Made by a program: the position numbers and the translations under genes. The notes below the pieces were generated by a model, which worked only from the letters and a program-made list of their open reading frames with translations, ran no database searches and was not told the origin of the DNA. A stretch of DNA of 64,000 nt from an uncultured Granulosicoccus sp. (GTDB lineage Bacteria; Pseudomonadota; Gammaproteobacteria; Granulosicoccales; Granulosicoccaceae). This document shows, piece by piece, positions 1 to 64,000 of the stretch. How positions within the stretch are numbered: the first letter of the stretch is position 1; each line of letters starts with the position of its first letter. The stretch is taken from NCBI GenBank assembly GCA_965367215.1, contig CBDUIJ010000001.1, positions 1,901 through 65,900 on the forward strand. Reading direction: 5' to 3'.

Positions 1-433
1 CGCAGTCTGACGCCGGCTCAGTGCGCGTGACAGTTTACTGGCAGGCAGGTATCGCCTGGCGATAGCTGCCTGATTGCCAGATCGGTATGCAGATCAGGGA
101 AGGCGGCGGAGGGCTTTGTACGGTGACTCGTGCGCAGTCTGGCGCGAGGCATGAGCGGGACATTACCAAGCTCACATGATCTGCTGCCAAGCCGTACAGC
201 GACGATATGGGTACACCCAAGTACAAAACCCAGCCCACATTTCCGTTTGGCGTGGCCTGCAATTTGCTTGACTCGGGCCTTAGGCTGATAGAATCCCAGT
301 TTGGTATTTCGGGTCATTGCCGCTGCTGCTCATATCGTGGATATGTTGCCAGTCAGGCATAAGACCTTCAGCGGGGCGTAATGCCTTCATGTCCACGTGA
401 CATCAACAGTAACTGACGGAATTTTATATCTAA

Positions 434-1426
434 ATGAGCGACGCTATTTCTTCTGGGGACACTATCGGCGGCAGGCGCATCCTGGTAACAGGCGGTGCCG
501 GTTTTCTTGGCTCACACCTGTGCGAGCGATTGTTGAATGAAGGCAATGAAGTTATCTGTATGGATAACTACTTTACCGGTTCCAAACGCAATATCCAGCA
601 TTTGATGGGGAACACGTCATTCGAGCTCATGCGTCATGACGTTACATTTCCGATTTACCTGGAAATAGACGAAATCTACAACCTGGCTTGCCCGGCCTCA
701 CCGATTCACTACCAGCATGACCCGGTGCAGACCACCAAGACAAGTGTGCATGGCGCCATCAACATGTTGGGCCTGGCCAAACGAACCAACGCCAAGATCT
801 TCCAGGCCTCCACCAGTGAAGTCTATGGAGACCCCAAGGTTCACCCGCAGCACGAAAGCTATTGGGGACATGTCAACCCGATCGGATTCCGCTCATGCTA
901 CGACGAAGGCAAGCGATGTGCAGAAACCCTGTTCTTCGACTATCGCCGTCAGCACAACCTGCGTATCAAAGTAGGGCGAATCTTCAATACCTATGGTCCT
1001 CGAATGCACCCCAATGATGGACGGGTCGTGTCGAACTTCATCGTTCAGGCGCTCACCGGTGAACCCATCACTATCTACGGTAAAGGCGATCAGACTCGTT
1101 CCTTCTGCTACTGCCTCGATCTGATAGAGGCCTTCGTACGCATCATGGGGACAGATGACTCGTTCACAGGTCCCGTGAACATCGGCAACCCTGACGAATT
1201 CACCATTCTGCAGTTGGCCGAGAAAGTCATAGAAATGACCAACTCCAGTTCCAAGCTGGTGTTCAAGGATCTTCCCAGTGATGATCCGACCCAAAGGCGT
1301 CCGGATATCACGCAAGCTCGCGAAAAACTTGGCTGGGAGCCGAAAGTGAAGCTTGAAGAGGGTCTGGGCAAGACAATCAAATATTTCGAAAAAACCCTGT
1401 CCGAGGGTTCTTTCAAGGCTAGCTGA
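434..1426 (+). CDS. uxs: UDP-glucuronate decarboxylase (UDP-xylose synthase, UXS-type extended SDR)
   Basis: 330-aa ORF with an ATG at 434. It has the Rossmann motif [13 protein letters not shown], plus [21 protein letters not shown] and YDEGKR (Ser and YxxxK catalytic residues). It is nearly colinear with UXS1-type enzymes as I remember them. Confidence 0.88.
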
Positions 1427-1447
1427 AAAGCATCCGGAGACTGACGA

Positions 1448-2347
1448 ATGAAAGGCATCATACTAGCAGGGGGATCGGGGACTCGTTTGAACCCGATGAC
1501 ACAGGTGATCTCAAAGCAGTTGTTGCCTATCTACGACAAGCCGATGGTCTATTACCCGCTGACGACGATGATGTTGGCGGGCATCAGAGACATTCTGCTG
1601 ATTTCCACACCGCGCGACATCGTCCTGTTCGAGATGTTGCTCGGTGATGGCAGTCAGTGGGGTGTGAATCTGAGCTATATGGTCCAACCGTCTCCGGATG
1701 GCCTTGCGCAGTCTTTCATTCTGGGCGAAGAGTTCATCGGGCAGGATAGTGTTTCTCTCATACTGGGCGATAACATATTTCATGGCAATGACATGGCTGG
1801 CTTGCTTCAGAAGGCCGCTGCACAGAAGCAGGGGGCAACGGTGTTTGCCTACCAGGTCAGTGACCCTGAACGCTATGGTGTTGTCGATTTCGATGACATG
1901 GGGCGTGCCAGAAGTATCGAAGAGAAGCCTGAGCACCCGGCGTCGAACTTTGCTGTCACGGGTCTCTATTTCTATGACAACGATGTCGTCTCGATTGCCA
2001 AGAGCATCAAACCGTCGGCAAGAGGTGAGCTGGAGATAACCGATGTCAACAGTGTGTACCTCGAGGCGAGGAAACTGATGGTTCAGCGCATGAGCCGGGG
2101 TTACGCATGGCTGGATACCGGCACTTGTGCCTCCCTGCTCGAGGCAGGTCAGTTTGTCGAGACACTGGAACGACGACAAGGGCTCAAGATCGCCTGTCCC
2201 GAAGAGATTTCCTGGAGATCAGGGTGGATTTCGGACGATGAGCTGATGGAACTGTCGGCGCCAATGGCCAAGAACAGCTATGGGCAATATCTTCAGTCCC
2301 TGCTGGGAGAACAGCAGTTCAACAATACCTTCAAGCTGGCCAGTTGA
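1448..2347 (+). CDS. rmlA: Glucose-1-phosphate thymidylyltransferase
   Basis: 299 aa. It has the N-terminal nucleotidyltransferase signature [14 protein letters not shown], plus YGVVDFD, LEITDVN and GYAWLDTGT. Length and motifs are typical of RmlA/RfbA. Confidence 0.93.
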
Positions 2348-2358
2348 TGTTCGAGGGA

Positions 2359-3420
2359 CTATCCCTCCAGACGTAATTCTCTCTTGCTGATCCACTGTTG
2401 GATCAGCAAGCTTTCCTTCCGCCAGTCATGGCGTGTAGACACCTTGTGGCAATCGCCATAGTGGCTACCAGCTCTGTTCCTGTCTTCTGACTCAATCGTA
2501 TCGACGGTGAACCCATGAACCTCGATGTGCAGATTCGGAAAGTGCTCCATCAGGGTATGCAGAACGAGAATACCCGCACTGGGTGGAGCCTCGAGAAGCC
2601 GAACCAGTGAATACCAGCTATCCAGTGGTGTCAGAGCCAGACTGGTGAAGGGCAGTCGCGCCAGGCGTGACCAGTACCGAGAGCTTCGCATGAACGGGGC
2701 AGGCCCGCTGAGACACAGATTGTGGCAGGGCATCTTGCTTCCATTGATGGAAAACCCAGGAGATACCACCCACAGCCCGGTTTGTTGGCCAGTATCGTGG
2801 CGCATCGATTCCCCCGTATGTATCTGGTTGAATCGAATGACCAGATCGGCTGAATCGATTCGCTCGCCGGCGGCACGGCCCCTTAATGACGGCCCGTTGC
2901 CAACAACAGCGATACGAGGGACAGGACAGTCTCCCTTCTGTTGAGCGAATAACTCCTCACACCACTGCGTAAGCGTGGTTGTGCGCTCCAGAAGGCTGGT
3001 GGCCAGCCTTGCCATACGTAATGTCAGAAAGTCACATCCGCAGTTCTTCTGCTGATGGATATGATTCAGAGCCAGGGGGAATCGGTAAAGTGCAAGCGCG
3101 CGCCTCAAGGACCACCGTTGCTTTTCGAGACCATGAAGTCTTGATCCTGCCTCTTGAGCAAGCCCCAGTTGGAGTTCAGCGCTGAGTAAGCGCCAGAAGA
3201 GTGACCAACACGTATTCCCCTGGCATTTCTGCCAGGCGTCAAACCGGTTCAGATGCTCGGCGCTCAGACCGTTGAGGCAGTGTTGAATATCATAGGCCAG
3301 TATGATTGCATCAGCATCGGAGGAATCGGTGACGAGTCTCCATATGTCGTCTACCAGTTGCTGCGTCCAGCGGCCTTCCCTGAATCTTCGTTCACAGTCG
3401 GAAATACTGATGCTGTCCAT
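2359..3420 (-). CDS. GT29-like (sialyltransferase-motif) glycosyltransferase with an unassigned 160-aa N-terminal region
   Basis: 353 aa. Four motifs occur in the order and spacing of sialyl motifs L, S, III and VS: aa 165-198 CPVPRIAVVGNGPSLRGRAAGERIDSADLVIRFN, aa 279-304 PPSAGILVLHTLMEHFPNLHIEVHGF, aa 320-323 HYGD and aa 331-336 HDWRKE. The start ATG shares one nucleotide with the upstream stop (TGATG). Confidence 0.6.
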   Translation of the reverse strand: MDSISISDCERRFREGRWTQQLVDDIWRLVTDSSDADAIILAYDIQHCLNGLSAEHLNRFDAWQKCQGNTCWSLFWRLLSAELQLGLAQEAGSRLHGLEKQRWSLRRALALYRFPLALNHIHQQKNCGCDFLTLRMARLATSLLERTTTLTQWCEELFAQQKGDCPVPRIAVVGNGPSLRGRAAGERIDSADLVIRFNQIHTGESMRHDTGQQTGLWVVSPGFSINGSKMPCHNLCLSGPAPFMRSSRYWSRLARLPFTSLALTPLDSWYSLVRLLEAPPSAGILVLHTLMEHFPNLHIEVHGFTVDTIESEDRNRAGSHYGDCHKVSTRHDWRKESLLIQQWISKRELRLEG

Positions 3421-4634
3421 CAGCGTGGATGCTTGAACGCTCGTAACCAGCGAACCTCACTGTCTTCGATGAAGCGACTCGGAGATTGCCGAAACTTGAC
3501 GAATTTTCTGTGCTTGCGCTCAAGAGAGGTTCGCAGCAGTTGTAATCGGCTGGGGGAGGCTGCCGGCGAGAATGCAGAAGGGATGATGAAATCCAGACAC
3601 GATACAGGTCGTTCAGTCAATGCCCGTCCAGCCCAGTGGCCTTGCAGCGTGATATTCAATGAGGTGCCGGAATTGTCGTGTTTGAGCCATTTTTCTATCG
3701 TGCTGCGAAGCTGTCGGCATGCATTGTCAACCACGATGGCAGACCCATCTCCGGTATATCCCCGCAGCCAGCTTTTCTGCTGCTGACGAGCTACCATCGA
3801 TTTGCTGGTATGGCACCCATGCCGAAGCCACTTGATGGAGTGGTGGTTGATGGCATCCACATCGAGAAGTTTTTCATCTTTCCAGAGTGCAACAGGCAGA
3901 TCGAACTGAAATGCATCTGCAAGATTGCCCAGGTTTCCACACAAGGCGATACTGGCATTGCCCATCATGGCCCCCAGCATACTCTTTCTGTCGGGAGTCA
4001 CGGCAGTCATGCCCATTCTGGACATGCCGGGAATGCGAGCCCTGAGCCGAGCCATGAGCTCGCGACTGTGGTTCGCCCCGAAGGCATCTCTGTGTACGCA
4101 CTCGATGCTGGTCTGTGATGGCACGGGTTTGAGCGTGTCGAGCAAGGAGCAGATCTTTTCGACCAGTGAATCTTCATGACGACTCTCTGTGCCGTCCGGC
4201 ATCATGATCAGTATTCGGTAGTTTGCCCTGTCGGATTGAAGCGCGTGTCCTTGCGCGTCCGATCTGAATCGAGAGTGAAATTCTGCTGATGTCATGACAC
4301 AGGCCGGCTTTGCCTCGATACGGTTCTCTCCGATGACTTGCTGGAGTGTCGCGTATGAATCGCAATCGGCTTGAAGCAGCAGTTTGTCGCAGAACAGTCC
4401 TCCGGGAGCCAATGGTGCAAGCTTGAGCCAGGTGCCGTTGTCCACGCTCAAACCCAGGCATTGATCAGCGCTCAACAGGTGGTCTGAGAATATTCCCGAG
4501 GATTGCGGTATCGAGCCAAGATCCAGATACTCATGATGAGTGTCTACAACGTGCGTCAGAGAGCTTTTCAGGCAATGTGAGATCCCCTCGAGTTGCGCAT
4601 TGAGGCGATCTTCGTAGCAGAGGTTCATCAGCAT
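3420..4634 (-). CDS. Hypothetical protein of the capsule glycosyltransferase operon (no recognisable domain)
   Basis: Long ORF tightly packed between two GT genes. The ATG at 4634 lies 1 nt after the upstream TGA (the track ORF begins at a TTG at 4646), and its stop overlaps the next ATG. The basic C-terminal tail reads RKHRKFVKFRQSPSRFIEDS. I could not match a catalytic motif. Confidence 0.5.
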   Translation of the reverse strand: MLMNLCYEDRLNAQLEGISHCLKSSLTHVVDTHHEYLDLGSIPQSSGIFSDHLLSADQCLGLSVDNGTWLKLAPLAPGGLFCDKLLLQADCDSYATLQQVIGENRIEAKPACVMTSAEFHSRFRSDAQGHALQSDRANYRILIMMPDGTESRHEDSLVEKICSLLDTLKPVPSQTSIECVHRDAFGANHSRELMARLRARIPGMSRMGMTAVTPDRKSMLGAMMGNASIALCGNLGNLADAFQFDLPVALWKDEKLLDVDAINHHSIKWLRHGCHTSKSMVARQQQKSWLRGYTGDGSAIVVDNACRQLRSTIEKWLKHDNSGTSLNITLQGHWAGRALTERPVSCLDFIIPSAFSPAASPSRLQLLRTSLERKHRKFVKFRQSPSRFIEDSEVRWLRAFKHPR

Positions 4635-4635
4635 A

Positions 4636-5712
4636 TCAGGCCGCAATTGCCGGTTTGGCGTGTTTCCAGTATTCGGAACTGTCCCAGGCCTTCATGAGTG
4701 CTGCGCATTGGGCTTGAGCCGTACAGTGTCGAGTCGCGTAGTTGATCAATGCATCGGAACAGGACGCACGGTATTCAGGATCCACCGCGCGGTTCAGTGC
4801 CTGTTCCCAGTCGGCTTCGCGCTTGATCACCATCAATCCGTCGATGTCGTGTTCCAGCAGGTCACTGGTGGGGGAGCAGAGTGCCGGCACACCCAGAGCG
4901 GCAGATTCTATGAACTTGATATGAGATTTGGCAAAGCTGAAAGGGGTGTCGAGCAAGGGGGCCAGTGTCACACAGCTTTGCGCAATCAGTTCTGGCAGAG
5001 CGTAGTAATCGACCCAGGGTGTCAGGTGCAGTTGTTCTCCCGGTAGTGTGGTGCCTTGCAGTCCTATTTTCCCCACCAGTGACAATGTAGCGTCGGGGTG
5101 GGCTTCCAGACACCGCTTGAGTGTTGGAGCAATGAGTTGAAGATCTCGATCATGACTGCGGCTACCCGGCAGGTAGCTGAGTCTGGCTGTGGCGGGCGGG
5201 GTGGTTCTTGCCTGTTCGGCGTGCTGAAGCCAATAGGCAGATAGACCGTTACGCACGATGGTGATCCGCGTGTTCGGACAGTGCGTGCGTGCTGCTGATG
5301 CCAGTGCAGGGGTGGATACCGTCAGTTCATCAAACAGTGGTAATGATCTTGCGTGCTTCCTGAATTGATTCTGTACGTGCGCCACCGATGCCTGTGAGTT
5401 CAGTACTTTAGGGGACTGCTCTGCCATGGCGGGGTCGAAGACCAGATCATCGAAGTCAGCGACCAGATGGATTCCCCGGGCTCTGCACACATCGCTCAGC
5501 TGTTGCAGTTTCTGAGAATAGAGAGGTCTCAGGCAGCTGACGATATCGTAGCGATTCAGATCGGTGGTACGCAGATCAGCCAGACTTTGAACTTCCGCCT
5601 GGTGATTGTTGTTCTGCAGTACTTCAGCGTGATTGAAGCAGCGATAGCGTGTAGAGCCGTCGCCATAGGCCAGCCGATCCAATCGAGCATGTGTGAGGAA
5701 TAGTACATTCAT
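4636..5712 (-). CDS. GT-B fold glycosyltransferase (GT4/GT1-like)
   Basis: 358 aa. The C-terminal half carries the GT-B retaining-type signature region KSHIKFIESAALGVPALCSP (E-x7-E-like). Its position inside the GT operon supports the call. Confidence 0.6.
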   Translation of the reverse strand: MNVLFLTHARLDRLAYGDGSTRYRCFNHAEVLQNNNHQAEVQSLADLRTTDLNRYDIVSCLRPLYSQKLQQLSDVCRARGIHLVADFDDLVFDPAMAEQSPKVLNSQASVAHVQNQFRKHARSLPLFDELTVSTPALASAARTHCPNTRITIVRNGLSAYWLQHAEQARTTPPATARLSYLPGSRSHDRDLQLIAPTLKRCLEAHPDATLSLVGKIGLQGTTLPGEQLHLTPWVDYYALPELIAQSCVTLAPLLDTPFSFAKSHIKFIESAALGVPALCSPTSDLLEHDIDGLMVIKREADWEQALNRAVDPEYRASCSDALINYATRHCTAQAQCAALMKAWDSSEYWKHAKPAIAA

Positions 5713-5771
5713 GTCAACTGGCGTACCTGAATCACGGCGTGTTGCGGTTGATCATGCAAGTGGTGCAAATC

Positions 5772-7865
5772 TCAGGCCACAGGAGGTGGTGCTGCTTCCA
5801 GCATGGGTTGTTCCTCGACCAGGCTAAGCATCGGATTCCAGTAGGGATCCCTGTGGATGTACTGCTTCCAGCGTTGGTGCATGACTTTGCATTCCGTCGC
5901 GAAGCGGGCCGCCTTGTCGGGCGAATCATCCTTGCCGCGGGAGAGCGATTCATGGTGGGTGATGGTGACGTCCGAGAGCATCAGATTGTCAAAGCCTGCG
6001 GCATGTACGCGCAGGCAGAAGTCGACGTCATTGAATGCCACCGTGAGTTCCTTGTCGTCCAGGCCACCCAGCTGTTCGTAGGTATCACGACGAATTGCCA
6101 GGCAAGCTGCAGTCACTGCGCTCACCTGATGGGGCCATTGCAATTTGTGTAGATAGGAGGCTGCGTCCGATTTCTGAAACCGGTGAGCATGGCCCGCAAC
6201 GCCTTTCATTCCCATGACGACACCTGCGTGCTGTACCCGCCCGTTGTCGTATAACAGCTTGGCTCCCACACAGCCGACGCGGGGTAACATGCATGCCTGT
6301 ACCATGCGCGTCAACCAGTCTGCTTGCACGATCTGAGTGTCGTTGTTGAGTAGTATCAGTACATCACTCTGTGTTTGGCTGGCAGCGTAGTTGTTGATGG
6401 CCGAATAGTTGAAGGTACCCGGAAAATCGAGTACTGAATAGCGAGGTTCATCTTGCATCGAGTCATGAAAACGCGATGTTGCCGCTTCCGTACTACCGTT
6501 ATCAATTACGCTGATATGGTAGTTCGGGTAGTCCGTCAAGGACAGGATCGACTCCACGCATTGGCGCAACAGGGGTTCCTTGTCGCGGGTAGGAATCAGA
6601 ATCTCGACTCGTGGTGGGGCATCGAGCACGTTCAGCCGAAGCGCGGAAACTGGCGGTGTGAGCAGCTCTGCGGCGCGCTGAGTGAACCAGCGATCCTGGC
6701 TGGAAACATCGCTCGGTTCCGGCTGTGAGAACAGGACTCCGGGGATATGTACCACCTGATCCCTGTTTATCACCGAGCGGGCCTGTAGCAGAAAGTCATA
6801 GATCGCCGTCTTTGCCATGGAGGACTTCAGCCCACCTGTTTTCAGGTAGAGTTCGCTGGAGCACACGCACAGATCGCCGATGTAGTTACCGGCTTCAAGC
6901 AGGTAGGGGTCCCAGCCAGGCTTGATCACGGGGTGTTTTCGCTCCCGATTTTCACACAGCTTGTCATGATCGGTATAAAGCAGCTCGCATTGCGCATTCT
7001 GTGCGAGTACGCGGGTAATCGAAATCAGGAATTCCGAACCGGGAACAATTCCGGAACCTGCCAGCACGATATGATGAGGCTCTGTCAGTGGATCTGTTTC
7101 CGTTTCCTGCCCGGCCAGACAGCTGATGGCAATGCTCGGCGTTCGCCCTCCCAGCATGCTCTTGAGCTCCGTGATCGATTGCTCCCACACAGCATTGTCG
7201 CTCTGGTTCATCGTGAAGATCTGAAGACTGATCCGGTTTGTCGACAGGCCGTGCCAGTCCGTATTTCTCCAGTGATTGGCCAGCGTGATGAGGTGATCAT
7301 GCAACCAGTACGAGTAGGGCTTGGGGGTGAATCCGCGCTGGTTGGTCTGGTGGTACACCTGATAAAGCTCTTCCACGGATGGCCAGTGACCATGACTGCG
7401 TAACATGTCTGTCTGAACATGTTCTATGTTGTCGACGGAGTCCTTGTGTTGCAGGGGGTCGAAACGCCGGGTCATGCGCTTCAGCATGCGTTTTGCTGCG
7501 CGACGACGAGAGACTCTTGTCAGATCGATATCCAGACACAGGCTGGCGTCCAGGTTTCCTTCCAGCGAGACGATGATATGAGTGATCTTCTCTCTGACCT
7601 GTACGACCCTTCGCGTTGCCCGCGCGCTGGTGAGCAACAGCTGTTCGCTTCGTCCTGCCACATCCAGGGTCAAGGTGTGTCCAATCGGACTTTCAACAGA
7701 ATCGTTGCCGCGCGGACTGACCTGCAACAAGTACCAGCCCGGGTTCAGAATGATGAAAATGCGTCTCGCATTGGAATCCAGACAGACGGAATTCCCCCAC
7801 TTGAGTGGCTTCCTCAAACCTGAAAGCGTGAGAAACACATTGGCAATACTCGTAATACTTGGCAT
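5772..7865 (-). CDS. Family 2 glycosyltransferase with a large unassigned N-terminal domain
   Basis: 697 aa. The C-terminal 280 aa show the GT2 pattern: ILIPTRDKEPLLRQCVESIL, VIDNGS, LLNNDT (the DxD-equivalent region) and VGAKLLYDNGRVQHAGVVMG. The N-terminal 400 aa or so are unassigned. Confidence 0.78.
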   Translation of the reverse strand: MPSITSIANVFLTLSGLRKPLKWGNSVCLDSNARRIFIILNPGWYLLQVSPRGNDSVESPIGHTLTLDVAGRSEQLLLTSARATRRVVQVREKITHIIVSLEGNLDASLCLDIDLTRVSRRRAAKRMLKRMTRRFDPLQHKDSVDNIEHVQTDMLRSHGHWPSVEELYQVYHQTNQRGFTPKPYSYWLHDHLITLANHWRNTDWHGLSTNRISLQIFTMNQSDNAVWEQSITELKSMLGGRTPSIAISCLAGQETETDPLTEPHHIVLAGSGIVPGSEFLISITRVLAQNAQCELLYTDHDKLCENRERKHPVIKPGWDPYLLEAGNYIGDLCVCSSELYLKTGGLKSSMAKTAIYDFLLQARSVINRDQVVHIPGVLFSQPEPSDVSSQDRWFTQRAAELLTPPVSALRLNVLDAPPRVEILIPTRDKEPLLRQCVESILSLTDYPNYHISVIDNGSTEAATSRFHDSMQDEPRYSVLDFPGTFNYSAINNYAASQTQSDVLILLNNDTQIVQADWLTRMVQACMLPRVGCVGAKLLYDNGRVQHAGVVMGMKGVAGHAHRFQKSDAASYLHKLQWPHQVSAVTAACLAIRRDTYEQLGGLDDKELTVAFNDVDFCLRVHAAGFDNLMLSDVTITHHESLSRGKDDSPDKAARFATECKVMHQRWKQYIHRDPYWNPMLSLVEEQPMLEAAPPPVA

Positions 7866-8258
7866 CGACAGTCTTCAGTACAGAGCAGAGGAGGAGTGAA
7901 TGGTGCTGGCATTGGCGGATAGACAACAGCGTCCTCCAACATCCAATTCATTGCACATCACGCGCCGAAACGCACGAAACTGAAACCCTTGCCGAAATAT
8001 TCGGGCTGCAGGCCTCAGTCAGCCTCCAGAATGTGAAACTCGTTGGCATGAATACTGTATCGGTCAGCGGGCTGGCGGTAGAAGATCGGGTTATCGGTGT
8101 CACGCGTGTATCCGGCCGCCATCAGAAGGTCCTGATCGTGGAGGGATGTCTGTCGGCCTTGCCTGATCAGCCTTGATTCGCGTACCTGCAGATCAGGCTT
8201 TCGCCCAGTTGCCAATGAACTTCCCAGCTTCGTCAGGACTACCGAAACAGTCACCGCT

Positions 8259-9206
8259 ATGATTGCTTACCATATTCTTTGTCATGGAAACTTCAAGCAA
8301 GTAGCCATGCTTGTAGATTCTCTGTTCAGCACGGATGATGTTTTTCTGATCGATATAGACGACGGCCAGAAGCCTGATCTGAAGCCTCTGGAGAAGTACA
8401 GAAATATATCGAACGTACACATCAGCTGTGACTCGAACATCTCCTGGGGCGGGGGAGGGACTCTTCGCAAGACCATAAAGGGAGCCTTTTTTCTTCTCGA
8501 TACCGATAAGTCGTGGGATTACTATGTCGTGCTGAGTGGTCAGGATCTGCCTCTGCAATCCAGAGAGCAGATCAAGAACCGTCTCGGTCGCGGTATCGTC
8601 GAGAAGACCAGCTACATTCGTGCGGTACGAACACCCGTATTGTCTCTGGATGAAATACCGGTAGACAACAAGAAGAACGAATGTGTTCTGTGGGGAGACC
8701 GCGGACATACCAAGGTATTTGCCAAGCCTGGCACAATCAATCCTCAAGTCGACTTTGCAGCTCGTTGGCTGGTGGATGTGGCAGAGATTGGCGAGATTGG
8801 TCATGTCTATGTCGGTAGTTGTGATTCCCTGTTGTTGAAACGTCGAGAGATGTACTTCAGGAAATACCCGTTCCACATTGGCGCAAACTGGTTCAACCTC
8901 CACAGGTCTGTCATTGAACACATGCAGAAGGATGAATTTGCCTATGAGTTGTACGATGTTCTGAAGAATACCTTCATTCCGGATGAGAGCTATTTTCAGA
9001 CCTACATCAAGAATTCCCCCTTTCGCGATAACACAGACAATGATTATGGTCGCCTGATCCTGCGTCCCGGGCCCAGACCCAGAGTCAAGGTCTTCGGTAT
9101 GGAAGACCTGCCTGCCATCGAAAGCTCCAACGATCTCTTCGGTCGGAAGTTCGATCTGAACCATGATGCCAGGGTGATCAAGGAGGTTCTTGAACGAGCG
9201 GCATGA
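8259..9206 (+). CDS. GT14 (Core-2/I-branching 'Branch' domain) glycosyltransferase
   Basis: 315 aa. IAYHILCHGNFKQVAMLVDSLF, FLIDIDD, ISWGGGGTL and WDYYVVLSGQDLPL follow the Branch-domain order as I remember it (iaYli.vH, hvD, v.WG..s, wdyf.nLSg.D.Pl). The gene is lower in G+C than its neighbours. Confidence 0.68.
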   Translation: MIAYHILCHGNFKQVAMLVDSLFSTDDVFLIDIDDGQKPDLKPLEKYRNISNVHISCDSNISWGGGGTLRKTIKGAFFLLDTDKSWDYYVVLSGQDLPLQSREQIKNRLGRGIVEKTSYIRAVRTPVLSLDEIPVDNKKNECVLWGDRGHTKVFAKPGTINPQVDFAARWLVDVAEIGEIGHVYVGSCDSLLLKRREMYFRKYPFHIGANWFNLHRSVIEHMQKDEFAYELYDVLKNTFIPDESYFQTYIKNSPFRDNTDNDYGRLILRPGPRPRVKVFGMEDLPAIESSNDLFGRKFDLNHDARVIKEVLERAA

Positions 9207-11322
9207 GGTGGGGCAGGTGAACAGAGGACCTGATTCCAGGCCGGCAGTAGCGTTTTCCTCCGGTATTCGCGCCATCAGAAACATCGAACGATTTCTGGAG
9301 GTGGACTCGGTCATCAGCCCACAGCGTGCCTGGAAGAACAGGAACGCTGTTTCCAGTGTTGTCGTCTGGGGCCGCAAACAGAACTCGCAACGTGCACTAC
9401 AGTACGCCAGTTGCCATGGGCTGAACGTGCGCTACGTGGAAGATGGCTGGATCAGAACCAGTTCCAAAGATGCACATTCCCGGTGCTGTTATTCACTGCT
9501 CGTGGACGATACCGGTGTCTACTACGACAGCCGACAGCCCAGTGATATCGAAAACTATCTGAATCTGCCGGATGTCGATTTCGCCGTCAGCTGCGACAAC
9601 AAGGCACTTGAGTACGCTCGAGAGAATCGCGAGCGGATGGTCGAGCATGGAATAACCAAATACAATTTCTGTCCGAAACCTGCGCAGGTGCTGCTGGAGT
9701 CAGGCGCAAGGCCGCTGGTTCTCGTTATCGACCAGACAAGGGATGATGCCTCTGTTCGCTTCGGCGGGATGCAGGAAGGCGATTTTCCAGCGATGCTTGA
9801 TCGCGCCGTAGCAGAAAATCCGGGTGCTCGTATTGTGGTACGAACCCATCCCGATGTCGTTGCTGGCCGTAGAGAAGGCTATCTGAGCGAGTACGCCAGG
9901 CAGTTGGGTCTGGAGATCAGTGCCGCGGGTGACAACCCGATCTTCTGGTTGAAGAAGGCCGCCCGAGTCTATGTGGGGACATCACAGCTGGGTTTCGAGG
10001 CGCTGATGTGCGGATGCAAGGTCAGTGTTGCAGGTCTGCCGTTTTACGCCGGTTGGGGTTTGACGGAGGATTGCCAGACTCTGGCTCGACGAGTGAGAAC
10101 ACGTACACTGGATCAGGTTTTCCATGCAAGTCATGTCTATCTGGCCCGATATCTCGACCCGGTCAGTGGAGCTCGATGGCAGTTGCACGAGTGTATCGAG
10201 CATGTGCGAGTGCAGCTGGAGGCGTTTGAGCGCAATGCCCATGCCTTCGCCTGTGTCGGCATCACTCCCTGGAAGAAGGGGATTGTTGCGCAGTATCTGA
10301 GATCGCCCGATGGCAATGTCCGGTTCTGTCGCAAGGATGATGTCGGCATGGATGAGAGGGCTGTCTACTGGAGTTTTGCCGATTCCAGAGTGACCGGTTG
10401 CCCCAATGGCTCGGGCACCCCATCAGAGGGTGGCGAGCAGAAGGCAGTTTCCCGCCTTGAGGACGGTTTCATCCGGTCACGTGGACTGGGCTCGGACTTC
10501 GTCCTGCCGGCGTCACTGGTTGTCGACCATGGTGGCCTGTACTTTGATCCTTCGTCAGATAGTGATCTGCAAGAGCTGCTCAACAGCGTCGACTGCACGA
10601 CTGAGAATATCGAACGAGCCAGACGACTGAGACACTCACTTCTGGCAACTCGACTGACCAAATACAATGTGTCTTCAAGTGTGGAAGCTGTGACGCCGCT
10701 CGACACGCTGGACCATGGCGACAGATTGCATGTGTTGGTTGTAGGGCAAGTGGAAGACGATCAATCCATTCTGCGAGGTTGTGTCGACGTGTCCTCGAAT
10801 GGAGACTTGTGCAGCGCCGTTCGTTTGGCCAGGCCGGATGCCCATATCACCTACAAGCCTCATCCGGATGTCGAGTCCGGCAATCGCAAAGGGGCCGTGT
10901 CGGCCCGTATCATCGATGAGTGTGTTGACAGAGTGGAGCACCAGCGAAACTTCCTGGATTGTCTGGAGGAATGCGATGAGTTGCATACCATGACATCCCT
11001 GTCGGGTTTTGAAGCCTTGCTCCGCGGCAAGACTGTTCATACCTACGGCAAGCCTTTCTACGCCGGATGGGGGCTGACCCACGACCATGTCGAATTTCAA
11101 AAGCGCAGGAGAATCCGGACACTGGAGGAATTGATCTATCTGTGTCTGGTGATCTACCCACGCTACCTGGATGTTGCCAGCGGGGAGTTCATCACTGTCG
11201 AGCAACTGGTGTCTTCACTTGCCACAGGTGCCGAAAAAGAAGAATCAGCCCACAGCAACTCGATGAGCCTGTGGAAGAAACTCAACAACATCCGCAAAGC
11301 AGTCAATTACCGGCCAATCTGA
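9190..11322 (+). CDS. kpsC: Capsule beta-Kdo transferase KpsC (two tandem capsule-synthesis domains)
   Basis: 710 aa. The N-terminus aligns with E. coli KpsC from memory (SSGIRAIRNIERFLE, VVVWGRK, VRYVEDGWIRTS). The HPDV..G.R.G motif appears twice (THPDVVAGRREGY and PHPDVESGNRKGA), as does FYAGWGLT. The start is uncertain: TTG at 9190, or GTG at 9208 or 9217. Confidence 0.87.
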   Translation: MNERHEVGQVNRGPDSRPAVAFSSGIRAIRNIERFLEVDSVISPQRAWKNRNAVSSVVVWGRKQNSQRALQYASCHGLNVRYVEDGWIRTSSKDAHSRCCYSLLVDDTGVYYDSRQPSDIENYLNLPDVDFAVSCDNKALEYARENRERMVEHGITKYNFCPKPAQVLLESGARPLVLVIDQTRDDASVRFGGMQEGDFPAMLDRAVAENPGARIVVRTHPDVVAGRREGYLSEYARQLGLEISAAGDNPIFWLKKAARVYVGTSQLGFEALMCGCKVSVAGLPFYAGWGLTEDCQTLARRVRTRTLDQVFHASHVYLARYLDPVSGARWQLHECIEHVRVQLEAFERNAHAFACVGITPWKKGIVAQYLRSPDGNVRFCRKDDVGMDERAVYWSFADSRVTGCPNGSGTPSEGGEQKAVSRLEDGFIRSRGLGSDFVLPASLVVDHGGLYFDPSSDSDLQELLNSVDCTTENIERARRLRHSLLATRLTKYNVSSSVEAVTPLDTLDHGDRLHVLVVGQVEDDQSILRGCVDVSSNGDLCSAVRLARPDAHITYKPHPDVESGNRKGAVSARIIDECVDRVEHQRNFLDCLEECDELHTMTSLSGFEALLRGKTVHTYGKPFYAGWGLTHDHVEFQKRRRIRTLEELIYLCLVIYPRYLDVASGEFITVEQLVSSLATGAEKEESAHSNSMSLWKKLNNIRKAVNYRPI

Positions 11323-11525
11323 CAAAACTCATGACTGTGAGGCATGGATATTGTATCTCAAGAGATGGGGAGAACAGTCGATAACCCTCATAGATACGTG
11401 GGGTATCCAGCGATCTTGCGGTTGCTCGCCAGATCATTGATGACCCAACGTGATCTGTTCAAGAGACTGTAGCCACAGATCCAATGCTGCTTCACCGCCC
11501 GAAGATATGTTAGGGAAAATAAAAC

Positions 11526-12917
11526 ATGCACCAAAGCGCGTTTCTGTCTGCGGTACCACCCACGCATGATGGCAGGGAGTCTGTTGTCAGGCGGGATGGA
11601 CAGAATTCGCGAAACGTGTTGCTGTTGCAGGGGCCGGTGGGTCCATTCTTCTCGCGTTTCAGCGAAGACCTGGAAGAGCGCGGGTTCTCGGTCACCAAGA
11701 TAAATTTCAACGGAGGTGATCGCTTCTTCTATCGCCGTCCCGATGCTCTCGATTACACCGGAACACTGGACGACTGGGAAGCATGGCTTGAGCGTATGGT
11801 TGTCAATCGCGGGTTCTCTCGTTTCTACCTGTTTGGTGATTGCCGCGCTTATCATCGTATTGCCTGTGAAGTTGCTGCCAGGAACAATGTGCGAGTCTTC
11901 GTTTTCGAAGAGGGGTATATCCGCCCGAATTTCATTACGCTTGAAGAAGATGGCGTCAACGGTCGCTCCACCATGCTGTCCCAGCCTTGCGCTATACCCA
12001 GTGTGCCTGAAGAGCTGCCGCAGGAACATCAGCAACCAGTCAATGTGTTTCTGATAACTGCCTTGTACTCCATGATCTACTACTGGGCAAGTGCCGCTGG
12101 CAAACGCCATTTCGAGCACTATCGCCACCATCGTCCGTTTGACTGGTTTCCGGAAGGGGTCCGCTGGCTACGTTCATTCACGCGCAAATGGATCTACTCG
12201 CGACGTGAGAAACACGTGCTGGACACCTTGCTTCCGCAATTTGATGGAAATTACTTTGTCTGTCCCTTGCAGGTACATTGCGACATGCAAGTCGTTGTTC
12301 ATTCGGATTACAATTCCATTGAACATTTTGTCGGGGATGTACTGGCCTCATTTCGGCAACACGCCCCCAGTAGCAAGGCAATAGTATTCAAGCATCATCC
12401 CATGGACCGTGGGTATACGGACTATACAACGCTGTTTGCCAACCTCACGGCGGAGCTCGGGCTGCAGGGGAGAGTGTTCTATGTACACGATGTCTGCCTG
12501 CCGACATTGCTACAGCATGCACAAGGCACCGTGCTGATAAACAGCACCGTTGGACTTTCATCGCTGTTTCATGGCACACCCGTCAAGCCACTGGGCAAGA
12601 CGATCTACGATATACCCGGGTTGACTTCGCAGCTGGATCTTGATGATTTCTGGAATGTGGAACGGTTCGTGGACAAGGCCAACTTTCAGGCCTTCCGATC
12701 ATTTCTCATCATGAGAAATCAGCTGAACGGCAACCTCTACCGTCGTATAGGTGACCAGGGTGCCAGTGGCATAGTCTGGTCGAGTGATCTTGATAGCGAG
12801 CACCGCTGGAAGGAAGCCAAGGTCGAACCGGTCAGCAAGCCGCGACTCAGAGTGGTACGTGGCGAGCAAGCGTCGCGACCACGCAAGGGTGGTGACGGCA
12901 ACGCCGAAGCCGCTTGA
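11526..12917 (+). CDS. kpsS: Capsule beta-Kdo transferase KpsS
   Basis: 463 aa with an ATG at 11526. VLLLQGPVGPFFSRF, KINFNGGDRFFY, LFGDCRAYH and VFEEGYIRPNFITLEEDGVNG closely parallel the E. coli KpsS N-terminal half. Confidence 0.88.
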   Translation: MHQSAFLSAVPPTHDGRESVVRRDGQNSRNVLLLQGPVGPFFSRFSEDLEERGFSVTKINFNGGDRFFYRRPDALDYTGTLDDWEAWLERMVVNRGFSRFYLFGDCRAYHRIACEVAARNNVRVFVFEEGYIRPNFITLEEDGVNGRSTMLSQPCAIPSVPEELPQEHQQPVNVFLITALYSMIYYWASAAGKRHFEHYRHHRPFDWFPEGVRWLRSFTRKWIYSRREKHVLDTLLPQFDGNYFVCPLQVHCDMQVVVHSDYNSIEHFVGDVLASFRQHAPSSKAIVFKHHPMDRGYTDYTTLFANLTAELGLQGRVFYVHDVCLPTLLQHAQGTVLINSTVGLSSLFHGTPVKPLGKTIYDIPGLTSQLDLDDFWNVERFVDKANFQAFRSFLIMRNQLNGNLYRRIGDQGASGIVWSSDLDSEHRWKEAKVEPVSKPRLRVVRGEQASRPRKGGDGNAEAA

Positions 12918-13253
12918 GGCCCGAGTGTCGGTTCCGTTCTTGGCGCTTGTCGATACGATGAAACAGGGAGTTTGATGAGAGGTACGGTGACCGGTCTGTC
13001 GTGACGGTGTCGTGCGTTGGTCAGCCCCCTGATATCGCTCTCATTCTCTCGGTTGCTCATGGACACAGAGAGCCGAAAACATCGCCTTGGCCACAACCCG
13101 CGGGATCAATCCCTGTTGGATGTGCGGTAGGCCGTTGATGAGGGAAAGGGGCGGGTAGCACTGCTTGCTACAAGCCTTGTCTACTTCCCTGTTTCCGGTA
13201 AGCCCTGACACCAGGCGCCGCTGGTGTCCTCGTCTGGCTTGCCGTGCGTGAAG

Positions 13254-14546
13254 TCAGCCTTGGGTTACGGGTAGTATTCTCGCAGCCTCTGCAAGAGTAA
13301 TGATGCCTTCCTGAGCCAGTCTCAGCAGGTCTCTGGACATTCCCCGTTCATCGCGAAGGCGTTGCAGTGAGCGTCTGATATCGTTGTTGTAGAAGCTGTC
13401 TCTGATTTCATCGTCAAGAGTGACGATGGAGCACAGGTCCAGCGTCTTGCCCAGACCGGTATGGTTGCAACGCTCGCAACCATCGGCAGTACTGAAGGAA
13501 GAGCGCAAGCGGTGCTGTAACCAGACGTTGATATTGCCGGCGATGATGGGGCTGTGCTCGGACAACCAGGCTGTACCCTGGTCGTCCGGGGAATGCGGGT
13601 AGCGACAGTAGGGGCAGAGACACTGCAAGCGTCGTTGTACGAGAACCGCAGACAGTGAGCGGGCGATCGCTTCACTGCGTACGCCGGCTGCCAGCAGGTG
13701 GTCCACTGCCGCTGCGGCCGAATCGGCTCTCACGCCTTGCACGATCAGGGTCGAGCTACTGGCCTGTCTTGCCAGTAGTTGTGTCATGTCATCACTGTGC
13801 GTATTGCAGGCGACAATGGCATCGCAGCCAAGTTCGCACAGTGCAGGCCAGTTCTGAAGATTGTCAGGTGCGGCGACCGTGTCGATGGCCAGTTGTATGA
13901 CTCTGGGCATCGGTGGATGTCCGGGTGCCTCCGCGCAGATGATCTTGCGGTCAGGGGCGACCAGTTCCTGCGCCATGGCGCGTACGGTCTGTGCACGTGC
14001 CTGTGGATGCGAGCAAGCGACCAGCAGAAGGCCGGATTCCTGTTTCAGGAGTTCGCGTACCTGCGACTGCTGTTTTCTGCTCAATGGCAGTTCGTCGAGG
14101 CGAGGGGGAGGGGCTTTCAGATCATGCTGCAATGTGATCAGGTAGGTATCACCCCGGGAAGTCGGGACAGCATCCAGTTGTACGAGCCGTGGCCCTGTCT
14201 GCAGCGTGAAACCGAACCATGCCCGGCGCGCCTTCGTCTGTCGAGAGTCTCCCCAGAGATACGATTGCAGGAGTTCCATGCAATCGATGTGAGAGGCGGC
14301 ATTTTCAATGCGAACCTCGCTCAGACCAAACACTGTGCGCAGACGTAGTCTCAGGCAGTCGTTGTCGGGTTCGAGGTGTATTTCGTCTGCTTGCGCGAGG
14401 ATGGCTGAATCCAGCAGATCCACCAGTACCTTCCAGCGTGCTCGTTCGCTTGCGGGGCAAACGGACGAGACGCCGGTAAGGTCAACAGCATTGAGAGGAG
14501 CTGATGGATTCTGGAACGCCGGGCTGTTGATCAACGAAATAGTCAT
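13254..14546 (-). CDS. GspE/PilB-family secretion-ATPase-like protein with degenerate nucleotide-binding motifs
   Basis: 430 aa. The N2-like region (ADEIHLEPDNDCLRLRLR) and the C-terminal Cys cluster (CLCPYC ... CERCNHTGLGKT) are retained. At the Walker A position it reads LLLVACSHPQARAQTV rather than VTGPTGSGKTTT. The Walker B (CDAIVACN) and His-box (IVQGVRAD) positions are also altered. Confidence 0.6.
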   Translation of the reverse strand: MTISLINSPAFQNPSAPLNAVDLTGVSSVCPASERARWKVLVDLLDSAILAQADEIHLEPDNDCLRLRLRTVFGLSEVRIENAASHIDCMELLQSYLWGDSRQTKARRAWFGFTLQTGPRLVQLDAVPTSRGDTYLITLQHDLKAPPPRLDELPLSRKQQSQVRELLKQESGLLLVACSHPQARAQTVRAMAQELVAPDRKIICAEAPGHPPMPRVIQLAIDTVAAPDNLQNWPALCELGCDAIVACNTHSDDMTQLLARQASSSTLIVQGVRADSAAAAVDHLLAAGVRSEAIARSLSAVLVQRRLQCLCPYCRYPHSPDDQGTAWLSEHSPIIAGNINVWLQHRLRSSFSTADGCERCNHTGLGKTLDLCSIVTLDDEIRDSFYNNDIRRSLQRLRDERGMSRDLLRLAQEGIITLAEAARILPVTQG

Positions 14547-14664
14547 CGAAACTTCACTTGCAGAGTCAACACCTTATCGGCGATTGAACCTCAAAGCGTT
14601 AGAACAGCAGGTAATGTGAAGCCCGATCCATGAGACAGATGTCGCAATCTGTCTCATGGTGTGA

Positions 14665-15003
14665 TCAATTGATGGTGCACTCCAGTGATTCCCCGACGCG
14701 AAAACACCGTTTTCCCGGCGCGCAGGGTATGCCGGCAGGCAAGGCGGTGGATCCGGCCGGACAGACATTTCCTCGCTCTCCGGTACACCATTTGCCATTG
14801 TTCAGTTCATAACAGGCTGCATCGTCCTGCAGACACTGACTGCTACTGTCCACCTGAGTGTCGGTGCTCTTGCAGGCATTGGCATGGCCGCCGTTGCCTG
14901 AAGGTCGCGAGGACTTGTTAAGGCCGCCACCCGACGAAGCGCAAGCACTCAGCAGGACAGCAAGGGCAATGACAACCAGGCTGCGACAGGCTGTTGATCG
15001 CAT
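14665..15003 (-). CDS. Small Cys-rich lipoprotein
   Basis: Taking the start at M18 of the track ORF gives MRSTACRSLVVIALAVLLSAC with an L-S-A-C lipobox. The mature part has 8 further Cys. Its ATG shares one nucleotide with the fumA stop (TGATG at 15001-15005). Confidence 0.5.
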   Translation of the reverse strand: MRSTACRSLVVIALAVLLSACASSGGGLNKSSRPSGNGGHANACKSTDTQVDSSSQCLQDDAACYELNNGKWCTGERGNVCPAGSTALPAGIPCAPGKRCFRVGESLECTIN

Positions 15004-16535
15004 CACTTGAAATACACCGGTTTGACTTCGCCTCTGTCCAGCTTGCCTTTCCACAATGCAGGCCCGGTTATATGTACGGACTCGCCGGTGGTGTCGACAG
15101 CAACCGTTACCGGCATGTCTTCAACGACAAACTCATGAATGGCTTCCATGCCCAGCTCTTCGAAAGCCACGACTCTGGACTTGCGAATGGCCTTGGACAC
15201 CAGATAGGCAGCACCACCGACAGCCATCAGATAGACAGCCTTGTGCTTGCGAATGGCATTGATGCCGGCTTCGCCGCGTTCGGCCTTGCCGATCATGCCG
15301 AGCAGACCACACTGATCGAGCATCATCTCGGTGAATTTGTCCATGCGGGTCGAGGTAGTGGGGCCGGCGGGTCCGACGACCTCATCACGCACTGGGTCGA
15401 CCGGTCCGACGTAGTAGATGAAGCGCCCGTTGAAATCCACACCCTCGGGCAGTCCTTCGCCACTTTCCAGCAGGCTCTGGATACGCTTGTGCGCGGCATC
15501 GCGACCCGTCAGCATGGCGCCGCTGAGCAGCAGGGTCTCACCGGGTTTCCAGGTGGCGACCTCTGCGGGGGTGACGGTATCCAGGTTCACGCGTCTGGCA
15601 CCGGCTCCGGCATCATAGGTAATCGCCGGCCAGTCATTCAGTGAAGGCGGCGTCTGCAGGGCAGGGCCACTGCCGTCGAGCACGAAGTGTGCGTGTCGAG
15701 TGGCGGCACAGTTGGGAATCATGGCAACCGGCTTGGAGGCCGCATGAGTCGGAAAATCGAGAATCTTGACATCGACGACGGTGGTCAGACCACCCAGACC
15801 CTGGGCGCCGATACCCAGTGCATTGACGGCTTCGAAGATCTCCAGTCGCAGCTCCTCGATTCGGTTCTTCGGTCCGCGATCCTTCAGCGCCTGGATATCG
15901 ACGGGGGCCATCAAGGATTGCTTGGCCAGCACGGCAGCCTTTTCCGAGGTGCCGCCGATACCAATGCCAAGCATGCCTGGCGGGCACCAGCCAGCGCCCA
16001 TGGTCGGTACGGTCTTGACGACCCAGTCCACGATGCTGTCGCTGGGGTTGAGCATGACCAGTTTGGATTTGTTTTCCGAGCCACCGCCCTTGGCAGCAAT
16101 CTCGAATTCCACGGTGTCACCTTCCACGATTTCGGTATGGATGACTGCCGGTGTATTGTCGCCGGTGTTCTTGCGGGCGCCGGCCGGGTCGGCCAGGATG
16201 GATGCGCGCAGTTTGTTGTCCGGATGGTTGTAGGCACGCCGGACACCTTCATTGATCATGTCCGTGAGGCTCATCTTCGCATCCCACTGCACGTTCATGC
16301 CGACCTTGATGAAAACGGTCACGATGCCGGTATCCTGGCACAGGGGTCGCTTGCCTTCGGCGCACATGCGGGAGTTGACCAGGATTTGCGCCATGGCATC
16401 CTTGGCCGCCTTGGATTCTTCACGTAGCCATGCTTCGTGCACGGCATCGATGTAATCCTTGGGGTGGTAGTAAGACATGAACTGCAAAGCGTCGCAGACA
16501 CTGTCTATCAGGTCATCCTGGCGAATCACGCTCAT
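15003..16535 (-). CDS. fumA: Class I (Fe-S) fumarate hydratase
   Basis: About 510 aa from MSVIRQDDLIDS. It contains the CQDTGIV motif, and both the alpha and beta domains are present (GRFIYYVGPVDPV, GKAERG). The upstream in-frame extension to 16580 is probably not translated. Confidence 0.92.
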   Translation of the reverse strand: MSVIRQDDLIDSVCDALQFMSYYHPKDYIDAVHEAWLREESKAAKDAMAQILVNSRMCAEGKRPLCQDTGIVTVFIKVGMNVQWDAKMSLTDMINEGVRRAYNHPDNKLRASILADPAGARKNTGDNTPAVIHTEIVEGDTVEFEIAAKGGGSENKSKLVMLNPSDSIVDWVVKTVPTMGAGWCPPGMLGIGIGGTSEKAAVLAKQSLMAPVDIQALKDRGPKNRIEELRLEIFEAVNALGIGAQGLGGLTTVVDVKILDFPTHAASKPVAMIPNCAATRHAHFVLDGSGPALQTPPSLNDWPAITYDAGAGARRVNLDTVTPAEVATWKPGETLLLSGAMLTGRDAAHKRIQSLLESGEGLPEGVDFNGRFIYYVGPVDPVRDEVVGPAGPTTSTRMDKFTEMMLDQCGLLGMIGKAERGEAGINAIRKHKAVYLMAVGGAAYLVSKAIRKSRVVAFEELGMEAIHEFVVEDMPVTVAVDTTGESVHITGPALWKGKLDRGEVKPVYFK

Positions 16536-16659
16536 CGAAGGGACTCTTGGCTGGGGTGGAAGATAGGCGGCAATAGCCACTCATATATACTGATTATAGA
16601 GCCTGAATGCACAGAGGGGCTTGACGGGTGGCAATCAGTGAGGGCAATATCCGCTTGTG

Positions 16660-16719
16660 ATGAATGAATTCTCCCATAACAAGAGCTGCAGTACCCAGAG
16701 TTGGCGCTGGCGAAGCTGA
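16660..16719 (+). promoter_or_regulatory. Candidate trp leader peptide (MNEFSHNKSCSTQSWRWRS*)
   Basis: A 19-codon ORF lies 95 nt upstream of trpE. It ends in W-R-W-R-S-stop, resembling enterobacterial and Pseudomonas trp leader peptides. I found no convincing SD sequence, and no U-tailed terminator downstream. Confidence 0.4.
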
Positions 16720-16814
16720 TCGACCGCATTTGCCTGAATGCCTGTATTGGCACCGGAAAACCGGAACTGCCGATAGCCACACCAACTGATAGCCTTGTTT
16801 GAGAACCGACAGTC

Positions 16815-18335
16815 ATGAATCCCGCCGATTTTGAGCGTTACCGCGCCGAAGGTTTTACCCGTATCCCCCTGAGCTGTGAGCTCATCGCGGACCTGGACAA
16901 CCCTCTCTCTACCTTCATGAAGCTGGCCGACCAGCCCTATACCTTCCTGTTCGAGTCGGTGCAGGGGGGCGAGAAGTGGGGGCGTTACTCGATCATCGGG
17001 CTCCCGGCCAAGACGATCGTGCGCGTCCGGGGCAAGCAGATCACCATCGAGAATGAAGGGGTCGAATCGGCGCCGCAGGAAGTGGCGGAGCCGCTGGACT
17101 GGATAGAAGAGTACCAGTCACAATTTCGAGTACCCGATATCGCCGGATTACCGCGTATCACGGGCGGTCTCGTCGGCTATTTCGGCTACGACACCGTACG
17201 TTACATCGAGCCCCGTCTGGGTGAGAACCCGCATCCGGATCCCATCGGCAATCCCGATATCCTGCTCATGGTGACCGATGAGCTGGTGGTGTTCGACAAC
17301 CTCAGCGGCAAGCTGACCATCATCGTACTGGTCGATCCGGAGCGTGACGATGCCAGGCTTGCAGGCATCAGGCGAGTGGCCGAGCTGCATGACCAGATCC
17401 GCCAGCCTCTGCCAGTTCAGAAAAGCAGCCACACCATTTCCAGAGTGGCGGAAGCAGACTTCGAAAGTGGTTTCACCGAGTCAGGCTACAAGGCGGCCGT
17501 GGCAAAGATCATCGACTACATCACTCAAGGCGAGTGCATGCAGGTGGTCCTGTCGCAGCGTCTGTCCGTTCCATTCGCAGCGCCACCTCTGGACCTGTAT
17601 CGTTCCTTGCGCACGCTGAACCCGTCGCCGTACATGTTCTATCTGGATCTGGGTGACCATCATGTGGTGGGTGCCTCCCCGGAAATCCTGGTGAGGCTGG
17701 AAGATTCCGAAGTGACGGTGCGACCGCTGGCAGGAACACGGCCACGTGGAGCCGACGAGGCTCAGGATCAGGCCAATGAGGAATCCCTGCTGGCCGATCC
17801 CAAGGAGCTGGCCGAGCATCTGATGCTGATCGATCTGGGACGAAACGATATCGGGCGTATCGCCACGACGGGTACGGTGGAAGTGACCGACAAGTTCAGC
17901 ATCGAACGCTACTCCCATGTCATGCATATCGTGTCCAATGTCATTGGCAAGCTGAAGGACGACATGAGCCCCATGGATGTTCTGAAAGCCACTTTTCCGG
18001 CGGGAACGCTCTCAGGGGCCCCGAAGGTGCGGGCCATGGAAATCATCCAGGAGCTCGAACCTGTCAAGCGAGGCGTCTATTCCGGTGCGGTCGGCTATCT
18101 GTCCTGGAACGGCAATATGGATACGGCCATCGCCATTCGCACCGCGGTCATCAAGGATGGCACCCTGAATGTGCAGGCCGGTGCCGGAATCGTGTACGAC
18201 TCGGATCCCGAGAGCGAATGGCAGGAAACGCATTCCAAGGCGCGTGCCATTTTCAGAGCGGTCACCATGGCAGAGGCAGGGCTGGACTCACGTCCCGATC
18301 TGTTTGATGAACTGCCAGCCGGGGGTGATGAATGA
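16815..18335 (+). CDS. trpE: Anthranilate synthase component I
   Basis: 506 aa. Motifs seen: [29 protein letters not shown] and [12 protein letters not shown]. Confidence 0.95.
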
Positions 18336-18931
18336 GCATGCTGGCGGTAATCGACAACTACGACTCCTTCACCTGGAATCTGGTGCAGTACTCGGCCGAG
18401 CTCGGCTGTGAGGTTCGCGTATTTCGCAATGATGTCATCAGCTGCGATGAACTGGCCGAGATGCAGCCGACGGCCATCATGATCTCACCCGGCCCGGGTC
18501 GACCGGAGAGTGCGGGAATATCCCTGCCGGTACTGGATCGCTTTGCGGGGGAGATACCCATACTGGGGGTCTGTCTCGGACATCAGAGTATCGGTCAGCA
18601 TTTTGGTGGCTCGATCGTGCTGGCGAAGCAGATCATGCATGGCAAGCTGTCACCGGTTTATCACAACAATACCGGTGTGTTCGAAGGCCTGCCGAATCCG
18701 GTTACGGTCACTCGCTATCACTCTCTGGTCATCGATGCCGACACCTTGCCGAAAGAGCTGGAAGTGACGGCCTGGACACAGAATGCCGATGGCTCCCGTG
18801 AGGAAATCATGGGGGTACGTCATCGGGACTATCTTCTCGAGGGTGTGCAGTTTCACCCGGAGTCGATCAGTAGCGAACATGGCCACGATATGCTGGGCAG
18901 TTTCTTCAAACGAGCAGGTCTCCTGCCCTGA
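18332..18931 (+). CDS. trpG: Anthranilate synthase component II (glutamine amidotransferase)
   Basis: 199 aa. It has [10 protein letters not shown] (Cys nucleophile) and VQFHPES. It overlaps trpE by 4 nt (ATGA). Confidence 0.94.
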
Positions 18932-18948
18932 ACACAGGTTGAGCGAAC

Positions 18949-19974
18949 ATGAATATCCAGCAGGCACTCGAGCTGTTGATTGAACGAAAGGATCTGCAGG
19001 CGGCCGATATGGAATCGGTCATGCGGCAAGTCATGACCGGTGAGGCCACGCCTGCGCAGATCGGCGGTTTCCTGATAGCCCTGCGCATGAAGGGTGAAAC
19101 AGTGGATGAGGTTGCGGCAGCAGCCAAGGTCATGCGTACACTGGCGTCCGGGGTTTCGCTGGAACATGCCGACGCCATCGATATCGTCGGTACCGGCGGG
19201 GACTCCACCAGCACCTTCAATGTCTCCACCTGTAGCGCCATCGTGGCGGCCGCCGCAGGTGCCAGAGTTGCTAAACACGGCAGTCGCTCGGTGTCCAGCA
19301 AGTCCGGCGCGGCAGACCTGCTGGAAGAGGCGGGGGTCAATATCGACCTGACGCCCGAGCAGGTGGCGCACTGCGTCGACGAGCTGCAGTTGGGGTTCAT
19401 GTTTGCACCACGTCATCACAGTGCCATGAAGCACGCTATCGGGCCGCGACGAGAGATGGGGGTCCGTACCATCTTCAACCTGTTGGGTCCTCTGACCAAT
19501 CCCGCCGGTGCGCGGAGTCAGTTGCTGGGCGTCTACAGCAAACACTGGGTCAGGCCGGTAGCCGAGGTACTCGAGAAGCTGGGCAGTGATCATGTCATCG
19601 TGGTCCACGGGCACGATGGCATGGATGAGATCAGCATCAGCGGGCCCACTCAGGTGGCTGAACTGAAGGATGGCAAGGTGAGCGAATACGTGATCGAGCC
19701 GTCGCAGTTCGGTATCGAGGTCTCACCGCTGGACAGCATCCGAGTCAAGGGTGCCGCCGAGAGTCTGAAGATGATCAAGAGTGTGCTGGCCAACGAGGCC
19801 GGTCCCGCTCGCGATATTGTCGTTCTCAATGCGGGAGCCGCGCTGTGTGTTGCCGGTATTGCCGAGTCGATTGGAGATGGCGTTGCTCTGGCAGACGAGG
19901 TCATCGTCAACGGTGCAGCTGCCCGCAAGCTCGCTCAGCTGATCTCCGTTTCCCAGTCATTTGATCCAGCCTGA
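18949..19974 (+). CDS. trpD: Anthranilate phosphoribosyltransferase
   Basis: 341 aa. Motifs seen: IVGTGGDSTSTFNVST and KHGSRSVSSKSGAADLLE. Confidence 0.94.
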   Translation: MNIQQALELLIERKDLQAADMESVMRQVMTGEATPAQIGGFLIALRMKGETVDEVAAAAKVMRTLASGVSLEHADAIDIVGTGGDSTSTFNVSTCSAIVAAAAGARVAKHGSRSVSSKSGAADLLEEAGVNIDLTPEQVAHCVDELQLGFMFAPRHHSAMKHAIGPRREMGVRTIFNLLGPLTNPAGARSQLLGVYSKHWVRPVAEVLEKLGSDHVIVVHGHDGMDEISISGPTQVAELKDGKVSEYVIEPSQFGIEVSPLDSIRVKGAAESLKMIKSVLANEAGPARDIVVLNAGAALCVAGIAESIGDGVALADEVIVNGAAARKLAQLISVSQSFDPA

Positions 19975-19995
19975 TCTGCAGGAGCGATAGCGAAG

Positions 19996-20805
19996 ATGAA
20001 CACCAAACTGGATGTGCCGGATATTCTCAAGCGGATCATTGCCCGGAAGCATGAGGAAATCGCTGACAGGCAGCGCAGTACTCCGATGCACGCCCTCATC
20101 ACGCAGGCCGAGCAGGTCGGGGATTGTCGTGGGTTCGTGCAGGCGCTGAACAGCAAGGTCGAACAGGGGCAGGCTGCCGTGATTGCCGAGGTCAAGAAGG
20201 CCTCGCCCAGCAAGGGCGTTCTGAGAGATCCGTTCGATCCGGCCAGTATTGCTGCCAGCTACGAAGCGGGCGGGGCGGCTTGCCTGTCAGTCCTGACCGA
20301 TGCCGATTTCTTTCAAGGCAGTGAAACGGCATTGCGAGAGGCCAGAGCAGCTTGTAGCTTGCCTGTCATCCGCAAGGATTTCATCGTCGATGCCTACCAG
20401 GTCGCCGAGGCAAGGGCCATCGGAGCCGACTGTATTCTGTTGATTGCAGCGGCGCTGGATGATCGATCATTGTCAGATCTGTATCGTCAGGCCGTCGATC
20501 TTGGCATGGATGTACTGGTCGAAGTCCATGATGCCGTCGAGTTGCAACGTAGTCTGAAGCTCTCGCCGATGCTGTTGGGTATCAACAATCGAGACCTGCG
20601 AAGCTTTGATGTATCGCTGGAGACGACGGAATCGCTGTTGGCGGAAATTCCTGCGCAAACGCATGTCGTCACCGAGAGCGGAATCATGAATACCGGTGAT
20701 GTGCAACGTATGCGCAAAGCGGGCGTGCACACCTTTCTGGTGGGCGAGGCCTTCATGCGTGCGCCGGACCCGGGTCTGGCACTTCAACAGATGTTTGCCG
20801 GCTAG
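19996..20805 (+). CDS. trpC: Indole-3-glycerol phosphate synthase
   Basis: 269 aa. Motifs seen: [19 protein letters not shown] and [10 protein letters not shown]. Confidence 0.94.
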
Positions 20806-20882
20806 CGTGCGCTGCAGATTGCAGGGCTGTCACTGGGCAGGAGGTTGCTGGAAAGCTCTGAGCCGGGCCGTGCAGGGTGCCT

Positions 20883-20917
20883 GAAAGCCGGAACTCCAAT
20901 TCAGGGTTCCGGCTTTC
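20883..20917. terminator. Perfect 12-bp hairpin between convergent trpC and crp
   Basis: GAAAGCCGGAAC pairs with GTTCCGGCTTTC across an 11-nt loop. Neither strand has a clear U-tract, so terminator function is inferred from position only. Confidence 0.45.
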
Positions 20918-21041
20918 CGGTCGACAGGACTACTCTGGTAGTCGTCGTCTGCAAGCTGCGCAATGGACTAATGCCCTGATGTCGAGTCGTGGAGAACAGA
21001 GAGACATTGTCTGATGTTTGACCAGTCGAATGCCTCTTCAC

Positions 21042-21680
21042 TCAACGTGTCCCGTAGATGACCATGGTTTTGCCACGTGCGTGGATAAGACCTCGATCTT
21101 CCAGTTCCTTCAATACCCTGCCGACCATCTCGCGTGAGCAACCGACGATGCGGGCAATTTCCTGGCGAGTGATGCGAATCTGCATGCCGTCAGGGTGGGT
21201 GATGGCATCCGGCATTCTGGCCAGGTCCAGCAATGTAGAGGCGACACGTCCGGTGACGTCCAGAAATGCCAGATCTCGTACCTTGATGCTGGTCTTTCGC
21301 AGGCGTGCTGCCATCTGTGTCGTCAGGGCATAGATCAGATCAGGTTGATCTGCAGCCAGACGTCGAAACTGGTCGTAATTCATTTCAGCCAGTTCGCACT
21401 TGACTCTGGCTACGACCAGGGCGCTGCGTCCGGCAGCTTCATCGAACAGTCCCATCTCGCCGAAAAAGTCGCCAGCGCTGAGATAGGCCAGTACAATCTC
21501 TCGACCGTCGTCGTCTTCGATGACAACGCTGACAGAACCATCAACAATGTAGTACAACGTCTCGGGGACGTCGCCGTGATGGATGATGGTGGTTTTTGCC
21601 GGGTACTGTCGTCGGTGGCTACTTCTAAGGAACATGTCCAACCATTCGACAGGCGGCGGTGCAATACGTGGCGCCAGCAT
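21042..21680 (-). CDS. crp: cAMP receptor protein (CRP/Vfr family)
   Basis: From [10 protein letters not shown] it is 212 aa. It has a cNMP-binding region ([10 protein letters not shown]) and the [31 protein letters not shown]. It is very close to Vfr/CRP as I remember them. Confidence 0.93.
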
Positions 21681-21847
21681 TTTGTGATTCTCCGTACTCA
21701 AGGTTTGCGCAAGAACCTGATGGGTCTGTATTGACCCTCCAGGCTGTTTTTGTCTAACGTCAAACATTGATCGGCGGTATTTTTAAATTCTTCAATGAAA
21801 TCGACACCACCGCGCGTGGCCGATTCAGGACACGAGGACGAGTAACG

Positions 21848-22264
21848 TTGCACGCACGAGTAAAATGGCTTGATCATATGAGCTTTGTTGGTGAGTCCGG
21901 TAGTGGCCACTCAGTGGTCATGGATGGCTCTCCTGAACACGGCGGCCGTAATCTGGGCGTTCGTCCCATGGAAATGCTCCTTATCGGTCTGGGTGGTTGC
22001 ACTGCTTTCGATGTTGTGCTGATGTTGCAAAAGTCTCGCCAGAACGTCATTGACGTGGAAGTGGCTCTTGATGCGGAGCGGGCAGAGGACATTCCGCAGG
22101 TGTTTACCGACATAAAGGCCCATTTCAAGGTCTGGGGGAAGGATTTGAGCGCCAAGCATGTAGAGCGCGCAGTGACTCTCTCTGCAGAGAAGTACTGCTC
22201 GGCGACCAAGATGCTCGAGAAGAGCGCGACCATTACCTATACGTGGGAAATCATCGAAAGCTGA
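21848..22264 (+). CDS. OsmC/Ohr-family peroxiredoxin-like protein
   Basis: GSGHSVVMDG ... RPMEMLLIGLGGCTAFDVV ... EKYCSATKML is the OsmC family pattern with two conserved Cys. I took the start as the TTG at 21848, preceded by GAGGA. The track ORF begins at 21767. Confidence 0.75.
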   Translation: MHARVKWLDHMSFVGESGSGHSVVMDGSPEHGGRNLGVRPMEMLLIGLGGCTAFDVVLMLQKSRQNVIDVEVALDAERAEDIPQVFTDIKAHFKVWGKDLSAKHVERAVTLSAEKYCSATKMLEKSATITYTWEIIES

Positions 22265-22807
22265 GGGCTCGCAAGCTGCTTTGGCCGGTAGGTCGTGTAC
22301 TGCCGCCTGCCGGTAGTCGAGTTGGTTTCCTGTGCGCCGGATGTTCAGTGGATGAGCAGGCCTGACTGGCAGTGCTGCGTCTCGCACAACCGGATGGCTA
22401 CGTGTTAGCTGGCAGGTATTGTAGTGTTACAACCGCGACTCTCCGCAGCCTTGTCGGCCCGGATGAGCTCGCAGATCGGCAGGTTTCGTGTCAAGAAGGG
22501 ACTGTAGTACTGGCGTTGTTCTGCCGCTGATATCCGAAGTCCGGATAAGAATTCAGTGTTTTTTGTACAAATTACGGGTGCAGGATCGGTGCAATGTCAG
22601 GGGTGGGGAAGCAAAACCTGGCCTGTCGATTGCAGCCGGAACTTCACGCAAGTGACGTTTTCTCCTCCATCAACTCCCCGGGATGGTTTACAGTGTGGCC
22701 CTGGCTGGCCGCACTGGCTCTTTGCGTGTCAATGCCTGATTCATGAAAATGTGGGCCAGTACTCTGTTACAGGGTTCGCATCAGCACAGGAAATGTTCTC
22801 CTGATGG

Positions 22808-22836
22808 TTGAGATTCATGCAAACCTCCTTTACAAT
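22808..22836 (+). promoter_or_regulatory. Predicted sigma70 promoter of rplM-rpsI
   Basis: TTGAGA (22808-22813), a 17-nt spacer, then TACAAT (22831-22836), about 40 nt upstream of the rplM GTG start. Confidence 0.45.
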
Positions 22837-22876
22837 TGTGGGCTTAGTTTCGACAGTGCCCTACCGAGATATATAC

Positions 22877-23314
22877 GTGAACAAGACTACCGTCAGCGCA
22901 AAACCTGCAGAGGTTAAACGTGATTGGTTCGTTATCGATGCTGAAGGCAAGACGCTCGGTAACGTAGCAACAGAATGTGCCCGCCGTCTGCGTGGCAAGC
23001 ACAAGGCCATCTACACCCCCCATGTGGACACGGGTGATTATATGGTTGTCATCAACGCTTCCAAAGTGGAAGTGACTGGCAACAAGGCCAAGAACAAGTT
23101 GTACCGTCACCACACTGGTTACATCGGCAACCTGAAGACTACAAACTTCGAGAAGTTGCAGCAAACTCATCCAGAGCGAATCATCGAACTGGCCGTAAAG
23201 GGAATGCTTCCAAAGAATCCTCTGGGACGTGCCATGTACGGCAAGTTGCGTGTGTTCGCGGACGACAAGCACACACACCAGGCTCAACAGCCCCAGCTCC
23301 TGGAACTGAAATAA
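22877..23314 (+). CDS. rplM: 50S ribosomal protein L13
   Basis: From the GTG at 22877 the product is (M)[27 protein letters not shown], colinear with E. coli L13 ([20 protein letters not shown]...). The upstream part of the track ORF overlaps the predicted promoter. Confidence 0.93.
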
Positions 23315-23316
23315 GT

Positions 23317-23709
23317 ATGGCAGCTCAACAGTATTACGGCACTGGCCGTCGAAAGTCTTCTACCGCTCGAGTCTTCATGAACTCAGGCAGTGGCAAGATC
23401 ACCGTCAACGACAAGCCGCTTGACGAGTACTTCGGTCGAAAGACTGCTCACATGGTCATTCGCCAGCCACTCGAGCGTACTGATACGCTGGGTAACTTCG
23501 ACTTCAACATCACTGTCAAAGGTGGTGGTGGTAGTGGTCAAGCCGGTGCCATTCGTCTGGGTATCTCCCGTGCGTTGCTGTCATACGACGAGACTCTGCG
23601 TGTCACTCTGCGCGGTGCTGGATTCCTGACTCGTGATGCTCGTGAAGTCGAGCGTAAGAAGGTCGGTCTTCGCAAGGCGCGTAAAGCGACTCAGTACTCC
23701 AAGCGATAA
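23317..23709 (+). CDS. rpsI: 30S ribosomal protein S9
   Basis: 130 aa. It has [19 protein letters not shown] and the C-terminus [11 protein letters not shown]. Confidence 0.96.
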
Positions 23710-23756
23710 GAACTTCCCGGAGCTGCTTCGGCAGCTTCGTCAAGCTATTGCAAAAG

Positions 23757-23786
23757 AAGCCCCGCGAGTCGGGGCTTTTTTGTTTC
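23757..23786 (+). terminator. Rho-independent terminator after rpsI
   Basis: AAGCCCC, loop GCGAGTC, GGGGCTT, followed by TTTTTGTTT. Confidence 0.8.
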
Positions 23787-23882
23787 TGCGAATCGCCGGT
23801 CCGTAATGCCTATCGATTCGTAACATGATTTATTGTCTAAACCTGCTTATCGCAAAGCGTCATTGAGTGTACTGTCGACGTC

Positions 23883-26800
23883 ATGAATGCACCATTGGTC
23901 AAAGATCCGATCGAACTGCCCGCCAGCCAGTTGCGGGAGATTCCTTATAACTACACCTCGTTCTCCGATCGAGAGATAGCGCTGCGTTATCTGGGCGAAA
24001 GCGGCTGGAAACTGATCCAGTCCCTGCGCAGTGAAAGGCAAACCGGGCAGTCGGCGCGCATGCTGTTCGAGGTACTGGGTGATATCTGGGTCATCGACCG
24101 GAATCCCTTCATCCAGGAAGACTTGCTGAGTAATCGCAAGCGACGAAATTCGCTGGTCGAAGCATTGCGGCATCGTGTGGCACAGATCGTCGAGCGTGCC
24201 GGCGACGACACACGAGTCGAAGAGCTTATCCGTCTGGCAAGCGATGCAATAGGATCTTTCCAGCAGCGGCTGACCGAAATGCAGGCACTGCGCAAGCGCA
24301 CGCTGCAACAGATGCGCGGCGTCACGCACGCTGACAATGTTCGCTTTGACGGCTTGTCACGTGTTTCTCACGTCACCGATGCGACCGACTGGCGCGTAGA
24401 GCTGCCGTTCGTCGTACTGACGCCGGATAGCGAGGCGGAATTGCCCGGCATCATCAAGCAGTGCATTGCTCTGTCCTTGACCATGATTCCCAGAGGCGGT
24501 GGCACCGGTTACACGGGTGGTGCAATTCCGTTGCACGCTCGCACGGCTGTCATCAATCTGGAAAAGCTGGACGCACGCGGGGCTGTGCAGGCGATCAAAT
24601 TGCCGGCCGAGCAGGATATGCCGGAGCGGCAGATACACACGATTCGTGTCGAAGCCGGCGTGGTCACGCGTCGCGTCAGCGAAGATGCGCAAGCCATGGG
24701 CCTGGCCTTTGCAGTCGACCCGACCTCGCAGGATGCCTCCACCATTGGTGGCAACATCGCGATGAACGCCGGTGGCAAGAAGGCCGTGTTGTGGGGTACA
24801 ACCCTCGACAATCTGCTTTCCTGGCGCATGGTTGATCCAGACGGGCATTGGCTGGACATCGAGCGGCTTGCGCACAATCTGGGCAAGATTCACGTGCAGC
24901 CCGTCGTGCAGTTTCGCGTGACTCGACGTGATGCCGATACCAATGAAGTCATTGGTGAGCCCTGGGTCATCGATGCACCGGGTGCCAGTCTTCGACAGCA
25001 GGGCCTGGGCAAGGATGTCACCGACAAGTTTCTCGGGGGGCTGCCGGGCGTGCAGAAGGAAGGGTGTGATGGTCTCATTACCTCCGCTGTCTTCATCCTG
25101 CATCGCATGCCGGAACATGTACGGACCGTCTGCATGGAGTTCTATGGACGAGACCTGAGACAGGCCGTTCTGGGAATTACCGAGGTCAAGGACTTCATCG
25201 ATGCCACTGACGGCATCCAGCTGGCCGGTCTCGAGCATCTGGATGACCGCTATATCAAGGCGGTCAAATACAGCGCCAAGGCTGCTCGTGGGGAGTTGCC
25301 ACGGATGTTGCTGATGGCCGATATCGTCAGCGACGACGAGAACCTGCTGGGCAAGGTCGCCTCCGGCGTGGTGCAGCTGGTCAACAAGCGTGGGGCCGAA
25401 GGCTTCATAGCCATCAGTGCAGAAGCTCGCAAGCAGTTCTGGGCAGCGCGTTCACGCACCGCAGCCATTGCAGCGCACACCAATGCCTTCAAGATCAATG
25501 AGGACGTGGTCATCCCGCTGCCGCGGCTTGCCGACTACAGCGAAGGCATCGAGCGTATCAATATCGAGCATTCACTGAGCAACAAGTTACGCATGCTCGA
25601 TGAGGTCAGGCGCCTTCTGAAATCGGATGAGTCGCGTGCTCTGGTGGCGAGCCCGGCCGATGATTCCGAAGAGGGTAGTGCGATCGTGCATGGCAGTCTG
25701 GCAGCGGGCGCTGCCATGCTGGACAAGGTCTACGACAAGTGGGCGGCGCTCTATGATCAGCTGCAGCATTCGGAACATCAATTCATCCAGGCACTGCGCG
25801 ACCGACGTGAACCGGTAGAGCAGGACGAGTGTGTCAAGGCCTTGCTGGGACGCGAGGATGAGATTTCCTATCGCGCGTCGGTTGAAAAACCGCTGAAGGA
25901 TCGCTTCTCGGGCACGCGCTATGTTCGCCTGCTTAAGAAAATCGACGAGATTCATGGGCAATGGCGGCCGCAGCGCCTGTTCGCCGCATTGCATATGCAC
26001 GCGGGCGACGGAAATATTCATACCAATATTCCGGTCAATTCCAACGACTACACGATGATGCGCCAGGCTGAAGGCATCGTTGACCGGGTCATGGACCTGG
26101 CACGTCTGCTCGATGGGGTGATATCGGGTGAGCACGGTATCGGTCTGACCAAGATGCAGTACATGGACGAGAGCGTGGTCAACGCCTTTGCCGACTACAA
26201 GCAGGCAGTGGATCCCGAGGGGCATTTCAACAAGGGCAAGCTGATGCCCGGCTCCAATCTGGATAATGCCTATACGCCGTCCTTGCGACTGGTACAGCAG
26301 GAAGCGCTGATTCTCGAACAGAGTGAGCTCGGGGCGCTCAATGACAGTATCAAGGACTGTCTGCGATGCGGTAAATGCAAGCCTGTGTGTACCACGCATG
26401 CGCCGGGTGCCAATCTGCTGTACTCGCCTCGCAACAAGGTGCTGGGTACGGGTCTGATCATCGAAGCGTTTCTCTATGAGGAGCAGACTCGCCGGGGCCT
26501 GTCCATCAGGCACTTCGACGAGATGAACAACATAGCTGACCACTGCACGGTCTGCCACAAGTGCCTGGCGCCTTGTCCAGTCGATATCGACTTCGGTGAT
26601 GTGTCCATCACCATGCGCAAGATCCTGAAAGACCGTGGCCAGAAGAACTTCAGTCTGGGTACCCAGGTGTCCATGGCATTTCTCAATGCGAAGGACCCGG
26701 CTACCATCAAGATCATGCGCAAAGGCATGGCCGAATGGGGGTTTCAGGCGCAACGTGCGGCCAGTGCGGTGCTGGGCAAGCTGCCGGCTGTCCGTCACAG

Positions 26801-27776
26801 TCGTCAGCAGCCACCCAATACCAGTGAGCCGGCCAAGCCGATAGAGCAGGTCGTGCACTTCGTCAATCGCAAGCTGCCGAACCGCAAGATGCTGCCTGCA
26901 AAGACAACTCGAGCCCTGCTGGGTATCGAGAATCGCGACTATGTGCCGATCATCCGCAACCCCGAGAAGGCGACGGATGACAGTGATGCCGTGTTCTACT
27001 TTCCGGGATGCGGCTCGGAGCGTCTGTTCAGTCAGGTGGGACTGGCCACACTTGCCATGTTGTACGACACAGGCAGCAAGACCGTTCTGCCACCGGGGTA
27101 TCTGTGTTGTGGATATCCACAGACCTCCACCGGAGATGTGGACAAGGGCAAACAGATCACCACCGAAAACCGGGTGTTGTTTCATCGGGTTGCCAATACG
27201 CTGAACTATCTGGATATCAAGACCGTGATCGTGTCCTGCGGAACCTGTATGGACCAATTGCTGAAGTATGAGTTCGAGAAGATATTCCCGGGTTGCCGCT
27301 TGCTGGATATTCACGAGTATCTGATGGAAAAACAGTACTCGCTGGACGGGGTGAGTGGTGAGCACTATGTCTATCACGACCCCTGTCACAGCCCGATGAA
27401 GACCTACCAGCCGTTGAAAGTGACCGAGGCGCTGCTTGGCAAGCCGGTTACGCTGTCTGACAGATGTTGCGGGGAAGCAGGTACCTTTGCGGTGGCGCGG
27501 CCGGATATCGCCTCTCAGGTGCGTCAGCGCAAGGCAACCGAGCTGGTGGCCAATCTGGAAGCCAATGGTGTCAGCAAGGGGGAGACCAAGCATGACGTCA
27601 AGATGATGACCTCATGTCCGGCCTGTGTGCAGGGCCTGAGCCGCTACCGCGACGAAACCGGAATGGATACCGATTACATCGTGGTCGAGTTGGCCAAAGG
27701 CCTGTTTGGTGAAAACTGGGCCAATGATTTCGTCGATCGTGCCAATCAGGGAGGGGTGGAGCAGGTACTGCTCTAG
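23883..27776 (+). CDS. DUF3683 / FAD-linked oxidase / 4Fe-4S / CCG-domain fusion oxidoreductase (YdiJ-like, extended)
   Basis: 1297 aa. The N-terminus has IPYNYTSFSDREIALRYLG (DUF3683 as I recall it), followed by an FAD-binding PCMH-type region (IPRGGGTGYTGGAIP). Ferredoxin-type clusters are present (CLRCGKCKPVC and CTVCHKCLAPCP), and the C-terminus has Cys-rich CCG-like repeats (YFPGCG, HDPCH, SCPAC). Confidence 0.8.
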   Translation: MNAPLVKDPIELPASQLREIPYNYTSFSDREIALRYLGESGWKLIQSLRSERQTGQSARMLFEVLGDIWVIDRNPFIQEDLLSNRKRRNSLVEALRHRVAQIVERAGDDTRVEELIRLASDAIGSFQQRLTEMQALRKRTLQQMRGVTHADNVRFDGLSRVSHVTDATDWRVELPFVVLTPDSEAELPGIIKQCIALSLTMIPRGGGTGYTGGAIPLHARTAVINLEKLDARGAVQAIKLPAEQDMPERQIHTIRVEAGVVTRRVSEDAQAMGLAFAVDPTSQDASTIGGNIAMNAGGKKAVLWGTTLDNLLSWRMVDPDGHWLDIERLAHNLGKIHVQPVVQFRVTRRDADTNEVIGEPWVIDAPGASLRQQGLGKDVTDKFLGGLPGVQKEGCDGLITSAVFILHRMPEHVRTVCMEFYGRDLRQAVLGITEVKDFIDATDGIQLAGLEHLDDRYIKAVKYSAKAARGELPRMLLMADIVSDDENLLGKVASGVVQLVNKRGAEGFIAISAEARKQFWAARSRTAAIAAHTNAFKINEDVVIPLPRLADYSEGIERINIEHSLSNKLRMLDEVRRLLKSDESRALVASPADDSEEGSAIVHGSLAAGAAMLDKVYDKWAALYDQLQHSEHQFIQALRDRREPVEQDECVKALLGREDEISYRASVEKPLKDRFSGTRYVRLLKKIDEIHGQWRPQRLFAALHMHAGDGNIHTNIPVNSNDYTMMRQAEGIVDRVMDLARLLDGVISGEHGIGLTKMQYMDESVVNAFADYKQAVDPEGHFNKGKLMPGSNLDNAYTPSLRLVQQEALILEQSELGALNDSIKDCLRCGKCKPVCTTHAPGANLLYSPRNKVLGTGLIIEAFLYEEQTRRGLSIRHFDEMNNIADHCTVCHKCLAPCPVDIDFGDVSITMRKILKDRGQKNFSLGTQVSMAFLNAKDPATIKIMRKGMAEWGFQAQRAASAVLGKLPAVRHSRQQPPNTSEPAKPIEQVVHFVNRKLPNRKMLPAKTTRALLGIENRDYVPIIRNPEKATDDSDAVFYFPGCGSERLFSQVGLATLAMLYDTGSKTVLPPGYLCCGYPQTSTGDVDKGKQITTENRVLFHRVANTLNYLDIKTVIVSCGTCMDQLLKYEFEKIFPGCRLLDIHEYLMEKQYSLDGVSGEHYVYHDPCHSPMKTYQPLKVTEALLGKPVTLSDRCCGEAGTFAVARPDIASQVRQRKATELVANLEANGVSKGETKHDVKMMTSCPACVQGLSRYRDETGMDTDYIVVELAKGLFGENWANDFVDRANQGGVEQVLL

Positions 27777-27783
27777 GCTGTCA

Positions 27784-27814
27784 GGCCGTGATCCGCTACT
27801 GGCGGATCATGGCC
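27784..27814. terminator. 13-bp hairpin between the convergent oxidoreductase and dgt-like genes
   Basis: GGCCGTGATCCGC pairs with GCGGATCATGGCC (one G-U pair) across a 5-nt loop. The 3' arm covers the stop codon of the dgt-like gene. There is no U-tract. Confidence 0.4.
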
Positions 27815-29159
27815 TGTCGAATATCGATCCCGAGGTCGGGCTGAGCAACTTGTGGTAGAGCTTGCCGGCTGATACATCGGTCATGCTGGACAGATAATCG
27901 GCGATGGCCCGCAGACCAACCTGCTCGTATTGGGCAAATACCGGAATCGGCAACAGTCGTTGTGGGTTGGCAGCAAATATCTCGAACAGGCGGATGACGA
28001 CTCGCTGCCCCTTGTATTGCAGCATTTGCAATTCGGGACGGAATATCACATGACTCATGACGAAATCCTTTATGAGCCTGAGAATTCTGTAGGCCAGTGG
28101 TTCCATGACCGTTTGTAATCTCAGCAAAGGGGCGTCGAAGGCGTCTTGCTCATTGATGACAATGCTGCGGATGAGGTAACCCACGAACCGGCTGATGGCA
28201 TGTTTGCGATCCTTGGCAGAGGCGCTGAACAGCAGGCGGTTGAATTCTTCCATATGCCTGTTGATGGGATTCTCCGGCCATTCGAGCAGTTTTGCCGAGA
28301 CCTGTTCCATCCAGACGTCGCGATCGACCAGGCCCAGAGCCAGTGCATCTTCGAGATCATGAACGCCATAGGCTATGTCGTCCGCCAGCTCCATGATGCT
28401 GGTATCCAGAGACTTGTAGAGTGTGCGGCCATGACCGAGCGGAGATGACTCGGTCGTCAGAAATCTGTCGCGATCAGTGGGCGAAAAGGGCTCCAACAGC
28501 CAGTCGAGAACATCGCGTTCAGAGTCGTAGATGCACTTCGGGGGAGCCCATTGGTCGATGTTCAGAGGGTTGTCCTGTGCTACGGGGACGTAGTTGCAGA
28601 CCCTGGAATAAGTCGTGGGGTATTTGATTGTCCCCAGCATCGCCCTGCGAGTCAGATCGAGTCCGGAATCAGGTGAATACTCTCCCAGCCGAGCCAGAAT
28701 ACGCAAAGTCTGACCATTGGCCTCGAAGCCGCCGTGGTCACGCATCATGGTGTTCATGGCAACTTCGCCACCATGACCGAATGGCGAGTGTCCGATGTCG
28801 TGGGCGAGACAGATGGCTTCGATGAGGCTGAACGAAGGTATCAAAGGCTCGTAGTCGGCGTTTTCCGGTTGATCGCGCAGCCATTCGCAAATGCCGGAAC
28901 CGACTTGTGCCACTTCCAGAGAGTGGGTGAGGCGGGTGCGATAGAAGTCGCTTTCACCCAGGCCCAGCACCTGAGTCTTGGACTGCAGGCTGCGGAAAGA
29001 TGCGCTGTGGATGATTCGGGCGCGATCACGCTGATACTGGCTATCTTCTCGGGTACTATTGAATCCGCGCCCCGGATGGCTCTGGTATTCTGATCGTCGT
29101 TCTAGCCAGACGCTCAAGGTGTTGCTCCTGCCAGGATCGAAAATGTCAGTCCCGGTCAT
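27807..29159 (-). CDS. dgt: dGTP triphosphohydrolase-like HD-domain protein
   Basis: 450 aa. It has RLTHSLEVAQVG and AHDIGHSPFGHGGE (the HD motif region). Length is typical of the Dgt-like type 2 family. Confidence 0.85.
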   Translation of the reverse strand: MTGTDIFDPGRSNTLSVWLERRSEYQSHPGRGFNSTREDSQYQRDRARIIHSASFRSLQSKTQVLGLGESDFYRTRLTHSLEVAQVGSGICEWLRDQPENADYEPLIPSFSLIEAICLAHDIGHSPFGHGGEVAMNTMMRDHGGFEANGQTLRILARLGEYSPDSGLDLTRRAMLGTIKYPTTYSRVCNYVPVAQDNPLNIDQWAPPKCIYDSERDVLDWLLEPFSPTDRDRFLTTESSPLGHGRTLYKSLDTSIMELADDIAYGVHDLEDALALGLVDRDVWMEQVSAKLLEWPENPINRHMEEFNRLLFSASAKDRKHAISRFVGYLIRSIVINEQDAFDAPLLRLQTVMEPLAYRILRLIKDFVMSHVIFRPELQMLQYKGQRVVIRLFEIFAANPQRLLPIPVFAQYEQVGLRAIADYLSSMTDVSAGKLYHKLLSPTSGSIFDRP

Positions 29160-29501
29160 GGTGTTGTTTTCAGGTAGAGTCAGGCTGTCGAGGCAGTGTC
29201 AATTGCAGGTGACAATTACCGTGTCAGCTTGAATATGCCAACAGTGACATCATAGTGTAAGACATTGGCGCTCAACGAGCGTACTTTACAAGGTACAGTT
29301 TTTCTACAGGGTCTGAACGCAAGATGCATTTGGCAGTATGGAAAAATTTGCCGGATACAATGTATGACACATATTCGAAATACAATTGATGGCCCTGAAG
29401 AGTATTTTCGTTTCATGTCTCAAGGAATCGCGAGTGTCATAAGGTAGTTGAATTGGCACCCGTGTCATCGCTCGCACGTTAAATCATAACTTCAATTGAC
29501 A

Positions 29502-30446
29502 ATGGCCAGAAAACCCAGGATTCATTTCTCAGGAGCCGTCTACCATGTGACTCTCACAGGGCTTGACCAGCAACCGATATTCAAGACAGTTGCTGATCGC
29601 CGAGCGTGGGAATCACTGGTGGAAGAAGGAGCTCAGCGCTTCGGGCACACCTTGCACGCTTACTGCTGGGCAAGGAACCATGTGCAGATGGCAATTCAGG
29701 TAGGTGATGCACCTCTGTCGAAGGTGATGCAGAACCTGTCTTTCCGATATACCCGATATTTCAACAAGCACCACAAGCGTGAAGGGGCTCTTTTTCAAGG
29801 GCGCTACAAGGCGATCCTCATCGATCCCGATGAATACCTCAACGATCTTGTGCGTTACATTCACAACAATCCTGTTCGCAATGCCAAGGCGAAGTCGGCA
29901 GACGCGGCCAAGTGGACCAGTTACCAGGCCTATATGGATGCGGACAAGCAGCCGCCCTGGTTGACGACATCCACAGTGCTGTCCACATTCGGCAAGACCG
30001 ACAAGGCTTCACGCAAGGCATTTGCAAAATTCGTTGATGCCGGTCGGGACGAAGGTGAACGAGTCGATCTGATGCGTGGTACGGATGGTGGACGTCTGCT
30101 TGGCAATGCCAAATTCGCCAAGAAGGCTCTGAAGCCGGTCAAGGTCAAGCCACCCATCATGACGCTCAACCAGCTGGTGAAGCGGGTCTGCAAGGAAGAG
30201 GACGTCAAGGAGGCACAGCTGAAGAGCGAGAGCCGCGCTCGACATGAAAGCCGGATCCGGCAGACCATTACCTATCTTGCGATGGAGCTGGAAGTGGCCA
30301 GCCTGACGGCAATGGCAGAACGTTTCAATCGCGACCTCACTACCATGAGTCGTAATCAACGTTACTTCCGTGATCGCCTCAATGACGATGCCGAGTTGCA
30401 GAAGCATGTTCGCAAGCTTCAGCGACTGTTGCGGTCCGGCGATTGA
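29502..30446 (+). CDS. IS200/IS605-type Y1 (RAYT-like) transposase domain fused to a DnaA-C-like HTH; HUH motif degenerate
   Basis: The N-terminal half reads YHVTLTG ... HAYCWARNHVQMAIQ ... LVRYIHNNPVRN. This follows the PF01797-like pattern (aycLM.NHvHLl ... YIh.NPv), but it has H-V-Q where H-U-H is expected. The C-terminal part ITYLAMELEVASLTAMAERFNRDLTTMSRNQRYFRDRL resembles DnaA domain IV. The ATG is at 29502; the track ORF starts at a TTG at 29496. Confidence 0.65.
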   Translation: MARKPRIHFSGAVYHVTLTGLDQQPIFKTVADRRAWESLVEEGAQRFGHTLHAYCWARNHVQMAIQVGDAPLSKVMQNLSFRYTRYFNKHHKREGALFQGRYKAILIDPDEYLNDLVRYIHNNPVRNAKAKSADAAKWTSYQAYMDADKQPPWLTTSTVLSTFGKTDKASRKAFAKFVDAGRDEGERVDLMRGTDGGRLLGNAKFAKKALKPVKVKPPIMTLNQLVKRVCKEEDVKEAQLKSESRARHESRIRQTITYLAMELEVASLTAMAERFNRDLTTMSRNQRYFRDRLNDDAELQKHVRKLQRLLRSGD

Positions 30447-30484
30447 GAAATGTCGGTGACTGCCTTGATTACTGACGTGTTGCC

Positions 30485-30997
30485 ATGACGGAATGGTTGG
30501 ACATCGTAGACGAGACAGACACGGTGATTGGCCGTGCCCCACGCGATCGAATACATCGCGAGGGGCATCTGCATCGCTCGGCACATATTGCCCTGTTCAA
30601 TTCGAGCGGGCAGATTTTCGTGCAGTTGCGCAGTCGCTTCAAGGACATGGCTGCCGGCTTGTGGGATACCAGCGCCGCTGGTCATGTTGACAGTGGCGAG
30701 TCCTACGAGGCCTGTGCCGTTCGTGAGTTACATGAAGAGCTGGGTGTCAGGGTAGGTGCTGATAGTCTGCAGTCGGTCGGCCAACTTCGGCCGCACGAAC
30801 GCAATGGCTTTGAATTCACTGAAGTCTATGCCGTCTTCTCCGATCAGACGCTGGTACTTCAGGAAGAAGAGATAGAGGATGGCCGCTGGGTCAGCCTGCA
30901 GGAGCTGGATCTGTGGATGCAGCAAAGTCCTTCGGATTTCACACAGGTGTTCAGAGTCATCTGTCCGATGATCAGGCATCTGGATAACAGCCGCTGA
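30485..30997 (+). CDS. Nudix hydrolase
   Basis: 170 aa with the Nudix box GHVDSGESYEACAVRELHEELGV. Confidence 0.85.
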   Translation: MTEWLDIVDETDTVIGRAPRDRIHREGHLHRSAHIALFNSSGQIFVQLRSRFKDMAAGLWDTSAAGHVDSGESYEACAVRELHEELGVRVGADSLQSVGQLRPHERNGFEFTEVYAVFSDQTLVLQEEEIEDGRWVSLQELDLWMQQSPSDFTQVFRVICPMIRHLDNSR

Positions 30998-31103
30998 CTG
31001 GACCCATTGCCTGTGCCGTTCTGTCGGTCGAGGCTTGCGGGTAACTCTGATACAAGTGATAGTTGTCGTATGACAACCATTCACCCAATCGAGGTACCTC
31101 ACC

Positions 31104-33560
31104 GTGACAGATTCTCTGCCAAGCAAGGCTAGCGCCGTTATCATCGGTGGGGGCGTGACCGGGGCCAGTGTCGCGTATCACCTCGCCAAGCTGGGCTGGC
31201 AGGATGTCGTTCTACTCGAGCGCAAGCAGTTTGCCTGCGGCACCACCTGGCACGCGGCAGGCCTGATCGGCACCGTACGGGCGAACGAAAGTCATGCCCG
31301 CCTTACCGAATACTCCATGCGCCTTCTGCACGATCTGGAACAGGAAACCGGTCAGTCCACGGGTTTTCGTCAGGTAGGCAGTCTGAGCATCGCACACAGC
31401 AAGGATCGTTGGGAGGAGCTCCGACGAGTGGCTGCGATGAACAACGCTTTCGGCGTTACGCGAGTCGACACGGTGACGCCCGACGAGGTGAAGGCCCTGT
31501 TTCCCCTGATCGACACTGACAGCCTGATTGGTGGCACCTTTGTGGAGCATGATGGTAAAGGTAATCCTATAGAGATTACGACCGCGTTCATCAAGGGGGC
31601 ACGCTTGCACGGAGCACAGTGTCTGGAAGGCATCCGGGTCGAGGAAGTCCTGATCGACAATGGCAAGGTCACCGGGGTGCGTACCGAGCAGGGCACCATT
31701 GCTACCGATTTTGTCGTCAACTGCGGTGGCATGTGGGCCCGCGAACTCGGGCAGAAAAGCGGAGTGAATATTCCCTTGCACGCCTGCGAACACTACTACG
31801 CGGTTACCGAAAAACATGAGTTGGTGACGCCGAATCTCCCCATACTTCGAGACCATGACAAATGTGTCTACATCAAGGAGGATGCCGGTGGCTTGCTGGT
31901 AGGGGCGTTCGAAAAGAAAGCGGTTGCCTGGGGGCAGTTGGGCATTCCTGACGACTTCAGTTTCGATGAGCTTCCCGGTCATATGGAAGAGCAGCTGATG
32001 CCGGTTCTGGAAGACGCGATGGTTCGCGTTCCCATGCTGGCAGACGTGGGGTGGCGCAGCTTTTTCTGCGGGCCAGAGTCCTTTACACCGGATGATCAGT
32101 TTCACGTGGGCGAGGCACCGGAGGTTCGGGGTTATTTCGTGGCGGCCGGGCTCAACTCGGTGGGCATTCAGAGTTCCGGTGGGTTGGGCAAGGTCTGCGC
32201 GGAGTGGATGCACAATGGTTATTGCCCGCTGGATCTGTGGGGCAATGATATTCGCCGCATGTACCCGTTCATGGGTACCCAGGCTTTCGCTGCGGAACGT
32301 GCCGAAGAATCGCTCGGTCTTCTCTACGCCAACCACTATCCGTTCCGCCAGTTCGAAACCGGTCGCAACGTTCGTCTGTCTCCCATTCATCAGCGTCTGC
32401 AGGAACACAATGCCTGCTTTGGCCAGGTGGCAGGCTGGGAGCGAGCCAACTGGTTTGCTCCGGCTGGAGTCGAGCCGAAGTACGAGTACAGCTTCGGACG
32501 GCAGAACTGGTTCGAGCATTCCGCTGCCGAACATGCGGCCACTCGAGAGAGCGTGGCACTGTATGACCAGTCCAGCTTCTCCAAGTATCTTGTACAAGGG
32601 CGCGATGCCACACGTGTTCTACAGAAGATCTGCACGGCCGATATTGATGTCTCGGCCGACAGGATCATCTATACGCACTGGTTGAACGAACGCGGCGGCA
32701 TCGAAGCTGATCTGACTGTCACGCGTCAATCCGAGAACGAATATCTGGTCATCAGTGGCGCGGCTACCACCCACAAGGACCTGCACTGGTTGAGAACTCA
32801 TATCGGGCCGGATGATTTCTGCACGGTCACCGATGTCACCAGTCAGTACGCGGTGTTCGGCGTCATGGGGCCCAACAGCCGAGCCATGCTTGAGCCACTG
32901 CTGCGCATGGACTTGTCCAATGAGGCTTTTCCGTTTGGTCGCAGCGTGCCGGGAGAGATCGGCTATGCACCCATTCGAGTCACCCGGGTATCGTTTGTCG
33001 GTGAGCTGGGCTGGGAACTGTGCCTGCCTGCAGAAATGGCTATCCCCACGTTTGATCGCCTGCTGGAAGCCGGTCAGGCACATGGATTGAAGCTGGCAGG
33101 TTTGCACGCTCTTGACAGTTGTCGTATCGAAAAGAAGTTTCTGCATTTCGGGCACGATGTCGCTGACGAGGATACCCCTCTGGAGGCCGGAGTCGGATTT
33201 GTCTGCGCGATGGACAAGTCCGTTCCCTTTATCGGTCACGATGCGATTGCACGGCAGAAGGAGAGCAAGTCCCATCTGAACAAGCGGCTGGTGCAGTTCG
33301 TACTGCAGGATCCCGAGCCGATGTTCTATCACCATGAACCGATACTGGCAGGCGGCGAGTGCGTAGGTTATCTGACCTCGGGTAACTATGGTCATACACT
33401 GGGTGGCTCTGTCGGTCTGGGTTACGTCAAGAGTATCGAGCCGATAACCGCTGACTGGCTGGCAGGCCAGCAATGGCAGATTGATGTCGGGGGCCAGCGC
33501 TTTGATGCAGCTGCCAGTCTTCGCGCAGCCTATGACCCAAGCGGGGCGCGCATGCGCTGA
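31104..33560 (+). CDS. FAD-dependent dimethylglycine/sarcosine dehydrogenase-like oxidoreductase (DAO + GcvT aminomethyltransferase domains)
   Basis: 818 aa with a GTG start. The N-terminus has VIIGGGVTGASVAYHLAKLG. The C-terminal folate-binding GcvT-like half has SFSKYLVQGRDA and VSFVGELGWELCLP. Confidence 0.85.
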   Translation: MTDSLPSKASAVIIGGGVTGASVAYHLAKLGWQDVVLLERKQFACGTTWHAAGLIGTVRANESHARLTEYSMRLLHDLEQETGQSTGFRQVGSLSIAHSKDRWEELRRVAAMNNAFGVTRVDTVTPDEVKALFPLIDTDSLIGGTFVEHDGKGNPIEITTAFIKGARLHGAQCLEGIRVEEVLIDNGKVTGVRTEQGTIATDFVVNCGGMWARELGQKSGVNIPLHACEHYYAVTEKHELVTPNLPILRDHDKCVYIKEDAGGLLVGAFEKKAVAWGQLGIPDDFSFDELPGHMEEQLMPVLEDAMVRVPMLADVGWRSFFCGPESFTPDDQFHVGEAPEVRGYFVAAGLNSVGIQSSGGLGKVCAEWMHNGYCPLDLWGNDIRRMYPFMGTQAFAAERAEESLGLLYANHYPFRQFETGRNVRLSPIHQRLQEHNACFGQVAGWERANWFAPAGVEPKYEYSFGRQNWFEHSAAEHAATRESVALYDQSSFSKYLVQGRDATRVLQKICTADIDVSADRIIYTHWLNERGGIEADLTVTRQSENEYLVISGAATTHKDLHWLRTHIGPDDFCTVTDVTSQYAVFGVMGPNSRAMLEPLLRMDLSNEAFPFGRSVPGEIGYAPIRVTRVSFVGELGWELCLPAEMAIPTFDRLLEAGQAHGLKLAGLHALDSCRIEKKFLHFGHDVADEDTPLEAGVGFVCAMDKSVPFIGHDAIARQKESKSHLNKRLVQFVLQDPEPMFYHHEPILAGGECVGYLTSGNYGHTLGGSVGLGYVKSIEPITADWLAGQQWQIDVGGQRFDAAASLRAAYDPSGARMR

Positions 33561-33616
33561 CGCTCAGGTAGTCAGGCATTCATCATTTCGATGAACGCCG
33601 GAGCGCGATGGATGAT

Positions 33617-33641
33617 CACTGCCGGCAATCTGCCGGCAGTG
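33617..33641 (+). terminator. Perfect 11-bp hairpin between the dehydrogenase and rmlC
   Basis: CACTGCCGGCA, loop ATC, TGCCGGCAGTG. There is no U-tract, so the function (terminator or processing site) is inferred. Confidence 0.35.
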
Positions 33642-33677
33642 GAAGTGGCCCGCCTCGTGCTTCGTAAGGAGTTCCAA

Positions 33678-34271
33678 ATGGGTAACGCAATTACTGGTAT
33701 GCAAATCATCGATACAGCTCTGGAGGCTGTCAAGATTCTGGAACCAAGTGTTTTCGGTGACGACAGAGGTTTTTTTCTGGAGTCCTGGAACCGGCAAGCC
33801 TTCGAGAAGGCGGGTTTGCCAGGACATTTTGTTCAGGATAACCACAGTCGTTCATCGCAGGGTGTGCTGAGAGGTCTGCATTTCCAGGTCAAGCATCCAC
33901 AGGGTAAACTGGTGCGTGTAACCCGCGGCGAGGTGTTTGATGTTGCCGTAGACATGCGTCGTTCCTCGCCACAGTTCGGGCAGTGGGTAGGGGTGTCCCT
34001 GTCAGAAAGCAACAAACGACAACTGTGGGTGCCGGAGGGCTTTGCCCATGGTTTCTATGTGGTATCCGAGTCGGCTGATTTTCAGTACAAGTGTACGGAT
34101 TACTACAACCCTGAATTCGAACGAAGCCTGATATGGAACGATCCGGAAATTGGTATCGAATGGCCGCTTGTTGCAGGTACCGAGCCCATGCTGGCTCCGA
34201 AGGATGCCGCTGGCCTGCCGCTTGCCGAGTGCGACGAGATTGAAGATGTCCCACGGCGACTGGCAGCCTGA
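33678..34271 (+). CDS. rmlC: dTDP-4-dehydrorhamnose 3,5-epimerase
   Basis: From the ATG at 33678, preceded by AAGGAG. Motifs seen: VFGDDRGFFLESW, RGLHFQ, KLVRVTRGEVFDVAVD and GFAHGF. Confidence 0.92.
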   Translation: MGNAITGMQIIDTALEAVKILEPSVFGDDRGFFLESWNRQAFEKAGLPGHFVQDNHSRSSQGVLRGLHFQVKHPQGKLVRVTRGEVFDVAVDMRRSSPQFGQWVGVSLSESNKRQLWVPEGFAHGFYVVSESADFQYKCTDYYNPEFERSLIWNDPEIGIEWPLVAGTEPMLAPKDAAGLPLAECDEIEDVPRRLAA

Positions 34272-34289
34272 TTGCCGGGTAGCTGCGAT

Positions 34290-35150
34290 ATGAAAGCGTT
34301 CATTACTGGTAGCAGTCGAGGCCAATTGCACTGGGAGCTGCTACGCTCCATTCCAGAGAACGTAGAGGTTCTGACCCTGGGCGAGCGACTTGATATCACT
34401 GATGAACGCTCGGTGCAGCTGGCCATTGCCAGGTTGCAACCGGATGTGATCATCAATGCCGCGGCTTATACGGCGGTCGACAAGGCCGAGTCGGAACCTG
34501 AGCAGGCCATGGCAGTCAATGCCGATGCCGTTGAATCCCTTGCGCGCGCATCAATCGCGACCGGCGCACACCTGCTGCACGTGTCGACCGATTTCGTGTT
34601 CGGGCAGGGCGATGGTTCGCCATTTGCAGAAGATGCGCCTGTTGCACCGGTCAGCGTCTATGGCAAGACCAAGCTTGCTGGCGAGCAGGCATTGCGTCGT
34701 CTCATGCCGGATACCAGTCTGTGCCTGCGGACAGCCTGGGTGTATTCGTCGCATGGAAACAATTTTGTCAAAACCATGCTGCGCGTCATGAACGAGCGTG
34801 GTGAGGTGGGTGTCATAGCCGATCAGGTCGGTTCACCCACCTGGGCCAACTCGCTTGCCCGGGCGCTGTGGCATGCCGCGATCACCAGGTCCAGCGGCAC
34901 CATGCACTGGACCGGGGCAGGGGTGGCCAGCTGGTATGATTTTGCCGTCGCCATTCATGAAGAAGCCCGGTCTCTTGGCCTGATAGACCGAGCGGTGGTC
35001 GTCAACCCGCTGACGACCGAGCAATATCCGACTCCAGCAGCGCGTCCGCATTACAGCGTGCTGGAACTGACACGGACCTGGAAGGCACTTGATCAGCGCG
35101 CGGAACATTGGCGCAACGATCTTCGAACCATGCTCAAGGAGCTGAAATGA
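34290..35150 (+). CDS. rmlD: dTDP-4-dehydrorhamnose reductase
   Basis: From MKAFITG. Motifs seen: INAAAYTAVDKAE, STDFVF, YGKTKLAGE and SPTWA. Confidence 0.9.
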   Translation: MKAFITGSSRGQLHWELLRSIPENVEVLTLGERLDITDERSVQLAIARLQPDVIINAAAYTAVDKAESEPEQAMAVNADAVESLARASIATGAHLLHVSTDFVFGQGDGSPFAEDAPVAPVSVYGKTKLAGEQALRRLMPDTSLCLRTAWVYSSHGNNFVKTMLRVMNERGEVGVIADQVGSPTWANSLARALWHAAITRSSGTMHWTGAGVASWYDFAVAIHEEARSLGLIDRAVVVNPLTTEQYPTPAARPHYSVLELTRTWKALDQRAEHWRNDLRTMLKELK

Positions 35151-36250
35151 GACGTATGATGGTAACCGGCGCCGCCGGATTCATAGGCGCCAACTTTGTC
35201 CGGTACTGGCTTGAAACCTATCCGGAAGATGTCATCGTGATCGTTGACGCGCTCACCTATGCAGGGAACAAGGCAAACCTGGAAGGTGTCTTGTCCGAAC
35301 GTTGCTCACTGGTGGAATGCGACATCAACGATACCGATACGATCAAGGGCTTGCTGCGTGACCAGCAGCTATCCACGATTGTGCACTTCGCGGCTGAAAG
35401 TCATGTTGACCGCTCCATTGAAGGTCCGGATGCCTTCATCGAGGCCAATATCCTGGGTACCCACAGTCTGCTCAAGGCAGCCAGACAGGTCTGGCAGGTC
35501 GAGGGACTCGCAGTGGACGATCACCGCTTCCATCATGTCTCTACCGATGAAGTCTATGGGTCGCTGGCATCGGATGATCCTGCCTTTACCGAAACGACTG
35601 CCTATGCGCCCAATTCTCCGTACTCGGCGAGCAAGGCGTCCTCTGACTTTCTGGTTCGTGCGTATCACCATACGTACGGGTTGAATGTCACCACCAGCAA
35701 TTGTTCCAACAACTATGGCCCCTACCATTTTCCGGAAAAGCTGATTCCGCTGATCATCATCAACCTGCTGCATGGCAAGTCACTGCCAATCTACGGTGAT
35801 GGCAAGAATATTCGCGATTGGCTGTATGTCGAAGACCATGCGCGCGGCATCGAGTTGGTATTGAACAAGGGTGTTGTTGGGGAGACCTACAACGTCGGTG
35901 GCGTCAATGAGTGGACGAACATCGATATCGTCAAGCTCATCTGCGAGCTGATGGACGAACGTTTCGCCGCAAATCAGTCGCTGGCGGGGAACTACCCGGC
36001 TTGTCCGGCAGCTACCGGTGAGCGCTGTGATTCATTGATCAGTTACGTAACCGACCGTGCCGGACACGATTTCCGATACGCCATCGATACGGCAAAAATC
36101 AGGGATGAGCTGGGGTATGAGCCTGCCGTGAATTTCGAAACCGGGATACGCAGAACACTCGATTGGTATCTGGCAAATTCCGACTGGTGGCAAGCCGTGC
36201 TCGACGGCAGTTACAGAGATCAGGCTGAACCAGCTCTGAAGACTGCTTGA
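35147..36250 (+). CDS. rmlB: dTDP-glucose 4,6-dehydratase
   Basis: From the ATG at 35147, which overlaps the rmlD stop (ATGA). Motifs seen: MVTGAAGFIGANF, VSTDEVYG, YSASKASSD and IRDWLYVEDH. Confidence 0.93.
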   Translation: MRRMMVTGAAGFIGANFVRYWLETYPEDVIVIVDALTYAGNKANLEGVLSERCSLVECDINDTDTIKGLLRDQQLSTIVHFAAESHVDRSIEGPDAFIEANILGTHSLLKAARQVWQVEGLAVDDHRFHHVSTDEVYGSLASDDPAFTETTAYAPNSPYSASKASSDFLVRAYHHTYGLNVTTSNCSNNYGPYHFPEKLIPLIIINLLHGKSLPIYGDGKNIRDWLYVEDHARGIELVLNKGVVGETYNVGGVNEWTNIDIVKLICELMDERFAANQSLAGNYPACPAATGERCDSLISYVTDRAGHDFRYAIDTAKIRDELGYEPAVNFETGIRRTLDWYLANSDWWQAVLDGSYRDQAEPALKTA

Positions 36251-36275
36251 GGTCGAGGCGGCAACTGTACGAAAC

Positions 36276-36305
36276 GCGCCCCGACGAGCGGGGCGCTGTC
36301 ATTTT
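36276..36305. terminator. Terminator hairpin between convergent rmlB and chrR
   Basis: GCGCCCC, loop GACGAGC, GGGGCGC, then TGTCATTTT on the plus strand. T residues also follow the hairpin on the minus strand. Confidence 0.65.
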
Positions 36306-36310
36306 CCGAA

Positions 36311-37000
36311 TCAGATACCGACGAAGGGTTGCATGATCTTGCCTATCACGCCCGAGTAGCGAACAGGTGATTGAGTGGCGATCAATGCGATGCAGGGCTC
36401 TTCACTGTCGACCACGGGCTGGTGTTCGATGCTGCCATCCAGATCGGCAATATCCCCCACCTGAAATCTGCCAATGCTGTCGCGATAGGAGCCTTGCACC
36501 AGATAAGTGAGTTCGCGGTCATGATGCGAATGTTCGCTCAGTACTGCTCCGGGTGCCAGATGCAACAACTGAAAGGCGCCATGCCGACGATGTTGATCGT
36601 CCAGTTTGAACTGCTTGATTCCCGGCGCCACACGCCTCCAGCGTAACTGTTCCAGAGGTGCCGGCAGCAACCGGCCAAGTGGGCGAGGAACGCCCTTTAC
36701 AGCGCCTTTCGAGCCCATTTTCGCCGTGGAAGTCTGCAAGACGCTGTCTTGTGCATCAGTCGCCGGTGATTCTGCGGCCGCACCAGAACGCGATATCAGC
36801 TCCAGCGCCGATACCTTTATGGGCGTGGGTTCCAGCCGGTCGAACAGCCCGCCGCCAACGCCATCGGCCATTTGGGCACGGGCACGACATTGCCGGCATA
36901 CCGTGAGATGGCAGGCGACCAGCGTTTCCATGGGCATGGTAAGGCTGCCCGTCGCATAGTCGTGTATTGTTTCGTCTGTCAGGTGGTGGGAGACGCTCAT
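36311..37000 (-). CDS. chrR: ChrR-type zinc anti-sigma factor (ZAS N-domain + cupin C-domain)
   Basis: 229 aa. It has the H-x3-C-x2-C motif in CHLTVCRQCRARA, and a C-terminal cupin-like region (LSEHSHHDRELTYLVQG). It lies immediately downstream of an ECF sigma gene. Confidence 0.85.
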   Translation of the reverse strand: MSVSHHLTDETIHDYATGSLTMPMETLVACHLTVCRQCRARAQMADGVGGGLFDRLEPTPIKVSALELISRSGAAAESPATDAQDSVLQTSTAKMGSKGAVKGVPRPLGRLLPAPLEQLRWRRVAPGIKQFKLDDQHRRHGAFQLLHLAPGAVLSEHSHHDRELTYLVQGSYRDSIGRFQVGDIADLDGSIEHQPVVDSEEPCIALIATQSPVRYSGVIGKIMQPFVGI

Positions 37001-37024
37001 GTCAAACTTGTCTGGCTCTGTTGG

Positions 37025-37675
37025 TCAATCGTTGATGGGACTGCCGCTGGACTCAGTGAGTAGAGCAGCTTTGTCTTCATCCTTCAGACTTGACCTTACG
37101 GCCTGCATCGCCAAACGGATTCGTGATTTTACCGTTCCAATCGGCAAATCCAGCCATTCGGCGATATCTCCATGTGATTGCCCCCGGAAATAGGAAAGGT
37201 GCATCACCTGACGTTGCTCCTGAGGCAGCTTCTCCAAAGCCCGGTGCAGCCGCTCCGCAGCCTGCTCGGCATCGACATAGCCGGCCTGTGTCTCTGACTC
37301 ATCGTTCTCGACATCGAGCATTTCATCTTCCAGCTCCACCTCGATACGAGAATTGCCGCGCAGGTAGTCGATGCGACGATTTCGTGCAATGGTGAACAGC
37401 CAGGTGCTGGCTGCTGCCTTTGACGGGTCGTAACTTTCAGCACGGCGCCACACGATGAGCATGATTTCCTGCATCAACTCATCTGAAATCTCTTCGGTCA
37501 TACCCTTGCCCATGAGGAAGGATTTGACGCGCCCAGCGTAATAGTTGTAGAAATCGGCAAACGCGTTTTCGTCGCGATCTCGACCGATGGCCTGCAGATT
37601 GTCGCCCATGCGCTTTCTGAGAGCGGCGGATGCCTCTGTGGGCTTGTCTTGCCTGGTAGTTGCCATTTTGGTCAT
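37025..37675 (-). CDS. ECF (sigma-24/RpoE-type) sigma factor partnered with ChrR
   Basis: 216 aa. Region 2 reads WLFTIARNRRIDYLR and region 4 reads SHGDIAEWLDLPIGTVKSRIRLAM. Confidence 0.88.
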   Translation of the reverse strand: MTKMATTRQDKPTEASAALRKRMGDNLQAIGRDRDENAFADFYNYYAGRVKSFLMGKGMTEEISDELMQEIMLIVWRRAESYDPSKAAASTWLFTIARNRRIDYLRGNSRIEVELEDEMLDVENDESETQAGYVDAEQAAERLHRALEKLPQEQRQVMHLSYFRGQSHGDIAEWLDLPIGTVKSRIRLAMQAVRSSLKDEDKAALLTESSGSPIND

Positions 37676-37716
37676 TCGGTGATTGTACCGTCGAGAGGAT
37701 GACAGGTCATGATTAC

Positions 37717-37742
37717 TGATCCTGATATCCCGATAATGCGTA
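37717..37742 (+). promoter_or_regulatory. Candidate ECF (ChrR-partner sigma) promoter for the FAD-oxidoreductase/DUF1365/CFA-like operon
   Basis: TGATCC (37717-37722), 16 nt, then CGTA (37739-37742), about 42 nt upstream of the ATG at 37784. TGATCC is the -35 element I recall for Rhodobacter sigmaE/ChrR regulon promoters. The -10 assignment is tentative. Confidence 0.4.
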
Positions 37743-37783
37743 GCAGTGCATTCATATACCCACTATAGAGTAGACTCAAGAGC

Positions 37784-39139
37784 ATGGTCCCAGACAGCAA
37801 AAAGCACATTGCCGTCGTTGGCAGCGGCGCAGCGGGAATGGCGGCTGCCTGGTTATTGTCACAGCGACACCGTGTCACCTTACTGGAAAAGGACGATCGG
37901 ATTGGTGGCCATGCGCATACCGCAACGGTCCCTGGCGGGGCACAGGGCGGCAAGGCGTTGGGAATCGATACCGGCTTCATTGTCTACAACGAACCCAGTT
38001 ATCCCAATCTGACTCGGTGGTTCGATGCCTTGCAGGTCGAAACCGAAGACAGTGACATGTCATTTGCGGTGTCTCGCGACAACGGCAACTTCGAATACGC
38101 AGGTGGACCGCTACTTGGATTGATGGCCCAGCCTGGACTGCTGTTGAAGTCACGTTTCTGGCGCATGCTGCGTGATCTGTTGCGGTTCTATCGAGAAGCT
38201 CCCGGCCAGATTCCCGCAGATGGCTGCATGACTCTTGGGGAATACCTGAGTCAGAACGGCTACTCCCGAGAATTCATCGAAGATCACCTGCTGCCATTCG
38301 GTGCAGCCATCTGGTCGACACCCAAGCAACAGATGCTCGAGTATCCGGCAGCATCCTTCATACGTTTCTGCAGTAATCATGGGTTGCTGCAGGTCAGCAA
38401 TCGGCCGCAGTGGCGAACCGTTACCGGAGGCAGTCAGTCCTATGTCAGGGCGGTAGCCGACATCATCGGGCAAGACTCCATTCTGACCAGCTTCGATGTC
38501 AAGGGAATCGAACGCGGGGCCGATGGGGTCGTCGTCCACTCGCTGGACGGCCGTACAGTGCATGCCGACGAGCTGGTGCTGGCCACGCATGCGGATCAGG
38601 CTCTGGCCTGCCTTGATGCACCTTCAGCAAGAGAAACCGCCTTGCTGAGCCCGTTTCGATACGAGAGCAACCAGGCCTATTTGCACACCGATATTCGTTA
38701 TCTGCCGAAGCGCAAGCGAGCCTGGTGCAGCTGGAACTATGTGGAACAGGGCCCGGGTGAGTCCCAGCAGGTGTCCTTGAGTTACTGGATGAATCGTTTG
38801 CAGAATCTGGATAGCAAGACGCAATACGTGGTAACCCTCAATCCGGACAAGGCGCCGGAGGCCGGCTGTGTTCTGCGTTCGCATACGTATGAGCATCCCT
38901 TGTTCAACGCGGATACCTGGCAGGCACAGCAGGAGCTCTGGTCGTTGCAGGGGCAGAACCGAACCTGGTACTGCGGCAGCTATTTCGGCTCCGGGTTCCA
39001 CGAAGATGCAGTGCAGTCCGGCCTGGCGGTTGCCGAACAGCTGGGTGGTTTGCAGCGCCCCTGGACGCTTGCAAATCCTTCCGGTCGCATCGTTATATCT
39101 GCACAGGCGGACTCGCCTTCCAGGCAAGTGGCTGCATGA
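37784..39139 (+). CDS. NAD/FAD-binding amine-oxidase-fold oxidoreductase (UfaD-like)
   Basis: 451 aa. The N-terminus has IAVVGSGAAGMAAAWLL followed by LLEKDDRIGGHA. It sits in the conserved ChrR-ECF-linked operon position. Confidence 0.8.
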   Translation: MVPDSKKHIAVVGSGAAGMAAAWLLSQRHRVTLLEKDDRIGGHAHTATVPGGAQGGKALGIDTGFIVYNEPSYPNLTRWFDALQVETEDSDMSFAVSRDNGNFEYAGGPLLGLMAQPGLLLKSRFWRMLRDLLRFYREAPGQIPADGCMTLGEYLSQNGYSREFIEDHLLPFGAAIWSTPKQQMLEYPAASFIRFCSNHGLLQVSNRPQWRTVTGGSQSYVRAVADIIGQDSILTSFDVKGIERGADGVVVHSLDGRTVHADELVLATHADQALACLDAPSARETALLSPFRYESNQAYLHTDIRYLPKRKRAWCSWNYVEQGPGESQQVSLSYWMNRLQNLDSKTQYVVTLNPDKAPEAGCVLRSHTYEHPLFNADTWQAQQELWSLQGQNRTWYCGSYFGSGFHEDAVQSGLAVAEQLGGLQRPWTLANPSGRIVISAQADSPSRQVAA

Positions 39140-39897
39140 CGCTCGTCAGTCGTCTTTACGCTGGACAGGTTTTTCACTGTCGACGCCGACCGAAAGTGCA
39201 TCGGTTGCGCTATTCGGTATTTTCCATGCTGCTCGATCTGGATGAGATCGACCAGTTGGATCGTGAATTGTGGCTGTTTTCCCGCAACCGCTTCAACCTG
39301 TTCTCGTTCCATGACAGCGACTTTGGAGATCAACAGCAGGACTCTCTGAAGGCCCATGTCACGAATGGTCTGCGGTCCGCTGGTGTGCAGGAAACGCCCG
39401 AAAAGATCCTGCTCAGTTGTTATCCCCGAGTGTTGGGGCATGCATTCAATCCCTTGAGTCTTTTCTATTGCCTGGACAGGCAGGGCCGTTGTTTTGCGAT
39501 CGTGCACGAGGTTCACAATACGTTCGGCGAACGACACTGCTACGTCCTGCCGGTCGAACTGCAAGACGGAAACACGCCGCAGTGGATCAAGCAGAACGCC
39601 AACAAGGAATTGTTCGTATCGCCTTTTGCCCGGATGGACATGCATTACGACTTCAGAGTCAATCTGCCTGAAGAACGGCAGATCATCGTGATCCGAGCCT
39701 CGGACGAGCAGGGGCTACTGATCACGGCCAGTTATGTCGCTCTTCGAAAACGCATCACAGCCGGCAGGCTGCTACGTTACTTTTTTGCCTATCCACTGTT
39801 GGGTGCAAAGGTCGTCATCGGAATCCACTGGGAAGCGTTCCTGCTGTGGTGCAAGGGCGTTCCCTGGTTCAGGCACCAGCCCAAGACATCCGCTTGA
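39136..39897 (+). CDS. DUF1365 family protein (UfaO-like)
   Basis: 253 aa. The DUF1365 pattern is G.VFHCRRRPKVHRLRYSVFSMLLDLDEI. It overlaps the upstream gene by 4 nt. Confidence 0.8.
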   Translation: MTLVSRLYAGQVFHCRRRPKVHRLRYSVFSMLLDLDEIDQLDRELWLFSRNRFNLFSFHDSDFGDQQQDSLKAHVTNGLRSAGVQETPEKILLSCYPRVLGHAFNPLSLFYCLDRQGRCFAIVHEVHNTFGERHCYVLPVELQDGNTPQWIKQNANKELFVSPFARMDMHYDFRVNLPEERQIIVIRASDEQGLLITASYVALRKRITAGRLLRYFFAYPLLGAKVVIGIHWEAFLLWCKGVPWFRHQPKTSA

Positions 39898-39929
39898 CCA
39901 ATACACCGAGCCGAATACATACAAAAGAC

Positions 39930-41183
39930 ATGTCAGATATGGAAAACCAGACAATAAGCCGTGGGCTGCCGACGTCTCAGTGGCATCAACAGATACTGGG
40001 TCGTCTCATTGGTCGCCGTTTTGACCACCTTCTCGATGGCATCACTCATGGACAGCTGAGCCTGACGTGGCCGGATGGCCATCTGAGTCGACATGGCAAG
40101 AAGTCGATTGATCCGTCTCGCAATGCACAGCTGACCTTGCACAACTACCGTCCCATTCGCCAGATGATGATGTCGGGAGAGAACGGTTTTGCTGAAAGCT
40201 ATCTGCAGGGCGACTGGTCATCGGACAATCTGCGCAATCTGTTTACCCTGATTCTCAATAACGAGCCGGAAGTGGCTGTCATGACGACTGGCAGCTGGTA
40301 CGCGCGCTTGCTCAACACCTTGAGGCATGGCAGAAACAGCAACTCGCTGCGCGGCAGTCAGCGCAATATCGAGTTTCACTACGATTTGGGCAATGATTTC
40401 TATCAGCTCTGGCTGGACCCGACCATGAGCTACTCATCGGCTGTCTTCGAAGGTGATGAATCACTGGAGCAGGCTCAGGATGCCAAGTTGTCCAGGGTGG
40501 TCGAATCGCTGAAGCCAGCCCCCGGTGCTCGGGTGCTGGAGATCGGCTGCGGCTGGGGAGCCATGGCTCACAAGCTGGCGACGCAGGCCGAGTGCCGGGT
40601 AGAAGGTATTTCACTGTCACAGGAGCAGCTGCGATACGCCAGGGATTTCAACAATGTCGAGAGTGAGTCAGGCAGGCAGGGTAGTACGGAATTCCGTTAC
40701 CAGGATTATCGGGCGGTAGAGGGAAGCTACGATCACATCGTTTCCATAGAAATGTTCGAAGCGGTCGGCGAGAAGTACTGGAATACGTATTTCGACAAGC
40801 TGGGTCAGTTGCTGGAGCAGGGCGGGACTGCAGTGCTACAGGTGATAACCATCGATGAGCAACGTTTCGATGAGTATCGCGCCAGTCCGGACTTCATTCA
40901 ACGTTATATATTTCCCGGTGGCATGCTGCCAACCAAGGAGCACCTGACAAGACTGGTTGAAGGATCAGGTTTCGAGCTGGTTGAAGTCGACTGGTTCGGA
41001 ACGAGCTATGCACAGACACTGTTGCATTGGCGGGAACGCTTCGATCAGGTGATATCCGAGGTGACTGCGCTGGGTTTCGACGATCGCTTTGCGCGCATGT
41101 GGCGCTACTATCTGGATTATTGCGAGACCGGCTTCAGGCTGGGCCGTACTGACGTCGGCCAGCTACTGCTGCGCAAGTGTTGA
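39930..41183 (+). CDS. Cyclopropane-fatty-acyl-phospholipid synthase-family SAM methyltransferase
   Basis: From the ATG at 39930. Motifs seen: HYDLGNDFYQLWLD, SAM motif I VLEIGCGWG, and FIQRYIFPGGMLP. Confidence 0.88.
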   Translation: MSDMENQTISRGLPTSQWHQQILGRLIGRRFDHLLDGITHGQLSLTWPDGHLSRHGKKSIDPSRNAQLTLHNYRPIRQMMMSGENGFAESYLQGDWSSDNLRNLFTLILNNEPEVAVMTTGSWYARLLNTLRHGRNSNSLRGSQRNIEFHYDLGNDFYQLWLDPTMSYSSAVFEGDESLEQAQDAKLSRVVESLKPAPGARVLEIGCGWGAMAHKLATQAECRVEGISLSQEQLRYARDFNNVESESGRQGSTEFRYQDYRAVEGSYDHIVSIEMFEAVGEKYWNTYFDKLGQLLEQGGTAVLQVITIDEQRFDEYRASPDFIQRYIFPGGMLPTKEHLTRLVEGSGFELVEVDWFGTSYAQTLLHWRERFDQVISEVTALGFDDRFARMWRYYLDYCETGFRLGRTDVGQLLLRKC

Positions 41184-43181
41184 ACCCGATTTCAGGTATC
41201 GTTCGGCACTGGCCCTGAGCTCGGCTTCGTGCTGACGTCTGGATGTGCCCTCTGTCGGGCTCAGCTTGATGGGATATTGCAAGGCGAGGCGGCACATTGC
41301 TGCGTAGGTGTCGGCGAGGCTGCGTTGCGCGCTGGCAAAACGGTGCAACAATTCCTCATCGACAGGGTCCTCGACCGTGTTCAATGTGGTGCCTGCAAGC
41401 CATCCCCGGTTGTCATCATGAATGCGAGCGGCCCGCTGCAGGGCTTCATCCACAGATGCGTCGAAGGCTCTGAGAACGGCAACAGCCTGGGTGCCCGTGC
41501 GCGGATTGCGTCTGAAGCCCGTGTGGAAGTGGGTGAATCCGTTTGCTTTCCAGAAATCCAGTTTGTCACAGTCGCCGGCAAAGCTGGCTCCCAGGGCCGA
41601 CAGGCTGCCGACGGGCAGGGCAATCGTTCGAGCAAGTTCCTGTAAAAGTCGGGATCCCAGTCCCCGGCGGCGTCGGTGCGGGCAAACGGCGATCCGAATG
41701 ATTCTGCCCATGGAGGCCTTCAGCGGTGCCGTCCGGTTGGCGCTCTGCGCCAGCAACTGAGGTAGCAGTTGATGAGGCAATCGCCGCTGTTTGCAGAGCA
41801 CAGCCTCGTGCAGGCGGGCGTCGATGTTCCCTTCGATGGCCAGCAGCAGCGCAGCACTGATTTCCTGCTGCTCTTCCAGCACCCAGATCTGCAGATCCGG
41901 GCCGTCAAGCAGATGCGAGATATCGGATGCCGTGGTCTGGTAGTGACTCTCTCTGAGCAGGGAAAAAACGTCAGTGAGCAGGGATTCGTTCTGCACCAGC
42001 TCATCTCTGTCGATGCGACGTATCAGCAGATCGGGTTGGTCCGGTTTTACGCTGATTGTCTGCTTGCCGACTCGATCTCTGCTTCGTGCAGCGCAAGGGT
42101 TGCTGTCGTGTTTCGCTGTATCGGCATGCCGTGTCAGAAGAAGTGTGTCAATGAACTCCTCCAGCGGGTCTCCTGACGCCCAGCGCCAGGCTGTACGGGG
42201 ATGAAGTGCCAGCACCTCACGAGGCTGCTGATCGAGTACCTCGGCGAAACGAATATCGAAAGCCCGCCCTGCCTGTTCATAGCCTTCAATCGTCGTGCAG
42301 TAAATGACATGTTCGTGATGCTGAAGGTAGCGTGTCAGTGTGTCGATGGGCAGACTGGCTGCCTCATCTATCAGAAGTGCACGACAACCGGAATCAACGG
42401 CCTCTGATGCAGCGAGGAAAGGGATAACTACGCCCTGTTTCTCCACGCTCTGCAATGCGCTGCGCCTGGCAGCTGTCATCGCCACTGATATGCCCTGTTG
42501 CCTCAGCCAATGGGCGATACGTCCCAGCAATGCAGACTTGCCACGTCCTCTGCGTCCGGTAATCGTCAGGCAGCCATCGGGGTATCGTTGCAGATGCCGA
42601 ATTGCGGCGAGCAACAGTTCATCCTGCTCGCAAGCGGCTGACTTGTGCGGCAAGTTGTCTCCTGCCGGCACTATGCCAATGTTTGATAGAGGTGAGTCGG
42701 GTGCAGGATCGTCTTCGTTGGCAAGCTCAGCCAGACTGATCACGCTGATCTTGCCCGGGTGCTTTTGCTCGCATTGCAACAGGAGTCTGCCCAGACGTTG
42801 CTGGAAGCGACTTTCCGGTCTGGCGGTTGGGACCTGCACAGCACTTGTCAACGAAACGCGCAGGCCCAGTATCAATATTCCTCCGGCTCTGATCGTGCCT
42901 GTCAGAGCGGCCAGGAGCCCTGCATCGACAGAAGCGGGAGTTTCATGCACCAGAATGTCAAATTCCCGACCGAGCATATCGGTGATTCGATCGGCACGGT
43001 CAGCCGAGTCTTCCGGCGCCAGAAATGGCGCGTCGATCGCCGTTGCCAGGGTTTGCAGGTAGCCGTCTGGTGGATTCTCGATGACCAATAGAGCTCGATG
43101 CCTGTCAGTATTCGCCTGATCGCGGAATCGCGCTATATGTTGCACTAACGACCGATGATTGCTGATTTGGAGGCGCGACAC
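41163..43181 (-). CDS. tmcA: tRNA(Met) cytidine acetyltransferase
   Basis: 672 aa, the same size as E. coli TmcA. It has a helicase-like Walker A (GRRGRGKSALLG) and a GNAT motif A (RIAVCPHRRRRGLGSRLL). Confidence 0.85.
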   Translation of the reverse strand: MSRLQISNHRSLVQHIARFRDQANTDRHRALLVIENPPDGYLQTLATAIDAPFLAPEDSADRADRITDMLGREFDILVHETPASVDAGLLAALTGTIRAGGILILGLRVSLTSAVQVPTARPESRFQQRLGRLLLQCEQKHPGKISVISLAELANEDDPAPDSPLSNIGIVPAGDNLPHKSAACEQDELLLAAIRHLQRYPDGCLTITGRRGRGKSALLGRIAHWLRQQGISVAMTAARRSALQSVEKQGVVIPFLAASEAVDSGCRALLIDEAASLPIDTLTRYLQHHEHVIYCTTIEGYEQAGRAFDIRFAEVLDQQPREVLALHPRTAWRWASGDPLEEFIDTLLLTRHADTAKHDSNPCAARSRDRVGKQTISVKPDQPDLLIRRIDRDELVQNESLLTDVFSLLRESHYQTTASDISHLLDGPDLQIWVLEEQQEISAALLLAIEGNIDARLHEAVLCKQRRLPHQLLPQLLAQSANRTAPLKASMGRIIRIAVCPHRRRRGLGSRLLQELARTIALPVGSLSALGASFAGDCDKLDFWKANGFTHFHTGFRRNPRTGTQAVAVLRAFDASVDEALQRAARIHDDNRGWLAGTTLNTVEDPVDEELLHRFASAQRSLADTYAAMCRLALQYPIKLSPTEGTSRRQHEAELRASAERYLKSGSTLAQQ

Positions 43182-43948
43182 AGTTGTTTTACTTTCACAA
43201 TCAAAGGGGGGGCGGTTTCGTATAATAGTGACTCGAAAGTGTGGTGACTTTCGTTATTCCTCCTCCAAGTGGTATTGAGGCACGGAGCCATATGAGGCCA
43301 CGGACGGCCACTCTTTTTGCAGACCCGACCAATTGTAGTGTTTTCACCTGCTATTCGGGTATGCCCAGTTGGGGTCGAGCGATTTTTCTCCTGTGTTTGT
43401 GGTTTTTTGCTTCGGCTTTTGCGAACCATGCACAGACTTGATTCAACGTATCTTTCAATATCGGACGGTTTGGCGCCACTGTGGTCCTGAACAGTCTGTC
43501 TATCCCCGTATCCCGAGTTTTGAAATTCGTGGTGGTAGACAGTTTTCGAGCACTGGAAATTCTGGTTATCGCAATTGCAATGCTCTGTAAACCTGTCTAA
43601 AATCACACTGTAATCAATGGTTTGAAGAATTTAATTGATTTTGATACTAGGGGCAGTGCTGTGGTTGTTAACTGTTTCGTTGAAATAATGCGCGCGTCCA
43701 GTACTATGCGCGTTCGTTCGGTGACAGAGAGCTTGCCTGATGCAGAATATTCTGATGCTGCAGGCATGAAACGGCTTTGGTGCCTGGGGACAACATGTTC
43801 GTGGCGGCGGACATACCTGATTTACGCCTGATACAAGGTAGTTTTTGCAACGGTGCTTAACAACCGTTGAACAGTTGTTAGTTTTGTCGGATACACTATG
43901 CGGTGTGTTCGGCAGTCATTCATTCATGTTTTCAATCGAGGATCACAA

Positions 43949-45115
43949 ATGATCAACAAATATTTTGCACTGAGTCTTGTTGCTGCCAGCGTGGCAGTAG
44001 CTTCTGGCTGTTCTTCCGACGACGACAGCGACGGCGATACTGATGGCGGTTACGTTTCACCACCAGCAGTAGCTGACGACGCTGGTTCAATTTACGACTA
44101 CATCGCTGATTCAGCTGCAAATTCCAGCCAGTTCCTTACGTTGAAAACAGCTATCGATGCTGCCAACGACTTGGCCAACACTCTGGATGATGTCACTCTG
44201 GGACTCACCATGTTCGCTCCTGACGATGCTGCATTTGCGTCATTGGAAGAGGGTGTACTTGACGGTCTGCTGGCTGATCCAGACCGATTGGAAGAAGTGC
44301 TGCGATACCACGTTGCTGCAAGCACACTGACTGCCGAAACCATCGTTGCAGATCTGACAGCCGCTGCTGGTGAGCCAGTCGAGAAGGAAACACTGCTTGA
44401 AGGCGAGAGCGTCACTTTGTCAAGCTCAACTGAAGGCCAGGGCGTTGCCGTCAATGATGTGGCAGTTGTCGGTACTGATCTGAATGTTGTCGTTGCTGAT
44501 GCAGACGCTGATGCAGATGCAGATGCAGATGCAGATGCAGATGCAGACGTTGATGCAGATGCAGACGTTGATGCTGATGCTGATGCCGATGCTGATGCAG
44601 CTACAGAGCAAATGGGTATCGTTCACCAGATTTCCGGTGTTCTGACTGCTCCTGAAGTTGAAGAAGAAACAACTGGTGGTGAGACTGGCGGCGAAGAAAC
44701 TGGTGGTGAAACCGGTGGCGAGACTGGCGGTGAAACCGGCGGCGAGACAGGTGGTGAAACTGGCGGCGAGACAGGTGGCCCAGTTGCTACATCTCTGTCA
44801 ACCAACAACAGTGCATTCCTGACAGCTTTCTCAAACCGTTTCGGTGCGCAGAAGCTTGACGCTGCTACAGATGCTGATCCTTGGACCGTATTTGCTCCAA
44901 CTGAAGCTGCTGCTGATATCGATGTTGGTAACTACATCATCACTGGTTCTGGCCTGACAGCTCAAGAGCTGATCGACATGGGTACCAGCCCTTCATTCGG
45001 CGGAACTACACTGACTTTCGGTGGAACTGCTGATGCACTGACAGTCAATGGTCTTCCAGCTACTCTGGTAGGTGGCGATGCGACTGTAACCTACTCGGTT
45101 GAAGGTGCTCTGTAA
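43949..45115 (+). CDS. Fasciclin (FAS1)-domain lipoprotein with internal acidic and Gly/Glu/Thr repeats
   Basis: The ATG at 43949 is preceded by GAGGA. The signal peptide has the lipobox VASGC. FAS1-type motifs [15 protein letters not shown] and TVFAPTEAA flank (DA)n and (GGET)n tracts. Confidence 0.8.
44495..44602 (+). repeat. In-frame hexanucleotide tandem repeat (GAT/GAC-GCN), encoding (Asp-Ala)n with two Asp-Val units
   Basis: The sequence gctgatgcagacgctgatgcagatgcagatgcagatgcag... is read directly. It translates to [35 protein letters not shown]. Confidence 0.9.
44674..44778 (+). repeat. In-frame 12-nt tandem repeat (GGN GGN GAR ACN) encoding (GGET)n, about 8 units
   Basis: The sequence ggtggtgagactggcggcgaagaaactggtggtgaaaccggtggcgagact... 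translates to [35 protein letters not shown]. Confidence 0.9.
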
Positions 45116-45166
45116 GTAGTAAGCTACCTTTCACGTTACTGAATTCCTGCGGAATTCAGTGGTAGT

Positions 45167-45205
45167 AAAGCCGGAGAGTCCTTGTGATTCTCCGGCTTTT
45201 TTTTT
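45167..45205 (+). terminator. Rho-independent terminator after the fasciclin gene
   Basis: AAAGCCGGAGA pairs with TCTCCGGCTTT (11 bp), followed by a T9 run. A second 9-bp hairpin (ACTGAATTC/GAATTCAGT) lies at 45138-45160. Confidence 0.85.
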
Positions 45206-45346
45206 GAGCAACAGATAGAGGTGGTTTTCAACAGAGTGGTTGGTCGGATATCCTGAGCGACGCGTCAGTTCCGAGCTCATCATTTCACTGATGCGAATTC
45301 GGTCTCTGCCTCCTGTGAAATTCTCGATTACAGAATCAGCAATTCA

Positions 45347-46516
45347 ATGACAATCCGCATCAACAGCAGTTTCGACAGTGGCAACATTGAAGTCATCGAT
45401 GCCAGCGACTCGGCTTCAATCCAGTTGAAGATCCGCAAGGACACAAACTCGGATTTCCTGCAGTGGTTCTATTTCAGCGTGGCAGGTGTCAAGGGCAAGA
45501 CGTGCCGAATCACGTTGGTCAATGCCGCCCAGACCAGTTACCCGAAAGGTTGGGAAGGCTACGACGTGGCGACATCGGTAGATCGTCAGTTCTGGTACCG
45601 CACTCCGGCAGAATACGATGGCCAGCAGCTCAGCTGGACATTCGAGGCGCAGAGCGACCTGGTCTGGTTTGCCTACTTTGCACCCTACACAATGGACCGG
45701 CATCTGGATTTCGTCGCAGCGGCTGCCACTGCTGAGGGCGTGCGCTATGAGAGTCTGGGAGTCACGCATCAGGGCCGCAGTATCGATTACCTGCAGGTGA
45801 GTGGTTTGCAGTCGGAAGCGGCCAACGAGCCACACAACAGCAAACGCAAACAGCTGTGGGTCATCGCACGACAGCACCCGGGCGAGTCGATGGCAGAGTG
45901 GTGGATGGAAGGATGGCTCGATCGCCTGCTGGATCAGGACGATGCGCGCAGCCGTGAATTGCGATCGCTGGCGGACATCCATATCGTGCCGAACATGAAC
46001 CCTGATGGCACTTTTCTGGGCAATCTCAGAACCAATGCACTGGGTGTCAACCTTAACCGTGAGTGGCAGTCACCGAGTATTGAAAAGAGTCCGGAGGTAT
46101 TTCATGTACGGCAGCGCATGGAGCAGACAGGTATCGATCTGTCGCTGGATGTTCATGGTGATGAAGGCCTGCCGTACAACTTCATAGCCGGCACCGAGGG
46201 TATCGCCGACTGGAACGATGAGAGAGATGCAGAGCTGGTGGCGTTCAAGCGTGAATGGGCAGCGGTGAACCCGGATTTCCAGTACGCGAATGGTTATCCA
46301 AGGACACCCGGGGGGCAGGCCAATCTGGCTATCTGCAGCAGTAATCTGGCGCAGAGTTTCGGCTGTCTGGCCATGACCCTGGAAATGCCGTTCAAGGACA
46401 CGCAGGATACTCCTCGCCCTTTCAGTGGCTGGTCGCCAGAGCGCAGCATGCGGTTGGGAGCCTCGTTCGTGGACATGGCACACATGGCCTTGACTGGTCA
46501 GTTGGCAACACGCTGA
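45347..46516 (+). CDS. M14-family zinc carboxypeptidase, cytosolic-carboxypeptidase-like (M14D/CCP type)
   Basis: 389 aa. The N-terminal beta-sandwich region has SFDSGNIEV (the FESGNL-like CCP motif). It also has Zn ligands QHPGES (HxxE), plus NMNPDG, NLNREW and DVHGDE. Confidence 0.8.
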   Translation: MTIRINSSFDSGNIEVIDASDSASIQLKIRKDTNSDFLQWFYFSVAGVKGKTCRITLVNAAQTSYPKGWEGYDVATSVDRQFWYRTPAEYDGQQLSWTFEAQSDLVWFAYFAPYTMDRHLDFVAAAATAEGVRYESLGVTHQGRSIDYLQVSGLQSEAANEPHNSKRKQLWVIARQHPGESMAEWWMEGWLDRLLDQDDARSRELRSLADIHIVPNMNPDGTFLGNLRTNALGVNLNREWQSPSIEKSPEVFHVRQRMEQTGIDLSLDVHGDEGLPYNFIAGTEGIADWNDERDAELVAFKREWAAVNPDFQYANGYPRTPGGQANLAICSSNLAQSFGCLAMTLEMPFKDTQDTPRPFSGWSPERSMRLGASFVDMAHMALTGQLATR

Positions 46517-46532
46517 CAGGCACTCCACCGGG

Positions 46533-46564
46533 CGGTGCAGGATACGACACACCATCCTGCACCG
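46533..46564. terminator. Perfect 11-bp hairpin between the convergent carboxypeptidase and amn genes
   Basis: CGGTGCAGGAT pairs with ATCCTGCACCG across a 10-nt loop. There is no U-tract. Confidence 0.4.
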
Positions 46565-46600
46565 ACCGATGTCTTTGCATGCCAGCTGCTGACGTGCTCT

Positions 46601-48079
46601 CTACTGAAAGGCAGTTTCGAAAAAGCTTCTGAGTTTTCTCGAATGCAGCCGCTCGGACTTCATTTCGCTGAGTTTCCGAAGAGCCAGCATGCCGATTTCC
46701 AGATGTTGTGATACCTGGTTCTGGTAGAACTCCGATGCCATGCCGGGTAGTTTCAGTTCGCCCTGCAAGGGTTTGTCGCTGACGCAGAGGAGGGTGCCAT
46801 ACGGCACTCTCAGCCTGAAACCGTTGGCCGCAATGGTTGCCGACTCCATGTCCAGGGCGATGGCTCTGGACTGCGACAGGCGTCTTACCGGTTCTCTCTG
46901 ATCCTGGAGCTCCCAGTTGCGGTTGTCGATGGAGGCGACGGTGCCGGTACGCATGATGCGTTTCAGTTCGTAGCCGTCCAGCCCTGTTACTTCCGCCACG
47001 GCGCCTTCAAGCGCCTGTTGCACTTCGGCCAATGCCGGAATAGGCACCCATACCGGAATGTCGGCATCGAGCACCTTGTCTTCACGTACGTAGGCGTGAG
47101 CAAGGACATAGTCGCCCAGTTCCTGAGAATTCCTCAGTCCGGCGCAATGGCCGAGCATCAGCCAGGCGTGAGGTCGCAGCACGGCAATGTGGTCGGTAAT
47201 GGTTTTCGCATTGGACGGGCCCACACCGATGTTGACCATCGTGATGCCTTTCTGTTTGCCGGCTTTGAGATGGTAGGACGGCATCTGGGGCTGGCGCGTA
47301 GGTGGTGTGCCTGAGCTGGGTTCCGATTCGCCGTTGAGGGTGATCACATTGCCCGGCTCCACAAAGGACTCATAGCCTGTATCACCCTTGCGCATCATGT
47401 CGCGCGCCAGGCGGCAGAATTCGTCGATATAGAACTGATAGTTGGTGAACAGAACATAGTTCTGGAAGTGCTCGGGAGCGGTCGCCGTGTAGTGCACCAG
47501 GCGGTGCAGGGAGTAGTCGATTCGCTGCGCCGGGAATGGCGCCAATGGCAGTGCCAGTCCGGGTTCGATTTCGTGTGTGCCGTTGACGATGTAGTCGTTG
47601 ACTTGCGCAATGTCCGGAACGTCGAAGGCATCTCGCAGCGCGACCGTAATCTTCTGGGGGCGGTGGACCGCCAGTGCGGAGCCCGACTCCAATGCGAAAT
47701 GCAGGGGGATGGGAACATCGGATTCAGCGATTTCAACCGGTTCTGCATGATTCTCGATCAGCAGGCTGAGCTGGTGAATGAGATAACCGCGAAACAGGCG
47801 AGGCTGAGTAATGGTGGTGGTGTACAGGCCGGGTTGATCAACGTGGCCGTAGGACAGACGCGAATCCACACGCGCATAGGTACTGTTGCGAAAGCGGATT
47901 TCAGGGTAGAAGGCGCGGTGCTTGTTGTCGGGCAGGCTGCCAGTCAGATACTGGGCAAAGGCGTCTGCGAGAAAGGCCGTATTGCGATCGTAGAGAGCGA
48001 TCAGGCAATCGACTGCTTCAGTGGCATCCGTGAAACTTGCCGAGGCTTGTGGGGGTGGGGTCGTCTGTTGTTCTGTCAT
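46601..48079 (-). CDS. amn: AMP nucleosidase
   Basis: From MTEQQTT. It is colinear with E. coli Amn from memory (LFTNYQFYIDEF, MVNIGVGPSNAKTITDHIAVLRPHAWLMLGHCAGL, IALDMESATIAANG, LHSRKLRSF). Confidence 0.92.
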   Translation of the reverse strand: MTEQQTTPPPQASASFTDATEAVDCLIALYDRNTAFLADAFAQYLTGSLPDNKHRAFYPEIRFRNSTYARVDSRLSYGHVDQPGLYTTTITQPRLFRGYLIHQLSLLIENHAEPVEIAESDVPIPLHFALESGSALAVHRPQKITVALRDAFDVPDIAQVNDYIVNGTHEIEPGLALPLAPFPAQRIDYSLHRLVHYTATAPEHFQNYVLFTNYQFYIDEFCRLARDMMRKGDTGYESFVEPGNVITLNGESEPSSGTPPTRQPQMPSYHLKAGKQKGITMVNIGVGPSNAKTITDHIAVLRPHAWLMLGHCAGLRNSQELGDYVLAHAYVREDKVLDADIPVWVPIPALAEVQQALEGAVAEVTGLDGYELKRIMRTGTVASIDNRNWELQDQREPVRRLSQSRAIALDMESATIAANGFRLRVPYGTLLCVSDKPLQGELKLPGMASEFYQNQVSQHLEIGMLALRKLSEMKSERLHSRKLRSFFETAFQ

Positions 48080-48124
48080 TGCAGCTCCGTTCGAATTCTT
48101 GAGCAACGATATCATGCCTGTACG

Positions 48125-49369
48125 TCAGGTCCTGTCCGAGTAACGCAGGTACAAGGCCGCGAGCACAGCAGCTGGCAGATAGAGATACTGTAGTAGTTGA
48201 TCATGCGGCAGCGGTATGACAAGCAATACAACAGCGAGCAATGAAAATGCGATGCCCAGCCAGAACTGGGAGCTGTAGCTTTTCACCAGCAGGTAGGACT
48301 GGCTGCCGCTTCCCCTGGCAACGTCGAAAAAACGCTTGTTGAAGGCCAGCCGGAAAAAGGATGAAAAGAAGGTAATGAGGATCAGGGCTATCCACAGACT
48401 GGGCCCCCCGGAGTCTCCATCCAGTGTGAAGCGCAATAGCCAGGAGCCGACATACAGCCAGACAGCTGCCCGATAAACCTGTCGTGACGCCAGCTGATCG
48501 ATACGGTTCTTGATCAGGTAGAAGAGGGCGGCAAACACCAGGGCCAGTACGACCACGGCAAGACCCAGTCGACCGAAATCTTCCTGCACAACGAGGAACA
48601 GTGTCAGCGTCCAGAAATGGCTTTCCAGATAGAGAAACAGTCCATCGACCGCAAACGCAGGTCGGGACCCGCGTTCATCCCGGAAGGCAAGGCTGCCGAA
48701 CAGGGACGCTGCACCAGTATCGCGCTCGGATGACAGCCGTTTCTGGCCGGGTTGCTTGCCCGCCAGGTGCAGATTGGCGACCAGGCTTGTGCCTGCGGAC
48801 AGAGCCAGCAGCCAGACGAAACCGCCGGTCTCCAGTAGCAGGCCGCCGAGCAGGATACCGACTTTCAGAAACACCATGACGAAGATCTGGAAGTTGCCGT
48901 ACTGGCGTCCACTATCGTTTTCGCCAAGCTGTTGCAGAAACAGCGTGCGTTGTGTGGTCCAGAAGAATGCGTTGTAGAGGCCGTTGCAGAGGCCGAGCAC
49001 GGCCGCAGCGAACACCATGGCCGGCGTCGATATCGCATGGCTGGCGCCGGGCGGCGTGAACAGGGCCGCGCCGGGTACGGTCGTCAGCAGGCCGACCGCA
49101 GCAAGCAGCATCAATTCAAGCACAAAGGTCAGGGTGATCAGGTGTTTCAGGTGCCAGCGGCGAGCCAGCTTCTGCCACAGGCCGAGCGCCGCTGCGAAGC
49201 TGAGCCCGGATACGCCAATCAGCAGGGACAGGCCGGCAAGATCAAGCCCGTGTTGCCACAGGTACACGGGCAGGAAGAACGGCAGCAAGCCGATCAATAA
49301 TGAATGGGCACCCAGAAACAGGTAGAAGTAGCCCGGGCCAGAGTTGGCGGCCGGTAATCTCATTCCCAT
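48125..49369 (-). CDS. MFS-like polytopic membrane transporter
   Basis: 414 aa, with about 12 hydrophobic segments throughout. It has a basic loop after TM2 (WQKLARRWHLKH). No substrate assignment is possible. Confidence 0.65.
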   Translation of the reverse strand: MGMRLPAANSGPGYFYLFLGAHSLLIGLLPFFLPVYLWQHGLDLAGLSLLIGVSGLSFAAALGLWQKLARRWHLKHLITLTFVLELMLLAAVGLLTTVPGAALFTPPGASHAISTPAMVFAAAVLGLCNGLYNAFFWTTQRTLFLQQLGENDSGRQYGNFQIFVMVFLKVGILLGGLLLETGGFVWLLALSAGTSLVANLHLAGKQPGQKRLSSERDTGAASLFGSLAFRDERGSRPAFAVDGLFLYLESHFWTLTLFLVVQEDFGRLGLAVVVLALVFAALFYLIKNRIDQLASRQVYRAAVWLYVGSWLLRFTLDGDSGGPSLWIALILITFFSSFFRLAFNKRFFDVARGSGSQSYLLVKSYSSQFWLGIAFSLLAVVLLVIPLPHDQLLQYLYLPAAVLAALYLRYSDRT

Positions 49370-49439
49370 GGGGTCAGCCTGCCAACCGTGTGATCGTCAG
49401 CTGGTGCGCAAGGCACGATGGTTGGCAACGGTTGCGGAG

Positions 49440-50348
49440 TCAGTAGATGTCGGAGTCCGCGACCACCAGAGAGTCCATTTCCTGATAGAAATCATCCAGA
49501 TTCTCACGCTCGCCATAACGCGGCGCGCTGTGCATGCGCGTATAGGGGCGGGAATTGACTTCAAGGAAGATGCAGCGCTGCTCGCGGTAATCCTTCTCGA
49601 TACCCTCTTCGAAAATGACGTCGATGCCGAAGAGCTTGGCGTCGAAGGCCTTGATGACTTTCAGGAAGAGTTCGCGATTCGCCTCGGGGATGGTTGACTG
49701 GTCGATGATCTCGATGACGCCGCCAGGTGCCAGTGCCACTCGATTGAAGGTGTAGACGCGCTCACCCTCGGCCGGCACGCTGTCGAGTGTCTTGCCATGG
49801 CGTCGCAGATAATCGACGGTTGTCTGTGACTTCGGTATGGGGTGAACCGTCGGGTACAGGCCCATTTTTTCACGCGTGGCGTTTTCAGCATCAATCAGGG
49901 TGCTGATGGAATCCTTGCCATTGCCATCGACGAACGGAGGGTAGCGGCGAATGACGGATACCAGTGAGTCACCGGTAGCCAGAACCCGGTAGTTGGCGCC
50001 AAGCAGATATTGTTCGACAATGCTGGTGGGCCACCAGACCTTGACCAGCAAGGCGGCTTTCCACAGTTCCCGGTAGTTGTTGATCGGGAAATGACTGCCA
50101 CGGGAAAATCCGCTGACATTGGGCTTGATGCACAGAGGGAAGCCATGTTCTCTGGCAAACAGATGCGCTTTCCAGGGATTCAGAAACAGAGTGCCACGGG
50201 CATGGGGAATGTCATGCCGGGCAAACATTTCGCGAGCCTGCCTTTTGGAACGGCTGGCTTTTCTGACTTGTAATGAGTTGTAGTTGCTACAGCCAGCCAT
50301 GTACTTCTGGCTGACCCAGCTATAAATCAGCGCTTTGATTGATTTCAC
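49440..50348 (-). CDS. Stand-alone ATP-grasp ligase resembling the G (ATP-grasp) domain of cyanophycin synthetase
   Basis: 302 aa. These segments follow the order of the CphA ATP-grasp domain as I recall it: FPLCIKPNVSGFSRG, IVEQYLLGANYRVLATGDSLVSVIRRYPPFVDGNGKDSISTLIDAEN, LDSVPAEGERV, LFGIDVIF and IFLEVNSRPYTRMHSAP. There is no Mur-ligase-like M domain. The GTG start overlaps the upstream stop (GTGA). Confidence 0.65.
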   Translation of the reverse strand: MKSIKALIYSWVSQKYMAGCSNYNSLQVRKASRSKRQAREMFARHDIPHARGTLFLNPWKAHLFAREHGFPLCIKPNVSGFSRGSHFPINNYRELWKAALLVKVWWPTSIVEQYLLGANYRVLATGDSLVSVIRRYPPFVDGNGKDSISTLIDAENATREKMGLYPTVHPIPKSQTTVDYLRRHGKTLDSVPAEGERVYTFNRVALAPGGVIEIIDQSTIPEANRELFLKVIKAFDAKLFGIDVIFEEGIEKDYREQRCIFLEVNSRPYTRMHSAPRYGERENLDDFYQEMDSLVVADSDIY

Positions 50349-51220
50349 GGTTGTATGTAGTGCTCGCCGATCTTGGGCGTTGTATTGTTGGTAGTGACGG
50401 TGCTGGTCGCGCGGGATTTTCCACGGCCGTACAACATCATGCGGGCAAAGATTGGCTGGGGGTTTTCCACCGGGGTGATCATTCGGGTGGCCTTTGCCAG
50501 GCTCATCATGGCAGAGCGGATGAATTTCCAGCGCTGTTCCCAGCTGTAGTCGCGATCCAGCAGGTTGATGGGCATCGGCAGGAACAGGTTGATCTCGATG
50601 ACATGGAAGTTGCCGGCAACCAGCTCTTCATTGGAATCGGCTCTGACACTCATTCGGCTGATGCCGAACTCTCCAACCTGAGACAGGTAAGCTGCCACGA
50701 TATCCTGTTGTTCTGCAGAGAACTGATTGCTGATATCGACATAGCGCGTATGCAGGTTGTTCTTGCTGTTGATCGGGAATTGTTCGCGATCGTTGACCGC
50801 TTCGGTAATGGTCAGAACATCGTGCTTGCCGTCACTGCGATTGGCATCGATGCTGAATATCTCGTACTCACGCTTGCCGGGGGCTGCTTGCTGAATCAGA
50901 TAGCGCTGGGGCTCTGAACGCAGGGAGGCCCGCAGTCGGACCAGCTGCTCGGCATCATCCACGCGGTGTATGCCATGCGCGTTCTGACCCCATTCGGGTT
51001 TCAGGAATACCGGGTAGGTCGTGGGTATGACCGCATCAGAATCGATGCTCTGCGGCAGACGCCAGCGATCCGGAATCAGCGCATCCAGTGAAAGCTTCGA
51101 AAAGATGCCGTGTTCGGCCGAAAAATAGCGTGCATTGAGCTGCCAGTATCGCCAGGGCGCGGTACCTGTGCGCGCGCAGCACAGGATGTAGGTTACAACC
51201 ATGATTATGGTGATATGCAT
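50345..51220 (-). CDS. Second, divergent ATP-grasp-like ligase
   Basis: 291 aa. YPVFLKPEWGQNAHGIHRVDDAEQL, RYLIQQAAPGKREYEIFSI and FHVIEINLF (E-x-N) match the ATP-grasp core order. The N-terminus is hydrophobic. Confidence 0.5.
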   Translation of the reverse strand: MHITIIMVVTYILCCARTGTAPWRYWQLNARYFSAEHGIFSKLSLDALIPDRWRLPQSIDSDAVIPTTYPVFLKPEWGQNAHGIHRVDDAEQLVRLRASLRSEPQRYLIQQAAPGKREYEIFSIDANRSDGKHDVLTITEAVNDREQFPINSKNNLHTRYVDISNQFSAEQQDIVAAYLSQVGEFGISRMSVRADSNEELVAGNFHVIEINLFLPMPINLLDRDYSWEQRWKFIRSAMMSLAKATRMITPVENPQPIFARMMLYGRGKSRATSTVTTNNTTPKIGEHYIQP

Positions 51221-51478
51221 GTCGACCTACTACTGACTCCGTGGTACTTGGGCAGAAATCCCGCAACTCGCAATATTACAGTGTCATGGTATGTCACTGC
51301 CACTGCCTGGAGGCTCTGGCGGCTTGCAATATCGTTACCCGACGTAAAATTGTAGATACTCGATCTCATTGGCGGTTGTGAGCCGTTTGAGCCGGGAAGG
51401 TTCCGTTGTGGGGATGATCCGGTTATTTCAGGGCGAGGCTAACGTGACTGCAGTCTCATCGTTCGGGGATTGCAATAT

Positions 51479-52027
51479 TCACCGCGGGTTCAACTCTGGC
51501 AGGCTGATGGTCAATTCACCGCGACGGTGCAACAGCTCGTAGTGTCGCAGAAAGTTCATGCCCAGTAAGGCCGTGTTGCCCTCCAGGCCCGGGTTGATGT
51601 GCGCTGTCACGTTATATTGAGTGAAAGGGCCGATGGTGAGCTTGTCGAGCTGTGTCCGATAGACTCGGGTGCTGCCATTGGCTGTCATGACGTCGAAGGG
51701 CCTGCCTTGCGGCAGGTTCATGGTTCTCGCCACCACGCCGGGTATGCTGATTCCCGAGGCGCCTGTATCGATCAGGAACAAGACTTCTTCGTCATTGGCG
51801 CTACCGCTGAGTGCGAACTGGCCGTACCGGTCGGCTTTCAGAACCAGTGTTTGCCGGCCGCTACCGTCACTTGACCATTGCGGGGCCTTGTCAGCCTTTC
51901 GGGCGTCCAGCCAGCCTTGTGCCAGCCATGTGCCGCCACCCAGAACCAGTACCCAGAGCAGGGCGATCATCACGCCTGCGATGCGGTGACTCTCATCATG
52001 TGTCGAATCTGGCTTGCTATCTGACAT
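51479..52027 (-). CDS. Membrane-anchored retropepsin-like (clan AA) aspartic protease
   Basis: 182 aa. It has an N-terminal TM helix (IAGVMIALLWVLVLGGGTWLA), then FLIDTGASGISIP (D-T-G-A) and LLGMNFL. This resembles the TIGR02281-type family from memory. Confidence 0.75.
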   Translation of the reverse strand: MSDSKPDSTHDESHRIAGVMIALLWVLVLGGGTWLAQGWLDARKADKAPQWSSDGSGRQTLVLKADRYGQFALSGSANDEEVLFLIDTGASGISIPGVVARTMNLPQGRPFDVMTANGSTRVYRTQLDKLTIGPFTQYNVTAHINPGLEGNTALLGMNFLRHYELLHRRGELTISLPELNPR

Positions 52028-52050
52028 TGCATCCCAAAATTGGGTAGAAT
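52021..52050 (+). promoter_or_regulatory. Predicted sigma70 promoter of the EF-G paralog
   Basis: CTGACA (52021-52026), an 18-nt spacer, then TAGAAT (52045-52050). The -10 and downstream 11 nt nearly repeat the rplM promoter. Confidence 0.4.
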
Positions 52051-52251
52051 TGTGGGTTTACCGCGTCAGGCATCTTCTCGAACCATTTTGCGTCTGATTC
52101 ACGGCACCGATGGCAAGCAGTCAACTGCGAGTCATCGGCCAGTGATCAGGGTATCGGGTTTCGGAGGCTTAACCTGTAGCGGGTCCCAGCAAGGTAACGT
52201 CCGGGTTAGAACAAGACACCGGGCCATTAATCCCAGACCGTGAGCACCAAG

Positions 52252-54336
52252 ATGACTGAGCTTTCACACTACCGCAACATCGGCATTTTTGCCCACGTTG
52301 ATGCGGGCAAAACCACAACCACAGAGCGTATCCTGAAGCTCACGGGCAAGATTCACAAGACCGGTGAAGTTCATGATGGCGAAGCCACCACTGACTTCAT
52401 GGCACAGGAGCAAGAGCGCGGTATAACTATCCAGTCGGCTGCTACCAGCTGTGAATGGGATGGTCACCGGTTCAACGTCATCGATACTCCGGGACACGTT
52501 GACTTCACCATCGAAGTGTACCGTTCACTGAAAGTACTCGACGGCGGCGTCGGTGTCTTCTGCGGTTCCGGTGGTGTAGAGCCACAATCCGAAACAAACT
52601 GGCGCTATGCCAACGAATCAGAAGTTGCACGAATCATCTTCGTCAACAAGCTGGATCGTATGGGTGCCGATTTCTATCGCGTCGTCAAGCAGGTCAAGGA
52701 CGTTCTGGCCGCACGCCCATTGGTCATGGTCCTGCCTATCGGCACGGAAGATGACTTCGTTGGCGTGGTCGATCTGCTGACTGAAAAAGCCTGGGTCTGG
52801 GATGATTCCGGAAACCCGGAGAACTATTCCATCGAAGAAGTGCCTGCCGATATGGTCGAGCTGGTTGCCAAGTACCGCGAAGAGCTGGTTGAAAGCGCCC
52901 TGGAAATGGACGATGAAGCCATGGAGAAGTACTTCGAAGGTGAAGAGCCGGATATCGAAACCCTGCAGCGCTGCATTCGCAAGGGCACTATCGACCTTGT
53001 CTGGTTTCCTACGTTCTGTGGATCCGCGTTCAAGAACAAGGGCATGCAGCCCATGCTCGACGGCGTTGTTGCCTACCTGCCAAGCCCGACCGAAGTCAAG
53101 CCACAGCCTGAAGTCGATCTGGAAGGTGTTGAAACCGGTGAATTCGCCATCGTTGATCCGAACAAGCCTTTGCGTGCATTGGCGTTCAAGATCATGGATG
53201 ACCGTTACGGTGCACTGACCTTCATTCGTATCTACTCCGGAAAGATTGCCAAGGGCGATACCGTCCTCAACACCTTTACGGGCAAGACCGAGCGAATTGG
53301 TCGAATCGTGGAAATGAACGCTGAAGATCGCATCGAGCGTGATTCTGCACAGGCTGGCGACATCGTTGCTGTTCTGGGCATGAAGAACGTGCAGACGGGT
53401 CACACACTGGCTGATCCCAAGCATCCTGCCACGCTCGAGCCAATGGTATTTCCTGATCCGGTCATCTCCATCTCGGTTTCACCCATCGACAAGGCGGGTT
53501 CCGAGAAGCTGGGTGTGGCCATCGGCAAGATGGTTGCAGAAGATCCTTCATTCCGCGTCATGACTGACGAAGAAAGTGGTGAGACCATCCTCATGGGAAT
53601 GGGCGAGCTGCATCTGGACATCAAGATCGACATCCTGAAGCGTACTCACGGTGTTGAAGTTGAAGTCGGCAAGCCTCAGGTGGCCTACCGTGAAACCATC
53701 ACGCAGGTTATCGAAGATACCTACACGCACAAGAAGCAGTCTGGTGGTTCTGGTCAGTACGGTCGTATCGACTACACCATCGAGCCTGGCGAGCCAGGTA
53801 CCGGTTTCGAATTCGAATCCAAGGTCACAGGCGGTAACGTTCCTCGCGAATACTGGCCAGCGGTCGAGAAGGGCTTCAAGTTGTCCATGCATGAAGGTGT
53901 CCTCGCGGGCTACCCACTGCTCGACTTCCGCGTCGTACTGAAAGACGGTGCCTTCCACGCAGTTGACTCCAGTGCGCTGGCGTTTGAAATTGCTGCCAAG
54001 GGTGCTTATCGTCAGTCGATTCCGAAGGCAGGTCCTCAGATCATCGAGCCGGTCATGAAGGTGGATGTGTTCACACCTGAAGATCACGTGGGTGATGTCA
54101 TCGGTGACCTCAACCGTCGTCGTGGCATGATCAAGTCGCAGGAGCCGGGTGCAACAGGTGTCCGCATCAAGGCAGATGTGCCTTTGTCAGAGATGTTTGG
54201 CTACATCGGTGATCTGCGTACCATGACTTCCGGTCGTGGCCAGTTCTCCATGGAGTTCAGCCACTACAACGCATGCCCCAAGAACGTGGCAGACGTGGTC
54301 ATCAAGGAAGCTCAGGAACGCAAGGCGGCGAAGTAA
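52252..54336 (+). CDS. fusA: Elongation factor G (stand-alone paralog, outside the str operon)
   Basis: From the ATG at 52252 (the track ORF begins at a GTG at 52240). It has G1 [16 protein letters not shown]3 DTPGHVDF and G4 NKLDR. Length is about 694 aa. Confidence 0.93.
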
Positions 54337-54363
54337 TCAGCCGTAACGTTTTGGTGAGATGAG

Positions 54364-54392
54364 AGGCGCCCCGAGAGGGGCGCCTTTTTTTT
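54364..54392 (+). terminator. Rho-independent terminator after fusA
   Basis: AGGCGCCCC, loop GAGA, GGGGCGCCT, followed by a T8 run. Confidence 0.85.
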
Positions 54393-54454
54393 GTCCGCTG
54401 ATCAGGCTGTCTGGAGCGGCGTGGCCAGGCTCGCAACGAGTTTTTGCGAGACTC

Positions 54455-55534
54455 TCAGAAATCGATGATGGACGCTTTCAATGCCTTGGCCACCGCATGC
54501 AGGCGGTTGGCAGCGTTCAGCTTGCGGGTGGCGTTTCGCAGATGGTAGATGATGGTGCTTTCCGTCACTCCGAGTATCTGGCTGATTTCCCAGGAAGTCT
54601 TGCCTTTGGCAGCCCAGTTCAGGCATTCGCGTTCCCGGGCGCTGATATGGCTGTCTCCGACAGCATCGCCGGTCTTTTCATTCCTGTCGCGAACGCTGTG
54701 GCGTGACACGACCCGTGGTTGGCTGAGGCTCGGGTCATCGTCTTCTGCGGAACGTGTGTTGACGTTGTTGATCAGGTTCATGACACGCTGAGCTGCGCTC
54801 TGGCCCACATGGGCAAGGGGCAGGTGCATGGTGCTCAGAGCGGGGCGCGTATGGGCTGCCTCGTAATGATCTCCGCAGCCGATCAGTGAAATGTCGTCAG
54901 GGACACGAATGCCGTTTTCCTGGCAAACGCGCAAGGCGCCAATCGCCATTCGATCATTGAGCAGGAAAATGGCGGTCGGTGTCACCTTGGAGGCCAGCAG
55001 GATATTCATGGCGCTGGCTCCACCTTCTTCGTCCATGGACGATTCCAGCGTCTGTAATTTCACGTCACGCCCCTGAGGGCTGTTGATGGGCTGCATGAAG
55101 CCTTCGACGACATGCTGGATACTGAAACGGTAGAGCGGGCCGGACACCAGGGCGATACGCCTGTGACCTGTCTTCAGCAGGTGAGCTGCCGCCAGTTTGC
55201 CGGTCTGCGTGTTGTGAACATTGGCCAGGACCACATTCTTGCGCGTGCTGATCAAACGCGCCAGCTGATCGTTGGACAGGCAGTCCGAGTGGAGAATGAT
55301 TCCGTCACAGGCACTGCGAGAGAGAATATGCCAGGCAGTCTTCTCTGCACGCATGCTGCGCCCGGCCGATACCACCACGGTTTCGAAGCCGTTGGCCTCG
55401 AGTTTGGCGACGGCCGCGTCTACCAATGGTGCCAGACTGGAGGCGCCTGTGAGTTCAGCCATGATGCCAACCCGCCGGCTGGTGGGGGGCAGAAGTCTGT
55501 CAGACATCACGGAATCAGTGGCCTGCAGGTACAC
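54455..55534 (-). CDS. Hybrid regulator: LacI/PBP-type ligand-binding core with a C-terminal LuxR/GerE HTH
   Basis: The LacI-type sugar-binding core pattern is present (DGIILHS, RRIALVSGP, AIFLLNDRMAIGALRVCQENGIRVPDDISLIGCGD), but there is no N-terminal LacI HTH. The C-terminus ISARERECLNWAAKGKTSWEISQILGVTESTIIYHLRNATRKL is a LuxR-type HTH. The start is uncertain. Confidence 0.7.
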   Translation of the reverse strand: MYLQATDSVMSDRLLPPTSRRVGIMAELTGASSLAPLVDAAVAKLEANGFETVVVSAGRSMRAEKTAWHILSRSACDGIILHSDCLSNDQLARLISTRKNVVLANVHNTQTGKLAAAHLLKTGHRRIALVSGPLYRFSIQHVVEGFMQPINSPQGRDVKLQTLESSMDEEGGASAMNILLASKVTPTAIFLLNDRMAIGALRVCQENGIRVPDDISLIGCGDHYEAAHTRPALSTMHLPLAHVGQSAAQRVMNLINNVNTRSAEDDDPSLSQPRVVSRHSVRDRNEKTGDAVGDSHISARERECLNWAAKGKTSWEISQILGVTESTIIYHLRNATRKLNAANRLHAVAKALKASIIDF

Positions 55535-55659
55535 GAAGGGGGGTAGATTGCCGGTTGTGAGCGTTCAGATTATTTTTAACCGCAGAACCTTCCATGTGGG
55601 TGCCTGTGCGTTGCTGTACGTGTAGGATAACGTCTTTATCAAGCACATTGCCCGGTACC

Positions 55660-56643
55660 ATGCTCGACTCCACACTAAACGATGCGTCAGATAACCTTCT
55701 GCTACCCGATACAACGGTTTCCGTCAGGGAAGTCTTCGGGCTGGACGTTGACCTCATGGTACCTGCCTACTCGAATCATACCGAGCGGGTGCCTGATATA
55801 GACCCATCCTATCTGTTTGATTTCCGCACGACAATGGCCATCCTGTCGGGCTTTGCCAATGACTGGCGAGTGCTGATCTCGGGATTCCACGGAACGGGTA
55901 AATCCACCCATATCGAACAGGTGGCTGCCAGGTTGAACTGGCCCTGTCTGCGAATCAATCTCGACAGTCACGTCAGCCGCATCGATCTGATCGGCAAGGA
56001 TGCAATCGTGCTGCGAGATGGCAAGCAGGTGACGGAATTTCAGGATGGCATCCTGCCCTGGGCCTACCAGCGCAATGTTGCTCTGGTTTTCGATGAATAC
56101 GATGCCGGACGTCCTGATGTGATGTTTGTCATTCAGCGCGTGCTGGAGTCCTCCGGTCAACTGACTCTGCTCGATCAGAGCCGGGTGATCAAGCCGCATC
56201 CGGCGTTTCGTTTCTTTGCCACGGCCAATACGGTCGGTCTGGGCGATACGACCGGCCTCTATCATGGCACCCAGCAGATCAATCAGGCACAGATGGATCG
56301 TTGGTCCGTGACAACCATTCTCAACTACCTGCCACCGGATCAGGAAGCCAAGGTGGTGCTGGCCAAGGCGCCGCATCTGCAGGACGAGGCTGGTGAGAAA
56401 CTGGTCCATCAGATGGTTGCACTGGCTGGTCTGACCCGCAGCGCATTTCGCAACGGCGATCTGGCGACGGTCATGAGTCCGCGGACGGTCATTACCTGGA
56501 CCCAGAACCTGACCTTCTTCAAGGATGTCGGACTGGCTCTCGAGTTGGCTTTCGTCAACAAGTGCGATCCGGCCGAGCGCGCATTGCTCGGTGAACTGTA
56601 TCAGCGTGTCTTTGGTGAGGAGCTTCCGGACATTGGCGTCTGA
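55660..56643 (+). CDS. cobS: CobS-type AAA+ ATPase (aerobic cobaltochelatase small subunit family)
   Basis: From the ATG at 55660. It has [18 protein letters not shown], Walker [10 protein letters not shown] and Walker B LVFDEYD. Size is about 327 aa. Confidence 0.82.
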
Positions 56644-56752
56644 TGATTCAAAGCCGCCACAGGCACAGCATGTCGGTGAGCTGAAAGCAGCTGCATCGAC
56701 CCCTGTGCAGGTGGGTCAGGGCATCAATGCACCCCGAGAGGATGATTCGGGC

Positions 56753-58594
56753 ATGCCTGAATCGTTCCGGCAGTCAACCGGTGCCTGCGCACGGGCGATT
56801 GCTCGGGACACGTCCATCGATATTACCTTCGATGAGAATGCAGCCGATGTGGAAGGGATGGTGCTGCCCGGCATTCCTGACGATGCCACCGAACTGGAGC
56901 GACGCAAGACACGCGGTCGCAGTGATGCCATTGCTCTGCACAAACAGCATCATGATGCGCGCACACACGCTCGTCACCAACCCTCGACCGATACCTCGCA
57001 ACGCCTGCATGCCATGGCCGAACAGACACGTGTCGAGCTGCTCGGGGCGAATATGTACGAAGGCGTCGGGCGCAATCTGGATGCGGCGCTCGATGGGCGA
57101 TATCGCCTGTTGCTGGATACGGTTCGCAAGCCTGTCATCGACATGCGAGAGAACAAGGCCGAGCCGCGTCTGGGCATCGAGCATGCGTTGAGTCTGTATC
57201 TGCGGGAGCAGCTGAGCAGTCGGCCGCTGCCGGCGGCGGCGGCAGAAGCACTGTCCGACTGGCGCGAGTGGCTGTCCAGCGATGTGGCAGACAAGTTCAA
57301 GGCCGGTGATTTCAATCTCGAGGATCAGGCTGGTTTCGCCAGGGCACTGGGACAACTGCTGCGCTCTCTGGAGATGGAGGACAGTGATCCGAGTGACAAT
57401 CCGGATGAGTTCGATGACGAGAATCAGCAGTCCGATGATATGGAATCGGAGCAGGATCAGTCCGAATCCACCGAATCCGATAGCAGTTCCCTGGAAGAGG
57501 ACGGTGAATCGGAGTCCATGGAGGAGGATGATGGCAATGCCGAGGATGGCAGTGATATCGTCGAGCCCGAAGAGGACATGCCGGAGCGCAGCTCGGAGTC
57601 GCCGGGTAGTGAATGGCGAGCCACCGCAGGTGAAGCTCAGCGCCGCTCGATCAACGATTATCACGTCTATACACAGGAATTCGATGAGGTCATCCGGCCG
57701 CTCGACCTGTGTGATGTCGAGGAACTGACGCGACTGCGGCAGACGCTGGACAGTCATATCGGTGATCTGCAACGTCAGATAGGCAAGTTTGCCAATCGAC
57801 TGCAGCGGGTGCTCATGGCGCAGCAACGTCGTTCCTGGGAATTCGATCTGGAAGAGGGGCAACTGGATACCGCGCGCCTGACGCGGGTGCTGACCGATCC
57901 GATGATGCCTTTGACCTTCAAGCAGGAATCGGAAACTCCTTTTCGCGATACCGTGGTGACTCTGCTGCTGGACAATTCCGGGTCCATGCACGGTCGTTCG
58001 ATTCGGGTAGCCGCGGTGTGTGCCGACATTCTGTCCGCCACGCTGGAGCGTTGCGGCGTGCGTATCGAGATTCTGGGTTTTACCACCTGTGCCTGGAAGG
58101 GCGGGCGCTCACGCGAGAAATGGGTCGCCGATGGTTATCCACCCAACCCGGGACGGCTGAACGATCTGCGACATATCATCTACAAGGCGGCTGATACACC
58201 GTGGCGCCAGTCACGACGTAATCTCGGGCTAATGATGCGCAAGGGCCTGTTGAAGGAAAACATCGATGGTGAGGCCCTGCAATGGGCGCATGGTCGTTTG
58301 TTGCAGAGGCCCGAGCAGCGCCGCATCCTGATGATGATTTCCGATGGTGCGCCCATCGATGACTCCACCCTGTCAACCAATCCGGGGCGTTTTCTGGAGA
58401 AGCATCTGCGGCATGTCATCGCACAGATCGAACGGCAGGATGAAGTCGAACTGGTGGCGATCGGTATCGGTCATGACGTACGACAGTATTATTCGCGCGC
58501 CACGACCATTCACGATGTCGCTCAATTGGCAGATGTCATGACGAGCCAGTTGGTGGATCTGTTCTCAACCAACCGTTCTCGGCAGCCTCGTTGA
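56753..58594 (+). CDS. cobT: CobT-type protein (acidic linker + C-terminal vWA domain)
   Basis: It has a long acidic tract ([37 protein letters not shown]...) and a vWA MIDAS motif (LLLDNSGSM). The start is uncertain: ATG at 56753, or GTG at 56705 or 56711. The track ORF extends to 56525, inside cobS. Confidence 0.78.
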
Positions 58595-59168
58595 AGATGG
58601 CATTGGCCATCTTCCAGAGCTCGTCGGAACCCTTGCCGATCTGAGCGGTGCGGGTTCTGACCTGATCCAGTGAGACGTCGAAGTCATTCCAGGTACCGCC
58701 ACCGGTAAGCGCATTGAGCAGCACCGGTTGGAGTCGGTCGATAGCCTTGGCAAAGCGGGCGTCGGCTGTCTCACCGGCCTCGAATTCATCCCAGCACTGT
58801 CGCAGCAGGTTTGCCTGATCGTCGGGTAGCAGTCCGAACAGGCGGGTCGCGGCTGCCTGTTCCTCGGCTTCCTTGTTCGGATTCTGCTGGCCGTGAATGG
58901 GTACATCGCCGGCATCGACTTCGACGATGTCATGCACCATCAGCATGAAGACCACACGGTCGACATCCACAGGCTGGTTGGCGTGTTCGGCCAGAATCCG
59001 GGCGAACAGGGTCAGGTGCCAACTGTGTTCTGCGCTGTTCTCGCGGCGTTCACCCGAGGCAATCAGGGTCGCCCGGTAAACCGATTTCAGGGCATCGATG
59101 GCGACCAGAAATTCGATCTGGGACTTCAGGCGAGGTGCCAGTGAATCAGACCAGGCAGGCAGTGTCAT
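58536..59168 (-). CDS. HD-domain phosphohydrolase (YfbR-like)
   Basis: 210 aa with [14 protein letters not shown] and [14 protein letters not shown] (the H...HD...D pattern). Confidence 0.75.
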
Positions 59169-59338
59169 GTGTTTCCAGGCTCATTGAAGGGTGGGCAGGG
59201 CGATGACCATAACTGATCACTATCGATTCGGTAAGGGGGCGGAGTCGGACAGGTGGGTGGGCAAACGGATGGCAGGTACCCGAAAAGGCCAGACAGCAGG
59301 CTGCGATATGAGGTTGCGGCCAGCTCGTCATTAAAAAT

Positions 59339-59354
59339 TTGACCATTTGGAAAA
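59339..59354 (+). promoter_or_regulatory. RutR-box-like operator upstream of preT
   Basis: TTGACCATTTGGAAAA compared with the consensus TTGACCAnnTGGTCAA. The left half-site matches 7/7 and the right half-site 5/7. It lies 83 nt upstream of the preT ATG. Confidence 0.45.
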
Positions 59355-59436
59355 AAATTGCTTTAATCGGATTCATCCCGTGGTCATCCAGCCTGGTTGA
59401 TGCGCGGCGGCACAGTCTGTAGAGGAGTCCTCAACG

Positions 59437-60753
59437 ATGGCGTCCAGTAGTTACGAACAACTGCAACAAGATCTGCACCCTCCGCTGACCAGGCATGAAG
59501 CCTCGGTGGAATCCGACCGTTGCTATTTCTGTAACGATGCACCTTGCGTGACTGCCTGTCCCACGGGCATCGATATTCCCTTGTTCATCCGTCAGATCAG
59601 CACGGATAACCCCACGGGTTCGGCCCGCACCATCTTCAACGAGAACATTCTGGGTGGCATGTGTGCCCGGGTCTGTCCCACGGAAACACTGTGTGAGCAG
59701 GCCTGTGTGCGCAATACCGCAGAAGACAACCCTGTCCGTATCGGTGAATTGCAGCGCTATGCCACCGATCATCAGATGGAAACCGGCAAACAGCCATTCG
59801 AGCGGGCGTCCGGCACTGGCTACAGGGTTGCAGTTGTCGGCGCTGGCCCGGCGGGTCTGGCCTGTGCGCACCGGCTTGCACTATTGGGGCATGAGGTCGA
59901 TATCTTCGATGCGAATGGCAAGCCTGGCGGACTCAACGAGTACGGTATCGCTGCCTACAAATCGGTTGATGAGTTTGCTCAGCAAGAGGTTGCCTATATC
60001 CTGTCCATCGGTGGGATTACCCTGCGTCAGGACGAAGCACTGGGTGAAGACTTCATCCTCGATGACCTCAAGCGCGATTATCAGGCGGTTTTTCTGGGAA
60101 TGGGGCTGGGGGCTGTCAACGACCTGGGTATCGAGGGCGAAGAGCTGGCAGGTGTTGTGGATGCCATCGAATTCATCGCCGAGCTTCGACAGAGCCAGGA
60201 TTATTCGCAGCTCGATCCGGGTGAGCGAACCATCGTCATCGGTGGTGGCATGACAGCAATCGATGCGGCTGTGCAGAGTCGCATGCTCGGTTGTGAAGAG
60301 GTCACGCTTGCCTATCGTCGTGGTGTCGAGCGCATGAATGCCAGCCAGTTCGAGCAGGATCTGGCCAAGGTCAATGGCGTGGTGATTCGCAACTGGTTGC
60401 AGCCACTGCGGGTGGTCGGCGAGAACGGTCAGGTGACGGGTGTCGAATTTGCCCGAATGAGCGAGGAAGGCGGGCAATACGGTCCCACTGGAGAGACGCT
60501 GATACTGCCCTGCGACAGGGTGCTCAAGGCTATCGGGCAGCAGTTCGTCAACAGTCTGGCTGTAGCAGACGGTGCGACCGGAGTCGAACTGGAAGCGGGA
60601 CGCATCCGTGTCGACACTGATCGCCGCACCTCGGATTCGAAGGTCTGGGCAGGGGGCGATTGCATCGCCGGTGGCGAGGACCTGACCGTGGCAGCGGTGC
60701 AAGACGGCAAACTGGCCGCAGAATCCATTCATTCAACTCTGACAAAGGGGTAG
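59437..60753 (+). CDS. preT: NAD-dependent dihydropyrimidine dehydrogenase subunit PreT (GltD-like)
   Basis: 438 aa. It has an N-terminal Fe-S motif (CYFCNDAPCVTACPTGIDIP) and dinucleotide folds VAVVGAGPAGLACA and IVIGGGMTAIDAA. Confidence 0.88.
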   Translation: MASSSYEQLQQDLHPPLTRHEASVESDRCYFCNDAPCVTACPTGIDIPLFIRQISTDNPTGSARTIFNENILGGMCARVCPTETLCEQACVRNTAEDNPVRIGELQRYATDHQMETGKQPFERASGTGYRVAVVGAGPAGLACAHRLALLGHEVDIFDANGKPGGLNEYGIAAYKSVDEFAQQEVAYILSIGGITLRQDEALGEDFILDDLKRDYQAVFLGMGLGAVNDLGIEGEELAGVVDAIEFIAELRQSQDYSQLDPGERTIVIGGGMTAIDAAVQSRMLGCEEVTLAYRRGVERMNASQFEQDLAKVNGVVIRNWLQPLRVVGENGQVTGVEFARMSEEGGQYGPTGETLILPCDRVLKAIGQQFVNSLAVADGATGVELEAGRIRVDTDRRTSDSKVWAGGDCIAGGEDLTVAAVQDGKLAAESIHSTLTKG

Positions 60754-60757
60754 GCAC

Positions 60758-62056
60758 ATGGCTGATCTGAGCAGCGAATTTCTGGGCATCAAATCCCCCA
60801 ACCCGTTCTGGCTGGCATCAGCGCCACCGACCGACAAGGAATACAACGTCGTCCGTGCCTTCGAAGCTGGCTGGGGCGGGGTTGTATGGAAGACACTGGG
60901 AGAGGATCCCCATGTGGTCAACGTCAACGGTCCTCGCTATGGCGCCATGTATTCCAGCGATCGCACGCTGATCGGCCTGAACAATATCGAGCTGATCACC
61001 GACCGTCCCTTGCAGGTCAATCTGGATGAGATCACGCGCGTCAAGCGCGATTGGCCCGATCGCGCCGTCGTCGTGTCACTGATGGTGCCTTGCGAGGAGC
61101 AGAGCTGGAAGACCATTCTGAAAAAGGTGGAGGACACCGGTGCCGATGGCGTGGAACTGAACTTCGGTTGTCCACACGGCATGTCGGAGCGCGGCATGGG
61201 CGCAGCTGTCGGGCAGGTGCCCGAATACATCCAGATGGTTGCCGAGTGGTGCAAGCAGAATACGCAGATGCCGGTCATCGTCAAGCTGACACCGAACATC
61301 ACGGACATTCGCGGTCCTGCGCGTGCGGCCAAGGCAGGCGGTGCCGATGCCGTATCGCTGATCAACACCATCAACTCCATCATCAGTGTCAACCTGGACA
61401 CCATGGCACCGGAGCCCTCCATTGATGGCTGGGGTTCTCACGGTGGTTACTGTGGACCTGCCGTAAAACCCATCGCCCTGAACATGGTGGCTGAAATTGC
61501 CCGTGACGCAGAGACAGCCGGTATGCCCATCTCGGGTATTGGTGGCGTGACCACCTGGCGTGATGCAGCCGAGTTCATGGCGCTGGGTGCCGGCAATGTC
61601 CAGGTCTGCACCGCAGCCATGACCTATGGCTTTCGCATCATCGAGGAGTTGACGCAGGGCCTGTCCGACTGGATGGACGAACAGGGTTACAACCAGGTCA
61701 GCGATATCGTTGGCAAGGCGACACCGAACGTCAAGGACTGGAAGAACCTGAACCTGAACTACATCAGCAAGGCTGTCATCGATCAGGACTTGTGCATCCA
61801 GTGCGGTCGCTGCCATGTGGTCTGTGAGGACACTTCACATCAGGCCATCACTGCCATGGTGGATGGCAAGCGGCACTTCGAGGTGATCGATGAAGAGTGC
61901 GTGGGTTGTAATCTGTGTGTCAGTGTCTGTCCGGTGGTCGACTGCATTTCCATGGAACAGGTGACCGAAGGCATGGATGTGCGCACCGGCAAACCCATCG
62001 TGAGCGAGTACGCCAACTGGACGACTCACCCCAATAATCCGTCCGCCCAGAGCTGA
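60758..62056 (+). CDS. preA: Dihydropyrimidine dehydrogenase subunit PreA (DHOD-like + 2x[4Fe-4S])
   Basis: 432 aa. It has NFGCPHGMSERGMG, plus C-terminal CIQCGRCHVVCED and CVGCNLCVSVCPV. Confidence 0.9.
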   Translation: MADLSSEFLGIKSPNPFWLASAPPTDKEYNVVRAFEAGWGGVVWKTLGEDPHVVNVNGPRYGAMYSSDRTLIGLNNIELITDRPLQVNLDEITRVKRDWPDRAVVVSLMVPCEEQSWKTILKKVEDTGADGVELNFGCPHGMSERGMGAAVGQVPEYIQMVAEWCKQNTQMPVIVKLTPNITDIRGPARAAKAGGADAVSLINTINSIISVNLDTMAPEPSIDGWGSHGGYCGPAVKPIALNMVAEIARDAETAGMPISGIGGVTTWRDAAEFMALGAGNVQVCTAAMTYGFRIIEELTQGLSDWMDEQGYNQVSDIVGKATPNVKDWKNLNLNYISKAVIDQDLCIQCGRCHVVCEDTSHQAITAMVDGKRHFEVIDEECVGCNLCVSVCPVVDCISMEQVTEGMDVRTGKPIVSEYANWTTHPNNPSAQS

Positions 62057-62568
62057 TGCTTTTCGGCCAGCGTCAAGCTGGCCATGGCCGGGCTGCTCGA
62101 GGGCAGGGAGACAATACGCAGGTCGCGCTGCAGGCGCGCCTGCAGCTTGTCCAGTGACTCGCCGCAGTGTCGCTTGAGCAGTTTCTCAGCGGCCTTGCCG
62201 TTGCAGGCAATGCATTGCAGCTGCGGATGGCGGGTAACCAGGCTGGCGATATCGTTGGCCTGTTCGCTGGCACGGACAATACGGCTGTCGAGGCTGCCGG
62301 GTCTTTCACAGCTGGCCAGTACATCCCACAGCGCATACCCGCTGGCAGTGAGCAAGGCGCAGCGCTGCGTATAGTCGAGAGATTGCACGGAGTCGAAGCT
62401 GGCTTCTGCCTGGCCTTGCGTGATCGCCAGCATGATGGGCCAGAAGGCATTGCGTGGGTGGGCGTAATAGCGAACCGCTGTCAGTGAGGCCTGGCCCGGC
62501 ATGCTGCCCAGTATCAGGGTGTGCGCCGTCGGCCCTTCCAGGGGTGGAAAAGATTCGGCCTGGCTCAT
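62026..62568 (-). CDS. DNA-deoxyinosine (hypoxanthine) glycosylase, UDG superfamily
   Basis: 180 aa. LILGSMPGQASL and YYAHPRNAFWP match the family 6 UDG/HDG signature as I recall it. Confidence 0.7.
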   Translation of the reverse strand: MSQAESFPPLEGPTAHTLILGSMPGQASLTAVRYYAHPRNAFWPIMLAITQGQAEASFDSVQSLDYTQRCALLTASGYALWDVLASCERPGSLDSRIVRASEQANDIASLVTRHPQLQCIACNGKAAEKLLKRHCGESLDKLQARLQRDLRIVSLPSSSPAMASLTLAEKHQLWADGLLG

Positions 62569-62659
62569 GCCTGACCGAGGCGAAGCGGTACCGAGTATTG
62601 CAGGTCTGGTACGGACCTGTGGGTCGGTTGTCGAAGCCGCGCGACGGTGCCTGTCGTTG

Positions 62660-63322
62660 TCATTCCGGTGCCAGTCCGCGCGTGAGCATCAGCTTCAGAG
62701 TCTGTTCGGCCTGCTCGTAGAGCACCTCTTCAGGGTCGTCGCTGAGTGCGCTGATCTGTGGTGCGAAATCGGCATAATGCTGGGTCGCCGACCAGATCAG
62801 GAAAATCAGGTGCAGTGGCGTGACGGGTGCCAGCTTTCCCTCATCTATCCAGGTTTGTATTATCTGGCATTTGGAGGTCACCAGAGATTTCAGCTGATTT
62901 TCCAGGAAGGATTTTATGACGGGGGCGCCTTGCAGAATCTCGTTCGCGAACAAGCGTGACGCGTGCGGTGCCTTGCGTGACAGCTGCAGTTTCTGCTGCG
63001 CATATTTCCACAGTTCCTCGATGGGGTCGCCCTCGGCGTCGAGCTCGTCGAGCGGATCCAGCCAGACGGTCAGGGTGCGTGCCAGCACCGCAGCATAGAT
63101 ATCCTGTTTGGTATTGAAGTAGTAGAGTACATTGGCCTTGGACATGCCGGCAGTATCGGCAATCTGATCGACAGTGGAACCGCGATAGCCATTGGAGGAA
63201 AATACGTCAAGCGCAGCCCGCACGATACGCGCCTCGTTGCGTATCTGAATGCGTGTGCGCTTGCGTGGACTTGCGTCCGCCGCTGCCACTTCGCCGCTGA
63301 GATTGATCTCGTCGTCTGCCAA
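62660..63322 (-). CDS. rutR: TetR-family regulator, RutR-like
   Basis: 220 aa with the HTH STVDQIADTAGMSKANVLYYF. A perfect RutR-box palindrome lies in its own upstream region, next to pyrimidine catabolic genes. Confidence 0.78.
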   Translation of the reverse strand: MADDEINLSGEVAAADASPRKRTRIQIRNEARIVRAALDVFSSNGYRGSTVDQIADTAGMSKANVLYYFNTKQDIYAAVLARTLTVWLDPLDELDAEGDPIEELWKYAQQKLQLSRKAPHASRLFANEILQGAPVIKSFLENQLKSLVTSKCQIIQTWIDEGKLAPVTPLHLIFLIWSATQHYADFAPQISALSDDPEEVLYEQAEQTLKLMLTRGLAPE

Positions 63323-63340
63323 GAGAGTGTTCGTAAAATG

Positions 63341-63356
63341 TTGACCAAGTGGTCAA
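63341..63356. promoter_or_regulatory. Perfect RutR-box palindrome in the rutR/mmsA divergent intergenic region
   Basis: TTGACCAAGTGGTCAA matches TTGACCAnnTGGTCAA at all 14 defined positions. It lies 19 nt from the rutR start and 59 nt from the mmsA ATG. Confidence 0.75.
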
Positions 63357-63414
63357 GATACGATAGCGTTCGTTCAATCACAAGCAAAATCAGCCCAAGC
63401 CTGAGAGTCCAATC

Positions 63415-64000
63415 ATGATCACGAATCTTGTCGGTGGCCAACGAGTAGCAACAAACAGCGGACAAACGCAGCCTGTTTACAACCCTGCTACCGGGGAAGC
63501 CATCGATGAACTGGGTCTGAGTACGGCTGATGAAGTCGCGGCCGCCGTTGAAGTGGCTGCCGAGGCTTTCCCGGCCTGGGCTGCTACGCCGCCGCTGAAG
63601 CGTGCAGCCATCATGTTCCGCTTCAACGAATTGTTGATCAAGCACGCTGATGACATTGCCCGCGAGATTTCACGCGAACATGGCAAGACTCATGATGACG
63701 CTCTGGGTGAGGTGCAGCGCGGCAGGGAAGTCGTTGAATTCGTCTGCGGCATTCCGCATCTGTTGAAGGGCGAGTTTTCCCGCAACGTCGGTCCACAGAT
63801 CGATACCTGGTCGGATCGGCAGGCGCTGGGTGTCTGCGCGGGCATCACCCCGTTCAACTTTCCGGCCATGGTGCCCTTGTGGATGTACCCGGTCGCCATC
63901 GCCTGCGGCAATACCTTTGTGTTGAAACCATCCGAGCGCGACCCTTCCGCCGCCCTCATGGTGGCCGATCTGCTGCATCAGGCAGGCCTGCCTGATGGCG
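63415..64000 (+). CDS. mmsA: CoA-acylating methylmalonate/malonate-semialdehyde dehydrogenase (3' end cut by the window)
   Basis: My own translation from the ATG at 63415 gives MITNLVGGQRVATNSGQTQPVYNPATGEAIDELGL...GITPFNFPAMVPLWMYPVAIACGNTFVLKPSERDP. It is open to the window end, which is why it is not in the ORF track. Confidence 0.85.
   Translation, partial: MITNLVGGQRVATNSGQTQPVYNPATGEAIDELGLSTADEVAAAVEVAAEAFPAWAATPPLKRAAIMFRFNELLIKHADDIAREISREHGKTHDDALGEVQRGREVVEFVCGIPHLLKGEFSRNVGPQIDTWSDRQALGVCAGITPFNFPAMVPLWMYPVAIACGNTFVLKPSERDPSAALMVADLLHQAGLPDG

Follow-up and report, generated by a model that had tools for sequence, protein, structure and literature searches.

A GT29-family protein in a capsule locus of Granulosicoccus, a candidate Kdo transferase

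The 64,000-nucleotide stretch of DNA analysed here (the window), which derives from Granulosicoccus (a marine gammaproteobacterium), holds a gene for a GT29-like glycosyltransferase of 353 amino acids (2,359-3,420, minus strand; an open reading frame with an ATG start), and the encoded protein is a true homologue of the GT29 family. The gene is the last of a translationally coupled operon, and we read its product, with arguments for and against that we regard as evenly balanced, as a soluble inverting transferase that uses CMP-ulosonic acids in capsule synthesis of the ABC-transporter type, with CMP-Kdo as the probable donor.

Proteins of this kind were known before and are biochemically uncharacterised, and the window protein adds a member to them. 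The novelty implied in the preliminary description of this DNA is thus not upheld: bacterial GT29 sequences devoid of transmembrane domain and disulfide cysteines, with Idiomarina among their hosts, had been reported in 2018 (Petit et al., PMC5811610), NCBI names the orthologue of G. antarcticus 'glycosyltransferase family 29 protein', and a survey of E. coli kps loci from 2026 described GT29-like domains (some of them fused to Kdo transferases of the KpsC type) and proposed Kdo transfer for them (PMC13171606). New here are the split of bacterial GT29 into NeuB-linked and KpsC-linked clades and the strict synteny of the latter with genes for KpsC, a GT4-like and a GT2 glycosyltransferase.

Sialylmotifs, fold and domain architecture

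A match to Pfam PF00777 (48.8 bits, E=8.3e-13; gathering cutoff 23), one of the checks that the preliminary description had itself proposed, places the protein in GT29, and no other Pfam family matched at E<=1. The HMM covers residues 160-223 only (64 of 353 residues, the region of motif L), and PF00777 is precomputed for all 17 homologues of our alignment. Sialylmotif L (aa 165-198, CPVPRIAVVGNGPSLRGRAAGERIDSADLVIRFN; 2,827-2,928, minus strand) lies within this Pfam alignment, and its core (IAVVGNGPS...IDSADLVIRFN) aligns with motif L of ST8Sia-III, ST6GalNAc-II and ST3Gal-I. Of the remaining motifs, motif S (aa 279-304, PPSAGILVLHTLMEHFPNLHIEVHGF, PPSAG...HGF; 2,509-2,586, minus strand) aligns to PSTG...YGF of ST6GalNAc-II and ST3Gal-I, motif III (HYGD, aa 320-323; 2,452-2,463, minus strand) to HYFE of ST6GalNAc-II, and motif VS (HDWRKE, aa 331-336, with the predicted catalytic His and Glu; 2,413-2,430, minus strand) to HDLSLE of the same enzyme. 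Compared with human ST6GalNAc-II, the family profile aligned over S, III and VS (PSTG...YGF...HYFE...HDLSLE), a stretch that is weak when taken alone (6.4 bits). The four peptides quoted in the preliminary description sit at exactly the residues given there; its reading of C165 as the motif-L cysteine had to be abandoned, since this residue lies five positions before the AVVGN core, the core itself is preceded by an Ile, and C165 occurs in 6 of the 17 homologues.

The motifs are conserved throughout the 17-sequence set, in which identity falls to about 24%: A171, G174, N175, P177, I188, R196 and N198 (motif L), P280, G283, G303 and F304 (motif S) and H331 and E336 (motif VS) are invariant, and H320 and D323 (motif III) together with R330 and W333 (VS region) are conserved in at least 90% of the sequences. 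Beyond this set, 164 representatives were retrieved at E<=1e-30 from a library of 1.84 billion proteins. As N175, R196, N198, P280, G283, H320, H331 and E336 stay near-invariant down to this level of identity, we argue that an activity of the GT29 type has probably been retained.

The AlphaFold2 model of the protein (pLDDT 86.7, pTM 0.87; the loop 308-318 is disordered) matched mammalian GT29 structures at all of ranks 1-30 in a Foldseek search of the PDB (E 1e-7 to 6e-4, probability 1.0, target TM-scores about 0.37-0.52), ST3Gal-I, ST6GalNAc-II, ST8Sia-III and ST6Gal-I being among them, and the first match outside GT29 was a Pasteurella sialyltransferase (9c08, E=1e-2 only). The catalytic domain is thus confidently predicted to adopt the GT-A-variant fold of the solved sialyltransferases, which was another of the checks named in the preliminary description. 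GT42 (Campylobacter CstII type) has a related GT-A-variant fold and a nucleotide-binding loop of the GNGPS type; membership in that family, considered on account of this loop, was rejected, because the top 30 fold matches include no GT42 structure and Pfam gave no second match. Two known Kdo transferase families (GT107, with KpsC and KpsS, and GT99, with WbbB) were likewise set aside, the protein having no PF05159 match and GT29 enzymes as its only structural neighbours.

The N-terminal ~160 residues (2,941-3,420, minus strand), in which the preliminary description could name no domain, are predicted to be all-alpha (DSSP helices 6-159 of the AlphaFold2 model) and resemble helical repeats. Weak Foldseek matches to HAT/TPR proteins (6g70, 5wrv), together with the predicted secondary structure, suggest the term 'TPR-like', and in relatives Pfam places TPR repeats at the same position, N-terminal to the GT29 domain; an hhalign comparison with the TPR region of a fusion protein from another locus (L019, see below) aligned the catalytic domain only, and the N-terminal region found no counterpart. 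The maximal Kyte-Doolittle hydropathy over 19 residues is 1.21, so the protein has no transmembrane segment. It has no cysteine at the motif positions, and none is conserved across the family, in line with the earlier statement that the eukaryotic disulfide cysteines are missing. Since anchor and disulfide are absent from other bacterial GT29 proteins too (Petit et al., PMC5811610), these features define the eukaryotic subgroup and not the family.

Genomic context of the GT29 gene

The operon runs from a GT2-family glycosyltransferase gene (c2, 697 aa; 5,772-7,865, minus strand; PF00535 at aa 422-599, E=8e-16) through a GT4-like GT-B glycosyltransferase gene (c1, 358 aa; 4,636-5,712, minus strand; Pfam Glyco_trans_1_4) and c7 (408 aa; 3,420-4,646, minus strand) to the GT29 gene, whose ATG overlaps the stop codon of c7 (cgcTGATGgac). 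Back-to-back with it stand a gene for a GT14 'Branch' family glycosyltransferase (8,259-9,206, plus strand; PF02485, E=1.9e-19), which overlaps the start of kpsC and is kept in the loci L001 and L002, followed by kpsC itself (9,190-11,322, plus strand; dual beta-Kdo transferase modules for the poly-Kdo capsule linker; PF05159 in four stretches, E=2.8e-74) and kpsS (11,526-12,917, plus strand; first beta-Kdo transferase of the capsule lipid anchor; PF05159, E=1.8e-77). The kpsC/kpsS pair lies 5.8 kb from the GT29 gene, and this back-to-back arrangement places the GT29 enzyme in the synthesis of a group-2-like capsule. On the other side, an RmlA-type sugar-1-phosphate nucleotidyltransferase gene (1,448-2,347, plus strand; PF00483, E=8.8e-74) is convergent with the GT29 gene, and a gene for an NAD-dependent sugar-nucleotide epimerase/dehydratase (434-1,426, plus strand; PF16363, PF01370) belongs to a cluster (c4) found in 14 loci; by its sequence the product may be UDP-glucuronate-decarboxylase-like.

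Two genes of the operon received closer attention. The model of c1 (AlphaFold2, pLDDT 94) matched PimA, MshA and BshA in Foldseek (E~1e-11), all of them GT4 enzymes, and a profile search gave no PDB match; the idea that c1 might be a hidden beta-Kdo transferase (GT107/GT99) was therefore rejected. Such an identity, next to GT29, would have mirrored the GT107-GT29 fusions of E. coli; c1 turned out to be GT4-like. For c7, we found no match in Pfam, NCBIfam and PADLOC, only insignificant ones in the PDB (the C-terminal half of UDP-GlcNAc 2-epimerase, E=0.13-0.26) and no relation to c1. Its orthologues cluster from seven other Granulosicoccus/Granulosicoccaceae loci, to which a divergent copy in L004 is added, and a C-terminal motif (K[FL]xKF[KR]xSPxRFxxDS) is conserved and is the same in the L004 copy.

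We compared 82 loci, each with ~10 kb of flank on either side of the GT29 gene. The window protein falls into a clade of 19 members (the window and 18 further loci), with hosts from Granulosicoccus, Idiomarina, Rheinheimera and Alkalilimnicola and a Desulfuromonadales MAG. In all 19 clade loci the GT29 gene follows the GT4-like c1, which is found in none of the 63 others, and the GT2 gene c2 is present in 17 of the 19. Of the 19 clade loci, 18 have kpsC at a distance of 41-5,770 bp from the GT29 gene, versus 2 of the 63 others (Fisher p=6e-15). G. antarcticus shows the same gene order, with an orthologue of 69% identity. The exporter genes kpsMTED adjoin in L010 and L017, and KpsD is found in L002; in the 64-kb window we found no KpsM, KpsT, KpsD or KpsE. 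Taken as a whole, the window locus classifies as an ABC-transporter-dependent (group 2-like) capsule locus, with KpsC and KpsS present and the exporter indicated indirectly, through related loci. As a side observation, the syntenic locus of G. antarcticus contains a GT61 gene, and related loci contain sulfotransferases; together with the GT29 and GT14 genes of the window, these hint that marine bacteria associated with algae bear acidic glycans that are sulfated and eukaryote-like.

The other bacterial GT29 clades carry NeuB in 9 loci and NeuA-like genes in 7, often directly beside the GT29 gene. Neither NeuB nor NeuA-like genes were found in the window or the other 18 clade loci, and a tblastn search of the whole window (E<=1e-4) gave no homologue of NeuB, NeuA-like proteins or KdsB, which, with the PF05159 matches of KpsC and KpsS, bears out the preliminary description of a locus with KpsC and KpsS and no sialic acid pathway nearby. 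Taken alone, the lack of NeuB in the 19 clade loci, which are phylogenetically related, falls short of significance (Fisher p=0.11). In a neighbour-joining tree (built without support values) the window clade is monophyletic and separate from the NeuB-linked sequences. Furthermore, L019 encodes two proteins in which a KpsC-like Capsule_synth module, TPRs and a GT29 domain are fused, and these share with the clade the signatures PPSAG and RHNWxxE (the latter being the clade form of motif VS), a likeness that is correlative.

Proposed function and competing readings

Of mechanism, donor, acceptor and product we infer the following. The GT29 protein would act as a soluble, cytoplasmic enzyme in which a helical N-terminal domain is followed by the GT-A-variant catalytic domain, and by analogy with its eukaryotic relatives it would work with inversion, a CMP-activated 2-keto-3-deoxy sugar acid being the donor and H331 of motif VS the putative general base. 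The likeliest donor would be CMP-beta-Kdo, which is already consumed by the neighbouring KpsC and KpsS, and the enzyme would then add alpha-Kdo, either inside the capsule polymer or where this polymer meets the beta-Kdo linker. The comparative context (clade synteny, absence of NeuB and NeuA, tree and L019 fusions) makes the CMP-Kdo idea firmer. Also in its favour are the GT29-like domains of the E. coli proteins K6_8 and K126_10, together with K6 capsule masses that are consistent with a Kdo homopolymer (PMC13171606), and the role of plant RCKT1 in alpha-Kdo formation (PMC11288761). Since KdsB, the CMP-Kdo synthetase, is absent as well, the genes of the locus are no positive evidence for Kdo; and given the p value for NeuB we rely instead on the association with KpsC, c1 and c2 and on the fusions. 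Extending the proposal to the whole KpsC-coupled clade, we tentatively suggest, with somewhat less confidence than we attach to the CMP-ulosonic-acid reading itself, that its members are dedicated inverting alpha-Kdo transferases which, together with the invariable GT4-like and the usual GT2 enzyme, build upon the poly-beta-Kdo linker a conserved capsule backbone that contains Kdo and is probably sulfated, or else form the transition from linker to polymer. A literature search found no enzyme assay of any bacterial GT29, and nothing usable on capsule or Kdo structures of Granulosicoccus, Idiomarina and Rheinheimera.

The main competitor, which we consider unlikely though by no means negligible, is a true sialic or nonulosonic acid transferase (for Neu5Ac, Kdn, legionaminic or pseudaminic acid) that would place a nonulosonic acid in the capsule and be supplied by CMP-sugar genes elsewhere in the genome. 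To our knowledge, all biochemically characterised GT29 enzymes, including the PDB matches of the window protein, use CMP-sialic acids, and the position of other bacterial GT29 clades beside NeuB/NeuA-like genes makes it probable that some bacterial members of the family take nonulosonic donors. A capsule locus for a sialic acid polymer normally brings its own pathway genes along (as in E. coli K1 and N. meningitidis), so that the lack of NeuB and NeuA across the 19 clade loci and the window speaks against a nonulosonic donor, within flanks that cover ~10 kb per locus; the strict tie to KpsC and the signatures held in common with the GT107-GT29 fusions do so as well. Bacterial GT29 proteins were themselves read as sialyltransferases by Petit et al. 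(PMC5811610).

It is improbable, in our view, that the GT29 fold serves another chemistry (with a different CMP- or NDP-donor, e.g. a heptulosaric or other acidic sugar) or a non-catalytic role as scaffold of a capsule polymerase complex. The donors proposed for plant GT29 proteins do reach beyond sialic acid (GALT29A is annotated as a galactosyltransferase), a complex would fit both the helical N-terminal domain and the way in which the protein is tightly coupled to three others, and one may add the disordered loop 308-318 of the model; however, the residues of the CMP-binding and catalytic motifs are near-invariant down to ~24% identity. A chance motif match or mis-called open reading frame, for which one could cite the short Pfam alignment, is ruled out for practical purposes by the significance of the PF00777 match, the 17 homologues and 164 representatives, the specific and confident fold and the conserved synteny.

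If the reading of the clade as alpha-Kdo transferases is true, the protein would give bacterial GT29 its first assigned function and capsules the inverting type of Kdo transferase that they lack, and would also serve as a soluble, disulfide-free model for the plant enzyme RCKT1 and for the enzyme from which eukaryotic sialyltransferases descend. It bears, too, on the bacterial origin that has been proposed for the latter (PMC5811610). The need for such an enzyme is noted for E. coli, where the alpha-Kdo of K16 and K74 requires one (PMC13171606); an inverting alpha-Kdo transferase, now missing from capsule biology, could be supplied by the clade. In plants, the alpha-Kdo on RG-II depends on the GT29 protein RCKT1, whose activity is deduced from mutant glycan analysis and has not been reconstituted; RCKT1 also resisted expression in E. 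coli (PMC11288761). A soluble, cytoplasmic, cysteine-independent GT29 from the cultivated G. antarcticus would be an easy system for testing the use of CMP-Kdo, and could separate Kdo-specific from sialic-acid-specific determinants of GT29.

Comparison with known systems

With the eukaryotic GT29 enzymes (ST3Gal-I, 2WNB/2WNF; ST6GalNAc-II, 6APL; ST8Sia-III, 5BO9; ST6Gal-I, 4JS2) the window protein shares the Pfam family, the fold, the four motifs in the same order and the His-x4-Glu arrangement, at an identity of 17-22%; it differs from them in having no type-II transmembrane anchor or stem, no L-S disulfide and no lumenal topology, in its 160-residue helical N-terminus, in its placement within a bacterial capsule operon and in its donor, which is probably not sialic acid. 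The other bacterial sialyltransferase families (GT42, GT38, GT52 and GT80) all use CMP-sialic acid. The sialyltransferase-like sequences of Petit et al. (Alteromonas, Idiomarina and Loktanella, with mostly alpha-proteobacterial hosts) resemble the window protein in their motifs, in the lack of transmembrane segment and disulfide and in their marine origin, and homologues from Idiomarina are members of the window clade; the accessible text of that study gives no analysis of genomic context or donor and does not mention Granulosicoccus (PMC5811610).

The E. coli proteins K6_8, K126_10, K128_10 and K111_9, compared here by description, have a GT29-like domain in an ABC-transporter-dependent capsule locus with KpsC and KpsS, the proposed transfer being of Kdo from CMP-Kdo, and in K126_10 a helical TPR region stands just before the GT29 domain (PMC13171606). 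Fusions prevail among these proteins (with a GT107 KpsC-like module in K6_8 and K126_10, and with a GT-B module in K111_9; the description of K128_10 gives a GT29 match; PMC13171606), whereas the window protein stands alone with its 353 residues, preceded by a separate GT4-like gene. Plant RCKT1, also compared by description, is a GT29 found where sialic acid is lacking, for which CMP-beta-Kdo as donor and an alpha-Kdo linkage formed by inversion have been proposed; it differs in being a Golgi membrane protein that acts on pectin (PMC11288761).

Family membership and predicted fold

The gene under study (2359-3420, minus strand) is a 353-aa ORF whose ATG overlaps the stop codon of the upstream gene by one base (cgcTGATGgac). 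The preliminary description had read four sialyl motifs in its product (L, aa 165-198; S, aa 279-304; III, aa 320-323; VS, aa 331-336), and the residue positions of all four peptides are exactly those it named. The protein matched the Pfam model Glyco_transf_29 (PF00777; E=8.3e-13, 48.8 bits, gathering score 23), the HMM covering only aa 160-223 (i.e. the motif L region); no NCBIfam model matched it. A search of 5.8 billion proteins returned only 17 relatives, each assigned to PF00777 (17/17), with the closest named one being a Granulosicoccus antarcticus protein (69% identity) that NCBI calls 'glycosyltransferase family 29 protein'. Within the 17-sequence alignment identity falls to about 24%, and the conserved positions are precisely the motif residues: A171, G174, N175, P177, I188, R196 and N198 (motif L), P280, G283, G303 and F304 (motif S) and H331 and E336 (motif VS) are invariant, while H320 and D323 (motif III) are conserved at at least 90%. 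Against the PDB, the family profile matched GT29 sialyltransferases only (E=8e-11 to 8e-8), and in ST6GalNAc-II a second, individually weak stretch paired PSAG...GF...HY.D...H....E with PSTG...YGF...HYFE...HDLSLE. Furthermore, the AlphaFold2 model built from the 17-sequence alignment was confident (mean pLDDT 86.7, pTM 0.87; disorder confined to loop 308-318), and the sialyltransferase fold anticipated in the preliminary description was recovered: in Foldseek searches of the PDB, ranks 1-30 were all mammalian GT29 enzymes (ST3Gal-I, ST6GalNAc-II, ST8Sia-III and ST6Gal-I; E=1e-7 to 6e-4), and the best sialyltransferase from outside GT29 (Pasteurella, 9c08) reached only E=1e-2. Taken together, these observations make the GT29 assignment solid.

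In the model, the first 160 or so residues are entirely helical, with weak HAT/TPR-type Foldseek matches only. As the protein has no hydrophobic segment (maximum 19-residue hydropathy 1.21) and no cysteine is conserved across the 17 homologues, we predict a soluble, cytoplasmic member of GT29, whereas the eukaryotic enzymes carry both a membrane anchor and a disulfide. C165, which had been taken as the motif-L cysteine, does not hold up in this role: only 6 of the 17 homologues have it, and it precedes the AVVGN core by five residues.

Bacterial GT29 proteins

The premise that GT29 proteins are unheard of in bacteria proved outdated, since earlier reports and many homologues exist. Petit et al. 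(2018; PMC5811610) described bacterial GT29 sequences and noted that these have neither a TM domain nor the cysteines of the disulfide. A 2026 study of transporter-dependent capsules in E. coli (PMC13171606) reports GT29-like domains in K6_8, K126_10, K128_10 and K111_9, together with K6 capsule masses that fit a Kdo homopolymer, and its authors proposed Kdo transfer for such domains. Our profile, searched against 1.84 billion cluster representatives, recovered 6139 proteins at E<=1e-3 (164 at E<=1e-30), and 81 loci were confirmed when 185,579 species genomes were scanned from pattern seeds (among them Granulosicoccus, Idiomarina, Rheinheimera, many Rhizobiales, Actinobacteria, Lachnospiraceae, Helicobacter and Moraxella nonliquefaciens). 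Within these loci (numbered L0xx) we observed fusions of GT29 to GT2 (L046 8564-10558, Moraxella nonliquefaciens; L028 8549-10552, a Helicobacter MAG), to polysaccharide pyruvyl transferase (L020, L021, L023, L025, L026, L036, L039 and L045; Rhizobiales and others) and to GT4 (L047, L052, L053, L058 and L062; Actinobacteria), as well as a 1246-aa protein combining GT29, GT4, MptE-like (Maf-type) and Nucleotid_trans domains (L040 6104-9844). The literature search found no published assay of a bacterial GT29, and the window protein belongs to a known, biochemically uncharacterised kind; what is new here is the definition of a KpsC-coupled GT29 clade.

The capsule locus and its synteny

The GT29 gene is the last of a minus-strand operon, preceded in order by genes for a GT2 protein (697 aa; 5772-7865), a GT4-like protein (358 aa; 4636-5712) and a 408-aa protein (3420-4646), with reading frames that overlap or nearly abut. 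Divergent from it, on the plus strand, lie a GT14 'Branch' gene (8259-9206), kpsC (9190-11322) and kpsS (11526-12917), and convergent with it are genes for an RmlA-type nucleotidyltransferase and an NAD-dependent sugar-nucleotide epimerase/dehydratase; the gene order in G. antarcticus is identical. The GT4-like protein gave a confident model (pLDDT 94) of a GT-B enzyme of the GT4 type, resembling PimA, MshA and BshA, which rules it out as a GT107 or GT99 Kdo transferase. The 408-aa protein had no family or structure match, and its C-terminal motif (K[FL]xKF[KR]xSPxRFxxDS) is strongly conserved.

Calling, clustering and mapping ORFs in the 81 fetched loci and the window revealed a cassette common to the window and 18 loci (Granulosicoccus/Granulosicoccaceae, Idiomarina, Rheinheimera, Alkalilimnicola and a Desulfuromonadales MAG). 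The GT4-like gene precedes the GT29 gene in 19/19 clade loci and occurs in 0/63 of the others; it stands directly upstream outside Granulosicoccaceae, and in most Granulosicoccaceae loci the 408-aa gene lies between the two (seven further Granulosicoccus/Granulosicoccaceae loci have orthologues in its cluster; L004 has a divergent copy that keeps the C-terminal motif). The GT2 gene is present in 17 of the 19, and 18 have kpsC at a distance of 41-5770 bp from the GT29 gene (18/19 vs 2/63 other loci, p=6e-15); the one locus without it is a 4.7-kb contig that is cut off too soon. The association of the GT4-like gene and kpsC with the clade's GT29 gene is thus overwhelming. Also found near the cassette are kpsMTED, genes for UDP-glucose dehydrogenase and sulfotransferases, and a complete set for PAPS synthesis (CysD-type and CysN-type ATP sulfurylase subunits, APS kinase, sulfate transporter and CysQ-like phosphatase); the sulfation-type and UDP-glucose dehydrogenase genes (L002 13633-18606; L004 12681-13538; L005 10149-11006; L011-L014, e.g. 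L014 80-1495 and 12622-16703) suggest that the clade capsule is a sulfated acidic polysaccharide.

GT29, GT14 and GT61 are glycosyltransferase families best known from eukaryotes; two of them occur in the window's capsule region (where the GT14 gene overlaps the kpsC start), and the orthologous G. antarcticus locus (L001; 17602-18399 for the GT14/GT61 observation) also carries a GT61 gene. Beyond the capsule genes of that locus, at a position equivalent to the left of the window start, lie a DDE transposase/DruA-domain gene and a group II intron reverse transcriptase gene (13515-15806 and 19322-20584), which hint at a locus edge rich in mobile elements. Elsewhere in the window, one ORF (29496-30446, plus strand) joins an IS200-like Y1 transposase domain to a DnaA C-terminal helix-turn-helix domain, and a 1297-aa protein (23883-27776, plus strand; DUF3683, FAD-linked oxidase, 4Fe-4S, CCG and DUF3400 domains) has no relation to the capsule locus.

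Donor sugar and proposed mechanism

We consider it very likely that the window protein is active in capsule synthesis as a CMP-ulosonic-acid transferase of the GT29 type; with Kdo specified as the donor, this reading has about an even chance of being correct. A nonulosonic acid supplied from elsewhere in the genome is a possible, less probable donor. GT29-like genes outside the clade have NeuB as a neighbour (L029, L033, L034, L040, L049, L032, L058, L020 and L048), among others in Lachnospiraceae, Desulfovibrionaceae, Adiutrix, some Alphaproteobacteria and Microbacterium, and NeuB (PF03102) is often the gene directly beside GT29. CTP_transf_3 (NeuA-like) synthetases also occur there, often adjacent as well, and one such cytidylyltransferase is fused to a HAD phosphatase. 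The GT29-type proteins of these loci (Firmicutes, Desulfovibrionaceae and others) are probably true nonulosonic-acid transferases. By tblastn (three NeuB, two NeuA-like and E. coli KdsB queries), NeuB was found in 9 loci and NeuA-like in 7, all outside the clade. Neither was detected in the window's 64 kb, in line with the preliminary description's statement that no sialic acid pathway lies nearby, nor in the 18 remaining loci of the clade, each covered to about 10 kb of flank, and no KdsB homologue was detected over the same range; the absence of NeuB from the clade is, taken alone, not significant (p=0.11). In a neighbour-joining tree of 57 catalytic domains (computed without support values) the 19 KpsC-linked sequences form one clade and the NeuB-linked ones fall elsewhere.

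Gene fusions lend positive support to a Kdo donor. In locus L019, from an alphaproteobacterium, two genes in tandem (2739-4835 and 4859-7150) encode proteins that each join a KpsC-like Capsule_synth module and TPRs to a GT29 domain at the C-terminus, an architecture shared with E. coli K126_10 (PMC13171606). Aligned by hhalign, the window family and the L019 GT29 domain correspond across all four motifs (probability 99.2%, E=7e-20), and PPSAG and RHNWxxE signatures are common to the clade and the fusion proteins, the NeuB-linked group showing only 'ptsG' and 'H....E'. On these comparisons, the preliminary suggestion of Kdo as a possible donor gains real support, and the preliminary interpretation as a whole is partly borne out. 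Some other chemistry, or a scaffold role, seems improbable for a protein that retains the motif residues.

By analogy with characterised eukaryotic enzymes, motifs L and S of the proposed Kdo transferase would bind a CMP-activated ulosonic acid, the motif-VS histidine would act as the base that deprotonates the acceptor hydroxyl, and transfer would invert the anomeric centre. The donor would most plausibly be CMP-beta-Kdo, on which KpsS and KpsC must already draw, and the product an alpha-Kdo residue, which could be part of a repeat that the GT4-like and GT2 enzymes help to build or could stand where the beta-Kdo linker ends. A precedent for such donor use exists in the plant GT29 protein RCKT1, which is needed for the alpha-Kdo of RG-II and has been interpreted as an inverting CMP-beta-Kdo transferase (PMC11288761).

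Follow-up and report, generated by a model that had tools for sequence, protein, structure and literature searches.

The functional unit in this stretch of Granulosicoccus DNA, as judged from its conservation, is a three-gene cassette rather than the five-gene block of the original prediction: two ATP-grasp genes, here called gA and gB, and a gene for an MFS transporter. This tightly conserved and uncharacterised trio recurs in many marine bacteria, and its products probably synthesise a small peptide-like compound and carry it out of the cell. No description of a gA-gB-MFS pathway was found in curated families or in the literature. All five minus-strand open reading frames first described are present in the window (the whole 64-kb stretch of DNA that was analysed), together with every motif quoted for them, and their conservation in more than 140 loci indicates that they are real genes and not chance reading frames. 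The block is arranged as follows:

51479-52027, minus strand: membrane-anchored TIGR02281 clan AA aspartic protease; a neighbour outside the conserved module
51221-51478, minus strand: spacer of 258 nt, 5′ of gA; candidate promoter or 5′ UTR of the trio
50345-51220, minus strand: gA, a divergent ATP-grasp protein of 291 aa; first gene of the trio
49440-50348, minus strand: gB, a stand-alone ATP-grasp ligase of 302 aa; second gene of the trio
48125-49369, minus strand: MFS transporter of 414 aa; third gene of the trio
46601-48115, minus strand: amn (AMP nucleosidase); a co-directional neighbour outside the conserved module

The junctions had been described as short or overlapping. Read from the sequence, this holds from gA onwards: the GTG start of gB lies on the gA stop codon (GTGA overlap), the MFS gene follows gB after a gap of 70 nt, and 9 nt lie between it and amn, which is possibly co-transcribed with the trio in the Granulosicoccus window. 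It does not hold for the protease gene, which ends 258 nt from gA. Aligning this spacer from eight loci revealed invariant blocks (GGAACC-TC, TCACA, ATTGCAAG, TAA-AT and GGAGT), which are conserved among Granulosicoccus genomes and include a TAATAT box and a GGAG ribosome-binding site. These blocks suggest that gA marks the start of a separate transcription unit. The spacer has no match in Rfam, and its consensus fold is weak (-8.6 kcal/mol).

To follow the block beyond the window, 160 related genome and metagenome loci with GC contents of 0.29-0.54 were compared; the collections were pooled without de-duplication, so that all locus counts are approximate. Where the contig permits the test, gA lies upstream of gB in 140 of 140 loci and the MFS gene downstream of gB in 137 of 138. 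Order and orientation are kept across Granulosicoccaceae, Oceanospirillales, Sedimenticola, Colwellia, sponge symbionts and code-25 bacteria. The gA and MFS families are small. A database of 5.8 billion proteins yielded 522 homologues of gA, found only in the trio arrangement, and, of the MFS candidates scored, 356 at E<=1e-3, found only together with gA/gB. The two ligases, translationally coupled in the window, are fused in low-GC bacteria that read TGA as glycine and in other lineages. In L083 and L142, both ligases occupy one reading frame that is broken only by TGA codons, several of them at family-invariant glycine positions, and the proteins P0243-P0246 are also gA-gB fusions. The expected co-conservation of two ligases and a transporter is thus borne out, and the best reading for gA-gB-MFS is still that it produces a peptide or an amino-acid conjugate and exports it.

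gB falls into a group with the cyanophycin synthetase G domain and the C-terminal modules of GshF and Ngg. In line with the original prediction, it follows the G domain of CphA and lacks the M domain: its best family match is TIGR02068 (E 9e-38), covering profile positions 196-462, and in the PDB it matches CphA1 (7wac) with an E-value of 4.5e-25. As a cyanophycin synthetase CphA1, gB was rejected, since it scores 129.8 bits against a TIGR02068 cut-off of 850 and has no N or M region. It was likewise rejected as RimK (TIGR00768, 24.1 against 143.4 bits, with no stretch passing alone; Pfam RimK, 17.3 against 21). Nearly all homologues share its length of 302 aa, and sequence identity reaches 57-63% between gammaproteobacterial orders and 51% to a code-25 bacterium.

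For TeCphA1, roles in binding ATP, Mg and the acyl-phosphate and in Asp and primer recognition have been assigned to individual residues (PMC9427784). The essential K220, K261, R309, R323, D431, E450 and N452 correspond to K35, K75, R121, R135, D243, E263 and N265 of gB, all of which are family-invariant save the nearly invariant R135. With the ATP, Mg and acyl-phosphate residues retained, gB looks catalytically competent. The Asp- and primer-recognising residues are replaced: N394 by A or S at 205, S396 by A207, E215 by K30 and H267 by F81, while R458 aligns with the variable position 271. A further change is G456 to Y269. By these replacements, the predicted specificity of gB is different from that of CphA1.

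gA is, as originally described, a much more divergent ATP-grasp protein. Its similarity to Pfam Ddl_C is weak (E 4e-4, below cut-off, over residues 58-211), and the best PDB folds for its AF2 model (pLDDT 76) are Ddl structures, with a TM-score of about 0.47 and 15% identity. Foldseek assigns a probability of 1.0 to many Ddl, synapsin and LAL structures, placing gA in the ATP-grasp superfamily. No match to Dala_Dala_lig_N and no pre-ATP-grasp N-domain were found in gA, and it was rejected as a D-Ala-D-Ala ligase (15-18 bits against cut-offs of 243-750, Ddl N-terminal domain missing). Neither ligase belongs to the housekeeping families checked (Ddl, GshB and RimK), all curated cut-offs being missed widely. 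The family-invariant residues of gA are K42, K74 (in KPEWGQN), Q110, E118/E120, R189 and E209-x-N211, which include both ATP-binding lysines and the E-x-N Mg motif. The first Mg site has no conserved acidic residue; in our mapping, the position aligned with Ddl D257 is S, A or G. The N-terminal helix of gA (residues 2-17) is hydrophobic, with a median hydropathy of 2.15 in 79 homologues.

On balance, we consider it probable, though well short of certain, that the two ligases form a complex which assembles a small amide-linked metabolite for export by the dedicated MFS transporter, with the protease and amn uninvolved. Translational coupling and gene fusion are consistent with gA and gB acting as one two-subunit amide ligase. 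By the chemistry of the family, each ATP-grasp site would convert ATP to ADP and Pi by phosphorylating a carboxylate, which an amine would then capture. Two such sites would give two successive amide bonds, and thus a tripeptide-like product or an amine-capped dipeptide. By analogy with the CphA G domain, the C-terminal module of GshF and Ngg, the most likely group for gB to activate would be the alpha-carboxylate at the C-terminus of a short (pseudo)peptide. Because the residues that hold Asp in CphA1 are replaced in gB, the incoming nucleophile is presumably not Asp and may lack an alpha-carboxylate. The MFS transporter would export the product, a direction that we also infer, and the hydrophobic helix of gA might, speculatively, hold the ligase at the membrane beside it.

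Since no acidic residue is conserved where the first Mg ligand would lie, gA may be non-catalytic, in which case only one amide bond would form. gB would then be the sole working ligase, gA a scaffold or substrate-binding partner, and the product a simple amide of two parts, either a dipeptide or a conjugate of an amino acid with an amine. The far lower conservation of gA (39-51% identity across gammaproteobacterial orders, against 57-63% for gB) and the loss of its N-terminal substrate domain fit such a role. However, the phosphate-binding lysine pair, the catalytic arginine and the E-x-N motif of gA are all invariant, which is unexpected for a pure scaffold, and we regard a single working ligase as unlikely, if deserving of serious attention.

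In related loci further genes accompany the trio, and two of them may bear on the nature of the amine. Outside Granulosicoccaceae, and at variable positions, the trio occurs with a 4-TM protein (c3) in 46 of 64 loci, with a YHS (seleno)protein in 38 and with a DinB-like protein in 16; c3 and the DinB-like protein also adjoin the fused ligase gene in a code-25 locus. The 64-kb window contains none of these, nor a TANGO2-like protein. In 13 related loci, genes for a CDO-like cupin and a CSAD-like PLP enzyme are found immediately 5′ of gA, in the same orientation. The two always co-occur, between the upstream accessory genes and gA, and are present in 8 of the 64 well-flanked loci and absent from the window and from all Granulosicoccaceae loci. 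[quoted passage not shown] A profile of the cupin family hits CDO type 1 (E 1e-8), with Y69, R71, H97, H99, H152, S162 and H164 invariant; the tyrosine of the Ser-His-Tyr motif is present in 8 of the 13 members and missing in 5. The best PDB match of the decarboxylase is human CSAD (2jis, E 6e-75), with nearly equal scores for GADL1 and GAD67. Hypotaurine or taurine is thus possibly the best candidate for the amine, a suggestion drawn from related loci and not from this organism.

The transporter scores 31.2 bits against Pfam MFS_1 (E 1.4e-7; cut-off 33.4), a family recorded for many of its homologues. Its AF2 model (pLDDT 90, pTM 0.90) has a clear MFS fold, with the helix pattern expected for a 12-TM member of the superfamily, and Foldseek retrieves NupG, NorA, VMAT2 and SPNS2 at TM-scores of 0.6-0.67. 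The nearest folds mix an importer (NupG) with exporters (NorA and SPNS2), and the best structural match, NupG, is a proton symporter. This would suit a transporter that imports a substrate, such as taurine, a dipeptide or a toxic analogue, which the ligases then conjugate intracellularly so that it is retained, assimilated or detoxified. Most loci lack hypotaurine-making genes, which makes an outside supply plausible. In the precedents of bacilysin, tabtoxin and dapdiamide, however, an ATP-grasp ligase gene stands beside an MFS efflux gene, and loci with the CDO-like and CSAD-like genes would make the amine internally yet, except for L116, keep the MFS gene. Import thus appears rather improbable to us, and export of a ligase product remains the preferred reading.

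In the system as originally proposed, the protease would trim the peptide and amn would couple its synthesis to adenylate turnover. Both genes encode what was predicted: a membrane-anchored clan AA protease (TIGR02281, 78.1 bits against a cut-off of 57.95) with the D-T-G motif in FLIDTGASG and an N-terminal hydrophobic TM segment (residues 16-34), and an AMP nucleosidase (NF006142 equivalog, 740 bits against 307; TIGR01717, 687 against 365). All five genes are co-directional, amn lies close behind the MFS gene, and the layout recurs among Granulosicoccaceae-type loci, where the protease adjoins the trio in 14 of 19 and amn follows it in all 19. Elsewhere, the corresponding counts are 2/64 and 0/64. 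Among the 128 loci in which gB is <66% identical to that of the window, the protease gene was found within 2.5 kb in none, and amn anywhere in the locus in one. An EF-G paralogue and an M14 peptidase also lie next to the trio only within Granulosicoccaceae, and this equal restriction argues that the adjacency of the protease and amn is ordinary, inherited family-level synteny. Moreover, the spacer with its promoter-like blocks parts the protease from gA, and ATP-grasp enzymes yield ADP and Pi, not AMP, which leaves no mechanistic link between the ligases and an AMP nucleosidase. Locus comparison therefore indicates that the protease and amn play no part in the module. Of the proposed five-gene system, which we now hold to be very unlikely, the ligases and the transporter stand, and the link to AMP and adenylate turnover falls away.

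If gA stood in for the Mur-ligase-like M domain, the pair could be a polymer synthetase like that of cyanophycin. This would agree with the CphA1 G domain being the closest characterised relative of gB, and with gA-gB fusions that resemble a two-active-site synthetase. It is nonetheless highly improbable, since the N and M domains are missing, conservation extends neither to E215 (primer binding) nor to N394, S396 and R458 (Asp recognition), cyanophycinase was found in no locus, and MFS carriers, to our knowledge, cannot transport polymers. Modification of a ribosomal peptide (graspetide-like, as in microviridin-type systems) or of a protein (a RimK-like C-terminal tail) is hinted at by the graspetide ligase PsnB at rank 37 among the structural matches of gA, but is scarcely credible given negligible RimK and graspetide family scores, a gB clade that acts on free small molecules, and the lack of a conserved small precursor ORF by the trio, where the gaps 5′ of gA, at tens of bases to about 100 nt in most lineages, are too short for one.

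A bolder proposal, which we put forward tentatively and think doubtful in its entirety, is that the trio, c3, the YHS (seleno)protein and the DinB-like protein form a widespread, undescribed marine pathway. It would secrete a hypotaurine- or taurine-capped peptide made by a new heteromeric, sometimes fused pair of N-domain-less ATP-grasp enzymes, and would have spread horizontally to code-25 Patescibacteria. If so, the capped peptide would be a new small sulfur metabolite and would act as a redox buffer in the periplasm or outside the cell, as a carrier of sulfide or selenium, or as an osmolyte.

When comparing gB with known enzymes, the G domain of CphA1 and CphA2 shows the same layout of core, lid and omega-insert, and its ATP, Mg and acyl-phosphate residues are all retained. 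Whereas that domain is part of a larger synthetase with N and M domains, gB stands alone, has exchanged the residues that bind Asp and primer, and is invariably accompanied by the gene of another, unrelated ATP-grasp protein and an MFS gene. The next-best matches are the C-terminal module of GshF (GshAB; E 1e-19) and Ngg (E 5e-15). Each of the two extends a small (pseudo)dipeptide by an amino acid at its C-terminal carboxylate, the chemistry proposed here for gB. However, gB scores only 70 against 425 bits and 55 against 569 bits, respectively, and their modules share a polypeptide with a glutamate-cysteine ligase or a GNAT domain, whereas the partner of gB is a Ddl-like ATP-grasp protein.

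For gA, D-alanine-D-alanine ligase and VanA provide the best match in both fold and sequence, but its low identity, its sub-threshold scores, the missing N-terminal domain and the absence of a cell-wall gene context set it apart. Neighbourhoods of RimK and retropepsin-like proteases, to which the block had been likened, also place an ATP-grasp gene near a clan AA protease gene. The analogy does not carry over: RimK reaches 24 of 143 bits here, and the protease is of the TIGR02281/PF13975 type, is not co-conserved with the ligases and differs from the RimK-associated family, which we take to be DUF785 (PF05618).

A parallel in overall organisation is offered by gene pairs of an L-amino-acid ligase and an MFS efflux protein, of which BacD/BacE of bacilysin is an example. 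In these pairs, as proposed for the trio, a stand-alone ATP-grasp enzyme makes a small peptide that a dedicated MFS protein exports. However, the enzymes of that class (summarised in PMC9486568) are single three-domain ligases, unrelated in sequence and encoded in taxon-restricted antibiotic clusters, whereas the cassette described here combines an obligate pair of N-domain-less ligases with a chromosomal arrangement conserved across many marine lineages.

The candidate block comprises five open reading frames (ORFs), given here in the direction of transcription with the coordinates of the ORF listing and the outcome of the profile searches.

51479-52027, minus strand: protease, 182 aa; clan AA aspartic protease (TIGR02281), above cut-off
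50345-51220, minus strand: gA, 291 aa; divergent ATP-grasp protein with weak similarity to the C-terminal part of D-Ala-D-Ala ligase (Ddl)
49440-50348, minus strand: gB, 302 aa; ATP-grasp protein, closest to the G region of cyanophycin synthetase (CphA)
48125-49369, minus strand: MFS membrane protein, 414 aa; slightly below the MFS_1 threshold
46601-48115, minus strand: amn, 504 aa; AMP nucleosidase equivalog

The five ORFs lie exactly where the original prediction had placed them, every peptide motif quoted there was found, and the profile searches are concordant with its family calls for the protease, AMP nucleosidase, gB, gA and the membrane protein. Read directly from the sequence, gA and gB overlap by GTGA, 70 nt separate gB from the MFS gene and 9 nt separate the MFS gene from amn. 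The sole junction that had been left out, between the protease gene and gA, measures 258 nt.

This spacer (51221-51478) contains blocks that are invariant among eight Granulosicoccus loci: GGAACC-TC, TCACA, ATTGCAAG, TAA-AT and GGAGT. It carries conserved TAATAT and GGAG elements ahead of gA. Roughly 25 nt upstream of the gA start there is also a small GGG...CCC hairpin, in which some changes are compensatory. The conserved spacer is possibly a promoter or operator; a promoter and terminator scan gave a site count not above that of shuffled sequence. A riboswitch or structured leader upstream of gA was rejected, since Rfam (45000-53000, E ≤ 1) returned nothing meaningful and RNAalifold gave the conserved spacer a folding energy of just -8.6 kcal/mol.

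To follow the block across genomes, we mapped the window proteins onto two collections of related loci. In the first, one genome per species was scanned, yielding 195 stretches with a gB relative, of which 80 were kept; the second, drawn from metagenomes with the most distant relatives as seeds, contributed a further 80 loci with a GC content of 0.29-0.54. Locus counts pool both collections, so that the same locus may count twice. Wherever the flank sufficed, gA was immediately 5' of gB (140 of 140 loci), and the MFS gene was immediately 3' of gB in 137 of 138. By comparison, of 128 loci in which gB shares less than 66% identity with that of the window, none has the protease within 2.5 kb and only one has amn. 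The neighbouring genes divide in the same manner.

Neighbours of the three-gene cassette, counted where each side has 2.5 kb of flank or more (19 Granulosicoccaceae-type loci; 64 others)
Protease: 14/19 Granulosicoccaceae-type; 2/64 others
amn: 19/19 Granulosicoccaceae-type; 0/64 others
EF-G paralogue: 19/19 Granulosicoccaceae-type; 1/64 others
M14 peptidase: 15/19 Granulosicoccaceae-type; 0/64 others

This split indicates that a module of three genes is embedded in family-level synteny, which accounts for the five-gene block. The original prediction, which had taken all five genes as one candidate system for synthesis and export, was largely right in its observation; its interpretation holds for gA, gB and the MFS gene, which stay together, and fails for the protease and amn, whose adjacency is largely confined to Granulosicoccaceae-type loci.

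Several features surround the block. The M14 peptidase gene (45347-46516, plus strand; Pepdidase_M14_N and Peptidase_M14), cytosolic-carboxypeptidase-like and convergent with amn, would be tempting as a tail trimmer beside ATP-grasp ligases, but its adjacency is confined to Granulosicoccaceae. The EF-G paralogue (52240-54336, plus strand, 698 aa) is divergent from the protease gene and keeps its position throughout Granulosicoccaceae; its G. antarcticus orthologue has all five EF-G domains. Further out lie a TmcA-like tRNA cytidine acetyltransferase (41163-43181) and a fasciclin-domain protein (43898-45115, plus strand) with a lipoprotein-like N-terminus, whose low-complexity (Asp-Ala)n and (Gly-Gly-Glu-Thr)n runs give spurious matches to staphylococcal Sdr/Clf adhesin models. 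On the other side, a regulator that joins a periplasmic-binding-protein fold to a LuxR/GerE DNA-binding domain (54455-55534, minus strand) adjoins a CobS-like AAA protein (55594-56643, plus strand), which is followed by CobT in related genomes.

The nearest homologues of the gA, gB and MFS proteins are from Granulosicoccus. One uncultured member (L003) shares 98-99% protein identity with the window over most of the region and 94% for the protease and MFS proteins. Across gammaproteobacterial orders gB retains 57-63% identity, and its length is 302 aa with few exceptions. The trio is carried by at least about 195 species-level genomes, among them those of bacteria associated with kelp or sponges, of sulfur oxidisers and of bacteria with reduced genomes that use genetic code 25. 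The gA family counts 522 homologues and the MFS family 356 among candidates scored from 5.8 billion proteins; both appear to be restricted to this cassette. Searching 72,556 plasmids with tblastn for a mobile version recovered CphA alone, at less than 30% identity, so that a plasmid-borne cassette was rejected, and a role in anti-phage defence was discarded as PADLOC gave no matches for the ligases, MFS protein or protease.

The best profile match of gB, to the G region of cyanophycin synthetase, covers positions 196-462 (E 9e-38) and scores 130 bits where the cut-off is 850; GshF (E 1e-19) and Ngg (E 5e-15) come next. It has neither the N domain nor the M domain. Using a HMMER alignment, we mapped gB onto CphA1 of T. 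erythraeum (TeCphA1, PDB 7wac), for which residue roles have been described (PMC9427784); positions counted as kept are invariant or nearly invariant in the gB family.

Correspondence of TeCphA1 residues, with their roles (PMC9427784), and gB residues
K220, K261 (phosphate binding): K35, K75; kept
R309 (holds the acyl carboxylate): R121; kept
R323 (close to the gamma-phosphate): R135; kept
D431, E450, N452 (Mg ligands): D243, E263, N265; kept
N394 (binds the beta-carboxylate of incoming Asp): A/S205; replaced
S396 (lines the Asp pocket): A207; replaced
R458 (binds the alpha-carboxylate of incoming Asp): 271, variable (R/K/I/D); not kept
G456 (oxyanion stabilisation): Y269, invariant; replaced
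E215 (binds the primer Arg side chain): K30; replaced
H267 (P-loop His): F81; replaced

As the catalytic residues are kept and those for Asp and primer are replaced, gB appears to be an active ligase whose nucleophile and acyl substrate differ from those of CphA1. Its nearest relatives beyond the family, proteins of 290-410 aa and multi-domain proteins, belong to no curated family either, and hence no function can be transferred from them. Uncharacterised relatives of about 800-1800 aa (P0256, P0268 and others) combine two to three CphA-G-like ATP-grasp modules with a C-terminal acylphosphatase and sometimes TPR.

The AlphaFold2 model of gA (pLDDT 76, pTM 0.74) finds its best folds among D-Ala-D-Ala ligases (TM about 0.47, 15% identity), and that of the MFS protein, which is confident (pLDDT 90), is closest to the MFS carriers NupG, NorA, VMAT2 and SPNS2 (TM 0.6-0.67). 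The predicted structures show gA to have the ATP-grasp fold and the transporter that of the MFS. Like gB, gA is devoid of the pre-ATP-grasp N-domain. Residues K42, K74 (in KPEWGQN), R189 and E209-x-N211 are invariant, and the position that our mapping assigns to the first Mg ligand has no conserved acid. A hydrophobic helix spanning residues 1-17 is conserved (median hydropathy 2.15 over 79 homologues) and could be a membrane tether.

A search of the representative library revealed proteins of 576-581 aa in which a gA-like half is N-terminal to a gB-like half. In two loci of GC 0.29-0.35 (L083, metagenome contig MAAC01013689.1; L142, Ga0233426_10105066), both halves share one reading frame whose sole interruptions are TGA. 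At least 7 of the 12 TGA codons of L083 fall at invariant or near-invariant glycine positions of the family, and under code 25 its fused ligase (8001-9758) is a single 585-aa ORF. These loci therefore derive from code-25 bacteria of the Gracilibacteria or Absconditabacteria type with a fused ligase. Further fused fragments were found (P0243, P0246), of which at least P0246 has no W-for-G substitutions of that kind. The L084 group is unfused, with TAA or TAG stops separating gA and gB. From the fusion, the invariant gene order and the translational coupling through overlap or short gaps, we infer that gA and gB would form a physical two-subunit enzyme. The two are not recent paralogues, as hhalign gave a probability of 2.7% with an alignment limited to the 'FP..KP' strand. 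Around the fused code-25 gene lie a SulP-type transporter, c3, a DinB-like protein, the MFS gene and a glutamate-synthase-like FMN protein; the last was rejected as a system member, being downstream in two loci only.

Clustering of flanking ORFs and profile searches identified accessory partners at the 64 well-flanked loci outside Granulosicoccaceae.

Accessory partners of the cassette outside Granulosicoccaceae
c3, four-helix membrane protein of about 165 aa, no family: 46/64 (clustering)
YHS domain (seleno)protein: 38/64 (NF041384, E 9e-49)
DinB-family protein: 16/64 (Pfam)
TANGO2/NRDE-like protein: 11/64 (Pfam)
Group II PLP decarboxylase, then a cupin of about 165-177 aa: 8/64 (always as a pair)

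Their placement varies between upstream, downstream and the opposite strand, and none of these genes occurs in the 64-kb window. The YHS (seleno)protein followed by c3 is the commonest companion (for example L042, about 6100-7100; L052, 6071-6535). The presence of c3 and the DinB-like protein also beside the fused code-25 gene speaks for a functional connection and against synteny by inheritance.

In profile comparison the cupins match cysteine dioxygenase (CDO) type 1 (E 1e-8), and Y-x-R, H-x-H, S-x-H and a third His are invariant among them. Eight of 13 cupins have the Tyr of the Ser-His-Tyr motif; the other 5 have Ser there. The best solved relative of the decarboxylase is human cysteine sulfinic acid decarboxylase (CSAD; E 6e-75), with GADL1 and GAD67 close seconds and diaminobutyrate decarboxylases far lower. 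A dioxygenase and a decarboxylase constitute the two-step route from cysteine to hypotaurine. The two genes lie directly 5' of gA on the same strand in 13 loci (L116, 2006-3957, where the reading frames overlap; L039, L046, L055, L065, L067, L069, L070, L105, L120, L122, L139 and L148), and are likely a bacterial cysteine-to-hypotaurine gene pair.

The cassette is conserved, its ligases are fused in some lineages and the catalytic set of gB is intact. We propose that gA and gB would act as one enzyme, forming two amide bonds in succession with small molecules as substrates. gB would extend a C-terminal carboxylate with an amine other than aspartate, possibly hypotaurine or taurine at least where the CDO-like and CSAD-like pair is present, and the MFS protein would export the product. 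That gA is only a scaffold and gB the sole working ligase has a limited chance of being correct. There is a slimmer chance that the MFS protein imports a substrate which the ligases conjugate inside the cell. Synthesis of a cyanophycin-like polymer is unlikely, given the absent N and M domains, the lost primer- and Asp-binding residues and a partner that is a small-molecule carrier. Ligation of a ribosomal peptide or protein tail is likewise unlikely, as there is no small ORF conserved near the trio and similarity to RimK and graspetide ligases is negligible. Also unlikely is a single system that includes the protease and amn: the conservation data and the separate conserved elements of the 258-nt spacer speak against it, and ATP-grasp chemistry releases ADP, not AMP.

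An ATP-grasp ligase with an exporter is a known route to small bioactive peptides. What sets two truncated ligases and their transporter apart is that they are chromosomal, strongly conserved and widespread, with no curated family, name or paper found. Taken together, this points to a marine metabolite that is common yet has gone unrecognised, rather than to an antibiotic peculiar to single strains, and makes the cassette a good lead. The recurrent cysteine-to-hypotaurine gene pair suggests what one building block could be, which makes a hypotaurine-containing peptide a concrete hypothesis open to testing. Moreover, two unrelated truncated ATP-grasp domains as an obligate pair provide a compact natural case relevant to enzyme engineering. 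In public records the genes are annotated as 'cyanophycin synthetase', 'D-alanine--D-alanine ligase' or 'hypothetical'; our analysis corrects the first two labels.

NCBIfam, Pfam and PADLOC hold no model for the cassette, and no description of it was found in the literature on ATP-grasp proteins with cyanophycin-like, MFS, Granulosicoccus, hypotaurine or CDO terms. Membership of a known housekeeping family, which the original prediction had named as one outcome that would refute its reading, is not borne out. gB can be likened in mode of action to the CphA G, GshF-C and Ngg-C ligases but falls outside each of these families, with negligible similarity to RimK, and gA has a Ddl-like fold but lies outside Ddl. 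The bacilysin pair is an example of an L-amino-acid ligase with an MFS efflux gene. The overall logic of the cassette is similar to that of such pairs (ligase class reviewed in PMC9486568). Unlike them, however, it relies on an obligate pair of ligases without N-domains, is widely conserved on chromosomes and has accessory genes of its own.
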